Positions 1 to 64,000 of a DNA stretch of 64,000 nt are shown piece after piece. The notes below the pieces were generated by a model. The model was given only the letters and a program-made list of their open reading frames with translations. It did no database searches and was not told the DNA's origin. Location: positions 1,837,882-1,901,881 of the forward strand of contig NW_003314281.1 in the NCBI RefSeq assembly GCF_000143415.4, given 5' to 3'. Each line of letters starts with the position of its first letter. Within the stretch, counting starts at the first letter, position 1. The DNA is from Selaginella moellendorffii. Taxonomy: Eukaryota > Plantae > Lycopodiophyta. Position numbers and translations under genes: made by a program.

Positions 1-2510
1 CATCGTTGTATAGATTTGATCATATAACTCTGGTGGTAAATCAGCTTCATAACGTTGTTCTATTGTCATGTTCCAGTAATTGCTTCTACCAATAGGAACA
101 TGATATTTATATATGAGTAATGCTTTTTCTGGCTATAATCATATTCTTGCCCCTACTTGCAAAATAGTGACAAACAAACAGATACAAGAATGTAGAGAAG
201 AAGAATGAAAAAAGAATAAAAGAGAATTCAGCCTCGAACCCCAAAAGTGTAAGTAAGGATAAGCATATTCACTTTCTCAACTCTACTTTGCAGAAACAAT
301 CATAAATGGGAGAAAAAATAATTAATTCAATATAAATACATACAATAATGAGTGGGGCTTATTTTTTAACATATGCTACTTATATATACTACAGTTTCTA
401 ATTGTTTCATGCTTGTCTATAATGAATATTGTCTAGGTCAAGTCTTTCTTCTTTGGATGCCTAAGTTTAAACATAACTTCATTTCACCTAAGCTTTCTTC
501 TTTTGTTCTGCCTGGGAAAATACATAAGATAAAACATTTACCTTTTCATCAATATAACTTGATTTTGTTGAAATCTTTGTAAATATACTCCTACCAAGAT
601 TAGCATTGCCTAGGCAAATGGTTGACATGATGTGTCAAACAGTAGCTACAAACTTAGTGAATGATTGGAAGGTTTGAAAAATCCATAACTTACTTGGAGA
701 CTTACTAACAATGAACAATTGGAGTCTTTTGCCTCTCTTGAATGTTGCCTCGCTGCTGTAAAAAGAAATTGTGCTTCTTTGCTTCATTCAAAACTAACAA
801 TTCATTCAAATACCAATGCCCCCGATTTCCAACTGGTTTCAGAGGCTTCGATGGAGTGGGAGTAGTAAAATTCCCCTTGCTAAATTGAGAACCATCATAT
901 AGAAATTTTGGCTAATATTGAGTGGAGAACATGATCTCTAAGTTGTTCAGCTACTGCTCTCCCATTCCACACAACCCTAAAACCAAGAATTGACACATCA
1001 GAAATAGTGGAGAACATATCAACATTTTAACCTATTATTGCAGGTTTGACAGTGGTCAACTAGCTGGGCTGGTTTTGAAAAACATTCAAGTTGAGTTCAC
1101 CGTCGCAAGGCCATTGTCAAAAACATGATGGTGACAATGACATGTACTAAGGCAACATCATTTCAAATTGCTGATGTAGTTGTCACAATTTGATTGTGAC
1201 GGTCACATGTGCAACGTCTATTAGTCAATGAATACAATAAGTGTGTTCTTGTGCTTGGTTCTTTGTGCATTGAGCTCTAAGCTCCGCCTTTCTTTTTGAA
1301 GAATGAGACTCTTCCTCTCAAAAACACCTCCACAGAAATCAAGCTCAAACTCGAAACACAGCACATGGAAATTGATAGGAGTGGATGCAAATGAAGCCGA
1401 GGACCATGAAGAAATTTTCTCTAGAAACAGCCCTCACAAAAAACACAAAGCAAAATGCTCAATTCTATCGACAATGGCAAGTGCTTACTTGTGTGTAGAG
1501 CCTCAAAAATCTCATTCTAGAGCTTGATAGAAAACTCTTTATTATGCCATCTATAGCCCCATGTAGAAAAGGATTAAAATTTTCATCCCAGAAAATGGCA
1601 AAAAGCTCCAAAAAGCCCCACACTCAAAATAAAAAAGCGCAAGAGAAGAATCACTCAAAAGTGCTCTAGACTTCACCGAATCACACATGCAAACCCTCTA
1701 GAGAAAAACCCTGAATAGATCTACTGGATAAGCTCAAGGAAGATTAAAATAGTGATGAATCCAACTCGTGCCATGCTTCTAAAGTTGCTACTGTGTGAGC
1801 TGAAGGCTGTATATGCAAGTTCTTGCTCCAAATTGAAAAATTATTGATGCTAGAATGGGTATCTTAACAAGATCTACAAGCCCACAATCACCATTTCTCA
1901 AACTAAACTAGCCACTAAGAGAAGAAAACCTCTTTTCTGTCTAAGAGAAAGAAAACTCTAAAAATCCCAGGATTTCACAGACAGCACCAGGAATTGCATG
2001 GCTGGGTAAACTCATCCCACTCCATCACCCGAGCACAGATCCCCTAAGAATTTCCCAAGCTAAAACCAAGAAAAACTAAGAAAAATCTGGGGAGGACTGG
2101 CTAGGAATCAATCCTCCCCACAGATGTTGAGGAGTGGGGAGATGTGTTTTCCCTTAAAACCCTAGCCAATATCCTCATGCCCTAGAATATTCCGACAGTG
2201 GAATATTCCAAGGAATCTCGCTCTTGCATGAACAGATGAGCAAACCAATACCATGATTGAAACCCAGTATCAATTGAATGAGAATATGTATATTACATAT
2301 ACATGTATACAAATATGTTTACATATATATTAAACAAAATTCAGAATTTGATGCTATGATCAACCATATGATCTATTGCACTGTGAAATTATGAATGACT
2401 TTGTCCTGAAAAAATAAACATAATGCTAAAAATAGATTCTATACCCTAAATCGTGGCCCGGAATCCTTGCCGTCCATAAACAGGCGATCTAGGCATCCAG
2501 GCTAGGCGCC

Positions 2511-3410
2511 ATGTGCGACGAGAACCCTCCAGGTAATAGGTCAGGGCTAGTGAGGCCGATTGCACTACAATCTGGTTCCGATTGGGATGATGGGGTCCTG
2601 CGGTCTTTCAACATTACGGTCACAAAGGAGAGTTCCTTCAGAGATTTCTTCGGGGTAGACATGCCGGTTGAATTCAGCAATCCTGATGTCGCGGAGCTCG
2701 TGAGTTTGGATCTGCAAGAGTACACCTTCGGAAAGCTGAAACTTTCGTCCATCAGATCTCGGTATGTGAAAACCCTGGTTAAACGTGTCTTCGCAGTGAC
2801 CAGAACACACCGGCATGAAGAATCGGCAGTGGATGACATGTCCCTGACGCTTCTGGAGCTTTTTCAGTACGAGAACGATGACACAGCAGTACGTAGCAGA
2901 ACCATTCTCGATCTTTTCATGTCGAGGGGCAAAACGCAAGCACTTCCTGACGTCGTTGTGGAGCGGCTGGACACTGCAGTGAAAATGCTGGTTCAGGAGG
3001 ACAAAAGTTATGAAAACTTGAAAGGTCACCATCCAGAAGCCCAGCTGATTGCCGAGGCAATTGCCGCTTATCAGGAGAATTCGAGGCTTTACGAAAGGCT
3101 GTCGATGGGCGAATATCCTGATCAACAGATAGTTCCTGGTATAGTTATGTTAGGTACGTATTCGAGCGCTTTATCTGTTTTTTGAGGGATAACAGTTTCG
3201 ATTTCAGGGACCTGTCCGACCTTCTACTTGATCCCCGTGACCAAAGCGTTGGCTGAGGCCGTGAGGCAGGGAGAGGAACCGAGCTTCGACACTGCTGTGC
3301 GAAAGTACGCGCTTCCCATGCTACCTGCAACCGTTTCTGATACCATGCTTTTCAAGAGCCACTGCTTTCATGTTGCACAGTGCTTGGAGGCGTTCAAGCG
3401 CTTTGTGTAG
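2511..3410 (+). CDS. Uncharacterised ~281-aa protein, putative PD-(D/E)xK (restriction-endonuclease-like) fold, fungal-like; join(2511..3153,3208..3410)
   Basis: ORF 2511..3185 and ORF 3228..3410 join in frame across a 54-nt GT..AG intron (3154..3207), giving ...GIVMLG-TCPTFYLIPVT.... Motifs: SGSDW, PDVVV...LVQEDK, PEAQLIAEAIAAYQEN. GC-rich island in AT-rich DNA. Confidence 0.75.
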
Positions 3411-4189
3411 ACTAGAAAAAAATTAAGTTTGTGATTAAACAACGAGAACTTACAAAAACAGAAAGAGACTCTAGAGTTGCTTGCTCAGGGCGATCTGGGG
3501 GGATCCCCGAGTATAAGAAGGTTATCTTCTTCTTGCGTGCCAGTTCAGGATGCACTCACTGCTGCGACTGCGCAGCGGATCCTGGGCTGGCTAACCAGAA
3601 TCGCCAGAAAACTGATTTCCTGGTAGTTGTACTTGGAGTCAGATGGTTATCATGACTCAATTCTTCTTGGAATAGGCAGTCCCCTTCTTCATAGTAAAAC
3701 TCTAACCACAAGAGATGAAATACAAGTCTAATTGAAGGAAATCCTTACATTGCATATTAAATCAAGATTGCAAACCACATTAGAAAGTATGCATTGAAAA
3801 TTTTAACACATACAAAAGTGGGAAGTTATTTTAATTAAATTGTAGACACATACAACAAGTAGGGACAATGAAGATCTTCTTCTAAACAACAAAAGAATTG
3901 TCTATAAAAATAACTTTAAAATACAACCTCAGTGTGAATTTCTAGATTTCTACATCAAATCTCATCCCTTAAACATTCATTTTGCATGGTTATTAATGTA
4001 TTGTGCTTGTGTCTTGGACAATGTTACTTACAAAATCATGATGTTTTTAAAGTTCATTATGTGGTATAAGTAGATGAGATGTTTACATGATAGTTGCTAA
4101 AATGTTTTTAATGTGTATATATTTATTCTAAAGTCTAAAAAATACAAGGTGAAACTCTCAAGCACAACAGCCTCTATATATTACTTCCA

Positions 4190-4460
4190 TGTGTCACTTC
4201 TCTTGTTGCCACTATTAATACCTCCATGCATTTTCTCCAAGCATTACCTTCATTGCCTCTAAGTCTTACCTTTGTTATTGCCTCCATTGTTGCCACCATA
4301 CATTTACTCAAAGTGTTTCTAATGTTTCTTTCTATATTACCTTCAAGTGTTTCTATATGTTACCTCCATACAATACCTTTGTAGTGTTGTCTCCCCAGCA
4401 TTGCCTCACATATGGTCACTCACATTTCGTCCAAGTGTTGTTCCCCTAGTGTTGCCTTCA
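4190..4460. repeat. Degenerate low-complexity tandem repeats (ttacctcc/ttgcctcc-like units)
   Basis: Repeated imperfect motifs such as ttacctt, ttgcctc and gtgttg at short irregular intervals. Confidence 0.35.
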
Positions 4461-4618
4461 GTACTTGAACAAAATTGAATCTTCATCGACTTTGTTTTTC
4501 ATTTTTTCTGCAACTTCCTGCACAAATCAAGCAAGCTGTATAACAATCGAGCAAACACACACCTTTCTTTTTTTGAGAACAAGGTTCAAAGTATTCTTGA
4601 GCTGATGTTTCTTATGGC

Positions 4619-4700
4619 GCTGTGAATTGCAAAATTCTGTGAATCATCAGTTTGAATGCGACTTGTGGCTAGTCCCAAGGGCATGCCTGCCTGAATGGCC
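4619..4700 (+). pseudogene. Degenerate 5.8S rRNA fragment (3' part)
   Basis: tgtgaattgcaaaattctgtgaatcatc...tttgaatgcg...gggcatgcctgcctg matches the conserved eukaryotic 5.8S motifs GTGAATTGCAGAA..GTGAA.CATCGA..TTTGAACGC..GGGCACGCCTGCCTG, with substitutions. Confidence 0.8.
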
Positions 4701-4817
4701 TTATATTCAGCCTCTCGTGCCCAATGTAGGGTGTGCACTTGGCTGTCCATGGTGACTTTCACCTGGTTGGCTGAACTCCCTTGTGTGTATTGACACTTTG
4801 GTGGAAATCATGAGTAA

Positions 4818-5230
4818 GACCTCAGGTCAAGCAAGGCTACCTACTAAGTTGAAGCATATCACTAAGCAGAGGAAAAGAAACCAACAAGGATTTCCATAGT
4901 AATGGCGAGCAAACTGGAAAATGTCTAGATTGGAAAGTGAGGTGCACATGCACCTTGAGTTGTAGTCTGAAGCATCCTCTGCGGTAGACTGGGCCTAGGT
5001 TCCTTGGAATGCAACGCTGGAGACAGTGAGAGCACAGTTCAGTCCAGATCCTATTGCATGATGAGGTGTTGTCGTGGAGTCGGGTTGTTTGGGAATGCAG
5101 CCTCAATTGGGTAGTAAATCCCATCCAAGGCTAGATACTGGCAAGAGACAGATAGTAAACAAATAGTGCAAGGGAAAGATGAAAAGGACTTGAAAAGAGA
5201 GTTAAAGAGTGCTTGAAATTTCTAGGAGGT
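4818..5230 (+). pseudogene. Degenerate 5' end of LSU (25S/28S) rRNA, preceded by an ITS2-like spacer (4701..4817)
   Basis: gacctcaggtca...aagcatatcactaagcagaggaaaagaaac...gagtcgggttgtttgggaatgcagc...gggaaagatgaaaaggact.tgaaaagagag.taaagagtgcttgaaatt follows the conserved LSU 5' domain. Many C>T/G>A changes; truncated after ~410 nt. Confidence 0.88.
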
Positions 5231-5499
5231 GTTATGCCTCATGTTTTAGGCATAAGTCTCTCCCTGCAATACCCTCAGTGAGGGCTTTCCAACAAGCATG
5301 TTCTTGAGTTAATCCAACCTTTGAGTATGGAGATTTATTATTTTCACTAATGAGGTTTATTAACTTAGCAAGAACTGTGAAACGACCAAGGCCTGGGGTG
5401 AGCTCCCATACATTCTGATGTACCGGAGACACCAACCAAACAAACAATAGGGATTGGGTGGCTCATGTTAAACAATAGTGCTGCCTTCTCTTGGAGCAT

Positions 5500-8400
5500 A
5501 CATCTCATCAAGGCAGCATTGCCTTCTCCTCATAAACACATGCAACAAGCAAGTGCCATTCTGAATCATTGAGGTTAAAAATGAGATCATTGACGAAATT
5601 GACCCCAATGAGTCCATGCTCAACGTCAATGACAGGCCCACAATCTTCTGACATGCTGGAACTTGAGGATCAAACTCAAGAACAAAAGGTCAGTTTGACA
5701 CTTACGAGGCCCAAATTTTGTTTGGGTAGGGTTCAAGCCCACAAGTTTTGGAACCTCCAGAAGGCAACCACTCATTTTTGTCCACATGCCACACACCATC
5801 AACGAGTTATAGTGATTGTAGATCAAGATGGGATAGTATGCCAAGATAAGTTGTTATTAGAGCCATCTCTCATAGTCCTAATCCCTCGTATAGCAATAGA
5901 AACATAGCAAGTGATGTGAGTGACAATGATGGGTACATCACAGCTGAAGAAGGGTATTGGAAGACTTTAGAGATGATATTTTTAATCAAGATCATACCCA
6001 CAACTTAGTGTGCTTTCTAATAATGCATTCTTTAATCTCATCTTTGGCAAACACAACTATCAGTTCCAAGGCTAGGGAGCATGGTGACAAAAGCTTGTAA
6101 TGGGTGTTTGTCCAATATTACAAATATTCAACAACCTTCATCTAGTTTATTTCTAAAAGTGGAAGATATATAGTTGAAAAGTGTTTAATATGGACAAAAT
6201 CATAGGCTCTCAAAGGTTCTAAAATATGTCAAACATTCCCATAGCACAAAGGGTTTTGAATAGCAATTTCAAGCTTCTTTTTAAGCCACTTCTTCATTGG
6301 GTAGCTTTGTGGGAAGGTAATGGAGTAAGCGCATGTTGATAAAGTTGTGTAGTGGGTTAAATTTATATTGGAGATGTCATAATTAATATAGATTGGTGAC
6401 TCTAGACAATTCTGGTGAGTCCATGACAAAGTTGTGGAGTAGTGACAACCATTTGGGACTCATCTTTGCCATTGCACATAGTTAGAGCTAATGAATAAGC
6501 CAAAACAAACATTATACTTAATCCAATTACCTCCTCAATCCACTGCTTTTGGTTGCCACTAAAACCTAATCCAAAAACCAAGCAGCTAAGGAGTTCTCTC
6601 GTGTTGATCACTATTCACACTTGAAATACTTGAAACAGTGCATTTGTCCCAATGCAAGCAAGTGCTCCAATTAAAATGCCACTCATATGCAGCCATTGCC
6701 TAGCCTCCATGACCATGAAGTGATGGAATCTAGGTTGTAGTCAATCCCCCATTGCGCTTGGGTCATTGAACAAAACTTTTCAGACCACCGCTGCCACATA
6801 ATGCTTGATGACCTCTTCATAGTCAGTGTTGATATTCACCAGTCTTGCAGATATAAATGTGTTCAAGTGTGCAATGGCATTGTTATTTTCTAACATGTAA
6901 TCTATAACCTTGCATCGATCATTTGGGTTTGTGCAAGCTGTTGTCTTACATAGTATATTCAACGCATTCCACACCTCTGGTGTGTAAAACTTCAAGTCTT
7001 GCTTATAAACTTCTCCTCAATTGATCCTGTGATCATCCATACTAAAAACCTCTCCAACAATAATTGTAAAGGTGGCAATTGTATAACCCTTCAAATGCTG
7101 AAAATAGAAGCCACCCAATGTACATGGCCTAAGGAAAGAAAAAACAACTTTAGTGAAGATGCAATCTAAAAGCGTATACAATATTACCATATCCTTCTCT
7201 CTTTAACATAGGTTTCTCAGTTGTGTTAGCTTTTATGGGGATTGACTTTTAGCTATTATTAAGAATGATATTTTGGGGAATCTAAAAGATGGCCTGCCTG
7301 ATTGCATTTCCACATTTCCACATTTCCATCAATTGTAGTTGTCTCCCAAATCAAAGCTCCTCCAATTACACTACCATAGACCACTTTGAAATTTGGTGTT
7401 CAGAGCTCTAGGTTGAATAAAGCTTGAAAACAAATGAATTCATTGTTCGGAGCTATTTGCCATACAAAGCCATTTTATTAGATATTTGTAGGATTGATGT
7501 AAATTGTGTAAACAAACTTACCATCACTCGAGAATCTGTCAACCATATTCAGGCTTCACAATATGGACAAAGTATTACTTTATTGATGCATGTTCTAGAT
7601 TACTGGCAATACAAAGTCTCTACCTATTCAAAAAGTGCTCTCAAATTGTCCACAAGATCCTTATTGTGAATGTAAAGTCCTACAATAAAGTAAAAATTTT
7701 ATGAATTACAAATCAAAATGTTTAAACATGGCCTACCTTCTCTTATTAAACCAAGACATCACTTCTTGTAAGATTGAGGTAAACACATTTTGCAAACTCC
7801 TTTAAAAAAGTTTATGTATGCTCCCATTGCAAAATGCTTCTTTATACCCTATCTCAGCAATTGAAACTTTAGCTAGAACAGCTTTCAAATCTTGCTAGTG
7901 AGGCATCATATGAAAATTCAAGACACATGTTGTTTTCATTTGCCAAGCGGGTCGCTTCATTGTATGCATTGACAGCATCCATCTAACAAATTTGGTTGCC
8001 AAAGAGACTAGAAATATAAATAGGAAAAAATAAGTACTTGTTGAGTAAATACTATAAAGCTAAATTTCAAGGGCTTATTTAGAAAGAGTTTAATTGTCCA
8101 ACAACTCTATTAAAGGCAGCAGGTCTTGGCTAGTCTCTGGATCAAAAGGTGATGGTGAGATTGTTTGATTTTCTTCCACAATTAATAAACTATCCTCTAC
8201 AACCATCAGTCGATCTAAAAAGATATGTCAAAGAATTAGTGCCTCATATACTCTCAAAGCATATTACATACAATAGCTCTGACATATATCTCAAGTGATA
8301 ATGATGGCTCATAGTGTTATCTAGGCAACTCCTCTTCTTTTGTCAAACTCCTCTTCCACATCCTCTTCATTTTCACCTTCATCTTCCTCTAGTTGATATA

Positions 8401-8560
8401 CATTACCCTCCAAAGCTGAGGACTGTTATCCACTCTAGATGCTAGTGCAACAATCAGTCATAACCAAATGAGCCAATTCAAAAGAGAGGCACATTTTGTC
8501 CGTCTGGGGGCACCACATGTATTGCGTGCAAGTAAACATATACCTTGCAGCTGTATACCA
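5500..8560 (-). pseudogene. Possible heavily decayed multi-exon coding sequence or transposon remnant of unknown family
   Basis: Minus-strand frames give protein-like stretches interrupted by stops (e.g. KFYTPEVWNALNILCK..., NMVDRFSSDGKFVYTIYINP..., acidic EEDEGENEEDVEEE near 8340-8390). CpG-poor. Family not recognised. Confidence 0.25.
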
Positions 8561-8600
8561 TGTGTCTTGTCGTGTGACCAGATGTGGGACCAGATGTGCC

Positions 8601-8681
8601 GAAAAGGTCTCCTAGTAAATTCTGTTTCATGTTTCATCTATTAGATGAAACATGAAACAGAATTTACTAGGAGACCTTTTC
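8601..8681. repeat. Perfect inverted repeat: 40-bp arms with a 1-nt spacer
   Basis: 8601..8640 gaaaaggtctcctagtaaattctgtttcatgtttcatcta is the exact reverse complement of 8642..8681. Confidence 0.95.
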
Positions 8682-10334
8682 AACTTTATGTACCACTAAG
8701 ACTGATCTATCGAGTACCTCCACCAAGAAAATGAGACTGCATTTTATTTAACTTGCAAGGAGCTGCTTGGCGTGTCTGTAAACCTGCAACGCCAACATTG
8801 AAAGGCTGCCAGCCAAGATCAACGCTTTCTGTGATCACACCCAGCGGAATCCATGCTTCCTCTTCAACAGGCCTGCTACAACAGCTGTTAGAGTTTTAGA
8901 CTGACACGAAGTATTGGGAAGTTAGCATGTACTCAGGGGAATTGGATGGACTTGGACGTGCAAATAACGGACAAAGCTGATGCGAGACGCTTGCAGACCT
9001 TTGCAAACTTTCCATCCTCAGGAAGCGCGGTGTTCCATATAAGCGACAAGTTATTTCTTTCTTTCTTTGCAGCTCGATGACAAGGTTGCTAAATGCAGGT
9101 TTCTCTTTGCCATAGGGCAGTAACTATGTCTGTCACTCTTGTGGAACAGTGGCATACTATCTTGCTCGATCTTAGAGTAGGACTAAAAGCCCGAAGGAGG
9201 CGCCTTTCTTCTGCCCATCATTCTCAGAGTGCTCAAGAACGTGGCTCAACCAAACTGGTTCCTGGATCGATAAGTTTTGTGTGGATGCTCGAGTTGTAGT
9301 TCGTTAACTATGACTGCTCCACTTTTGAAAGTTATGCCTGAAGTGAATATCGCAACTTCACTCTCTTTAGGCCTAGGCTGCTTCAGGTGTTGAGGGTACG
9401 TAGTTAAACTCCTCTCCAAGATGCTACCATGAGATGCGTCCATCTTACATAGGACAACGAGCAATTGGAGACACCACACTACCCGGCAGCTCCTTTTGGT
9501 TTGTGGTTTGCTTTTGCTTCAGTGTTATTAAAATCTTAAAATCACGCATCTGAAAAATCGTCTGTTATTTCTTGAAAGCAGATAGGATGTTTTTACATAG
9601 TTTCTATTTTGGAAGTTTTAAAATACGCTGCCAAGAAGGTATAGGACTGCAATGCCAATATTGAAAGGCAACATCCAGGCCAAGATCAAAGTGGAATCCA
9701 GGCTTTATGTTCTCTGAAACGACCAATGAATGCTTGGAACGTGTCAGGAAATGGGATGAGCTTCTCAGTGATCGACCGGTTCCTCCGACCCGGCAGGAGC
9801 AGCAGTCAGAGAGGCTGGTGGATGACGCTGCAGTTCCCCAGGTAATGCCAAAGACGATGTAGCAAAGCTGCTCGTCGCTCTCGACGCCATTTCGGCGCTC
9901 ATGGCCACCGCCAAACTTGTTCGCTACCCGGTTCCGCACCACCATTAGGATACACTTCGATGGCTTGACGCTCTCGCAGATAACGCGATTTGTTCGTGGC
10001 AACCGCGGCTGTGGACATGTCTGCCAGTGCACGATAAATATCGCTCTTGTCCAAGACCTCGGCAAACGAGCATGCTCGCGAGCCATTGCAGGGGGTGGTG
10101 CGGGCATACGGCATTCCACGGGATCGATTTCCTCGCAATTGGCCAGGAATGATCCCCCACGCAAGCACGAGATCAAATTCGATCTGGGGAGGATTCGCTG
10201 GTGAAGATCCAATGCCTGGGCAGGGCAGCCATAGCTAGAGCCACAGAGCTCGCACAAAACGATCACTCCAATTGATCTTGGGTTTCTTTCCCGATCGCAG
10301 CTCTACCAGATCGACCCAAGAGCCCGCAAGTGCT

Positions 10335-11867
10335 ATGGATTTCCTCAGGGGAATTCATGAAGCTCCACAGGAATTTGATGCAATGCCAAGAAAACCTTTG
10401 GTATCTTGGAACACCATGCTTACAGTATATGCCCGTTCAGGGTATTTATCTCAAGCAAGAGCTTTGTTTGATTTAATGCCGAATCGCAACACGGTGTCGT
10501 GGAATGCAATGATATCTGCAACCCTTAACCACGGAAACTTTCAAGAAGCCAAGGACTTGTTTGATACAATGCCTTATCAAAACGCTGTGTCGTGTAACAT
10601 CATGATCGTAGCGTACACCAATGAAGGGCGTCTCGATCTCGCGGAGAAGCTCTTTGATGCGATGCCGAAGAGGAGCTTGTTGTGCTGTAACTCAATGTTA
10701 AGAGGTTTCTTGCACTGCGACATGCACGATCGAGCAATATCTCTATTCGAGACAATGCCGCTGAGAGATCTGGTGACTTGGACGACGATGATCCATGGCT
10801 GCTCGCAAGAACAGGAGATTCACGCTTTGCTCCACGGCCTCCCAGAGCACGACATCACCTCTGCCAATGCAGCATTGGCCGCTTTCGCCCAAAACGGGCA
10901 TATGGACTCCGCAAAAGCTCTGCTCGAAAGCATGGAATCTAGAGACTTGGTATCTCTAAACACCATGCTCACAAACGAGCACCACGTCGACGCAGCAAAG
11001 CTCGCCTTCGATCGCATGCCCGAGCGAGACGTGATCACTTTCAATGCGATGATCAAACTCCACGCCCAATGTGGAGACACCGAGTCTTCCAAGTCGCTGT
11101 TTGATCGCTGTCCAAGCACAAATCTATCGTCGTGGAACTTACTGCTACAAGCCTACGTCCAAAACGGACATATTGACGCAGGGAAGGGAGTGTTTGAAAG
11201 TATGCCCGAGCGCAGCCCCGCCTCTCACACGCTCATGGTCCAGGCATATGCCCTGGAAAGGCATATACCAGGCGTGGAATATGCGTGGACCAGCTCACCG
11301 TCGAGTGATGTGGTTCTCACGACTGCCGTATGCTTAGCATATGCCCAAGCCGGGCATCTGGAGAAATCGATGGCTGTGTTCCAGAGTATGCCACAGCAGC
11401 CAACCGCGGTTGCGTGGACCGCCATGCTCACGAGCCTGGCATATTCTGGGGATCGCGCCCGAGCGCTGTGGCTACTGCACGCCGTGAAGATCCAGGGGAT
11501 ATGCCTGGATGCGGTGGTGTTCAAGAGCGTGCTGATTGCGTGTGTTCATATTGGGGTGCTGCGGCTTGCGATTGAGCAGTTTGTGTCGATGAGCTTTGAT
11601 TTTGGGCTTGGGCCTGGAAAAGAGCATTACAGGTGCGTGCTCAACATTTTGGCGAGGGTGGGTCAGCTCGAGCTTGCGGAAGATTTGATCGCCAACATGC
11701 CGTTTGAGGATGACGCGGTGGATTGGGAGGCATTGCTTGCCGCGTGCGTTGTTCATAACGATCGGCAACGAGGGAAAAGACTTGCTGCGAAGTTTGGAAG
11801 AAGAACTACTGTTGCTCATGTTTTGCTAGCGAATTTGTGTTCAACACGGTCTTTACAGTCAACGTGA
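10335..11867 (+). CDS. Intronless PLS-class pentatricopeptide repeat protein with E-domain-like C-terminus (510 aa)
   Basis: Repeated FDxMPxR(N/D)xVSWNxM motifs. C-terminal HYRCVLNILARVGQLELAEDLIANMPFEDDAVDWEALLAAC. First ATG is at 10335 (the ORF track starts at a TTG). Confidence 0.9.
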   Translation: MDFLRGIHEAPQEFDAMPRKPLVSWNTMLTVYARSGYLSQARALFDLMPNRNTVSWNAMISATLNHGNFQEAKDLFDTMPYQNAVSCNIMIVAYTNEGRLDLAEKLFDAMPKRSLLCCNSMLRGFLHCDMHDRAISLFETMPLRDLVTWTTMIHGCSQEQEIHALLHGLPEHDITSANAALAAFAQNGHMDSAKALLESMESRDLVSLNTMLTNEHHVDAAKLAFDRMPERDVITFNAMIKLHAQCGDTESSKSLFDRCPSTNLSSWNLLLQAYVQNGHIDAGKGVFESMPERSPASHTLMVQAYALERHIPGVEYAWTSSPSSDVVLTTAVCLAYAQAGHLEKSMAVFQSMPQQPTAVAWTAMLTSLAYSGDRARALWLLHAVKIQGICLDAVVFKSVLIACVHIGVLRLAIEQFVSMSFDFGLGPGKEHYRCVLNILARVGQLELAEDLIANMPFEDDAVDWEALLAACVVHNDRQRGKRLAAKFGRRTTVAHVLLANLCSTRSLQST

Positions 11868-12981
11868 TTGTTTGTATACACATTTCTGATGTTGCTTCTG
11901 GAAATCATCGCTCAGATAAAAGGAAATATATTTGTTTCTTTGAAAACAGAATTTCCAGCAAATCGTAGTGAACCTTCTCCAGCTAGTAGCCTCTCTTTCC
12001 ATCGCAGACTTCATAGATCTGGACAGCTTCTCAAGAGCTGCTGGATACTTTTGCATGAAGGATCCAAAGGACAACCATCGGAGCCCGACGGTGGACGTAT
12101 CCCTAGTCAACCAAACTCTCTTGGGGAATACCATTAAAATAGAATGCAGATCTCTATGCTATCCATTGCCACCCAAGATCTTTTGATATCACACTTCCCA
12201 TTGTAAATATTACTCTTTTACTACACATGGTTCAACCACACGCCCAGGCTAGGGGAGAAGGTATGAGCGACGCTTGTCTGTTTGCGCGCCCTAGGAGGGA
12301 TAAAATGTTGCTTTAGCTCAGCTCCTCCCTTAACCAGCACTGCGCAGCACCAGAGATGGGAGCTGGCACCCCTCGAGCACGAGGATGTCGTGGTACACAT
12401 GATAGCTTGATAGACCATTGAGAAATGATTTTACTTGCTTGCGCACTGGATAGACGCTGATTGCTGTGCCGAATCGATTTGCAGGTCCTATGGCTCTTCT
12501 GTGCCTAGGCCTTTGCCGACTCAGCTCAAAGCCCACTGGTCACAGCACCGCAGATGTGTGTGCTTGCACTGGGTATACAAAGCTTGGCTCGCGATTGGAT
12601 GCTGGGTAGAGGAAAGGGATTGGCCAGCTCTCTCCTGGATGCCCTGGCAGAAGTGCGTTTCTTCCAACGCTGTATCCGTATGCTGTACTCATATACATCC
12701 CCTTTACACTAGGATGGTAAGTTTTTTACTTTCTTTACCTTGGGTGCAGAATTGGGACACTGGCTGGCCAGACTCTGATAATAGGTTTTATCTTTTGCTA
12801 ATGGTGGGGTTACCCCGTATCCGACGGCGCCGATTGGCCAGATCTGGCGGCCCATAAAGTTCCGCAATCGCTCCTTATAGTACCTTTTATTTTTGTTATG
12901 GTTGAATTTTAATTTAATTACAAAAAACGTTGTGGCTGTGCATACCCCGGGCTCAAAACTGTTCTTTTGAGCATAGAGAGG

Positions 12982-14966
12982 ATGGCCACCAACACCCAAG
13001 AGTATATCTTTAGATCCAAGCTGCCAGATATCGAGCTTCAGAATCACTTGCCTCTCACAGAGTACCTGTTCCAGCGCCACCAGGGCAAAGCTTCGAGCCG
13101 CCCCTGCCTGATCGATGCCGAGGCGGGCAGAGTTCTCAGCTATGGCGACGTGGATCTTCTCGCGCGGCGCGTTGGCGCGGGGCTGTCGCGCCTCGGCATC
13201 CGCAAGGGCGACGTCGTCATGCTCCTCCTCCCGAATTGCGTCGAATTCGTGCTCGCGTTCCTTGGCGCGGCGAGAATCGGCGCCACCGTCACCACCGCCA
13301 ATCCACTGTGCACGGCCAGCGAGATTGAGAAGCAGGCCAGCGGCTCCGGCGCCCGGATGATCGTGACGCAGGCCGCGCAAATCGACAAGCTCGATCGCCT
13401 CCTCCACCAGGAAGATCGAGAGCGCGAAATATGTGTAATGCTGGTGAGCGATGGCTTCGATCCCATCAAGGCCGCGGCGAAGAGCGCCGATCGCTCCAAT
13501 GTGATGTTCTTCGCAAGCGCGCTGCTCCAGGCCGATGAATCCGAGTGCCCGGAGGTGGAGATCGCGGCGGATGTGGACGTCGTGACGCTGCCATTCTCGT
13601 CGGGCACCACCTCGCTGCCCAAGGGCGTGGAGCTGACGCACAAGAACCTCATCACTTGTATCGCGCAGCTCGTCGATGGCGAGAACCCTAATCTCTTCCT
13701 CCATGGCAACGATCGCATGCTGTGCGTTCTTCCCCTCTTCCACATCTACTGCCTCAGCTGCGTCCTCTTCGCGTCCCTCCGCGCCGGCGCCGCGATCGTG
13801 GTCATGCGCAAGTACGAGATCGGCGCCATGCTGGGAGCGATCCAGCGCTTCCAGGTCACGGCGGCGAGCCTGGTGCCACCGATTCTCCTGGCGCTGGCCA
13901 AGAATCCCGTCGTCGGCGACTACGATCTCTCCTCGCTGCGATTCATCATGTCCGGGGCCGCGCCGCTGGGCAAGGAGCTGGAGCGAGCCATCGGCGACAA
14001 GCTCCCCAGCGCGATCATCGCTCAGGTCAGTCAGGATCCATCGATCGTGAAGATATTTCGATCGATCCATGAATATTTCGATCGATTCGTGGAGGATCCC
14101 GGGAGGATCCATGATATTAGAAGAACGAGCTTGTACTGATGGTGTGGTTTTCATCGACAGGGATACGGGATGACCGAAGCCGGCCCTCTCATCTCGATGA
14201 GCCTGGCCTTCGCCAAGACGCCATTCGCGATCAAGTCGGGCTCTTGCGGCACGATCGTACGCAACACCGAGGCCAAGATCGTGGACACCGAGACGGGCGA
14301 GTCGCTGGCGTATGGCGTGTGTGGCGAGATTTGCCTCCGCGGTCCCCAGATCATGAAGGGCTACCTCCGCAATGTGGAAGCCACCATGGCGACCATCGAC
14401 AAGGAGGGATGGCTCCACACCGGCGACGTGGGATTCATCGACCGCGACGAGGAGCTCTTCATTGTGGATCGTGTCAAGGAGCTCATCAAGTTCAAGGGGT
14501 TCCAGGTAGAAAGAGAAGAGTTTGCTAATGAAAACTTTGGCATTCTTCGTGCATCCAGGTTGCGCCAGCGGAGATCGAAGCGCTCTTGGTCTCGCATCCA
14601 CGGATCTGTGATGCTGCAGTCGTGGGGTATGTACGATTTTCTCGAAGATTATCTTCTCTGATGATGGATGGATGTTCCAGCAAGAGCGACGAAGTGGCTG
14701 GGGAGTTGCCGGTCGCGTTCGTGGTGCGAAGCCCCGGCATTTTGCGCGTCTCGGAGGACGACGTCAAGCAATTCATTGCGAAACAGGTGAGGCGCCGCAA
14801 TTTCAACATCCGTTCTTTTCCTGGGTCAGCTCATTGAAAGCTTGTCTCGAAACAGGTCGTGTTCTACAAAAGGTTACACTCGGTCATCTTCGTGGACTCC
14901 ATCCCCAAATCCGCCGCTGGAAAGATTCTGCGGAAGGTCCTCAAGAGCGTGCTCTCGACAAACTAG
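12982..14966 (+). CDS. 4CL: 4-coumarate:CoA ligase, copy 1; join(12982..14025,14161..14505,14559..14626,14681..14786,14856..14966)
   Basis: N-terminal IFRSKLPDI, Box [21 protein letters not shown], Box II GEICLRG, GWLHTGD, C-terminal [12 protein letters not shown]. Four GT-AG introns splice in frame. Confidence 0.95.
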
Positions 14967-15183
14967 TTTAACATCAAGCCATGGATCGCCAGCTTTTGAC
15001 TTTGCGCGGAACCAGCTCGAGCCTTTGACGTATGTTCCATTATACGAGGCTATGGTGGGCGATGAAACAATTGACTTCACAGTGTAGGTGGCCCCTCTCC
15101 AGCAGTCAGTCCCTCACCCTATATATTGTATAACTCTCCAATCACTTCAATCAAACAAGAGCCCAGGAAGAACCTACTCACAC

Positions 15184-16264
15184 AGCTTGTTGTGCTGCAA
15201 CTCAATGTTGCGTGGTTTCTTGCACTGCGACGTGCACGATCGAGCAAGATCTCTATTCGAGACAAAGCCGCTGAGAGATCTGGTGACTTGGACGACGATG
15301 ATCCATGCCTTCTTAGCAAGAACAGGAGATTCACGCTTTGCTCTAGCACGACATCACCTCTGCCAATGCAGCATTGGCCGCTTTCGCCCAAAACGGGCAT
15401 ATGGACTCCGCAAAAGCTCTGCTCGAAAAGCATGGAATCTAGAGACTTGGTACCTCTATGCTCACAAACGAGCACCAGGTCGAGGAAGCAAAGGTCTCCT
15501 TCGACCGCGATGATCGCCAATGTGGAGACACCGAGTCTTCCAAGTCGCTGTTTGATTGCTGTCCAGGCACAAATCTATCGTCGTGGAACTTACTGCTACA
15601 AGCCTACGTCCAAAACGGGCATATTGACGCAGCCGAGGGAGTGTTTGAGAGTATGCCCGAGCACAGCCCCACCTCTCACAAGCTCATGGTCCACCCTGGA
15701 AGGGCATATACCAGGCGTGGAATATGCGTGGGCGAGCTCACCGTCGAGTGATGTGGTTCTCACGACTGCCGTGTGCGTAGCATATGCCCAAGCTGGGCAT
15801 CCGGAGAGATCGATGGCTGTGTTCAAGAGTATGCCACAGCAGCCAACCGCGGCCGCCATGCTCACGAGCCTGGCATATTCTGGGGACGCCGTGAAGATCC
15901 AGGGGATATGCCATGATGCGGTGGTGTTCAAGAGCGTGCTGATTGCGTGTGTTCATATCGGGGTGCTGCGGCTTGCGATTGAGCAGTTTGTGTCGATGAG
16001 CTTTGATTTTGGGCTTGGGCCTGGAAAAGAGCATTACAGGTGCGTGCTCAACATTTTGGCGAGGGTGGGTCAGCTCGAGCTTGCGGAAGATTTGATCGCC
16101 AACATGCCGTTTGAGGATGACATGGTGGATTGGGAGGCATTGCTTGCCGCGTGCGTTGTTCATAACGATCGGCAACGAGGGAAAAGACTTGCTGCGACGT
16201 TTCGAAGAAGAACTACTGTTGCTCATGTTTTGCTAGCGCAACACGGTTTTTACAGTCAACGTGA
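15184..16264 (+). pseudogene. 5'-truncated, frameshifted copy of the 10335..11867 PPR gene
   Basis: Aligns to 10674..11867 with several indels; the coding signal is split over three frames in the ORF track. Confidence 0.9.
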
Positions 16265-16556
16265 TCAGTGTTTGTCTGGTTTTGATGTTGCTTGTGGAAA
16301 TTATCGCTCAGTGACAAAAACAACGAGACAATAGAATAGAAAACAAGGATTCAATAGTTACAAATCAACAATGTTTCACACGATATAACATGGTTGAATT
16401 TCCATTTAATTACCAAAAACGTAGTCTTCGCACCATACCAAACATTGCGGCTGGGGCTCAAAACTGTCCTTTTGGCCACCCTGTCCGTACATAGACTATA
16501 AAGTTATGTTCTTCTCTTGGAATCTCATAAGCAACATTGTTTTCTCTCACAGAAGG

Positions 16557-18577
16557 ATGGCCACCAACACCCAAGAGTATATCTTTAGATCCAAGCTGCC
16601 AGATATCGAGCTTGAGAATCACTTGCCTCTCACGGAGTACTTGTTCCAGCGCCATCAGGGCAAAGCTTCGAGCCGCCCCTGCCTGATCGATGCCGAGGCG
16701 GGCAGAGTTCTCAGCTATGGCGACGTGGATCTTCTCGCGCGGCGCGTTGGCGCGGGGCTGTCGCGCCTCGGCATCCGCAAGGGCGACGTCGTCATGCTCC
16801 TCCTCCCGAATTGCATCGAATTCGTGCTCGCGTTCCTTGGCGCGGCGAGAATCGGCGCCACCGTCACCACCGCCAATCCACTGTGCACGGCCAGCGAGAT
16901 TGAGAAGCAGGCCAGCGGCTCCGGTGCCCGGATGATCGTGACGCAGGCTGCGCAGATCGACAAGCTCGATCGCCTCCTCCACCAGGATGATCAAGAGCGC
17001 GAAATATGTGTAATGCTGGTGAGCGATGGCTTCGATCCCATCAAGGCCGCGGCGAAGAGCGCCGATCGCTCCAATGTGATGTTCTTCGCAAGCGCGCTGC
17101 TCCAGGCCGATGAATCCGAGTGCCCGGAGGTGGAGATCGCGGCGGATGTGGACGTCGTGACGCTGCCATTCTCGTCGGGCACCACCTCGCTGCCCAAGGG
17201 CGTGGAGCTGACGCACAAGAATCTCATCACTTGTATCGCGCAGCTCGTCGATGGGGAGAACCCTAATCTCTTCCTCCATGGCAACGATCGCATGCTGTGC
17301 GTTCTTCCCCTCTTCCACATCTACTGCCTCAGCTGCGTCCTCTTCGCGTCCCTCCGCGCCGGCGCCGCGATCGTGGTCATGCGCAAGTACGAGATCGGCG
17401 CCATGCTGGGAGCGATCCAGCGGTTCCAGGTCACGGCGGCGTGCCTGGTGCCACCGATTCTCCTGGCCCTGGCCAAGAATCCCGTCGTCGGCGACTACGA
17501 TCTCTCCTCGCTGCGATTCATCATGTCCGGGGCCGCGCCGCTGGGCAAGGAGCTGGAGCGAGCCATCGGCGACAAGCTCCACGGCGCGATCATCGCTCAG
17601 GTCAGTCGGGATCAATCGATCGCGAAGATATTTCGATCAATTCGTGGAAGATCCATGATATTTCGATCGATTCGTGGAGGATCCCGATCGATTCTTGGAG
17701 GATCCATGATATTTCGATTCTTGCAAGAACGAGCTTGTACTGATGGTGTGATTTTCATCGACAGGGATACGGGATGACCGAAGCCGGCCCTCTCATCTCG
17801 ATGAGCCTGGCCTTCGCCAAGACGCCATTCGCGATCAAGTCGGGCTCTTGCGGCACGATCGTACGCAACACCGAGGCCAAGATCGTGGACACCGAGACGG
17901 GCGAGTCGCTGGCGTATGGCGTGTGTGGCGAGATTTGCCTCCGCGGTCCCCAGATCATGAAGGGCTACCTCCGCAATGTGGAAGCCACCATGGCGACCAT
18001 CGACAAGGAGGGATGGCTCCACACCGGCGACGTGGGATTCATCGACTGCGACGAGGAGCTCTTCATTGTGGATCGTGTCAAGGAGCTCATCAAGTTCAAG
18101 GGGTTCCAGGTAGAAAGAGAAAAGTTTGCTAATGAAAACTTTGGCATTCTTCGTGCATCCAGGTTGCGCCAGCGGAGATCGAAGCGCTCTTGGTCTCGCA
18201 TCCACGGATCTGTGATGCTGCAGTCGTGGGGTATGTACGATTTTCTCGAAGATTATCTTCTCTGATGATGGATGGATGTTCCAGCAAGAGCGACGAAGTG
18301 GCTGGGGAGTTGCCGGTCGCGTTCGTGGTGCGAAGCCCCGGCATTTTGCGCGTCTCGGAGGACGACGTCAAGCAATTCATTGCGAAACAGGTGAGGAGCC
18401 GCAATTTTCAACATCCGTTCTTTTCCCGGGTCAGCTCATTGAAAGTTTCTTTTTGTCTTGAAACAGGTTGTGTTCTACAAAAGGTTACACTCGGTCATCT
18501 TCGTGGACTCCATCCCCAAATCCGCCGCTGGAAAGATTCTGCGGAAGGTCCTCAAGAGCGTGCTCTCGACAAACTAG
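16557..18577 (+). CDS. 4CL: 4-coumarate:CoA ligase, copy 2; join(16557..17600,17765..18109,18163..18230,18285..18390,18467..18577)
   Basis: Near-identical to copy 1, with the same exon lengths, intact motifs and splice sites. Confidence 0.95.
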
Positions 18578-18794
18578 TTTAACATCAAGCCATGGATCGC
18601 CAGCTTTTGACTTTGCGCGGAACCAGCTCGAGCTTTTGACATATGTTCCATTATACGAGGCTATGGTGGGCGATGAAACAATTGACTTCACAGTGTAGGT
18701 GGCCCCTCTCCAGCAGTCAGTCCCTCACCCTATATATTGTATAACTCTCCAATCACTTCAATCAAACAAGAGCCCAGGAAGAACCTACTCACAC

Positions 18795-19764
18795 AGCTTG
18801 TTGTGCTGCAACTCAATGTTGCGTGGTTTCTTGCACTGCGACGTGCACGATCGAGCAAGGAGACAAAGCCGCTGAGAGATCTGGTGACTTGGACGACGAT
18901 GATCCATGCCTTCTTAGCAAGAACAGGAGATTCACGCTTTGCTCTAGCACGACATCACCTCTGCCAATGCAGCATTGGCCGCTTTCGCCCAAAACGGGCA
19001 TATGGACTCCGCAAAAGCTCTGCTCGAAAAGCATGGAATCTAGAGACTTGGTATCTCTATGCTCACAAACAAGCACCAGGTCGAGGAAGCAAAGGTCTCC
19101 TTCGACCGCGATGATCGCCAATGTGGAGACACCGAGTCTTCCAAGTCGCTGTTTGATTGCTGTCCAGGCACAAATCTATCGTCGTGGAACTCACTGCTAC
19201 AAGCCTACGTCCAAAACGGGCATATTGACGCAGCCGAGGGAGTGTTTGAGAGTATGCCCGAGCACAGCCCCACCTCTCACAAGCTCATGGTCCACCCTGG
19301 AAAGGCATATATCAGGCGTGGAATATGCGTGGGCGAGCTCACCGTCGAGTGATGTCCGTGTGCGTAGCATATGCCCAAGCTGGGCATCCGGAGAGATCGA
19401 TCCAGGGGATATGCCTGGATGCGGTGGTGTTCAAGAGCGTGCTGCTTGCGTGTGTTCATATCGGGGTGCTGCGGCTTGCGATTGAGCAGTTTGTGTCGAT
19501 GAGCTTTGATTTTGGGCTTGGGGGAAAAGAGCATTACAGGTGCGTGCTCAACATTTTGGCGAGGGTGGGTCAGCTCGAGCTTGCGGAAGATTTGATCGCC
19601 AACATGCCGTTTGAGGATGACATGGTGGATTGGGAGGCATTGCTTGCCGCGTGCGTTGTTCATAACGATCGGCAACGAGGGAAAAGACTTGCTGCGACGT
19701 TTCGAAGAAGAACTACTGTTGCTCATGTTTTGCTAGCGCAACACGGTTTTTACAGTCAACGTGA
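18795..19764 (+). pseudogene. Second truncated, frameshifted PPR copy
   Basis: Shares the junction and lesions of 15184..16264 and has additional deletions. Confidence 0.9.
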
Positions 19765-20056
19765 TCAGTGTTTGTCTGGTTTTGATGTTGCTTGTGGAAA
19801 TTATCGCTCAGTGACAAAAACAACGAGACAATAGAATAGAAAACAAGGATTCAATAGTTACAAATCAACAATGTTTCACACGATATAACATGGTTGAATT
19901 TCCATTTAATTACCAAAAACGTAGTCTTCGCACCATACCAAACATTGCGGCTGGGGCTCAAAACTGTCCTTTTGGCCACCCTGTCCGTACATAGACTATA
20001 AAGCTATGTTCTTCTCTTGGAATCTCATAAGCAATATTGTTTTCTCTCACAGAAGG

Positions 20057-22063
20057 ATGGCCACCAACACCCAAGAGTATATCTTTAGATCCAAGCTGCC
20101 AGATATCGAGCTTCAGAATCACTTGCCTCTCACGGAGTACTTGTTCCAGCGCCATCAGGGCAAAGCTTCGAGCCGCCCCTGCCTGATCGATGCCGAGGCG
20201 GGCAGAGTTCTCAGCTATGGCGACGTGGATCTTCTCGCGCGGCGCGTTGGCGCGGGGCTGTCGCGCCTCGGCATCCGCAAGGGCGACGTCGTCATGCTCC
20301 TCCTCCCGAATTGCATCGAATTCGTGCTCGCGTTCCTTGGCGCGGCGAGAATCGGCGCCACCGTCACCACCGCCAATCCACTGTGCACGGCCAGCGAGAT
20401 TGAGAAGCAGGCCAACGGCTCCGGTGCCCGGATGATCGTGACGCAGGCTGCGCAGATCGACAAGCTCGATCGCCTCCTCCACCAGGATGATCAAGAGCGC
20501 GAAATATATGTAATGCTGGTGAGCGATGGCTTCGATCCCATCAAGGCCGCGGCGAAGAGCGCCGATCGCTCCAATGTGATGTTCTTCGCAAGCGCGCTGC
20601 TCCAGGCCGATGAATCCGAGTGCCCGGAGGTGGAGATCGCGGCGGATGTGGACGTCGTGACGCTGCCATTCTCGTCGGGCACCACCTCGCTGCCCAAGGG
20701 CGTGGAGCTGACGCACAAGAACCTCATCACTTGTATCGCGCAGCTCGTCGATGGCGAGAACCCTAATCTCTTCCTCCATGGCAACGATCGCATGCTGTGC
20801 GTTCTTCCCCTCTTCCACATCTACTGCCTCAGCTGCGTCCTCTTCGCGTCCCTCCGCGCCGGCGCCGCGATCGTGGTCATGCGCAAGTACGAGATCGGCG
20901 CCATGCTGGGAGCGATCCAGCGCTTCCAGGTCACGGCGGCGTGCCTGGTGCCACCGATTCTCCTGGCCCTGGCCAAGAATCCCGTCGTCGGCGACTACGA
21001 TCTCTCCTCGCTGCGATTCATCATGTCCGGGGCCGCGCCGCTGGGCAAGGAGCTGGAGCGAGCCATCGGCGACAAGCTCCCCGGCGTGATCATCGCTCAG
21101 GTCAGTCGGGATCAATCGATCGCGAAGATATTTCGATCAATTCGTGGAAGATCCATGATATTTCGATCGATTCTTGGAGGATACATGATATTTCGATTCT
21201 TGCAAGAACGAGCTTGTACTGATGGTGTGGTTTTCATCGACAGGGATACGGGATGACCGAAGCCGGCCCTCTCATCTCGATGAGCCTGGCCTTCGCCAAG
21301 ACGCCATTCGCGATCAAGTCGGGCTCTTGCGGCACGATCGTGCGCAACACCGAGGCCAAGATCGTGGACACCGAGACGGGCGAGTCGCTGGCGTATGGCG
21401 TGTGTGGCGAGATTTGCCTCCGCGGCCCCCAGATCATGAAGGGGTACCTCCGCAATGTGGAAGCCACCATGGCAACCATCGACAAGGAGGGATGGCTCCA
21501 CACCGGCGACGTGGGATTCATCGACCGCGACGAGGAGCTCTTCATTGTGGATCGCGTCAAGGAGCTCATCAAGTTCAAGGGGTTCCAGGTAAAATTGAAA
21601 AGATCGCTAGCTTATAGCACATTCGATATGAGAACTTTGGCATTCTTCGTGCATCCAGGTTGCGCCAGCGGAGATCGAAGCACTCTTGGTCTCGCATCCA
21701 CGGATCTGTGATGCTGCGGTCGTGGGGTATGTACGATTTTCTCGAAGATTATCTTCTCTGATGATGGATGGATGTTCCAGCAAGAGCGACGAAGTGGCTG
21801 GGGAGTTGCCGGTCGCGTTCGTGGTGCGAAGCCCCGGCATTTTGCGCGTCTCGGAGGACGACGTCAAGCAATTCATTGCGAAACAGGTGAGGCGCCGCAA
21901 TTTCAACATCCGTTCTTTTCCTGGGTCAGCTCATTGAAAGCTCTCGAAACAGGTCGTGTTCTACAAAAGGTTGCACTCTGTCATCTTCGTGGACTCTATC
22001 CCCAAATCTGCCGCTGGAAAGATTCTGCGGAAGGTCCTCAAGAGCGCGCTCTCGACAAACTAG
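20057..22063 (+). CDS. 4CL: 4-coumarate:CoA ligase, copy 3; join(20057..21100,21244..21588,21659..21726,21781..21886,21953..22063)
   Basis: Near-identical to copies 1 and 2; reading frame, motifs and splice sites intact. Confidence 0.95.
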
Positions 22064-22296
22064 TTTATCATCGAGCCATGGATCGCCAGCTTTTGACTTT
22101 GCGCAGAATCAGCTCGAGCTTTTGACATCTGTTCCATTATACGATATGTGGAAGGCTATGGTGGGCGATGAAACGATTGACTTCACAGTGTAGGTGGCCG
22201 CTCCAGCAGTCAGTCCTTCACTGTATATATTGTAGAACTTTCCAATCACTTGAATCAAACAAGAGTCCCGGAAGAACCTTTCCACTCACACAAATG

Positions 22297-22336
22297 CTGA
22301 CTGACTTTAGTCCACTCTAGTCAAAAAGTCAGTCAG
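22297..22336. repeat. 12-bp inverted repeat (ctgactgacttt / aaagtcagtcag) with 16-nt loop
   Basis: Seen directly; begins about 4 bp beyond the distal end of the 4CL repeat unit. Confidence 0.7.
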
Positions 22337-22591
22337 AGTAGCTCTTGGATTTTTCTGGAGTTCACGTCAAGATTGGCTGGCTGGCGGCGCTAGCTGCTTG
22401 CGTGAGCGCTGGATCTTGATAATAGATTTGTTTTGGGACCACGCGAGCACGCAGACATTCCACTCAAGTTGGTGTGAAATGTTATTGAAATGGAGCGGTG
22501 CGGGGTGCATGGGCGAAGATTTTTTTTTGGCTTTGTCAAGATTTTTGGGTGGAAGGATTCAATATCTTTCAATCTAGAACGCATGACTAAT

Positions 22592-22673
22592 GTCAACATG
22601 TCCGAGTGGTTAAGGAGACAGACTTGAAATCTGTTGGGTAACGCCCGCGCAGGTTCAAGTCCTGCTGTTGACG
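22592..22673 (+). tRNA. tRNA-Ser (anticodon UGA)
   Basis: Acceptor stem gtcaaca/tgttgac, A-box tccgagtggttaagg, anticodon arm acaga-ctTGAaa-tctgt, long variable arm, T arm gcagg-ttcaagt-cctgc. Confidence 0.93.
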
Positions 22674-22856
22674 GCAATATCACGTTTGCTCTTTTGTTTG
22701 CTTCGCGATTTCAAAGGATTTCAAAGAATTTGTCTCAATTTAACTGCAAAAATTGCCAGAGCCTCCGGAAGCTCAGAAAGAAAGAAACCAAAATAAGTTC
22801 AGCTTGGCGCGTTATGGCAGCATGTTCTTATTTGTTGGCGAACGAGCAAACTTGGA

Positions 22857-23900
<1,044 letters not shown>

Positions 23901-24344
23901 TACTCCTGGAGACCTCGCGCGAGGGATTCAATGCCTAGCGGAGGCGAAACAAGGGATCCAGTGTGAAATCTTGGCGAGAATCCATGGCGGATTGCCGGCG
24001 CTCATACCTGGGAGCTATGCCGTCCGGATGGAGATTACGCAGCGTCTCGCCCTCGCCGCGCCTCTCGATCGCGCTCTTCTCTCTCTCCAATGGCGTGTTT
24101 TTTAAGAACTAAGCTCAATAAACGTCTGGATGAATCCAATGGCTGGTATTAGCTTGACCACACTCTAGAATATTCTACTTCTGATGCCTCTTTCATGGGT
24201 GGAGAGGAGCACTGCCACTGGTCGTGTTTCTCTGAGCGCCATTGTTCGAATTTTAGGGATTGGGAGCTTGGGGTTTCGCGAGCGATGGCGCGGTAGGGAT
24301 ATCTGGCAAGGCGCGACGATCGATCGTAGCTAGGGCTAGGAAGA

Positions 24345-27115
24345 ATGTCGAGGAATGCGGCGCTCTTCGACACCGTGTTCTCGACCAGGCGCTCCAGTGC
24401 TTTGATTGTTTCGCATCCAGCAGCGGCGGAGGTGTCGCTGGCGTCGGCTTGTTTGCCTTCTTCTACGCTCCACTACAATGCCAGGCACCTGAGAATCGTG
24501 AGTATTTCTATCCAGTGAAACATTTCTTAGAAGCGTTTTGGCTTTCAGATCGCTGTGAATGGACGGTGCTGGAACGATCCCCGGTGCTCGAGCAGACGAT
24601 CGTCATCTAGAAAGTTCGTGGCTTGCCGCGCATTTGAGACGTCCGAGGCCGATACAACTAGTGACAGAGCAAAGGAGGAGTCTTTAGCCGGGGGAAATGG
24701 AGCGGCAGCTCCAGCGGGACAAGAGGATTACCCTTCCGGCGAGCTCGAGTTTCATGCAGCCAATGGTTGGCAAGTTTTCTTGATAAAGCTCAAGATGCTG
24801 ATCGCGTGGCCATGGCAGAGGGTCAAGAAAGGAAGCATTTTAAAGATGAAGATCTCGGGCGAGGTACGTACTTTTTCGAATGGTGATGGTATTTAGTTCT
24901 TTCATCTGTCTATCTAGATCACAGAGCAGCTACAAGATAAGTTCCAACCAGGCATGTCGCTTCCACAAATCTGTCAAAATCTGATCAAGGCTGCTCATGA
25001 TCCTCGCATAGCAGCAGTGATCGTTCAGGTGGAGCCTCTTTCATGTGGATGGCCCAAAGTTGATGAGATTTGTCGACATATTGAGTACTACAAGCAATCT
25101 GGTGATGTGCTTATTCCTTGTTTCTCAATTTCTCATCTTTTTTATACCAGGCAAACCACTTGTTGGTTACTTAGCAGTAGGTGGGGAAAAGGAATACTAC
25201 CTTGCGTGTTCTTGTGGGGACGTGTTTGCACCACCTGGAGCATACATTTCTTTGCTTGGCTTAAAAGTCCAAGCGCAATTTGTTGGTGGTGAGTAGCTAG
25301 TGTTTCTTTCACTTTATGAAAAGAGATAACATTGCTCGCATTTTCAGGTGTGCTTGAGAAAATCGGGGTACAGCCACAAATTGAACGTATTGGAAAGTAC
25401 AAAAGCGTTGGAGATTTACTCTCTCGTAAAGATATGTCCGATGCAAATCGAGAAATGCTTACAGCTATTCTTGATGATGTGTACGAGAACTGGCTCGACC
25501 GTATCGCATCTGTAAGAGGTACAGTCTACTTTCTAGAGTTTAAGTAGTCAATATCTTCGCAGGTAAAACAACGGCTGAGGTGGAGAACTTGCTTGAGGAG
25601 GGCATATTTGAGATAGAAAAGCTACATCAGCAAGGGTGGATCAGCGACGTGAAATACGAAGACCAGGTAGTTCTTTAGCGTTTTTCAAATGCCCTCAAAA
25701 TTTGCTGATTGATGTTAGATTGAGGAGATGCTCAAGGCAAAGCTTCAAATAAAGGATGACAAAAGTCCCAAGTACGTCGACTACAGGTGAGCCGTTCGTC
25801 AATCTTCCTTTCAACTTTCCTTTGAACGGTTGAACATATTTTTTTTCTTTTGTAGGAAATATTCAAGAGTGCGAGAGTGGACCTTAGGCTTGTCAGGAGG
25901 CAAGGCCGATATTGCAGTCCTACGAGCTGTCGGTAATATCTCCCGGCAAAAGCAAATGGGCTTCACTGGAAGTGGCATTTCTAGCGACACATTCATTGAG
26001 CAGATTCGGCAAGTACGAGGTCTTTTTCTTGTTTAGACAGACGTTTTCCATTTTTTTCTTGACTTCAACTTATGCAGAGGCCAAGAACTTTAAAGCCGTT
26101 GTTCTCAGAATTGATAGTCCTGGAGGTGATGCACTTGCATCGGACCTGTAAGTTTTAATGTTTATGATAGCAATGGTGCTGATTTTGTGTTTTTTGAGAA
26201 AGCGAAGCATGTGGAGGGAGTTGAGGCTGTTGGCAGCGAAAAAACCAGTGATTGCTTCTATGGTGGACGTAGCAGCAAGCGGAGGCTACTATATGGCTAT
26301 GGCAGCTGGGGTAATAGTTGCTGAACGCCTTACACTTACTGGCTCAATTGGGGTCGTTACTGGTACACTAATTTACTTCCTCAGGAACGTGGTTAAAGTG
26401 TTTGTACAGGAAAACTTAATCTCGGTAAGCTTTACGAGAGAGTAGGCTTTACCAAAGAGGTTATTTCAAGAGGAAAATTCGCGGAGCTGGACGCTGAACA
26501 AAGACCATTCAGGTTTGCGTTCCAATTTTTCCCTTCATGCCGTGACATCCGGCCTCTTTTAGACCCGAAGAAGCGGAGTTTTTTGGAAAATCTGCAAAGA
26601 CAGCGTACAAACGTTTCAGAGACACTGCAGCACTCTCCAGATCGATGCAAGTAAGCCACACTTCTGCCTTTAGTAGATGTGAGTCCTAAACGCATTTTCC
26701 AGATTGAAAAAATGGAAGAGGTAGCACAAGGGCGTGTATGGACCGGGAAAGCCGCAGCAGCACGCGGGCTAGTGGACACTCTTGGTGGTTTTTCCAAGGC
26801 TGTTGCAATTGCCAAACAGAAGGCGGGAATCTCGTTAGAGTCAAAGGTATTGCTAAAATCTCTTGTTGTCTTCACAAATTATGCTGCGTCCTTCAGGTTA
26901 AACTTGTGGAGCTCTCTCGCTCGAAACCAAACATCGTCTCCTTTCTCAGGGGAGGATTACAAGTTCTTGTCCTGCTCCCGAGACTACTGGACGAGCTGAA
27001 TGCCAACACGGGCTTGGCCTCCGAGATCCGAGCCACCATGGACAACATCTCCGTTGAGGGACAATCAAGTGAAGAGCGCACGTTTTTTGAACTTCTGGAG
27101 CTTTTACTGAGATAG
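24345..27115 (+). CDS. SPPA: Signal peptide peptidase SppA (protease IV, family S49), probably plastid-targeted; multi-exon
   Basis: [58 protein letters not shown]. Ser/Ala-rich N-terminal exon 24345..24497 splices in frame to 24549. Confidence 0.92.
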
Positions 27116-27359
27116 AAGCGAAGAAAGATCATCAGAGAAAATGTACGTTTACATCTTCAATACGTTTACGCTTGATCTTTCTTCTTCTAGATTGGACTCA
27201 CTACTGGTTCTCTTTTTTCTCGTATAGGATGGTTCATATATTCGCTTGACGTCAGCAACGGTTACCGACTATAACTGTTCTTCACACGGTTGTGAACATC
27301 CCCTGTTTTTGCGGACGGCTTTTACTCTTTTCGCAAGGAAACAGAAAAACGAAAGAGTT

Positions 27360-29540
27360 ATGGCTCGCATCTACGTCAAGCCTCAAGTGAGAAGTAGCAG
27401 GTCTCATGGCCGGCCTCGAGCTCTCGACTACACCGTGATAGAGCAAATAGCCAACGGGATCGAAAAGATGGTTGTCCAATGGAACCACGCAAAGGAGTCG
27501 AGGATCATCAGGCCTTACACCGGCAGCAGGAGTAATACGGCCACTTCGTCCAAGAGTTCTGCAAGGCCAACTTGGAAGCATTTGGATCAAGCAGTTTCTT
27601 CGCCTCAGGTTGTGGAACGTACTAGCACTGCACCAGCAGCCATTGATGGTAGTGGCAATAGTAACGCAGGTAGAGCGGAGATGGGTAGTTTTACAGGGTC
27701 GGCTGGGCTACTCAACGAGATGGTCATTCCCAACTTCGGAGGGATTACCCGAGCTGAGATGGTGACCAAGAGCCAGGAACCCGATGGCGTTGTGAATTCC
27801 TCCTGGTACTTGAAGAGTAACCATGTCAACAGCAGTGTTGACGGGGACCTTCAGTGTGCGTCGTCTAGAACCGATCGGGACAACGCTCAGACTAGTGAGG
27901 ACGGCAGCAGCGCTATTGGAATAACTCCCAGGCTTGAGTGTGCTGTGGAGCGAATCCAGGAGTTGACCAGCACTTGTACTTCATATTCTCAAGAACTTCC
28001 GAAGAAAAAGGCTACTTTGGTTTCAATTGACGAGCCAGTGATGACAGGGGCTTCAAAAGAACCGGCTCAACAATACGCTGACCAGATGCTGCACTACGAG
28101 CTGGAAAATGACGTCGGAAAAGATGCTGTAGAAGTCCGTCATGGAAGTTTATCGGAGAGAACCGAGTCTGCTTGTAAGGAATCGTACAGTGGCGATGACA
28201 GGAGTGCTCCTCAAGTACTGAATAATCAAGTGGACGATTGGACCGAAACAACTACAATCGTCGGTGAGAAGGCTTAGATCGGTGCTTTCTAAGTTAACTC
28301 TTGAAACATTTAATCCAGGTGACCAGAACATTCGGGAGCTTATTTCCTACACCAAGAAGAAAGAAGTCACGAAGGTTTGCCGCTTTAACATGCTTGCTTT
28401 CTTTCTCACTCGCATTACAGGAAAAGCAGGAACTTTTAGACGACTACAAGGTTAAAATTGAAGAGCTGCAGATTGCTCTACTGGAGTGCTCTACGGAGTA
28501 TGAAGTCAAGGCAAGTTTTGTTTGTATGCCAACATTTCTTCTATTTGGTCTTCTAAATTCTTCTTTTTGCTTATTGCAGATAGTTGAAATGAAAATGATG
28601 ATGCTAAACATGAAATCTCAGTATCGGCAGCAGATGACGACTACCGGAAACGGTCATATCAATGTGAAACTTCTACAGCCGCCAACGACGAAAGAGTTTT
28701 CCTTGGTTACAAACAACCAAGCGAAACAAAACGTTGATTTTCTGAAGAAGCAAATGCAAAAGCTCAAGCAGGATAAAGAAAATTTGAGCAGGGAGCTCTT
28801 TTCTATGAAAAAGAAGCAGAGGTACGTGCGTCATCATCCCAAGCCCGCTTTTCGAACTAAATTTCTTGCCAGGCAATCTGAGAAGCAGAAGAAAAGCCTT
28901 GACGACGCGTTGAACAAAGTCTCTTGCTTAAGAAGGTCAGCACCAGGAACTAAAACGGTATAAAGTTCCAAATACCGGGGCTGAACTACTGGGCTTAGTT
29001 TAATGATTTCAGAGAACTGGCAAGACGAGACGAGGAGATATTGGATTCTCATCTAAGAGAGAAAGAACAGAGAGGTCAGCTGCACGAACTTCACCATGCG
29101 CTACAAAACGCGAGAGCGGCTCAGGCAGAGCCTGGAAAGCTGCTGGCGCTGCTTCCGGTGCTCAGAAACTGGCTAAAATCTGTTAAAAAGGTATTTGTCA
29201 AGCAAACTTTTTTTCATTGACCAAGCAAAGTTCTTTTCATTTGTTCTTCAGGGTCAATATTACTACGAGCCGAATCTAATACACAGCTTAGAACCTTTCG
29301 TCCAGTCCCAGGCATTTACGAGAAAAACGCCAGCAAAGGTAAGTCTATCCTTTTCGTCGTCGATGTTTGCTATACTAACTAGTGAAGCTTCCGACACAGA
29401 CTCCGCTGGCGATAACAGCAGACTATGCTAAAGAGAATCGCCAGGGACCTCGAGTTGACAAGATTGTCGGGTCAGTGACGAAAGAAATCCAAGCATTGCA
29501 AAAGGCACTCGAGAAGCTTGCATGCGGGAGATATCAGTAA
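27360..29540 (+). CDS. Uncharacterised multi-exon protein with a disordered N-terminal half and coiled-coil C-terminal half
   Basis: Long first exon 27360..28263, then short exons (EKQELLDDYKVKIEELQ, VDFLKKQMQKLKQDKENL, ELARRDEE, KEIQALQKALEKL) joined by short introns. One has a GC donor (AG|GCAAGT, 28511..28579). Stop TAA at 29538..29540. Confidence 0.65.
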
Positions 29541-29582
29541 AGGTCAATGAATTTCCTCTCATAGAATTGTTGCGGGAGTCTC

Positions 29583-31820
29583 ATGTTTCTTACTTCCAGG
29601 CGATTGAAATGGCAGCAGAGGCTGAGAAGACGGAAAAGATGCTATTCCAACCACGCAGCAAAGGAAGAAGTAACCCAACCAAGTCTGGAGGTTCTTTCGT
29701 CCTTGCTCCTGCAGTGCCTGGACGTGGATGTCGCTCGCCACGTTCACTCCCACATCTCCAAGCACGGGCTGGAAGCGTCGCTAGCGAACCAGCTCGTGGC
29801 GACGTACGTGAGGCTTGGATGTTTCAGCGAAGCTCACCAAGTACTCAACAGGAACTCTTGCTCGGGGCTGGGGACATGGAGTGGGATCATCACGGGGTAT
29901 GTCCAGAATGGGCAGCGGGCAGCGGCATTTTTTCTCTTCCGGAAAATGCAGCAGGACGGCATCGCTCCCAACAAGTTCCTGCTGGTGAGAGTCTTGAGCA
30001 GTGGTTGCTCGAGCCTCGCACAGGGAAAGCTGGCTCACGCGTGTTTATCAGAGGCAACGAGTGGCTCCGACCGTGTTGCTGGAAACGCAGCGATCAACAT
30101 GTATGGGAAGTTTGGGTGCGTGGAATCGGCAAAGGTAGTGTTTGACAGAGTTTTGGAGCGGGATATCATCACCTGGACGTTGATGGTCTCTGCGTATGCC
30201 CAAAACGGGCATACCCGACAGGCATTTCAAGTCTTTGGGAAGATGCTGGTGGAGGGGGTGGTGCCAAACAAGGTGACTTTTCTGGCTATACTCAACGCTT
30301 GCTCGAGCTCGTCAGAGGCTGCTTTTGTTCATCGGTTGCTCTTTGAGAGCGGGTTCCAGTTCACCGCCAAGGTAGAGTCCTCTCTCGTGGACGCGTATGG
30401 CAAATGCAAGAACGTCAGTGCTGCAAGGGCAGTGTTTAGCTCCATGACGGACAAGACCAACGTGGTGACTTGGAACGCTTTCATCAGAGCTTTGGCCAGC
30501 AGCAGAGATGCGAGTGGAGCTCTTCAAACGTTTCGAAGCTTGCTGCTCCAAGGCTTGGTTCCCGACACGGTTACGTTCATCAATGCCAGCCAGGGAGCGA
30601 AAACTCCTCCGGAAGCAAAGTACCTCGAAGCTTGCCGCCAGGAGAGTGGGGTTCAACTGGACGTAGCTCTCGGCAACACTCTCATCAACATGTTTGGCGG
30701 CAGCAGCCAGCCTTGCGAAGCTCGGAGAGTTTTCGATGCGACTCACAACAAGAACATCGTCTCCTGGAACGCGATGCTGTCGGCTTACTCTCAGAACGGA
30801 CACTTCGAGGAGACGATCGCACTCTTCAAACAGATGGCCTCGACCAAGACGGTGAAGCCCGATAAGCTTACGTTCGCGTCGGTTCTAAGCTCGTGTGCGA
30901 ACCTCGAGAACCTCCGGGAAGGAAAGCTAGCGCACGCAGCAGCAGTGGAAGCTGGCCTGGAGTTCGCAGTGCCCGTAGCTGCGACGCTCATCCAGATGTA
31001 CTCCAAGTGCCACTGCCTCGAAGAAGCCAGGGACATTTTCAGCCGGAGTCCATCCTCGGACGTGGTAGCGTGGACTGTGATGATCTCGGCCTATGCTCAG
31101 AACGGTCGACCCCAGGAAGCCATCGCTCTCTTCTTCCGCATGACAGTGCCTCCAGATGGCGTGGCCTTCGCCACCGTCCTGGGAGCCTGTGCGAGTTCCG
31201 AGAACTTGGAGGCCGGAAGAGTGGTCCGAGCACAGATCGTGGAGCTCGGGCTGGACGCTGAGAGGGCGGTGGCCAACGCGGTGCTGGACCTCTACGGCAA
31301 GTGTGCCGAGATCGTCGAGACAGCGGAGATCTTCGGCAGGATGAGGCAGCGAGACAGAGTTTCGTGGAACACTATGGTGGCGGCGTATGCCCGAGCCGGG
31401 CATACCGCCGGGAGCCTGTGGTGCTTCCGGGCGATGCAGCTGGAGGGCGTTTGTCCGAGCGAGGTGAGCTTGGTGAGCGCGCTCTCGACATACAGCCACG
31501 CGGGTCTCGTCGAGCAGGGCTGCCAGTGCTTCGCCTCCATCGCGAGCGACTATGGGATGGTTCCATCGCGCGAGCAGCAGGGGTGTGTGGTGGATCTCCT
31601 GGGCCGAGCGGGGTCGTGGATTGCGGAGGATTTGATCCGGGTGGTGGCTCCATCCACGTCGAGGTCCGAGCTGTGGAAGGCGGTGTTGAGCGCTTGCAGG
31701 ATCCACTCGGACGTGGAGCTGGGCGAGTGCGCGGCTGCTTGTGTTCTGGAGATGGATCCTGGCAGTGACTCCGCTCATATCATCTTGTCCAACATCTATG
31801 CTATGGATCATCCAACTTAG
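29583..31820 (+). CDS. Intronless PLS-class PPR protein with E domain (745 aa)
   Basis: Multiple PPR motifs (NAAINMYGKFG, DIITWTLMVSAYAQNGH, VSWNAMLSAYSQNGH). E-domain region CVVDLLGRAG...WKAVLSACRIHSDVELG...ILSNIYA. Confidence 0.92.
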   Translation: MFLTSRRLKWQQRLRRRKRCYSNHAAKEEVTQPSLEVLSSLLLQCLDVDVARHVHSHISKHGLEASLANQLVATYVRLGCFSEAHQVLNRNSCSGLGTWSGIITGYVQNGQRAAAFFLFRKMQQDGIAPNKFLLVRVLSSGCSSLAQGKLAHACLSEATSGSDRVAGNAAINMYGKFGCVESAKVVFDRVLERDIITWTLMVSAYAQNGHTRQAFQVFGKMLVEGVVPNKVTFLAILNACSSSSEAAFVHRLLFESGFQFTAKVESSLVDAYGKCKNVSAARAVFSSMTDKTNVVTWNAFIRALASSRDASGALQTFRSLLLQGLVPDTVTFINASQGAKTPPEAKYLEACRQESGVQLDVALGNTLINMFGGSSQPCEARRVFDATHNKNIVSWNAMLSAYSQNGHFEETIALFKQMASTKTVKPDKLTFASVLSSCANLENLREGKLAHAAAVEAGLEFAVPVAATLIQMYSKCHCLEEARDIFSRSPSSDVVAWTVMISAYAQNGRPQEAIALFFRMTVPPDGVAFATVLGACASSENLEAGRVVRAQIVELGLDAERAVANAVLDLYGKCAEIVETAEIFGRMRQRDRVSWNTMVAAYARAGHTAGSLWCFRAMQLEGVCPSEVSLVSALSTYSHAGLVEQGCQCFASIASDYGMVPSREQQGCVVDLLGRAGSWIAEDLIRVVAPSTSRSELWKAVLSACRIHSDVELGECAAACVLEMDPGSDSAHIILSNIYAMDHPT

Positions 31821-32316
31821 ATGGAGTTTCTTGAGTGTGATCCTCGAAAACCATGCAGAGAAGCTTCTCTTGAGGACTTTTCTATAGCTTGTTGACATTG
31901 TGACAAGGATATAGTCTGAAAGGATTCTAAGCTTGCGAAGAAACCATGCGGTGGCAAAGAAGGACATGATCTTGGTTCCTGCGACGACTTCCTTGGTATG
32001 ATTTCGCAATGTCGGGCGGTATCGAAGGTTTAGCCGAGAATCCCGAGCGGTTTCTTTTCTGGTGATGCATCCTCGGAAGACTTCGGCGAGTGGATAAGCA
32101 CGGAAAATTGTACAAAAGTCTGGACAGAATGGTGGCGTGCCAGCGACTTGAAAATGGTCGCGTTTTTTTTGACAAGTCATGTGGCGAGTTTGGTGGGAAG
32201 ACCAGCGTGATTAAAGTCTTTGTCGGAAGCTCCGGATCATCTCATCACTCGGTGATATAAAATCGCAAGCTTTTCTCGAGATCGATCGCCGATTTAGAGG
32301 TTTGCTTTGCTCTACG

Positions 32317-32577
32317 ATGAGGCGATTTGGAGTGATGTTCCTGGTGCTCTTGGCGCTGGCGGCGGTGGCCACGGAGGTGGAGGCGCAGCAGCAGTGCTTC
32401 CGCGAGAGCGCATGCCTGCCGGGAGGATTGGACTGTGATACCTACTGCAAGTCTTGCCATTTCTTCCAAGAGGGCCAGCGATGCGTCAAGTGCAAGGGCG
32501 GGAGCTGCGATATCTTCTTAAGATGCATCTGTGATGCACCATGCAGCTTCTCAAACTGCCCAATGCTCTCAGGCTAG
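32317..32577 (+). CDS. Secreted 12-cysteine defensin-like peptide, copy A (86 aa)
   Basis: Signal peptide MRRFGVMFLVLLALAAVATEVEA. Mature spacing C-x5-C-x6-C-x3-C-x2-C-x8-C-x2-C-x4-C-x5-C-x-C-x3-C-x4-C, containing Cx3C, GxC and CxC. TATA-like atataaa about 60 bp upstream. Confidence 0.85.
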   Translation: MRRFGVMFLVLLALAAVATEVEAQQQCFRESACLPGGLDCDTYCKSCHFFQEGQRCVKCKGGSCDIFLRCICDAPCSFSNCPMLSG

Positions 32578-32639
32578 AAAACAGCCTGACTCTGTTGCTT
32601 GCTTCTCGCAAGGTGATGAAATAAAAGTGTCAGCTTATG

Positions 32640-34200
32640 TTAAGGACAAAAGTAGTCGTTAAGCCTCTTTGCTTTCACAGACGGCACAGTGGAAATCCTG
32701 TTGGCAATCAAGCGGAAGGATGTGAAATCCAGTTTACTTATCCGGGTAAGCTTCTCAAGTAGAGAAAGGAGCTGGCTGATTTTGGTTTTGCTGCCAGTGG
32801 TTTGAAGAATGTTTCACGCCAGAATGCAAGCAGTGGAGCTTTCAGGGGGTCTTGCTTGGTCATGGTAGGCTAGCTAGAGATTCATTTCTGCTTTATTCAC
32901 GGGTGCTTTGGAGATGATTTCATTACCAATGGAGTCTTGCTATCCCTTATCATAAGATGCTGCTCTGAGCTTGACAACAAGTCGTTTCCTACTCAGTTTC
33001 GCTCAGTTTCGCTCAGTTTCGCTCTTTGCTTTGATTCACGCTCCAAGGGCGAAGTCCTGGAGCTGCTCATCGGGTTTGGCGAGCAGCTAGAACGTTTTGC
33101 GCATCTGGTAACTCCTTTTTTTCGCTCATTTTGTATGCAACACCCAACTATGGTGTTCACAGGGTTTATGGAAGGCCTATGCTGTTGGTAAGCTAACAAG
33201 CACCAGTTATGATTTATTCCGACTGTCACATCGCAGGCGAGAGCCGCCCTTCTCCCGAACTGCAGCTCGGAAACCTTGATCAGGTTGCGAACTATTGTTG
33301 GTCCATGCAGCACGACCGGTAGTAGTAACTCCATGTTCGATCTGATTCTTTTGTACAGTGTCTCTTGATGAAGTGCCAGAAGATTGCTCTGCACTTGTCT
33401 ATTGTGGAAGAGCTTGCCTTGGTGAGGCCGGATCATTCATTCGTGCTTTTCCGTAGACTCTCAGCGCTATCCGGCATGGGCTTGCAGGAGGTGTTTAAAA
33501 TGGCAGGGGCGTTCATGGCCACCTCGGCTGATCCGAGGGGCATTTGACATTATCGAGTTGGCATTAAATCGTGATCGCCTTGTTTCTACAAGTCAGTGCT
33601 ATGATTCTACGTTGAAGCTCGTAAAGGTGAGTTACATGTATTTGCAACTAAGTTAATCGTGCTTGTTAGTTGATATTCAGATCCACGAGTCGACGTTCGA
33701 GTTACTCAGGGACATAATGAATCTGCTGTTTGCTTTTGCCATCTATCCGGGCTCTGATGAAACCAGCCAACAGTTCCTCCAGGTTTGCTCTAATCGGGGA
33801 GTCGACCAGCAGTTACGGATGGTAAAGATGATCATGTGCAAGAAACGTTGAAATACTGAGCTCATATTTTGCGTGCTACAAGGTGGCGTGTACTGTATAC
33901 CTGTACCTGAGCCTCATGTTAAAGATGGTAAGACGAGAGCTTCTTTGTGATTTGTCCCTGCGAGACTCACTCAGGCGAAACGTTTTGGTGCGGAGGAGCT
34001 TAAATGCGTGGTTCAAAGAGCTAAACCCGCAATCTATGGAGGTCAAAGTTGATCGTGGTGCTTCTATAACGCGTAGAAGTGCGGTTCCCTACCTAGAGCA
34101 TGCTCTACTGGCGACGAAGGACCCCAAGTTTATTGTGGAAAACGGCCTTCCTTCCGAGCTCTAACGCATGTAAGAGACTGTACGGTAGATAAACTGCAAG
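32640..34200 (+). pseudogene. Remnant of uncharacterised multi-exon gene X, copy 1
   Basis: Exon-like blocks (GEVLELLIGFGEQLERFAHL, CQKIALHLSIVEELAL, LSGMGLQEVFKMAGA) recur at ~38.4-39.5 kb and ~47.3-48.9 kb. Indels break the frames. Confidence 0.5.
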
Positions 34201-34359
34201 TTTCTATAGAACCCTAAAGACGTATAAACTCCATGAGGGTCTAGGGCTTAGTGATCGTCCTAGTTGTTGAGCGCAGGGGTGAGGCCCGGATCTCGGCGTC
34301 GGCGCTGGCATTTTGGGATACTGCATTCTAGTAGCAGCGAACACTGTTGATTCGGGCAA

Positions 34360-35962
34360 ATGCAGACAGTCGGAGGCGATCCTGGCATGGCTACAAGAGG
34401 AGATCGGCTACAGATCCTTCCAAATTCTTGAGATCTTTCAAAGTTCTTACTTTTTTCTCTTTTTTCTCTCTTGGAAACCAGGCACAAACAAGTCCAGCTT
34501 GTGCAGATCATTGCCGAGTACCGGCGAAGATTAGCAAGGTATGTTGACCGTGCTTGAGAGGCACAAAGAAGGAAGCTTGCGGAGTCCAAGAAAGAGCAAG
34601 ACACCGTGTATGCAACGCCGATCAAAGGTGACGATCAGATCCTCATAGAGACTGCGCAGGAACATCGCCTGCAAGAACCCGAGCTTTGCAACCTCGACGG
34701 CCTGTGGCTCTCTCCTCCTCCGTACGAGGGAAACGAGAGCGTGATCTTCTCAGTAAGCTGTCGCGATAGCAGCTCGCATGCCTTTCTTATACTCCTGCTT
34801 GAGTCGATCACCAAAGTAACGGAGAGGATCGACATCCGAGCGGACGCAGAGAAGCTAAGGTTTGTGAGTGCTGCTGATCTGCATGAAGTATAGGAATCTA
34901 ACTTGGTGTTTGTACCACCAGGTACAAGTACGAGAACAACGAAATAGTGGATGATTTGTCCACTGAGCCAGAAGATTCACCACTTGGCAAGAAGCTTAGC
35001 GGTAAAGTTGGATTGGAGATGTCTAATAGGAGAACGAATTGGGAGATTCGCGAGAGACAGGGAATGCAAGGTTTTTGTCTTTCTTCTAGTCATGAAAGTG
35101 TCTTTTGCGTTGCAGAAAGCTCATGTTCAGCAGTTTATGGCAACGGAAGAAGCTTTGAACGAAGCTGCAGAGGCCAAAGCTGCAAGCGACAAGTTAATCA
35201 AGTCGCTCAGTGGTGGAACGGAGCTCGACTACGTCCAGAACGAGGGAGGGCTTCGCCAACTGGAGGTAACTCATCTTCTATTTCGTCCGTCGAGCTGAGC
35301 CGTGTGTTACTTAGTGCGAGGTGTGGGCCAAGGAGCGGCAGTTAGCTGGTGTCAAGGCAAGCGTAGCGACACTCACGTCGGAGGTTCAACGTTCGAAAAA
35401 GCTATGCGAAGAAAGAAAACAAGCGGAGGAATCCCTGAGGCGGAAAAGAATCGAGGAGTTCGACGCCCGCCGCAGGGAGCTGGAATCTGTTTACACGGCG
35501 TTGATCCGAGCTAATATGGTAAGCAGCAGCTTAGCATTTCATAGGCAAGTTTGGCAGTCTGGAAAAAATCTCACGAATAATTTGTAGGAAGCTGCTGCTG
35601 CGAGGGAGCAACATCCGGCCGCAGCATTCGAGTATTCTGCCAACACAATACTTCCTGTCTGTAATATGGTACAAGAGAAGACCGTGGGTGCTCAGGACCT
35701 CTTAGAAAGAGAAGCCACCATTTTTCAGAGAAGCCCGGACAACCGGCTGTATATGCTGCCTGTCACACCTCAGGTGTGTGAAATCTGCCGGATAGCTGCA
35801 GCATCACAATACTCGCAAGGTATGTAAATTTGTTTCATCCGTCAAACAAGTTTTCCTCTTTCTTTTTGTTTCGTATTGTAGGAGCTGAAGCACAAGATGC
35901 TGGCATGATAGCCATTGTGGAAGCGCTGAGGTTCTGTCTCAAGCCTTGCTCTTCTCCGGCCA
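34360..35962 (+). pseudogene. AUGMIN subunit 5 pseudogene with deletions and an internal inversion (~34675..34796)
   Basis: Matches the intact gene at 49030 onward. Large exon-1 deletion. [25 protein letters not shown] is present on the minus strand. Confidence 0.88.
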
Positions 35963-35988
35963 GCTTTGTCCGGTCTTTGTCCGGCCAG

Positions 35989-36129
35989 CCTTCGTGACTT
36001 CTTTCTTGGAAACAAGCTCCCGAATGTTCTCGTCACCTGGATTAAATGTTTCAAGAGTTAACTTAGAAAGCACGGATCCAAGCCTTCTCACCGACGATTG
36101 TAGTTGTTTCGGTCCACTCGTCCACTTGA
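35989..36129 (-). pseudogene. Inverted fragment of the coiled-coil gene (copy of ~28226..28375)
   Basis: The reverse complement matches 28226..28375; the ORF track shows the same KHLIQVTRTFGSLFP string on the minus strand. Confidence 0.85.
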
Positions 36130-36177
36130 CTCAGGCTGGCCACGAAGGGTTAAAGTGGTTGGGGTGGCCTGTTAAAG

Positions 36178-37470
36178 TTGCTCGAGCTCGTCACAGGCTG
36201 GTTTTGTGCATCGGTTGCTCTTTGAGAGCGGGTTCCAGTTCAACGCCATGGTAGAGTCCTCTCTCGTGGACGCGTATGGCAAATGCAAGAACGTCAGTGC
36301 TGCAAGGACAGTGATTAGCTCCATGACGGACAAGACCAACGTGGTGTCTTGGAACTCTTTCATCAGAGCTTTGGCCAGCAGCAGAGATGCGAGTGGAGCT
36401 CTTCAAACGTTTCGAAGCTTGCTCTCCAAGGCTTGGTTCCCGACACGGTTACGTTCATCAATGCCAGCCAGGGAGCGAGAACTCCTCCGGAAGCAAAGTA
36501 CCTCGAAGCTTGCCGCCAGGAGAGTGGGGTCCAACTGGACGTAGCTCTCGGCAACGCTCTCATCAACATGTTTGGCGGCAGCAGCCAGCCTTGCGAAGCT
36601 CGGAGAGTTTTCGATGCGACTCACAACAAGAACATCGTTTCCTGGAACGCGATGCTGTCGGCTTACTCTCAGAACGGACACTTCGTTCTGAGGGACGCTT
36701 TCAGCCGGAGTCCATCCTCGGACGTGGTAGCATGGACTGTGATGATCTCGGTCTATGCTCAGAACGGTCGACCCCAGGAAGCCATCGCTCTCTTCTTCCG
36801 CATAACAGTCCCGCCAGATGGCGTTGTCTTCGCCACCGCTCTGGAAGCCTGTGCGAGAGCCGAGAACTTGGAGGCCGGGAGAGTGGTCCGAGCAAAGATC
36901 GTGGACGCTGAGAGGGCGGTGGCCAACGCGGTGCTGGACCTCTACGGCAAGTGTGCCGAGATCGTCGAGACAGCGGAGATCTTCGACAGGATGAGGCAGC
37001 GAGACACAGTTTCGTGGAACACTATGGTGGCGGCGTATGCCCCAGCCGGGCATACCGCCTGGAGCCTGTGGTGCTTCCGGGCGATGCAGCTGGAGGGCGT
37101 TTGTCTGAGCGAGGTGAGCTTGGTGAGCGTGCTCTCGGCATACAGCCACGCGGGTCTCGTCGAGCAGGGCTGCCAGTGCTTTGCCTCCATCGCGAGTGAC
37201 TATGGGATGGTTCCATCGCGCGAGCAGCAGGGGTGTGTGGTGGATCTCCTGGGCCGAGCGGGGTCGTGGATTGCGGAGGATTTGATCCGGGTGGTGGCTC
37301 CATCCACGTCGAGCTCCGAGCTGTGGAAGGCGGTGTTGAGCGCTTGCAGGATCCACTCGGACGTGGAGCTGGGCGAGTGCGCGGCTGCTTGCGTTCTGGA
37401 GATGGATCTTGGCAGTGACTCCGCTCATATGATCTTATCCAATATCTGTGCTATGGATCATCCAACTTAG
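36178..37470 (+). pseudogene. Truncated PPR pseudogene (copy of ~30300..31820)
   Basis: 5'-truncated, frameshift near 36423, internal deletion of ~30806..31030. Confidence 0.88.
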
Positions 37471-38006
37471 ATGGAGTTTCTTGAGTGTGATCCTCGAAAA
37501 CCATGCAGAAAAACTTCTCTTGAGGACTTTTCTATAGCCTGTTGACATTGTGACAATGATATAGTCTGAAAGGATTCTAAGCTTGCGAAGAAACCATGCG
37601 GTGGCAAAGAAGGAAATGGTCTTGGTTCCTGCGACGACTTCCTTGGTATGACTTCGCAATGTCGGGCGCTGTCGAAGTTTTAGCCGAGAATCCCGAGCGG
37701 CTTCTTTTCTGGTCCACGGAAGACTTCGGGCCGAGTGGATAAGCACGGAAAATTGTACAAAAGTCTGAGCAGAATGGTGGCGTGCCAGTGACTTGAAAAT
37801 GGTCGCGTTTTTTTGACAAGTTGGCGAGTTTGGTGGGCAGACCAGCGTGATTAAAGTCTTTGCGACTTGAAAGATGGAAAGATGGGACCCCAGGAAGTAA
37901 CTCGGAAGCTCCGGATCATCTCAGCACTCAGTGGTATAAATTCGCAAGCTTTTCTCGAGATCGATCGCCAATTTAGAGGTTTGCTTTGCTCTTACTTTGC
38001 TCTTCG

Positions 38007-38267
38007 ATGAGGCGATTTGGAGTGATGTTCCTGGTGCTCTTGGCGCTGGCGGCGGTGGCTACGGAGGTGGAGGCGCAGCAGCAGTGCTTCCGCGAGAATG
38101 CATGCCTGCCGGGAGGATTGAGCTGCAACTCCTATTGCAAGTCTTGCCATTTCTTCCAGGCGGGCCAGCGATGCGTCAAGTGCAAGGGCGGGAGCTGCAC
38201 CCTGTTTGGAAGATGCATCTGTGATGCACCGTGCAGCGTCTCAAACTGCCCAACGTATTCAGGCTAG
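38007..38267 (+). CDS. Secreted 12-cysteine defensin-like peptide, copy B (86 aa)
   Basis: Identical signal peptide and all 12 Cys conserved; intact ORF; ggtataaa upstream. Confidence 0.85.
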   Translation: MRRFGVMFLVLLALAAVATEVEAQQQCFRENACLPGGLSCNSYCKSCHFFQAGQRCVKCKGGSCTLFGRCICDAPCSVSNCPTYSG

Positions 38268-38429
38268 AAAACAGCCTGACTCTGACTCTGTTGCTTGCTT
38301 CTCCCAAGGTCTTCATGAAATAAAAGATGTGTTCGGTGTCAGCTTAAGTTAATCAAAAGGAGGGACAAAATTACTCTCTTTAAGGAAGGGTAAAGTTTAA
38401 CATATAAAGCGAAACCCTGTTAAGGTATT

Positions 38430-39520
38430 TGCTTTCATTGATGGCACATCCTGTTGGCGATCAAGCGGAAGGATGTGAAATCCGGGTAAGCTTCGCAAGT
38501 AGAGAAAGGAGCTGGCTGACTTTGCTTTTGCTGCCAGTGGTTTGAAGAATGTTCCGCTGCCAGAGCCTACGATGCAAGCAGTGGAGCTTTCGGGGTCCTG
38601 CTTGGTCACGGTAGGCTAGCTAATTCACTTGGAACTGCTTTATTCAGGGGTGCTTTGGAGCAGTTGTCGATGATTCCATCGCCAACGGAGTCTTGCTATC
38701 CCTTATCATAAGATGCTGCTCTGAGCTTGTCAACAAGTCGTTTCCTACTCTGGTGCCCAGTGCCGCTCTTTGCTCTGATTCACGCTCCAAGGGAAGTCCT
38801 TGAGCTGCTCATCGAGTTTGGCGAGCAGCTAGAACGTTTTGCGCATCTGGTAACTCCTTTTTTTCGCTCATTTTGTATACAACACCCAACTGTAGTGTTC
38901 ACAGTGTTTATGGAAGGCCTACATGCTCATGCTGTTGGTAAGCTAACAAGCACCAGTTATAATTTATTCTGACAGTCACATCGCGAACTGCAGCTTGGAA
39001 ACCTTGATCATGGTCCATGCAGCACGACCGGTAGTCGTAACTCTTTCCGTGCATGTTTGATTCTTTAAGGCAGTGGCACTTGGAGTACATCTGGATGAGC
39101 GTGGGCACTGCGAACTCCAGGCCAGCTTCCACTGAGCTCTTCCTCAATCGACAAGTGCAGAGCAATCATCTGGCACTTCATCAAGAGACACTGTACAAAA
39201 GAATCCTTGGTGAGGCCGGATCATTCATTCGTGCTTTCCGTAACCGTCTTGTTTCTAGTGTCTATGGATGCTAAGGACGGAGCAGCGCTATCCGGCATGG
39301 GCTTGCAGGTGTTTGAAATGGCAGGGGCGCTCATGGCCACCGGCGCGACTCGCCTGATCCGCGGGGCATTTGACATTTTCGAGTTGGCGATAAATCGTGA
39401 TCGCCTTGTTTATACAAGTCAGTGCTATGGTTCTACGTTGAAGCTCGTTAGGGTGAGTTACATGTATTTGCAACTAAGTTAATTGTGCTTCTCTTTTGCA
39501 GTTGATATTCAGATTCTACG
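38430..39520 (+). pseudogene. Remnant of gene X, copy 2, with inverted inserts at ~39066..39205
   Basis: Homologous to 32640..33700. Contains an inverted PPR fragment and an inverted gene X exon. Confidence 0.55.
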
Positions 39521-39524
39521 ATCC

Positions 39525-40335
39525 TGTTTTGGTTTTTAAAAAACTACAGGCACTCGTTGAAGCCATGGGAATCAGCTCTATGCTAGGCCCTGAGGCGATA
39601 GCGGCAGCGGAGAGAAATGCCGACATGGTTGCTGCCAGAGCTGGTGCAGGCGACCCTTCAGCGATGGCGTCAATCTGCCGGATAGCTGCAGCATCACAAT
39701 ACTCGCAAGGTATGTAAATTTGTTTCATCCGTCAAACAAGTTTTCCTCTTTCTTTTTTTTTCGTATTGTAGGAGCTGAAGCACAAGATGCTGGCATGATA
39801 GCCATTGTGGAAGCGCTGAGGTTCTGTCTCAAGCCTTGCTCTTCTCCGGCGAGCCTTCTGGAAAACCTGGCGCGCTCCATCAACTTGGTTCAGACACTGA
39901 GAGATCTCGTTGGCAGCGGACGAGCTCTTTTGACAGCAGCAAACATCTCCAGACCCGACTACGAAAAGTAAAGAACAAAAACACCAGATAAACGTTTTCC
40001 AAGTCTCACTCCTTTGGATGCTTTGCTCCAGAACTGCGAATGCGTGTGCTGAGACAACCAGAGAACAGGAGCTCATTGCTCTCGAGGAGTGGCTACCGAC
40101 GCGGTCCTCGAAGCGCACAAGTGCCTGGAAGATTGCCATCGAGTTCGCGGCCTGGTAAACTTCTCGTCTCATCAGCTGGATTTGACACGAGATAGACTTC
40201 TTCTCGCGCAGGTGAACGAGTTGTGGGAACAGTCAGCCGCAACCGCGGTGGTTTGGATCACGTCAAAACGCTGCTGCCTGGTTTCGCTCACGTCAAGCAG
40301 CTCCAAAACGCCTTCTATGAGAAGCAGCTGCTGTG
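39525..40335 (+). pseudogene. 3'-half AUG5 pseudogene
   Basis: Matches ~51152..51980 with frameshifting deletions near 40090-40100 and 40260. Confidence 0.88.
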
Positions 40336-40416
40336 CCGTACAATCCGATGAAAGCACAGTACAGTTGCCACGTAAGCATCAAAAACCGTTATTGCGGAAT
40401 ATTCGCCAATTTGGAA

Positions 40417-40652
40417 CATTCGAACATTCGAACGCAACCGGATTCGAACGGGTATCGAACGTTTAATACCCGTTTAGCTTTTTTTCGAACCCTGATTTTA
40501 CGGTTTTTTTGAACCTTGATTTTACATGAACCCTAATCCTAAGTAAAAGAAAGCATATTCTTTAGGGTTTTTAAAAATATTCTTGGTGTTTAAACGCCGT
40601 ATTATACGTGCGTTTTAAATGGTGTTTTTTATTAATCGTACCCGTTCGAATG
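40417..40652. mobile_element. Small AT-rich insertion with inverted termini (MITE-like)
   Basis: attcgaacgggta (40442..40454) pairs with tacccgttcgaat (40639..40651). The segment is absent from the paralogous locus at ~52107..52185. Confidence 0.5.
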
Positions 40653-40668
40653 CAAGTGACTCACAACG

Positions 40669-41222
40669 TCCCGCTGTGCGTGTCGCCACAGCGGGCCGCA
40701 TCGACTATCCCGTGAACTATGATCCGGGGATCACGTCATGCCACCGCCGCCGCAACATGTATGGGCATTTTCTTCGATTTCGATTTGGTCCTGCTCGATG
40801 TCCGGCATCATTGCGTTCTGGTCTTGATTTTCCTGGAGCACAGGGATAGATCCAAGGATGAGAATGGTGAGGGGTTTTATTTCCTGTGTAGGCCAAAGAA
40901 ATCCATGACTTTGTGGATATTGAGTCCACTGCGGATCCACTTGAGAAGCGTCCTGTAAAATGGAGGAGAGCGCCTGTTAGCAGGGTGAATCCAAAGTTTA
41001 CCCGGGAGGTGTCACACATGAAGCTGGATAACATGTGTACCGTGGAAACTCGCGTTCACGACCCAAAGCTCCGGGCTCTCCAGTGCTGGTATCTTCCGAA
41101 ACTTAAGAGACAACCTCGTTCTCCTGGTGCCAAAGCCGAGGGCGCGCCGAGGATGTTCCGGGTAAGCTTTTGTTCTCTCTTTTCCTTTGAAGTTTGTTTG
41201 TTTACTCGTTTCTTCTTTTCAG
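40669..41222 (+). pseudogene. Partial copy of gene Y (5' part of 52181..52750)
   Basis: Near-identical to ~52186..52750; lacks the ATG context and the 3' exons. Confidence 0.7.
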
Positions 41223-41392
41223 CTCTCCGTCGCGCCCTGCCCTGGGAATCCGGTCATGGAGCTCTCTTCCATCCTCGAGCGATCTAGCGGCCACGAATTT
41301 CTTGGGGAGCGATGCTGCGAGCTTGCGATCGGCCTCACTGGATGCGTTTGAGCACCGGGATCATGAAAAGAAATGGCCATACATCCAAAGGC

Positions 41393-42400
41393 CTTGTACT
41401 TCATATTCTCAAGAACTTCCGAAGAAAAAGGCTACTTTGGTTTCAATTGACGAGACAGTGATGACAGGGGCTTCAAAAGAACCAGCTCAACAATACGCTG
41501 ACCAGATGCTGCACTACGAGCTGGAAAATTACGTCGGAAAAGATGCTGTAGAAGTTAGAACCGAGTCTGCTTGTAAGGAATCGTACAGTGGCGATGACAA
41601 GAATACTCCTCAAGTGCTGAATAGTCAAGTGGACGACTGGACCAAAACAACTACAATCGTCGGTGAGAAGGCTTGGATCGGTGCTTTCTAACTTAACTCT
41701 TGAAACATTTAAGTTTCCTAAAGAAGAAAGAAGTCACGAAGGTTTGCCGCTTTAACATGCTTGCTTTCTTTCTCACTCGCATTACAGGAAAAGAAGGAAC
41801 TTTTAGACGACTATAAACAAGGTTAAAATTGACTGGAGTGCTATACGGAGTATGAAGTCAAGGCAAGTTTTGTTTGTAAGCCAGCATTTCTTCTATTTGG
41901 TCTTCTAAATTCTTCTATGCTTGCTGATTGCAGATAGTTGAAATGAAAATGATGATGCTAAACATGAAATCTCAGTATCGGCAGCAGATGACGACTACCG
42001 GAAAAGGCCATATCAATGTGAAACTTCTACAGCTGCCAACGATGAAAGAGTTTTCCTTGGTTACAAGCAACCAAGCGAAACAAAACGTTGATTTTCTGAA
42101 GAAGCAAATGCAAAAGCTCAAGCAGGATAAAGAAAAATTGAGCAGGGAGCTCTTTCCTATGAAAAAGAAGCAGAGGTACATGTGTCATTATCCCAAGCCT
42201 GCTTCTTGAACTAAATTTCTTGCCAGGCAATCTGAGAAGCAGAAGAAAAGCCTTGATGATGCATTGGATAAAGTCTCAGGTTAGCAGACTGCAATTCCAG
42301 GAACTAAAACAGTATAATGTTCCAAATACCTATTGGGCTTAGTTTAATGATTTCAGAGAACTAGCAAGATGAGATGAAAAGATATTGGATCTCATCCAAG
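41393..42400 (+). pseudogene. Partial, frameshifted copy of the coiled-coil gene (~27974..29055)
   Basis: CTSYSQELPKKKATLVSIDE... and IVEMKMMMLNMKSQY... are duplicated with indels; truncated by the retroelement. Confidence 0.85.
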
Positions 42401-42404
42401 AAAT

Positions 42405-45140
42405 TATAAGTTATAAATTTTTTCTTTTCACTTTGCTAACTTCATTTCTTTTTTTTCAATTTGCCAACTTATCTCATCTCTGTCTTGGCCTTAATTAAGT
42501 TCTTTTATTAAATTTTTTGCCTATTGTATTAACTTTTATTTGGTTTTATTTGGATTGAGTTATTCATTACACAAGTAATGGGGTATTAGCTATTCATCCA
42601 TAAATTCTTAAATTCTTTCCTAATCCCCTTTCTTAGATATGATTGGATTTAAAGTTTGGTTACATTCCCTACAAGCATAAACAGCCAAGAATATGAAGCT
42701 TCCAACATCCCTAAATACAATAAAATTTAATCATAATACCCTTTAAATCTTAAACTTTTGATGCATCGGACTTTAGGGGGAAATACCATGGCCTAATGGC
42801 TTGGTATAGGTACCCTTACTCCCCCACTTTCATCCCAAAGAGAAAGCCCAAACCTTTATGAAGGAGCATTGTAATCGATAGTGGAAATTTCTCTTAAGCA
42901 TTTTCTTGAATGGTCTTTTTGGCATTATTTAATTTTGTGCTCACTCCCACCCAATGCCACTAACTTGTAGTCTTAACCTTAATTCGATTTGGAAACACCA
43001 TTAGAAAGTTCTTTCAAGATTGAATCTTAAACTTCACTATCTCTACTATACTTTTGGAGTATATCCCTACCCTCTGGGAGACGATCACTTTGGGCTTTCA
43101 CTTTATAACTTAAATTAGTATTTGGACTCAATCTTAGACTCAGTTTTATCTAATGAATTTTTTATCGTTCTAGTCATGATTTAAGGACCTTTTAGCCTAT
43201 GACACTTCAAGGAGTTAATTCTTTACAACTGTATTACCCATAGAAGAAGTTCAATTGAATGTCTCTATTTAATTTTACTACATGTTAACTATGTCTTTGA
43301 GCACATGCCCCACTTAACGGTGTGTCTAAATAAGCCTCCCCAGTTATTATACCCTTCATCTCACCTTGCCCTATTAAAGGGTTGGAATTCAAATTTAACC
43401 TCTATAAAATACATTTACAGATTTAACATCCTTTTGGGGAGTTAGGTATAACTCCCTATATCTTATTAACATATGCTAATTAACTTACCTTTGGCAGGTT
43501 TTTGGGTCCCAATATATAATATTACTCAATTTCACAAATAAATATTTTAATTAAACTTTGCATAAGTACATAAAGTTTTATCTTGCAAAAATTTCTTTAC
43601 TGAATCTCAAGTGTTAACTAGGTTTTCCTTTAGTTCCCATGTTACTTTATAAAGTGAACCTCCTTTCCACTTTATATAGAATTTTTTCATTTTGTATCTT
43701 TGTTATTAGCTCTTATGTGCATTGAGGATGGCCTCATCCTCGTATTCCTTCTCCTCTTGGATAACCTCGGGTAAAAGTCTCACTTAGTCCTTATGAAATG
43801 GGTCCTCAAAGTACAATTTGAGTAAGTTCACGTAGAATAGAAGGTGTATCTTTATCATCTCTTAGGGAAGTCAAAAATGGTAAACCACAATACCAATTCG
43901 AGCCTCAATTTCATAAGGCCCTATGAACATACTTAAGAAACTCAAGATTATATCATTTTTAAGAATATATACATTTTACCTTTAAGTAAACTTCTAAATG
44001 ATCTCATTCGGTAACCTTAAGTTCTTAGTGTTTAGTTACACCTCCCCAAGTTAGAATTATACACGTCAATGCTTCTAATTTGCATATTTCATTTACCTTT
44101 ATTGAGCTTGTTGTAAGGAATCCCTTACTAGATTCTAAATGTTGAGTATTTTTGCCGTGAACATATCTATTACAGATAACTTTCCATGATACTCAGTTAT
44201 ACCAAATTCTATAGAACCTTCAATACCTTGCCCTTTGATAACTTCTTATGGACTCACCCCAATACTTGAATGTGGTGAATTGTTATAGTATATTTCTATA
44301 AGTTTTAATTAACTTACCCAATCAATTTAGTATATAAAGATATAACATTATAAATAATCTTCCATTGTCTATTCACCCTTTTAGTTTTTCCATCTGTTAA
44401 AAAATATGATTGCCATCATACTTGATTCAATACTTAATACCTATTTGTGGGTGATAAGTTACGCTAAATTTAGCTTGGTGCAATGTAGAAGAGTTTCCAG
44501 AATTTACTAATGAAAATTTTATCTCAATTTGAGATAATTGTTTTTGGCCTTCCTCGCATTTGAACCACTTGTTTGAAGATTAACTTCATTACACCTTCCA
44601 TATCCACTTTCGTTGTGATGGGTATGAAAAATATCATTTTAAAAAATTGATCCACCACTATGAATATTGCATCAAACCCTTTTATTTGGAGGGAGTCTTG
44701 TAATGAAATCCATCGTAAAACATTTCTACGAACAATCAAGAATTTGGAAGCTTTGCAATAAACCCCCACTAGCTTTAGCTATGTCTCTTATCTGTTAACA
44801 TGTTAGATATATCTTTACGTATGTTTGGCTAATGATATTTCTTTTTGAGTAAGCCTATTGTCTTGAGTATTCTATTGTGTTCAATTTACATTTCATATAA
44901 CCCATTTTCTCTTTCTTAGATGGCTTGCCTCTTTATGCCTCTTGGTTCTTTAGTAACATGTTAGACCATCATCTTCATACATTATCTGCATATTATCCCA
45001 AAATATTATTATTGCGTTGGATATTACTAACTTTAAGTTTTTAAAACATCTGCTATAATATTATTTTTCCTAAGTTTATACAAAATCTCACTGCCAAAAC
45101 ATTAGCCCATTAACCCTATTTTCCTGTTTATTGCTCCAAA
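42405..45140 (-). mobile_element. Degenerate Ty3/gypsy LTR-retrotransposon remnant (integrase region)
   Basis: Minus strand WISLQDSLQIKGFDAIFIVVDQFFKMIFFIP...RGRPKTIISN is the integrase core. A GPY-motif-like FIGPYEIEARIG lies near 43890-43930. AT-rich with many stops; boundaries approximate. Confidence 0.8.
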
Positions 45141-45142
45141 GC

Positions 45143-46316
45143 TTCCCGACATAGTTACATTCATCAAGAAAACTCCTCTAGAAGCAAAGTACCTTGAAGC
45201 TTGCCACCAGGAGAGTGGGGTTCAACTGGACATAGATCTCAACAACGCTCTCATCAACATGTTTGGCAGCAGCAACCAGGCTTGTGAAGCTTGGAAAGTT
45301 TTTGATGCGACTCATAACAAGAACATTGTCTCCTGGAACGCAATGCTGTCAGCTTACTCTCAGAATGGACACTTCGAAGAGACAATCGCACTCTTCAAAC
45401 AGATGGCCTCGACCAAGATGGTGAAGCCCAATAAGCTTACATTCGCATCAGTTCTAAGCTCGTATGCAAACCTCAAGAACCTCCGGGAAGGAAAGCTAGC
45501 GCACGCAGCAGCAGTGGAAGCTGGCCTGGAGTTCGCTCATCCAGATGTACTCCAAGTGCCACTGCGTCGAAGAACCCAGGGACATTTTCAGCCAGAGTCC
45601 ATCCTCGGACGTTGGACTGTTATGATCTCGGCCTATGCTCAGCACGGCTTATGCCCCAGGAAGCAATTGCTCTTTTCCGCATGACAGTGCCACCAGATAG
45701 CGTGGCCTTCGCCACCGCTCTGGGAGCCTGTGCGAGTTCCGAGAACTTGGGAGGCCGGGAGAGCGATCCGAGCACAGATCGTGGAGCTCAGGCTGGACGC
45801 TGAGAGGGTGGTGGCCAACGCAGTGCTGGACCTCTATGGCAAGTGTGCCGAGATTGTCGAGACAGTGGAGATCTTCGGCCGGATGAGGCAGCCAGACAGA
45901 GTTTCGTGGAACACTATGGTGGCGGTGTATGCCCGAGCCAGGCATACCGCCGGGAGCCTGTGGTGCTTCCGGGCGATGCAGCTGGAGGGTGTTTGTCCGA
46001 GTGAGGTGAGCTTGGTGAGCGTGCTCTCGGCGTACAGTCACGCAGGGGCTGCCAGTGCTTCGCCTCCATCGTGAGTGACTATAAGATGGTTCCATCACGC
46101 GAGCGGCAGGGGTGTGTGGTGGATCTCCTGGGCCAAGCGGGGTCGTGGATTTCGGAGGATTTGATCCGGGCGGTGGCTCCATCCACACCGAGCTCCGAGC
46201 TGTGGAAGACGGTGTTGAGCGCTTGCAGGATCCACTTGGACGTGGAGCTGGGCGAGTGCGCGGCTGCTTGCGTTCTCGAGATGGGTCCTGGTAGTGACTC
46301 GGCTCATATCATTTAG
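45143..46316 (+). pseudogene. Third, frameshifted copy of the 29583 PPR gene (3' part)
   Basis: Matches ~30553..31790 with multiple frameshifts. Confidence 0.88.
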
Positions 46317-46810
46317 TCCGAGTGTGATCTTCGAAATTCATGCATAGAAACTTCTCCTTGAGGACTTTTCTATGTTGACATTGAGTCTCTAGGCTTGTGA
46401 AGAAACCATGCGGTGGCAAAAGAGGAGATGGTCTTGGTTCCTGCGACGACTTCCTTGGTATGACTTCGCAATGGCGGTCTCAAAGGTTTAGCCGAGAATC
46501 CCGAGCGGCTTCTTTTATGGTGATACGGAAGACTTCGGGCCGAGTGGATAAGCACGAAAAATTGTAAAGAAGTCTGAACAGAAAGGTGGCGTGCCAGCGA
46601 CCTGAAAAATGGTCGCGTTTTTCTGACAAGTCAGTCGATTCTGTGGCGAGTTTGGTGGGAAGAGCATGTCTTTGCGACTTCGAATATGGGACCCCAGGAA
46701 GTAACTCGGATGCTCCGGATCATCTCAGCACTCAGTGGTATAAATTCGCAAGCTTTTCTCGAGATCGATCGCCAATTTAGAGGTTTGCTTTGCTCTTACT
46801 TTGCTCTACG

Positions 46811-47071
46811 ATGAGGCGATTTGGAGTGATGTTCCTGGTGCTCTTGGCGCTGGCGGCGGTGGCCACGGAGGTGGAGGCGCAGCAGCAGTGCTTCCGCGAG
46901 CGTGCATGCCGCCCGGGAGGATTGAGCTGCGATTCCTACTGCAAGTCTTGCCATTTCTTCCAGGCGGGCCAGCGATGCGTCAAGTGCAAGGGCGGGAGCT
47001 GCACCCTGTTTGGAAGATGCATCTGTGATGCACCGTGCAGATTCTCAAACTGCCCAACGTATTCAGGCTAG
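46811..47071 (+). CDS. Secreted 12-cysteine defensin-like peptide, copy C (86 aa)
   Basis: Identical signal peptide and all 12 Cys conserved; intact ORF; ggtataaa upstream. Confidence 0.85.
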   Translation: MRRFGVMFLVLLALAAVATEVEAQQQCFRERACRPGGLSCDSYCKSCHFFQAGQRCVKCKGGSCTLFGRCICDAPCRFSNCPTYSG

Positions 47072-47269
47072 AAAACAGCCTGACTCTGACTCTGTTGCTT
47101 GCTTCTCCGAAGGTGTGTTCTATCTTCATGAAATAAAAGATGTGTTCGGTGTCAGCTTAAGTTAATAAAAAAGAGGGACAAAATTACTCGCTTTAAGGAA
47201 GGGTAAAGTTTAACATATCTGTTAGGTATTTGCTTAAAGTTTAACATATAAAGCAAAACCCTGTTAGGT

Positions 47270-48850
47270 ATTTGCTTTCATAGATGGCACAGTTGAAATC
47301 CACGGACGTCCTGTTCGAGATCAAGCGGAAGGATGTGAAATCCAGTTTACTTATCCGGGTAAGCAGAGAAAGGAGCTGGCTGACTTTGCTTTTGCTGCCA
47401 GTTTATGCAAGCTTTCGGGGTCCTCGGTAGGCTAACTAGAGATTCATTTCTGCTTTATTCACGGGTGCTTTGGAGCAGTTGTCGATAGTCTTACTATCCC
47501 TTATCATAAGATGCTGCTATGAGCTTGACAACAAGTCGTTTCCTACTCTGGAGCCCAGTGCCGCTCTTTGCTTTGATTCACGCTCCAAGGGCGAAGTCCT
47601 GGAGCTGCTCATCGGGTTTGGCGAGCAGCTAGAACGTTTTGCGCATCTGGTAACTCCTTTTTTTCCGCTCATTTTGTATGTGTGGTGTTCACTGGGTTTA
47701 TGGAAGGCCTAAATGCTCATGCTGTTGGTAAGCTAACAAGCACCAGTTATGATTTTCACATCCTAGGTGAGAGCCGCCCTTCTCCCGAACTGCAGCTCGG
47801 AAACCTTGATCAGGTTGCGAACCATTGTTGGTACGACCGGTAGTCGTAACTCTTTCCGTCCATGCTGGATCTGCAGTGTCTCTTGATGACGTGCCAGATG
47901 ATTGCTCTGCACTTGTCTATTGTGAAAGAGCTTTCCTTGGTGAGGCCGGATCATTCATTCGTGCTTTCCGTAACCGTCTTGTTTGTATTGTCTATGGATA
48001 CTAAGGACGGAGCAGCGCTATCCGGCATGGGTTTGCAGGAGGTGTTTAAAATGGCAGGGGCGCTCATGGCCACCGGCGCGACTCGGCTCATCCGCGGGGC
48101 ATTTGACATTATCGAGTTGGCGATAAATCGTGACCGCCTCGTTTATACAAGTCAGTGCTATGGTTCTACGTTGAAGCTCGTTAAGGTGAGTTATATGTAT
48201 TTGCAACTAAGTTAATCGTGCTTAGTACCGAAGCCATCAAGGCGGCGCACTCGCTTATTACCGATTTTGCAATCTGCAAAAAGGTAACCCTGTCTTTGCG
48301 GTAATGCTCGAGCTCACGGTTGATTTGGCAGTTCTTTCTCATGCTAACAATACCCAAGGGCATTGACAAGTGGCCGGTGGGAAAGGAAGGCCAGGAGAAG
48401 ACGTTCGCTGTTTGCTTTCGCCCTCTATCCGGGCTCTGATGAAACCAGCCAACAGTTCCTCCAGGTTTGCTCTAATCGGGGAGTCGACCAACAGTTGCAA
48501 CGTTGAAAAACTGAGCTCATATTTTGCGTGCTACAAGGTGGCGAGTACTGTGTACCTGTACCTGAGCCTCATGTTTAAAGATGATGTCCCTGCGAGACTC
48601 ACTCGGTTGCAGGCGAAACGAATTACACTGGGCTTTTTGGTGCGGAGGAGCTTGAGCGGGCAAATACGAAGAGCTAAGCCCACAATCTATGGAGGTCAAA
48701 GTTGATCGTGGTGCTTCTATAACGCGTAGAAGTGCGCTTCGCTACCTCGAGCATGCTCTACTGGCGACGAAGGACCCCAAGTTTAGGCCTTCCTTCCGAT
48801 AAGAGACTGTACGGTAGATAAACTGTACGGAAAGAAAGTTTCTATAGAAA
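47270..48850 (+). pseudogene. Gene X, copy 3 (most complete, but apparently still disrupted)
   Basis: Has exon-like blocks not seen in copy 1 (EAIKAAHSLITDFAICKK). I could not assemble a continuous frame. Confidence 0.45.
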
Positions 48851-49029
48851 CCTCAAAACGTACGGTAGATTTTAAACTCCATGAGTTGTACGGGTATGGG
48901 TCTAGGGCTTAGTGATCGTCCTGGGTGATCAAGGTGTTGAGCGCAGGGATGAGGCCCGGATCTCGGCGTCGGCGCTGGCATTTTGGGATACTGCATTCTA
49001 GTAGCAGCGAACAGTGTTGATTCGGGCAA

Positions 49030-51982
49030 ATGCAGGGAGCTGCGTCGGCTGCGCCACAGGCGGAGGCGATCCTGGCATGGCTGCAAGAGGAGATCGGCTA
49101 CAGATCGGCTGGGGATCACGCATTGCCGTCGCCCGAGGCGCTGCGGCGGCTGTGCCGCGGAAATATGCTGCCCGTGTGGAAGTTCTTGGTGGAGAGGGTG
49201 AAATCCGACAAGACGGTGGAGACTGTGCGGCGGAACATCCTCGTACATGGCGGGAGCAGTGGCGCGGCGGAGGAGAGTGGCGATGGGAAAGCCAGGGAGG
49301 AGGGCGGCGCCGCTGCCACCACCAAGGCCGGGAAGAAGAGAGGCGATGGGAAATTCAAGGGGAGGGGCGAGAAGACCCCCGCTGCCGCTGCCAAGGAGGA
49401 GAAAGAACGCGAGAGCAAGGCTCTGGAGGGCGATGATTCGAAGGAGCGAGCTCTCGCGGAGAGGGATTCCGCGGAGAAGGAGGTGGAGAGATTGAAAGGT
49501 GTGATGGCGCGGCTGCAAAAGGACGTGAAGAGCAGGATGCTGGATCTCTCTCGCGAGGAGGGCGAGCGCCAGCGAGTTCTGGATGACAAGTTTAATTCGA
49601 GGTAAGAACTATAGGTCTCTCGAAGTTCTTGAGAACTAAGTTCTTACCTTTTTTTCTTCGTTTTTCCTTCTTGGAAACCAGGCACAAACAAGTCCAGCTT
49701 GAATCGTTCGATCAGCGATGCGAGCAGACTGTGCGGATCTTTGCCGAGTACCGGCGAAGATTGGCAAGGTATGTCGACCGTGCTCGAGAGGCACAAAGAG
49801 GGAAGCTTGCGGAGTCCAAGAAAGAGCAGGACACAGTGTATGCAACGTCGATCAAAGGTGACGATCAGATCCTCATAGAGACTGCGCAGGAAAGGAGTAT
49901 AAGAAAGGCATGCGAGCTGCTATCGTCACAGCTTACTGAGAAGATCACGCTCTCGTTTCCCTCGTACGAAGGACGAGAGAGCCAAGGTGACGCTCAGGCC
50001 ACCGAGGTTGCAAAGCTCGGGTTTGATGATGGAGAAGGCATGGCTGAGGATATCAGGGAGGCTGCACTGAGCCTCTTGAAGAATCCAACGCAGCTCTTGC
50101 GGGCGATGGCGACTTATACTGCTCGAATCGTTGCTTTGATCACCAAAGAAACGGAGAGGATCGACATCCGAGCGGACGCAGAGAAGCTGAGGTTTGTGAG
50201 TGGTGCTAATCTACATGAAGTGTAGGATTCTAACTTGGTGTTTGTACCAGGTACAAGTACGAGAACAACGAAATAGTGGATGATTTGTCCACTGAGCCAG
50301 AAGATTCACCACTTGGGAAGAAGCTTAGCGGTAAAGTTGGATTGGAGATGTCTAATAGGAGAACGAATTGGCAGATTCGCGAGAGACAGGTATAGCGGAA
50401 TACAAGGTTTTTGTCTTTCTTCTAGTCATGAAAGTGTCTTTTGCGTTGCAGAAAGCTCATGTTCAGCAGTTTATGGCAACGGAAGAAGCATTGAACGAAG
50501 CTGCGGAGGCCAAAGCTGCAAGCGACAAGTTAATCAAGTCGCTCACTGGTGGAACGGAGCTCGACTACGTCCAGAACGAGGGAGGGCTTCGCCAACTGGA
50601 GGTAACTCATCTTCTATTTCGTGCGTCGAGCTAAGCCGTTTGTTATTTAGTGCGAGGTGTGGGCCAAGGAGCGGCAGTTAGCTGGTGTCAAGGCAAGCGT
50701 AGCGACACTTACGTTGGAGGTTCAACGTTTGAAAAAGCTATGCGAAGAAAGAAAACAAGCGGAGGATTCCCTGAGGCAAAAGTGGAAAAGAATCGAGGAG
50801 TTCGACGCCCGCCGCAGGGAGCTGGAATCTGTTTACACGGCGTTGATCCGAGCTAATATGGTAAGGAGCAGCTTAGCATTTCATAGGCAAGTTTGGCAGT
50901 CTGGAGAAAATCTCACGAATAATTTGTAGGCAGCTGCTGCTGCGTGGGAGCAACATCCGGCCGCAGCATTCGAGCATTCTGCCAACACAATACTTCCTGT
51001 CTGTAATATGGTACAAGAGAAGACCGTGGGTGCTCAGGACCTCTTAGAAAGAGAAGCCACCATTTTTCAGAGAAGCCCGGACAACCGGCTGTATATGCTG
51101 CCTGTCACACCTCAGGTGTGTGAATTGGAACTTTTTCTTTCTCTGCTCAAGGCTGTTTTGTTTTTTAAAAAACTACAGGCACTCGTTGAAGCCATGGGAA
51201 TCAGCTCTATGCTAGGCCCTGAGGCGATAGCGGCAGCGGAGAGAAATGCCGACATGGTTGCTGCCAGAGCTGGTGCAGGCGACCCTTCAGCGATGGCGTC
51301 AATCTGCCGGATAGCTGCAGCATCACAATACTCGCAAGGTATGTAAATTTGTTTCATCCGTCAAACAAGTTTTCCTCTTTCTTTTTTTTCGTATTGTAGG
51401 AGCTGAAGCACAAGATGCTGGCATGATAGCCATTGTGGAAGCGCTGAGGTTCTGTCTCAAGCCTTGCTCTTCTCCGGCGAGCCTTCTGGAAAACCTGGCG
51501 CGCTCCATCAACTTGGTTCAGACACTGAGAGATCTCGTTGGCAGCGGACGAGCTCTTTTGACAGCAGCAAACATCTCCAGACCCGACTACGAAAAGTAAA
51601 GAACAAAAACACCAGATAAACGTTTTCCAAGTCTCACTCCTTTGGATGCTTTGCTCCAGAACTGCGAACGCGTGTGCTGTGACAACCAAAGAGCAGGAGC
51701 TCATTGCTCTCGAGGAATGGTTACCGAGTCTCAAGCACGCGGTCCTCGAAGCGCACAAGTGCCTGGAAGATTGCCATCGAGTTCGCGGCCTGGTAATCTT
51801 ACTTCTCGTCTCATCAGCTGGATTTGACACGAGATTTACTTCTCGCGCAGGTGAACGAGTGGTGGGAGCAGCCAGCTGCAACCGCGGTGGATTGGATCAC
51901 GGTCGATGGCCAAAACGCTGCTGCCTGGCTCGCTCACGTCAAGCAGCTCCAAAACGCCTTCTATGAAAAGCAGCTGCTGTGA
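49030..51982 (+). CDS. AUG5: AUGMIN (HAUS) complex subunit 5; multi-exon, intact
   Basis: N-terminus [14 protein letters not shown]...[34 protein letters not shown] and C-terminus [27 protein letters not shown]...KQLL* match plant AUG5. GT-AG introns. Confidence 0.88.
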
Positions 51983-52180
51983 CGAGATTTGGATGGGAAG
52001 AAGTGCTCTTCCTTCTGTAAAGCTCTACGCCGTGTTGGAAGTACCACCGTTGCCACGTAAGCATTAAAAACCGTTGCGACCTTATTGGGGAATATTCGCC
52101 AATTTGGCGCCTCAAAATTAGGGATAGGACTCTTTAGGGTTCTTGGAGCTCGGCGATTTGATCGCACGCCGTGTTCGTCA

Positions 52181-53250
52181 ATGCATCCCGCTGTGCGTGT
52201 CGCCACAGCGGGCCGCATCGGCTATCCTGTGAACTATGATCCGGGGGATCACGTCATGCCGCCGCCGCCGCAACATGTATGGGCATTTTCTTCGATTTCC
52301 GGTTTCTTCGATTCGGTCCTGCTCGATGTCCGGCGTCGTCGCGTTCTGGTCTTGATTTTCCTGGAGCACAGGGATAGATCCAAGGATGAGAATGGTGAGG
52401 GGTTTTATTTCCTGTGTAGGCCAAAGAAATCCATGACTTTGTGGATATTGAGTCCACTGCCGATCCACTTGAGAAGCGTCCTATAAAATGGAGGAGCGCG
52501 CCTGTTAGCAGGGTGAATCCAAAGTTTACCCGGGAGGTGTCACACATGAAGCTGGATAACATCTGTACCGTGGAAACTCGCGTTCACGACCCAAAGCTCC
52601 GGGCTCTCCAGTGCTGGTATCTTCCGAAACTTAAGAGACAGCCTCGTCCTCCTGGTGCCAAGGCCGAGGATGCGCCGAGGATGTTCCGGGTAAGCTTTTG
52701 TTTTCTCTTTTAAATTGAAGTTTGTTTGTTTACTCGTTTCTTCTTTTCAGATCCAAAGGCCTAGCAGGTTTTTTGCGAGGCCGGAAATGTGGGGCGCCTG
52801 GAACATCAGCACCGAAGTTCCATCACCCAGAGAAAGAGAGCGTATGACAAGAAGGACGTAAGGCTTTTCCCCAAGAGGTTTTTGTGCTCACTAAGTTAAG
52901 TTGCGGAAACTTTTCTTGTTGCAGCTTAAGAGATGACCGAAAGAACACCCAGCGTTTCTTTCATAGAAACGAGGATTCTATCTCGGCACTAAGGAATATG
53001 TACAAACGTGGTGAGAAGCCTCGGAAGGAGGTTCATGCTGCCAAGGTTTATATAGAGTACGTTGTCCACTGGGATTTTTGTCAGGAATTCATGCGAGCTT
53101 GCGTGTTGTTTGCAGTCATTTGAAGAAGAGAAAGCAAGACATCGAAGCTGTGCTGAACCTGGACGCATTGAGTCACGCTTTGAAGTTTTTTGATGGATGG
53201 GACTCGTCTTCTATGGCACCGAGCAGTGGAGGTGGATGCGAAGACTGAAA
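52181..53250 (+). CDS. Uncharacterised multi-exon gene Y (model uncertain)
   Basis: Exon-like blocks bounded by GT/AG (AKEIHDFVDIESTADPLEKRP...MFR; IQRPSRFFARPEMWG; LRDDRKNTQRFFHRNE). Start and stop not firmly resolved. Confidence 0.4.
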
Positions 53251-53490
53251 GCGGCTCTTCGTTCATCGTCGTCAATTGTCCACTAGATCAAGTCCTACTT
53301 CGAAAACAAGAGCTCCAAGAGCTTTCTTCTTGTACAGGTTATTAGTGCAAGGTATGAGTTAATTTTTTTTCAGAGCTTTCTCGTTTTCGCTGATGTATCA
53401 CGGCTGAATCTGACTAGTTTTTTATTGGAGCAATCTACAGCTTTTAAATCTGGAAGCACTAGAAAATAGCGTTAACAGATGGTCGACTTG

Positions 53491-55573
53491 TCAGGTGTGT
53501 CTACTCCTGTTTCTGTTCCAATGGGATTGTTTGTACTTGCTTTCAGATAGCAAGCATGTCGGTGGCAGTACGTATCTCGCAGATGATCCGTAAGCGTTTT
53601 GGCAAAAGCTGCTAGCTTGGCTGTTCTTGTATTGTAAGGCCACGTCGTCGAGAGAAATCTTATGACAAGGATTCGTCGGATTGCAACGAAACATGACTGC
53701 AACTTGTGAAGCAGAGGATCCTTTTATGTCTGAATATTTTACGTTACTTATTAGAAGTCCTCGCTTCGACGCTCCTGCCATCTGCGGTTCCAAGTAAGTA
53801 TACACCTCAATAAAAGCCTGCTTACCCGCTTTGGTGTGCAGGTTCCAGAGTGTTCGTGGTCGCAGTAATATTGATCAATAAGGATTGGGTTTTTTACACG
53901 CAGCATGGTAATGTGTTCGAAGACGAAGTCGTGTGCCCATCCTCGTCCACCCTGCCACAGAACAAGCAAACCAACGTTTTGAAAGTCGGTAATACTTCGT
54001 TTACCTCCCATGTTTTGATCCTCAGGCCATTCTGTGTATCTCTTAGGAAAGCGTTTCGGACTTTTACATGCGAGACGCGGTCGAAACTTTGCCTTTTCTT
54101 CCCTAAGCTTCCGATGCTACATCATCAAAGAGAAAAGGTGAGGCAGCGAACTCTAGCTCTTGCCTGAGCACCTGATTCCATGGCCAGGGCCGCAGGAGAC
54201 ATCCTCTATTACGACGTGTGATGTGCCGGGGCCAATGGATATGCAGTCGTCACCTATCAGGATAATAAGATAACAACCTTTCGAACTTTCAACAACAAGT
54301 ACCTGTGGAAATGGTGGTTTGGACTATTGACACCGATTCCGAACGTTCGAGGTGTATCCCATCCGTGTTGGGACTGTCTTCTGGCGAAGAAACCGTCAAG
54401 TGCCTCAAAACTGCATTCGAGCAAGATGAAAGATCAAGATGCATTTGCTGGCTGTTGGTGATTGTCAGCCCGTCCACTTCAACGTGCTGGCAATGTCTGA
54501 AAGTAAGTGCCTACAAGAAAAGAGACTTCCAGTTTCTTTATAGAAAAAAAGCAGTGGCGAATACTTACTGTAGGTGCTCGTCGACATGGCTAAGAAAAAA
54601 AGAGGTGAGTAGTCTGTCTTTTTAACGTCTCGATGCAAAAGCTTACTTCGTTAACGTTGCGCTTGCAGGACTGCATCCACCAGTTTTGGCCTTTCCCGTC
54701 AATTGTACCCGTTCCAACCAGTCTAAAGTTCGTGACTCTTTTTATGAGAATCCATGTCTGGATGTCGAAGCCTTTCCACAGATTCCGGTTATCAGGTGCT
54801 ATGACGCTCCCATCTATCTGGTATTATTTTGATATAAAGGTGAGAGGCGTCGTCGCAAGCCATACCTGTAAAGTGAAGTTGTTTTGGCATGGACCTTTTA
54901 GCGTGACTGGATACACGAGGTAAACTTGCCCACTTGGCACCAGCATCATAGAGCTTTTGTTTTTCCTTTGCCGGCATGCCCGCTGCCAGGTGCTGATAAA
55001 GGACTGCACTAACCACGGCCCTGCTTCGTGAATGAAACAGAAAAATGAGCATCGTGTACGTACCTGGGTGTCGTTTGCGATGCCGTTCCCAATGGCTCCA
55101 AAGTCATCCACGCTGAAGACCCCTTCGTATTCTCTGCGTCCAGTCGAAGATGGCGGCGGTCTGAGAGAAGACGTCGGCGGAGCGGGTGCTATAAAATCAA
55201 AAGACGACGGCGCAAGCGACGACAGGTCGGACGCCTGTGGAGCTAGAGACGCCAGTCTGTGATCGTTAGCAGCACCAGGTGCAAGAGGTTCTATCACAAA
55301 TGCTGGGCCGGGAGTCTGCTGTGGACTGGACTGGGGTGGATTCGGGAAAAAGCTAGGATTCGGCTCAAAAGCAAAAGGTGGACGGCTGCTACTTTCCTGC
55401 TGCTGTGGTCCATCTGGTGCTGGCGAACTCGACTGAAAAGGTGGCTGCCAAGACAGAGGCCTTTCACCTGGCGGCAGCAAGTCGGGCGGCGGTGCTTTTG
55501 TGATCGACGACGCGTCTCTCATCATGCACGCCGTCGTTACAAGTAGCAGCAGGAACAATGAACTCGTCGTCAT
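53491..55573 (-). CDS. Polygalacturonase (GH28) with signal peptide and Pro/Ser-rich N-terminal extension; multi-exon
   Basis: [17 protein letters not shown] signal, [12 protein letters not shown], and the catalytic motifs SPNTDG, GDD, GPGHG and RIKT. Confidence 0.92.
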
Positions 55574-55977
55574 TGCTGTTCCAGCAGCAGCAGGACGGCA
55601 ACAGCATGTCCGACGACGGGAGCAAAGGCATATGACGGTGTGTAGGCGTCCAGCGAAACCAGGGGACCGGGAACAGGAAGAAACGCAAAGAATGCCGGGT
55701 GTGCTGCTGTACCGTCCAGAGCTGAGACACGATTCTTCGCGGCATCGTATTAAAATGCTCAAAATGCCGAACGCATTGTGCACCGGTTTAGAGTGTTTAA
55801 GACAGGGAAAACCGGGACAACACCAAGATTGCCATCAGTCCTATCGTCCACTGACACCAACGTGCCTGGCGTGGCTATCTCGACGTTAGCTCGTTACATG
55901 GGAGAAAAGCTGCAAAAGTCAGTTACGCAGCAAACCCGAGCTTTTACTACTATAAGTCAGGTACTTCACCAATTTTC

Positions 55978-56698
55978 TTATTGCCTTGGCATGACTATCT
56001 TTACGAACTCGGGGTAGCTAACTTTGCCATCTTTGTCTGTGTCAGCTTCTCTCACCATGTCTGCGATCTCTTCGTCCGTGAACGACTCGCCGAGCTGGTG
56101 CATAACATGCTTTAACTGCGAGGGAATACGTACGTATAAAAAAGAGAAAAAAGACAGCTTTTCTTTTTTCTCGTTACCTCAATCTCTGTGATAAAACCAT
56201 CTCTGTTTCTGTCCAGGACTGTGAAGGCTTCCTTGAGATCTTCCTCGGCATCTGCGTCCTGTGAAGATCATGGAAAGATCTGGGGGAGCATCACTCAGCT
56301 TGTCCCAAGAAGCAAGCTCGCGACAAGGGTACATACCTTCATCTTGCGGGCCATGAGCACCAGAAATTCTGTCCAGTCGATTGTGCCGTTGCCATCGACG
56401 TCCACCTCGTTGATCATGTCCAGGAGCTCCGTGTCGCTGGGGTTTTGTCCCAAGGAACGCATCACAATGCCCAGTTCCTTGGTGGTGATGGATCCTGGCG
56501 ACGGTGACGAGTGTGTAAGTTTTTCTATTCTCTTTCGCTTCATTTTCAGTTGCTTCTTTTTTTCAGGAAGACAAGAAGAGTACCATCTCCATCCTTGTCG
56601 AAGAGGCTGAAGGCATCCCTGAACTCTCGCAGTTGCTCCTCGGTGAGCCCCTCGATGATCTTGTCTTGGCTGGCAGTGCTCGTCTCGGACGCCTCCAT
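55978..56698 (-). CDS. Calmodulin-like protein with four EF-hands; multi-exon
   Basis: MEASETST...[24 protein letters not shown] loops [48 protein letters not shown]. Confidence 0.9.
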
Positions 56699-57057
56699 GC
56701 TGCCGCGCCAATTGTGGCGGTTACAAAGCGAGCATATTCTGGTTCAACTCAAACTGTGTAAGTTTCTTATAAGATCGTTTTGTGTTATTGCAGTGACATG
56801 TCATGGTAAGCAAACTTCCGTCCTGCCTCTGCCGGAATTTTCACGTAAAACGATCTAACTTCTGCTTTGTTGAAGGTGCAACGAACTCTCGATTCAACGA
56901 TTTTTACGTGGAAAGTCTTTTAAAATTCGAGTCGGAAGAAACAGCACGCGGTCCTTTTGTCTGGCTCTTCGTTCGCACGCTGGACCTTGTCCGACCGATT
57001 GGAGTGGAACCAGTCGCTGGGATCTATAAAACCGCGAGGTATTTCCATCCATTTGTC

Positions 57058-57273
57058 ATGGCTCGCAAGTTTCACGCATTGCTCTTGGCAGTGCTGCTTC
57101 TTCTTGCGCTTGGGAGCAATCGCACTGAGGCGAGTCGCTCGAAATTGGTGGGTAGCAGTGGAGAGCAATCACGCGCAAGCTCGCAAAAGTCCACAGATCC
57201 TTCGGGATCATCCTCGCAGGGAATCGATATAGATGGCAATAGATACAATGTAGTCACTACTGTGAGAGGATGA
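57058..57273 (+). CDS. Putative small secreted Cys-free peptide precursor (71 aa)
   Basis: ctataaaa 34 bp upstream. MARKFHALLLAVLLLLALGSNRTEA signal peptide, Ser-rich linker, C-terminal DIDGNRYNVVTTVRG. Confidence 0.6.
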   Translation: MARKFHALLLAVLLLLALGSNRTEASRSKLVGSSGEQSRASSQKSTDPSGSSSQGIDIDGNRYNVVTTVRG

Positions 57274-57402
57274 CGCGCGGTATATATCATTCGTCCATGA
57301 CGCGCGGTGCGCCGCCGTAAAAGCTTTGTTAGTTCCAACCAAGCACAATTATCAGAGTCGAGAGCAGCACAATGCTTAGATAAACATCTGTCAAAAAGTT
57401 CT

Positions 57403-57474
57403 CGCCGTTGCCGGGGATCGAACCCGGGTCGTCCGCGTGACAGGCGGAAATACTCACCACTATACTACAACGAC
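57403..57474 (-). tRNA. tRNA-Asp (anticodon GUC), copy 1
   Basis: Reverse complement gtcgttgtagtatagtggtgagtatttccgcctGTCacgcggacgacccgggttcgatccccggcaacggcg folds as a cloverleaf; T-run terminator downstream. Confidence 0.95.
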
Positions 57475-57537
57475 ATTAGACAATCAGTAGACCCAAATAT
57501 TTGTTGTTACTGCTATCACTTCCGGAATGGCGGTGCT

Positions 57538-58659
57538 TTACTCTTTGAAGAAGTGTATGAGCAAGGAGTTCACTTCCTCGGGCGAGTCTTCCTCCACGAA
57601 ATGGCCGCCGGGAACAACAGCGACATCGACAAGGTTGGGAACGTCTCGCTTCATTCCACCGCCGGTCACGTACTCGTCCAGGCCCGGGACCTTGCGCACG
57701 TAGTCGTCTTTGCCAGTGATGTAGAGGCAGCGGCTCGTCACTGCCATGTTGATCCAGGGAGCCAAGAGCTCAAACGTCCTGCGCCCAAAATCGATCAAAC
57801 TCGATCCAGGAAACGCGCGTACAAACCTCATGAGATTGCGATACGTGAAGCACAACGGGCCTTCGAAACCGGACTTCTCGTAGAGCTCCGACTGGACTTT
57901 GATAAACTCCTCGGTGAGCCAACTCGGGGTGGTGTCCGAGGTGGTGACCAAATCCATGATCTCCTCGTCAGGCCCGGCGATCTGGAGCTCGGACCGGCAG
58001 AAAAGCGTGTAAATGTTCTTGAGCACGGTGGCCGTGTCGAATCGAGCGAAGTCTTTCTCGGCTCGCCCAGGCACCTGGAAACGAATTATAGATCAGCCGT
58101 GAGCAGCAGCATTCACGGACTTACAGCAAAGCGATTCACGTAGAATCCTTCTTCCGTGGGAAATCCAAAAGGTGGAGCTCCTCCGGCTCCCGTGAAGGGA
58201 ACTCCAAGAGAAGCATAGGCTCTCACTAGATCCGGCCTCATGCGACACATGTTCCAGCCGATGAATGCTCCAATGTCATGACCAACAACGAACACCTACG
58301 ATCGAGAGGATTACAAACAGTAGGAAGGAAGAGCTCATCAAGGATCACGTACAGGGTCTCCTCCAAGGGCATAGACGAGACCCACAATGTCTCCCAGGAG
58401 ATCCAGGGGCGAGAGCTTCAAGTTGCCGGATGAATCCTTGGGACACTCGGTGAGCCCAAAGCCTCGCAAGTCTGGAGCAACGGCGTGGAATCCAGCGTCC
58501 GCCAGCGCCTTGAGTTGGAACCTCCATGTATACCACGTCTCAGGGAAGCCATGGAGCAGCAGCACGGTCGGCCCTCCTGATCAAATCATTGTCGCAAAAT
58601 TCATCTTTCTCTCCTTTCGGTTTTAGTACGATAATGCGGTGCGTGGCTCCTTCCGCCAT
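57538..58659 (-). pseudogene. Soluble epoxide hydrolase (alpha/beta hydrolase) with an apparently disrupted first exon
   Basis: HGFP, APDLRG, GHDIG nucleophile, GKDD, GGHF. Exon 1 (MAEGATHRII) does not join exon 2 in frame, either unspliced or via the GT..AG pairs 58629..58577 or 58629..58574. Confidence 0.65.
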
Positions 58660-58940
58660 GGCCAGTGAAGAATGCAAGAACTCTTTGCGCTAAGATTCCA
58701 CAGTAAACAAGCATAAAAAAACGCCATCAATGCCAACCTGACGTATGATGATCGACTCTACGAGTCCATGACCTCGACCGCAAACTCTCATGATCATGAA
58801 ATGAATCGAATTTATTGGTTTGTTGTTGCCAATGATACACCAGTATCTTAAACCTCTTGAAAAAATTCTTCTTCTCTACGTAGCGGTAACTTCTTTGCTA
58901 TCTATATATGGCATGAAGGATTAAACACCAATCCTACTCT

Positions 58941-59012
58941 CGCCGTTGCCGGGGATCGAACCCGGGTCGTCCGCGTGACAGGCGGAAATACTCACCACTA
59001 TACTACAACGAC
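58941..59012 (-). tRNA. tRNA-Asp (anticodon GUC), copy 2
   Basis: Identical to 57403..57474. Confidence 0.95.
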
Positions 59013-59194
59013 AATACACTTTAAAAATCGTCGCGAGTTCCACACTTTGTTCTTGGCAGCGAGTTACCACATCTGATCATGCGTTGCTTCGCAATCACCC
59101 AAGGTGTGATTGATGGAAACTCTACTGCAGGAACAAAAAAGAATACGACCGTATAGAATATAAAAGCCAGCCAAAAACAAAACACCGCCTCTCT

Positions 59195-60851
59195 TCACTT
59201 GAAGCACTTAGCCTCGAGCAGCTTCTCGCCCTCGATCACGTCCGGCTCTTCGAAGTAAGCGTTGATGCGCTCCTTGTGGACGTGATCCGTGGGGTCGGCC
59301 TTGGTCCACTCGTACAGCTCCAGATCGTAGCACTCGTCCCTGACTTGCTGCGGGATCTCCGGCCCCCGGAACAGCCACACCCCCTTGATCTTGTACGGCG
59401 GTTGGTCGCCCAGGATGCAAATCTTGGCGAACGCGTACTTCCGGATGAAATCCATGCGCTGCAGGAATCCCGACACCTTGTTCATCGTCACGAAAGGCAC
59501 CGTGTTCTCATCGTTGTACTTGTAGTCGCAGAACCACAGGGAGTATCCCTCGGGGTCATACATGTCCCAGAATCCTGCAAGGGAAGAGATCAGAATCAGC
59601 ATTTTCAAGCGATCAATGGAAACACCACTTGTACCTTTGAGAGCAACTTCTGCGAAGTCCTTGGCCTTGGTGTTGGAGTAGAGCCTCTTCCAGTCGTCCA
59701 AAACCATGGGACTCGGTGGCAGCAAGTCGAGAGGATTCTTGGCTTTCGGCTTGGGAGCCTCCTCCTCATCAGCGGCCGGGGCCTCCTCTTTCGGCTTGGG
59801 TGGCGCCTCTTCCTTGGGCTTGGGCTTGGGAGCCTCCGCTTTCGCCTTTGATGGCCTTGGAGTCTGCGAGCCTCGCGGTGCCTGTCCCTTGGCAGGGGGA
59901 GGGGGGAGCTCCACTGAACCACGGACAATCTCCCCGAGGATTTTCTTGAACGCCGGCTGAGCGGAAACGGTCCAGAAGTATCTCTCGACGTGAGGGAAAG
60001 GGGCCATGAACTCCTCCGAAAAAACTCCCGACCGGAATCCCCAGGTCAAGTTGCAGATTGTGATTACGTCCGCCAGGGTAACGAAGTGACCCACGAGATA
60101 TGTCCGAGATGCGAGGTAACTGTTGAGGGCACCGAAAGCCCGCTTGATCGCCTCAATGGCATGCTCTTCCACCTTCACAAGAATTACACAAGTCACAAAC
60201 GCCTGGAGAACAGCTAGAAGAAGCAAAGTACAAACCTCTGGCGCGTAAGGGAGGTATCCAAAGCGTGGATACAACCACCTCCCCAAGCTGGTATCGACTT
60301 CGGTAGTCGCGAAGTCAATCCACTGATCAACGAGGGCCTAGAGAGAAAAAAGCAAAAACGTAAACATAGAACCTAGACATGGAAGATAGAAGCACAACAA
60401 ATGCTACTTACAGTCTGATACACTGTCGACCCGGTCAGTTTTCCCTTGAGATTGGCCACTGAAAATCCAGCAAACAATGTTAGTACGTCTCTTGCCAAAA
60501 CCAGGATCTTCTCACCGTATCTAGCAATCGCATTGCTCTCACTGATCGGACCATCCGGTGTCTCTAGCACGGGCACCTAAAAGAAAATTCATCACAAATC
60601 GCCCAGCGCTCATCCAAAATTCTCACCTTTCCCAACGGATTCAGCTTCAAGAACTCGGGCGTCTTGTTGCTCACTCCCATCTCGAAATCAGGAACCAGAT
60701 CGACCTTGACTCCCACAATCTCGGCCACGATGAGAACTTTGTGCGCATTTTTGTTGATCCCGGCATTCACATGGAGTACCTGCGCGAGAATTCAGCTGAG
60801 CGCCTGCAAATCGACGAGGAAAGAGAAGCAATCACGCACCAGTCCCGCCAT
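59195..60851 (-). CDS. EEF1G: Translation elongation factor 1B gamma; multi-exon
   Basis: GST-like N-terminus (NKTPEFLKLNPLGKVPVLETPDG, ESNAIARY), Lys/Pro linker, KNPLDLLPPS, LDDWKRLYSN, FLQRMD, C-terminal AKCFK. Exon 1 MAGL at 60851..60840. Confidence 0.95.
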
Positions 60852-61156
60852 CGCGCTCGCGCTCGGCCCTCCTCGTTGTTAACCCTAGCCGCCAATAAAT
60901 CTTCATCTAGGGCTCGTTTGGACGCATCCCCGCCGTCTGTTCAGATCCGGCGAATATCCTAGAGCATCTATTTGCCGAACTCCCAGATTTTCCATTCAAG
61001 AACACTGGCTCGGCCAGATTTGTGGCAGTCTTAGGTAGGGAATCCAGGCGCGGCTTGAGCGTTAGGTTCTCTCCTTTGAGCATGGCTGCGATTCTAGGGT
61101 CTCTTGCTCGGTCGATTCTTTCTTCTAGAGCATGAGGAAGGTTTTTCGATCCAACG

Positions 61157-62358
61157 ATGGCGCTGGTGATCGGCGCGGCTGCATGGTGTGCTAGGACGCT
61201 GCTCGTCCTTGTCCCGCTCGAAATCCCCATTCTCGGCGGCAACGCGGACGTGAGCGGCGGCAATATGAGCATTTGTGTCCCGGAGAATAGGCGCGAATGG
61301 ATCCGCCAAGGAGAATCGCTCGTCAGATCCTCGATCGGGCGGGCGCTCTGCCAGGTACGATCCATATTTCGAATCACTGGATGGATATTTCGTGATCGCT
61401 GATCGATTTCCATCGCTCCAGGTCTTGGATCTCGTGATCGACATCCCCGTAACGTCGCGCAAGTATGAATTCGCTCGCTCCCTGGCGGACAGGATCCTCG
61501 CGGACAACTCCCGCTATGGCGGCCCGGTGCTCAAGGAGATCAACATCCGTGCGCTGGAAGGGGGATTCTCCCGGACTGTCTTCCTGCTCACCAAGTGCCT
61601 GGCGCGCTTGCATCGCCAACAGCAGGTCGAGGCGTGGGCGTGGCCGTGGAGAATGCTCAAAGATCTCCCATTCTCGCTCATCTTCCACTGCCTTCCACCG
61701 CTGCTCACGTCCCTCAAGGACGGATTTGGCACCGCGCTACACAACCCACTCATGCAGATGATCGTTCCCGCGGGACTGTCGAGCGCCTGCGATGGCGGCA
61801 GCAGCAGTAGCAGCGAGATCGTGGCGGAGAAGCTGGCCAACGAGCTGCTGTGGATGGCGCAGCGCCTCAAGCAAAACTCGGCGCTGGAGGTTGCCATACT
61901 CCACTGGAGCTCCGCCACCCAACTAGCCCAGTGGTCTCTCACTTCCAGCTCTAGAGTCCAAAAGCTCCTCGTCAAGCTCTCAGGTAGCAACCATAATTTC
62001 TTTCTTTCTTCCTCCGGCCAACTCTGTTCTTTGTTTCTCTCTTGCAGCGTTTCTTTGTGCTGGGCTCGTTTCGCTGGATGTGGAGCTCCAGCCCGAGGTA
62101 ACTCTGCGATTGTTGCTTCTCTGGCTGCCGCTGCTGTGTAGAACCAGCCATGCAATCGACGAGACGACGCTGAGCTCCTCGGATAAGATCGACACGGAGC
62201 AAATCCTGTCCAAAGTCATCCAGCGCCTGCCCGATTCTTACCAGGAGCTTGTTCTCGCGATGTGGCTCACCGAGTACGTTGGTTCCTCGTCCGACTGGCC
62301 AAACATCCAAGGCTGCTACCACGGCTGGTGCCAGTCGACCCGCAAGCTCTACTATTGA
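61157..62358 (+). CDS. Uncharacterised conserved plant protein (At5g64230/At3g19920-like, from memory); three exons
   Basis: AEKLANELLWMAQRL, LLLLWLPLLCR, and C-terminal SDWPNIQGCYHGWCQSTRKL. Introns at 61355..61420 and ~61984..62048 splice in frame. Confidence 0.7.
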
Positions 62359-62459
62359 TGAGAATAAGTATTCTTTGATATTGTTCGCGAGAAGAGGTAC
62401 GTAGGATTTCCTGTAAGTATTTGAAGCGGTTTAATGTCCATTGGTGTGTTTTTGCGTTC

Positions 62460-63929
62460 TTATAACTCGGTGACGGTCTTGCCATGGACGAATTTCAGTG
62501 CCATGACGACGGTTTTGAGCAGTGCCACTGCCGCAGTGGAGAGATTTTCTAAGAATTCTTCAGTTGTGGGCCGCACGCCGTCGACGATGTCAGTGACTGA
62601 CTTGAGAAGAATCGCTGGAACTGACAGGAGATTTGTCACGTACACGACTGCTGCTCCCTGCGAAGAACGAAACGAGTTAAAAACAAAGGCAAGCTTTTGA
62701 ATTTGCGCTTTGCCTCCATGTCTTTGATGGAGGCGTCGTTCGATTTGATTAGCTGCTCGTCTTGCTGGGTCATGTCTAAAGAGTTTCCAGTCGAGAGGTT
62801 GCCTTCCTGATAAAAGAGAGAGAGCTTATAAGAAACTAAAGCATGCTTGTAGAGTCAACCTTGAAACCAAGAGCAGCGATCATGTTTGGGACTGCGGTAC
62901 ACTTTGTGGTGGCAATGCCATACGTATCAAAGATCTGGAACAACAAGGAAGAAAAGAACGGAGGATCAAATTAAAAAGTTATAAGAGGGACGCACCGGGA
63001 TGGGGATTCTTCGATCGTGATAGGCTACTTGAGTCGCGAGAAAAACGTCTCCAACGCAAGCTCCTTTTGCCTGGAGGTTTGTAAAAGGAATTCGATCGAT
63101 CCACCACCAATGCAAGCTTATCATTCGTCACCTTGAATCCGCCGGCAGTTCCAGCATTGATCACCAGGTCGGGTTGTAGAGCCTGGATCGCCGCGAATGT
63201 CGCAAGAGCTAATGGTACAGTTCCTACGTTGTCTACTCCTGCCAAGAACACAAACTACTTCAAAAACTTTGTTTTAAGAAAATCACGAAGCACGGAAACT
63301 AAACAACAATTACTTCAAGCATGAGAAGAACCAAACTTTCAAGTTACCAAAGAAAATCACGATGAGAATTTCTTCAAGCATGAGAAGAACCAAAACTATC
63401 AAGTTACCAAAGAAAATCACGATGGAAACTAAACAAAAATTTCTTCAAGCATGAGAAGAACCAAACTATGAAGTTACCAAAATCACAACCACGAGAAATA
63501 AATCCAAACTATCATAGATAGACTAGCTAAGAACACAAAGGTAACTTGCCACAAAATTTCTTGAAGCATGAGAAGAACCAAACTATCAAGTTACCAAATC
63601 ACAACCACGAGAAATAAATCCAAACTATCATAGATAGACTTGCTAAGAACACAAAGATAACTTGCCACAAAATTTTTTCCAAGAGAAAGAACCAAACTGT
63701 CAAGTTACCACCACCACGAGAAATAAATCCAAACTATCATAGGACTTGCTAAGAACACGAAGAATCTATTGCTAAAACACAAAGAGCAACAAGAACACCA
63801 AGCAAGAGAAACAAAGAAAGACTCGCGTACCAAAAATGGGGCATTTCCCAGGCACTACCACATCAATGTCGAGTAGTCCCTCTTCCAGGCTCCCAGTGTA
63901 TCGGATCCACGGCACGCCCTTTGGAAAAC
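62460..63929 (-). CDS. MTN: 5'-methylthioadenosine/S-adenosylhomocysteine nucleosidase, partial (5' end beyond the window)
   Basis: FPKGVPW, GVDNVGTVP, PDLVINAGTAGGFK, HDRRIPIP, LSTGNSLDM, KDMEGAAV, VTDIVDG...EEFLENL. Confidence 0.92.
63280..63780. repeat. Intronic compound tandem repeat in MTN
   Basis: Units built from caagcatgagaagaaccaaactatcaagttaccaaa (about 5 copies) and accacgagaaataaatccaaactatcatag (3 copies). Confidence 0.85.
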
Positions 63930-64000
63930 TGATCCAAGCAAGAGCACAGAAGTGATCCAAATCCGAGCTAAGACGAGCAGTGCGAGGGATTTTGGGGGCT

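Follow-up and report, generated by a model that had tools for sequence, protein, structure and literature searches.

Copsin-like twelve-cysteine peptides of Selaginella moellendorffii and their closest match in an actinobacterium

The lycophyte Selaginella moellendorffii carries three genes for cysteine-rich peptides with the 12-Cys framework of the fungal peptide copsin and, judged by sequence comparison, the closest relative of these peptides is bacterial. This latter point is the more surprising one and was absent from the initial annotation of the locus. We consider it an even bet that the peptides are secreted six-disulfide defensins of the copsin type, which would act against Gram-positive bacteria, probably via lipid II, and would have been acquired horizontally from a microbe.

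Three intact peptide genes in a decayed segment

The window, a stretch of 64,000 nt of S. moellendorffii DNA (GL377585.1), contains a decayed PPR-peptide-HAUS5 segment in three copies, A to C (Table 1). The peptide is the only gene that is whole in all three segments, as initially described: segment A alone has a whole PPR gene and segment C alone a whole HAUS5, all further copies of either having been truncated, deleted, inverted or frameshifted. Each peptide gene is an intact 86-aa ORF, and recomputation reproduced both the identical 23-aa N-terminus and the 12-Cys spacing (5, 6, 3, 2, 8, 2, 4, 5, 1, 3, 4), which is invariant among the copies. Recounting likewise returned the reported differences of 11 residues and 6 synonymous codons between A and B and of 5 and 2 between B and C; the A/C pair differs by 11 residues and 4 synonymous codons. 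Copies A and C are 87-94% identical to B. All replacements are confined to the mature part, as had been stated, and the variable residues are concentrated in the Cys8-Cys9 hairpin loop. A fourth copy was not found in the window, nor were any Rfam families in its 26-56 kb part.

Table 1. Features of the three segment copies (positions in the window).
Feature	Position	Strand	Remarks
PPR gene, segment A	29583-31820	+	intact, with E motif, 745 aa
TATAAA, copy A	32256-32261	+	consensus match only
Peptide gene, copy A	32317-32577	+	one exon; PF18251 22.5 bits, E 1.2e-4
Signal peptide, copy A	32317-32385	+	
Mature peptide, copy A	32386-32574	+	63 aa; net charge about 0
AATAAA, copy A	32620-32625	+	consensus match only
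HAUS5/AUGMIN5 remnant, segment A	34366-35967	+	most of exon 1 and 3' end missing, internal inversion
PPR remnant, segment B	36178-37470	+	5'-truncated, internal deletion
TATAAA, copy B	at 37935	+	consensus match only
Peptide gene, copy B	38007-38267	+	one exon; PF18251 26.7 bits
Mature peptide, copy B	38076-38264	+	net charge about +4
AATAAA, copy B	at 38319	+	consensus match only
HAUS5 3' remnant, segment B	39524-40335	+	
PPR remnant, segment C	45132-46319	+	5'-truncated, frameshifted
TATAAA, copy C	at 46739	+	consensus match only
Peptide gene, copy C	46811-47071	+	one exon; PF18251 22.0 bits
Mature peptide, copy C	46880-47068	+	net charge about +6
AATAAA, copy C	at 47132	+	consensus match only
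HAUS5/AUGMIN5 gene, segment C	49030-51982	+	full length; GenBank model 795 aa, checked exon by exon only

The peptide genes lack introns and have a TATAAA 61-72 nt upstream and an AATAAA 42-60 nt past the stop codon. They are flanked by plant genes on both sides and on both probable haplotype scaffolds, which rules out contamination as their source. Their GC3 (0.74) lies within the range of their neighbours (0.58-0.82), and their codon use carries no foreign signal. In GenBank, all three are mis-annotated. Models of 742 and 767 aa begin at the ATGs of copies A and B and join the peptides to HAUS5 debris, and there is no gene call at the position of copy C. We reject real peptide-HAUS5 fusions, as each copy retains its stop codon, TATAAA and AATAAA, the copy B model strings together pseudogene pieces from several frames and genes, and copy C is without such a model.

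Membership in the copsin family

The initial annotation had considered the six-disulfide scaffold possibly undescribed and had proposed a profile search. Run against Pfam at E 10, this search returned a described family, PF18251 (Defensin_5, copsin), as the sole match of all three copies; the scaffold is the copsin-type 12-Cys framework. Copy B exceeds the curated cut-off of 25 bits, and copies A and C fall just under it. Copsin of Coprinopsis cinerea (PDB 2MN5) and the Selaginella peptides share twelve collinear cysteines with the elements C-x3-C-x2-C, C-x2-C and C-x-C-x3-C; six of the 11 spacings are identical and the remaining five loops differ by 1-2 residues. The likeness extends beyond the cysteines, as indicated by Cys-fixed shuffles (z 4.2-5.0, P at most 0.0002) and by non-Cys residues that do not vary among the plant, bacterial and fungal peptides (G-L ahead of Cys3, S-C-H at Cys5, G in the loop that follows, and P ahead of Cys11). 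Adding the bacterial relative described below to a Selaginella-only profile raised the copsin score from 13 to 22 bits. A profile match to 2MN5 was not counted because it is circular, copsin itself being part of that profile.

Copsin contains six disulfides and begins with a pyroglutamate (PMC4381204); it also binds lipid II, and its paralogues (copsin-paralogous peptides, CPPs) retain the N-terminal Gln and the 12 Cys. In all five Selaginella alleles, Gln directly follows the predicted cleavage site. The proposed description of the products as putatively secreted, CS-alpha-beta defensin-like, 12-Cys peptides with a predicted N-terminal Gln is supported. Copsin and the CPPs are likewise tandemly expanded, and they share the predicted secretion and the predicted Gln at the processed N-terminus. 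Unlike copsin, the peptides have a plant host and end in a short tail beyond their last Cys. CPP precursors consist of a signal peptide and a propeptide, whereas in copies A-C the Cys domain directly follows the signal peptide; owing to this missing propeptide, we class the Selaginella peptides as copsin-like and not as CPPs. We found no link between copsin and Selaginella in the papers searched.

A bacterial relative in a peptide-maturation cluster

Among 1.84e9 representative proteins, the best match and only relative outside Selaginella is the bacterial peptide P0005 (55% identity, E 1.8e-10), an uncharacterised 77-aa precursor of the compost actinobacterium Actinomycetales bacterium RSA1 (PKFB01000033.1). 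No plant or fungal protein reached E 0.001 in the same search, although such absence of relatives is weak evidence because the annotation of small genes in plants and fungi is incomplete. P0005 has 12 Cys, and seven of its 11 spacings, including the first four, are identical to those of the Selaginella peptides. With the cysteines held fixed, shuffles gave z 9.4-10.5, and a Selaginella-only profile scored P0005 at 46.7 bits (null maximum 17.6). Counted by eye from the alignment, the non-Cys identity is about 47% to P0005 and only about 27% to copsin.

In contrast to the Selaginella peptides, P0005 has an acidic bacterial leader in place of a signal peptide. Its gene has a host-like GC3 and sits in a dedicated, actinodefensin/lasso-like maturation cluster encoding an S9 peptidase, a B2-like peptidase, a 522-aa protein, an RRE-like protein, a MauE protein and an ABC exporter. 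The cluster also contains a match to actinodefensin-associated protein B (E 2e-9, below the model cut-off). This was the only such match, and actinodefensin proper was rejected, as neither the plant nor the RSA1 peptide has an NCBIfam match; the actifensins/actinodefensins of Actinomyces have six Cys in about 37 aa, as opposed to 12 Cys in Selaginella. The GTDB and JGI scans each yielded one confirmed bacterial locus, both from the same species, whose loci are all at least 99.98% identical. When viral, genome and metagenome contigs were scanned for the motif, no members beyond the RSA1 species emerged. Cys-spacing DNA patterns in viral contigs gave chance or repeat matches only, and tblastn of plasmids and phages gave no match to the peptides or to three RSA1 cluster proteins. 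Word-indexed homologue searches returned nothing for copy B, and only P0005 when queried with P0005 itself or with the alignment that includes copsin. As a single bacterial species is known, the transfer cannot be rooted.

Comparison with other families and structure models

Classical plant defensins, snakin/GASA and animal macins are, like the predicted Selaginella products, small, secreted, Cys-rich defence-type peptides. The view that the peptides are neither classical plant defensins nor snakins holds, as neither family gave a Pfam match at E 10. Classical plant defensins (gamma-thionins) have eight rather than 12 Cys and NaD1 reached only E 3.8-5.2. GASA does have 12 Cys, but its spacing differs, as does that of the other two families. 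Macins, too, had no Pfam match at E 10, and theromacin reached only E 2.8 with a weak alignment around C-x3-C-x2-C. In Coprinopsis, DLP1-10 and the N-terminal domain of the GH24 lysozymes combine a signal peptide with a 12-Cys domain (about 100 aa; PMC6461984). The Selaginella precursor layout (signal peptide, no propeptide, N-terminal Gln) equals that of these DLPs when compared by description only; the DLPs have no demonstrated activity even in the fungus and were not among the matches at E 0.001 in the 1.84e9-protein search. An AlphaFold2 model was of low confidence (pLDDT 44.6), with a helix at mature residues 17-24 only; both this and a second model (pLDDT 50.0) are unreliable, the helix over Cys3-Cys5 alone appears, and fold searches with these low-confidence models found no match.

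Selection and gene conversion

The peptide genes are intact beyond chance. Over 261 bp the three copies show no indels, whereas 5-8 per pair would be expected from the flanks (P 0.005-0.0003). The 14 residue positions that vary include no Cys (P 0.035), and the signal peptide contains none of them (P 0.01). The dN/dS of the mature region is 0.13-0.59 and below 1 in all ten pairs, and amounts to 0.47-0.66 when the Cys codons are removed. Thus, purifying selection acts on the copies, and the earlier suggestion that they are kept by selection is borne out by the dN/dS values, the missing indels and the retained cysteines. The accompanying suggestion that their diversification was selected for is not supported by the same ratios, with and without the Cys codons: codon-based analysis of all ten pairs showed no sign of positive selection, which we reject. 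The large divergence of copy A from B and C includes an excess of synonymous change and a nearest-neighbour switch at the gene boundary, a pattern that suggests gene conversion and, for A, an older lineage. Copies A-C are mosaics shuffled by gene conversion.

Putative mode of action and origin

In the copsin-type reading, the 23-aa signal peptide would be cut after an A-x-A-type site, releasing a 63-aa peptide whose N-terminal Gln could be converted to pyroglutamate by plant glutaminyl cyclase, as copsin suggests. The twelve cysteines would form six disulfides on a CS-alpha-beta (helix-plus-hairpin) fold, with a connectivity that, mapped from copsin, we take to be 1-6, 2-8, 3-9, 4-10, 5-12 and 7-11. 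Outside the cell, the peptides would most likely kill Gram-positive bacteria via lipid II, a precursor of the cell wall, as do their homologue copsin and actifensin, a bacterial CS-alpha-beta defensin that binds lipid II. The founding gene was probably transferred from a soil microbe, with an actinobacterium as the best guess, and would have gained a plant signal peptide before being triplicated within the PPR-HAUS5 segment. The passenger genes would then have been reduced to one working copy each, with purifying selection preserving every peptide copy and gene conversion reshuffling them into a neutral form (A) and cationic ones (B, C). A precedent is the Actinobacteria-like GH25 lysozyme gene, which is duplicated in the Selaginella genome (Metcalf et al. 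2014, PMC4241558), but the enzyme it encodes has numerous relatives in bacteria and its tree is supported, whereas the peptide has one bacterial relative and no root. Against this reading stand the GC3 within the neighbour range, the precursor layout fitting the fungal DLPs, and the lack of charge in copy A, in which it differs from copsin (+6).

The peptides could also share copsin-type ancestry and serve a different role, either in antifungal or membrane-lipid-targeting defence or in ligand-like signalling, as in many plant defensin-like peptides. Plant defensins are mainly antifungal, the net charges of the copies span 0 to +6 with variation clustered in one loop, and the nearest neighbours in ESM Atlas feature space are mixed CS-alpha-beta families, all below 0.9. 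Still, we regard this as unlikely, since the characterised relative, copsin, and the bacterial defensins are lipid II binders directed against Gram-positive bacteria, and the sequences show no tie to the plant defensin or DEFL families. Rather doubtful, too, is a defence role with another history, in which an old eukaryotic family, inherited vertically or obtained from a fungus (DLP type), was overlooked in other plants and the actinobacterium was a (possibly parallel) recipient. The great rarity of the family in bacteria and the DLP-like layout are consistent with such a history, and prokaryote-eukaryote transfer has already been proposed for bacterial defensins (PMC8819291), but P0005 is matched far better than any fungal or plant protein, is closer than copsin outside the cysteines, and has its own leader, a dedicated cluster and a host-like GC3.

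It is very improbable that the ORFs represent silent or neutrally evolving passengers of a recent duplication, whose likeness gene conversion maintains, or first exons of peptide-HAUS5 fusions. Gene conversion is evident and two GenBank models do begin with the ATG of copy A and of copy B, respectively, but the constraint on the copies opposes the former, and the retained gene signals and the composition of the models oppose the latter.

Implications

For the annotation of S. moellendorffii, these results correct two fusion models and add one missing gene. The three natural variants, neutral to +6, and a bacterial relative with an unexplored maturation cluster are candidates for a plant lipid II-binding antibiotic; to our knowledge, no plant lipid II-binding defensin has been known, and Selaginella would provide the first. 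More tentatively, the lycophyte may have captured the 12-Cys core of an actinobacterial copsin-type antibiotic, rewired its export from leader and ABC transporter to the plant secretory pathway, and now use it as a lipid II-targeting antibiotic. If true, the source would be a previously undescribed actinodefensin/lasso-like cluster, and copsin would represent a horizontally spread family of three kingdoms. Copsin has so far been regarded as a mushroom peptide, and finding its framework also in a vascular plant and an actinobacterium, and thus in three kingdoms, is relevant to how CS-alpha-beta defensins moved between bacteria and eukaryotes.

Peptide genes and their annotation

Inspection of the ORFs confirmed the three 86-residue peptide genes (copies A, B, and C) of the initial annotation, including the 23-residue N-terminus identical in all copies and the cysteine spacing of 5,6,3,2,8,2,4,5,1,3,4, and its counts of differences between copies were exact on recount. 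According to hydropathy, the N-terminus looks like a signal peptide, which we predict it to be: basic at its start and hydrophobic at its core, it has a site of small residues ahead of three glutamines. Each copy is a single exon, preceded by TATAAA and followed by AATAAA. The window lies on Selaginella moellendorffii scaffold GL377585.1, where the GenBank models for A and B begin at the ATG of the respective copy and then splice into HAUS5 debris; the model of B exits the peptide at residue 84 and joins fragments from several broken genes, and copy C is without any GenBank gene call. These peptide-HAUS5 fusions are probably prediction errors. Because A and B are fused to debris and C is skipped, the stand-alone peptides are missing from protein collections.

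Features of the window, of the other-haplotype scaffold GL377627.1 (L007), and of the contig PKFB01000033.1 of Actinomycetales bacterium RSA1 (L002)
Feature	Location	Strand	Description
224-aa ORF	window 2511-3185		
AMP-binding/PPR cassette	window 10272-22292		triplicated; copies 94-97% identical
Copy A	window 32317-32577	+	86 aa
GenBank model over copy A	window 32317-35997		742 aa; peptide gene fused to HAUS5/other debris
Copy B	window 38007-38267	+	86 aa
GenBank model over copy B (EFJ26050)	window 38007-42284		767 aa; peptide gene fused to HAUS5/other debris
AT-rich spacer	window 42000-45100		separates segments B and C
ORF in spacer	window 44524-44769	-	no Pfam match
Copy C	window 46811-47071	+	86 aa
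GH28 polygalacturonase-like and EF1B-gamma genes	window 53500-60286	- (both)	ordinary neighbours
A allele, other haplotype	L007:12361-12633		90 aa
Stretch between A and B, other haplotype	L007:12920-14550		inverted stretch and deletion pattern unlike the window's
Cluster around P0005	L002:7695-15128		P0005 between an S9 peptidase and the genes below
B2-like peptidase	RSA1 cluster		weak NF033537 match
522-aa protein	RSA1 cluster		faint amidotransferase match; without Pfam or PDB match
81-aa RRE-like protein	RSA1 cluster		actinodefensin-associated protein B match, E 2e-9, under cut-off
MauE protein	RSA1 cluster		
ABC exporter	RSA1 cluster	opposite	

Relationship to copsin and to a bacterial peptide

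The sole Pfam family returned, for all copies, was PF18251 (fungal defensin copsin), with B exceeding the curated cut-off. Copsin has 57 residues, six disulfides, a CS-alpha-beta fold, and an N-terminal pyroglutamate, and binds lipid II (PMC4381204; PMC11462253). Its paralogues retain the glutamine and 12 cysteines, and the defensin-like peptides (DLPs) of Coprinopsis consist only of a signal peptide and a domain with 12 cysteines (PMC6461984), a precursor layout that the Selaginella peptides resemble, as judged from the published description. The scaffold, initially proposed to be possibly undescribed, thus largely loses its novelty to the copsin type, although this class is fungal and some loops differ by one or two residues. 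In the literature searched, neither the scaffold's occurrence in a plant nor its closest relationship, with a peptide cluster in a bacterium, is described. The predicted structure has a helix over Cys3-Cys5, the position of the CS-alpha-beta helix, with model confidence too low to weigh, and fold searches gave no match.

A full scan of 1.84 billion representative proteins returned the fused Selaginella model, one true relative, and two long proteins rejected as low-complexity matches. The relative, P0005, is a 77-residue precursor (55% identity, E 1.8e-10) with 12 cysteines and equal spacings at 7 of 11 intervals; it stems from a metagenome-assembled genome of Actinomycetales bacterium RSA1 and was seen again in metagenomes, all as one species. 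As cysteine-rich peptides align readily by chance, cysteines were held fixed and the other residues shuffled, giving z-scores of 9.4-10.5 for plant versus bacterium, 4.2-5.0 for plant versus copsin, and 4.0 for bacterium versus copsin. A profile from the plant sequences alone gives P0005 46.7 bits (null maximum 17.6), and adding P0005 to it raises the copsin score from 13 to 22 bits. These sequence comparisons show that the three lineages are homologous, with plant and bacterium as the closest pair. In both the Selaginella and P0005 precursors, 26 residues precede the first cysteine and positions 20-22 (window 32374-32382 in Selaginella) share E-V-(E/D), possibly a leader remnant or possibly a chance likeness.

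Selection and mosaic history of the copies

In the flanks, indels between copies occur at a rate of 2-3 per 100 bp. At that rate, 5-8 would be expected in the coding sequence, where none is found (P 0.005-0.0003). None of the 14 variable residue positions falls on a cysteine (P 0.035) or in the signal peptide (P 0.01), and mature-region dN/dS is 0.13-0.59 in all 10 pairs of five sequences (0.47-0.66 without cysteine codons). The peptide genes are therefore under purifying selection. Selection for diversification, as initially suggested, is not borne out, as all dN/dS values are below 1 and show no positive selection, though power is low. Net charge is about 0, +4, and +6 in A, B, and C, respectively.

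The history of the copies is mosaic: the copy that stands apart is C upstream of the gene (57 sites versus 12 for A) but A within it (20 sites versus 4; P 1e-8). Between A and B, 13% of mature sites differ versus 4% upstream, and purely synonymous differences are likewise in excess (5/31, P 0.008). The A type is therefore a lineage older than its own flanks, with B and C homogenised, a pattern consistent with gene conversion and possibly with balancing selection.

Repeated segments and the other haplotype

Each segment contains a PPR gene, the peptide gene, unidentified debris, and HAUS5, in this order. As the initial annotation had it, all three segments keep the peptide gene whole; a whole PPR gene is confined to segment A and a whole HAUS5, assessed exon by exon, to segment C. 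The stretch of GL377627.1 examined, which reaches A and B and ends before the expected C, contains intact alleles of both. In its A allele, a tryptophan replaces the stop, adding four residues, and several codons are of the B/C type; between haplotypes, the mature part of A diverges by 4.7% versus 0.85% upstream. The region between copies A and B is structurally polymorphic.

Elsewhere in the window, a second triplicated cassette alternates AMP-binding (4-coumarate-CoA-ligase-like) genes with PPR genes and remnants. The minus-strand ORF in the AT-rich spacer resembles, by eye, a retrotransposon integrase fragment. For the 224-aa ORF, a Pfam match was sought at E 0.01 and none was found.

Origin, proposed function, and the RSA1 cluster

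Given the patchy known distribution (Selaginella, one actinobacterium, and Coprinopsis), the intronless gene, and an Actinobacteria-like lysozyme published from the same plant (PMC4241558), we consider, with moderate confidence, acquisition from a microbe to be the likeliest history. Contamination is ruled out by plant genes flanking the peptide genes on both sides in both haplotypes. The transfer may have run in either direction. Family members are very rare among bacteria, the precursor layout is DLP-like, and small genes are poorly annotated.

By homology, the precursor would enter the secretory pathway and lose its signal peptide, six disulfides and probably a pyroglutamate would form, and the mature peptide would work outside the cell. 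Its likeliest target would be lipid II of Gram-positive bacteria, as this is used by both copsin and actifensin.

The genes around P0005 appear to form a cluster for peptide maturation, similar to those of actinodefensins and lasso peptides, and resemble a hybrid of the two machineries. This RSA1 peptide cluster has no name and merits a study of its own.
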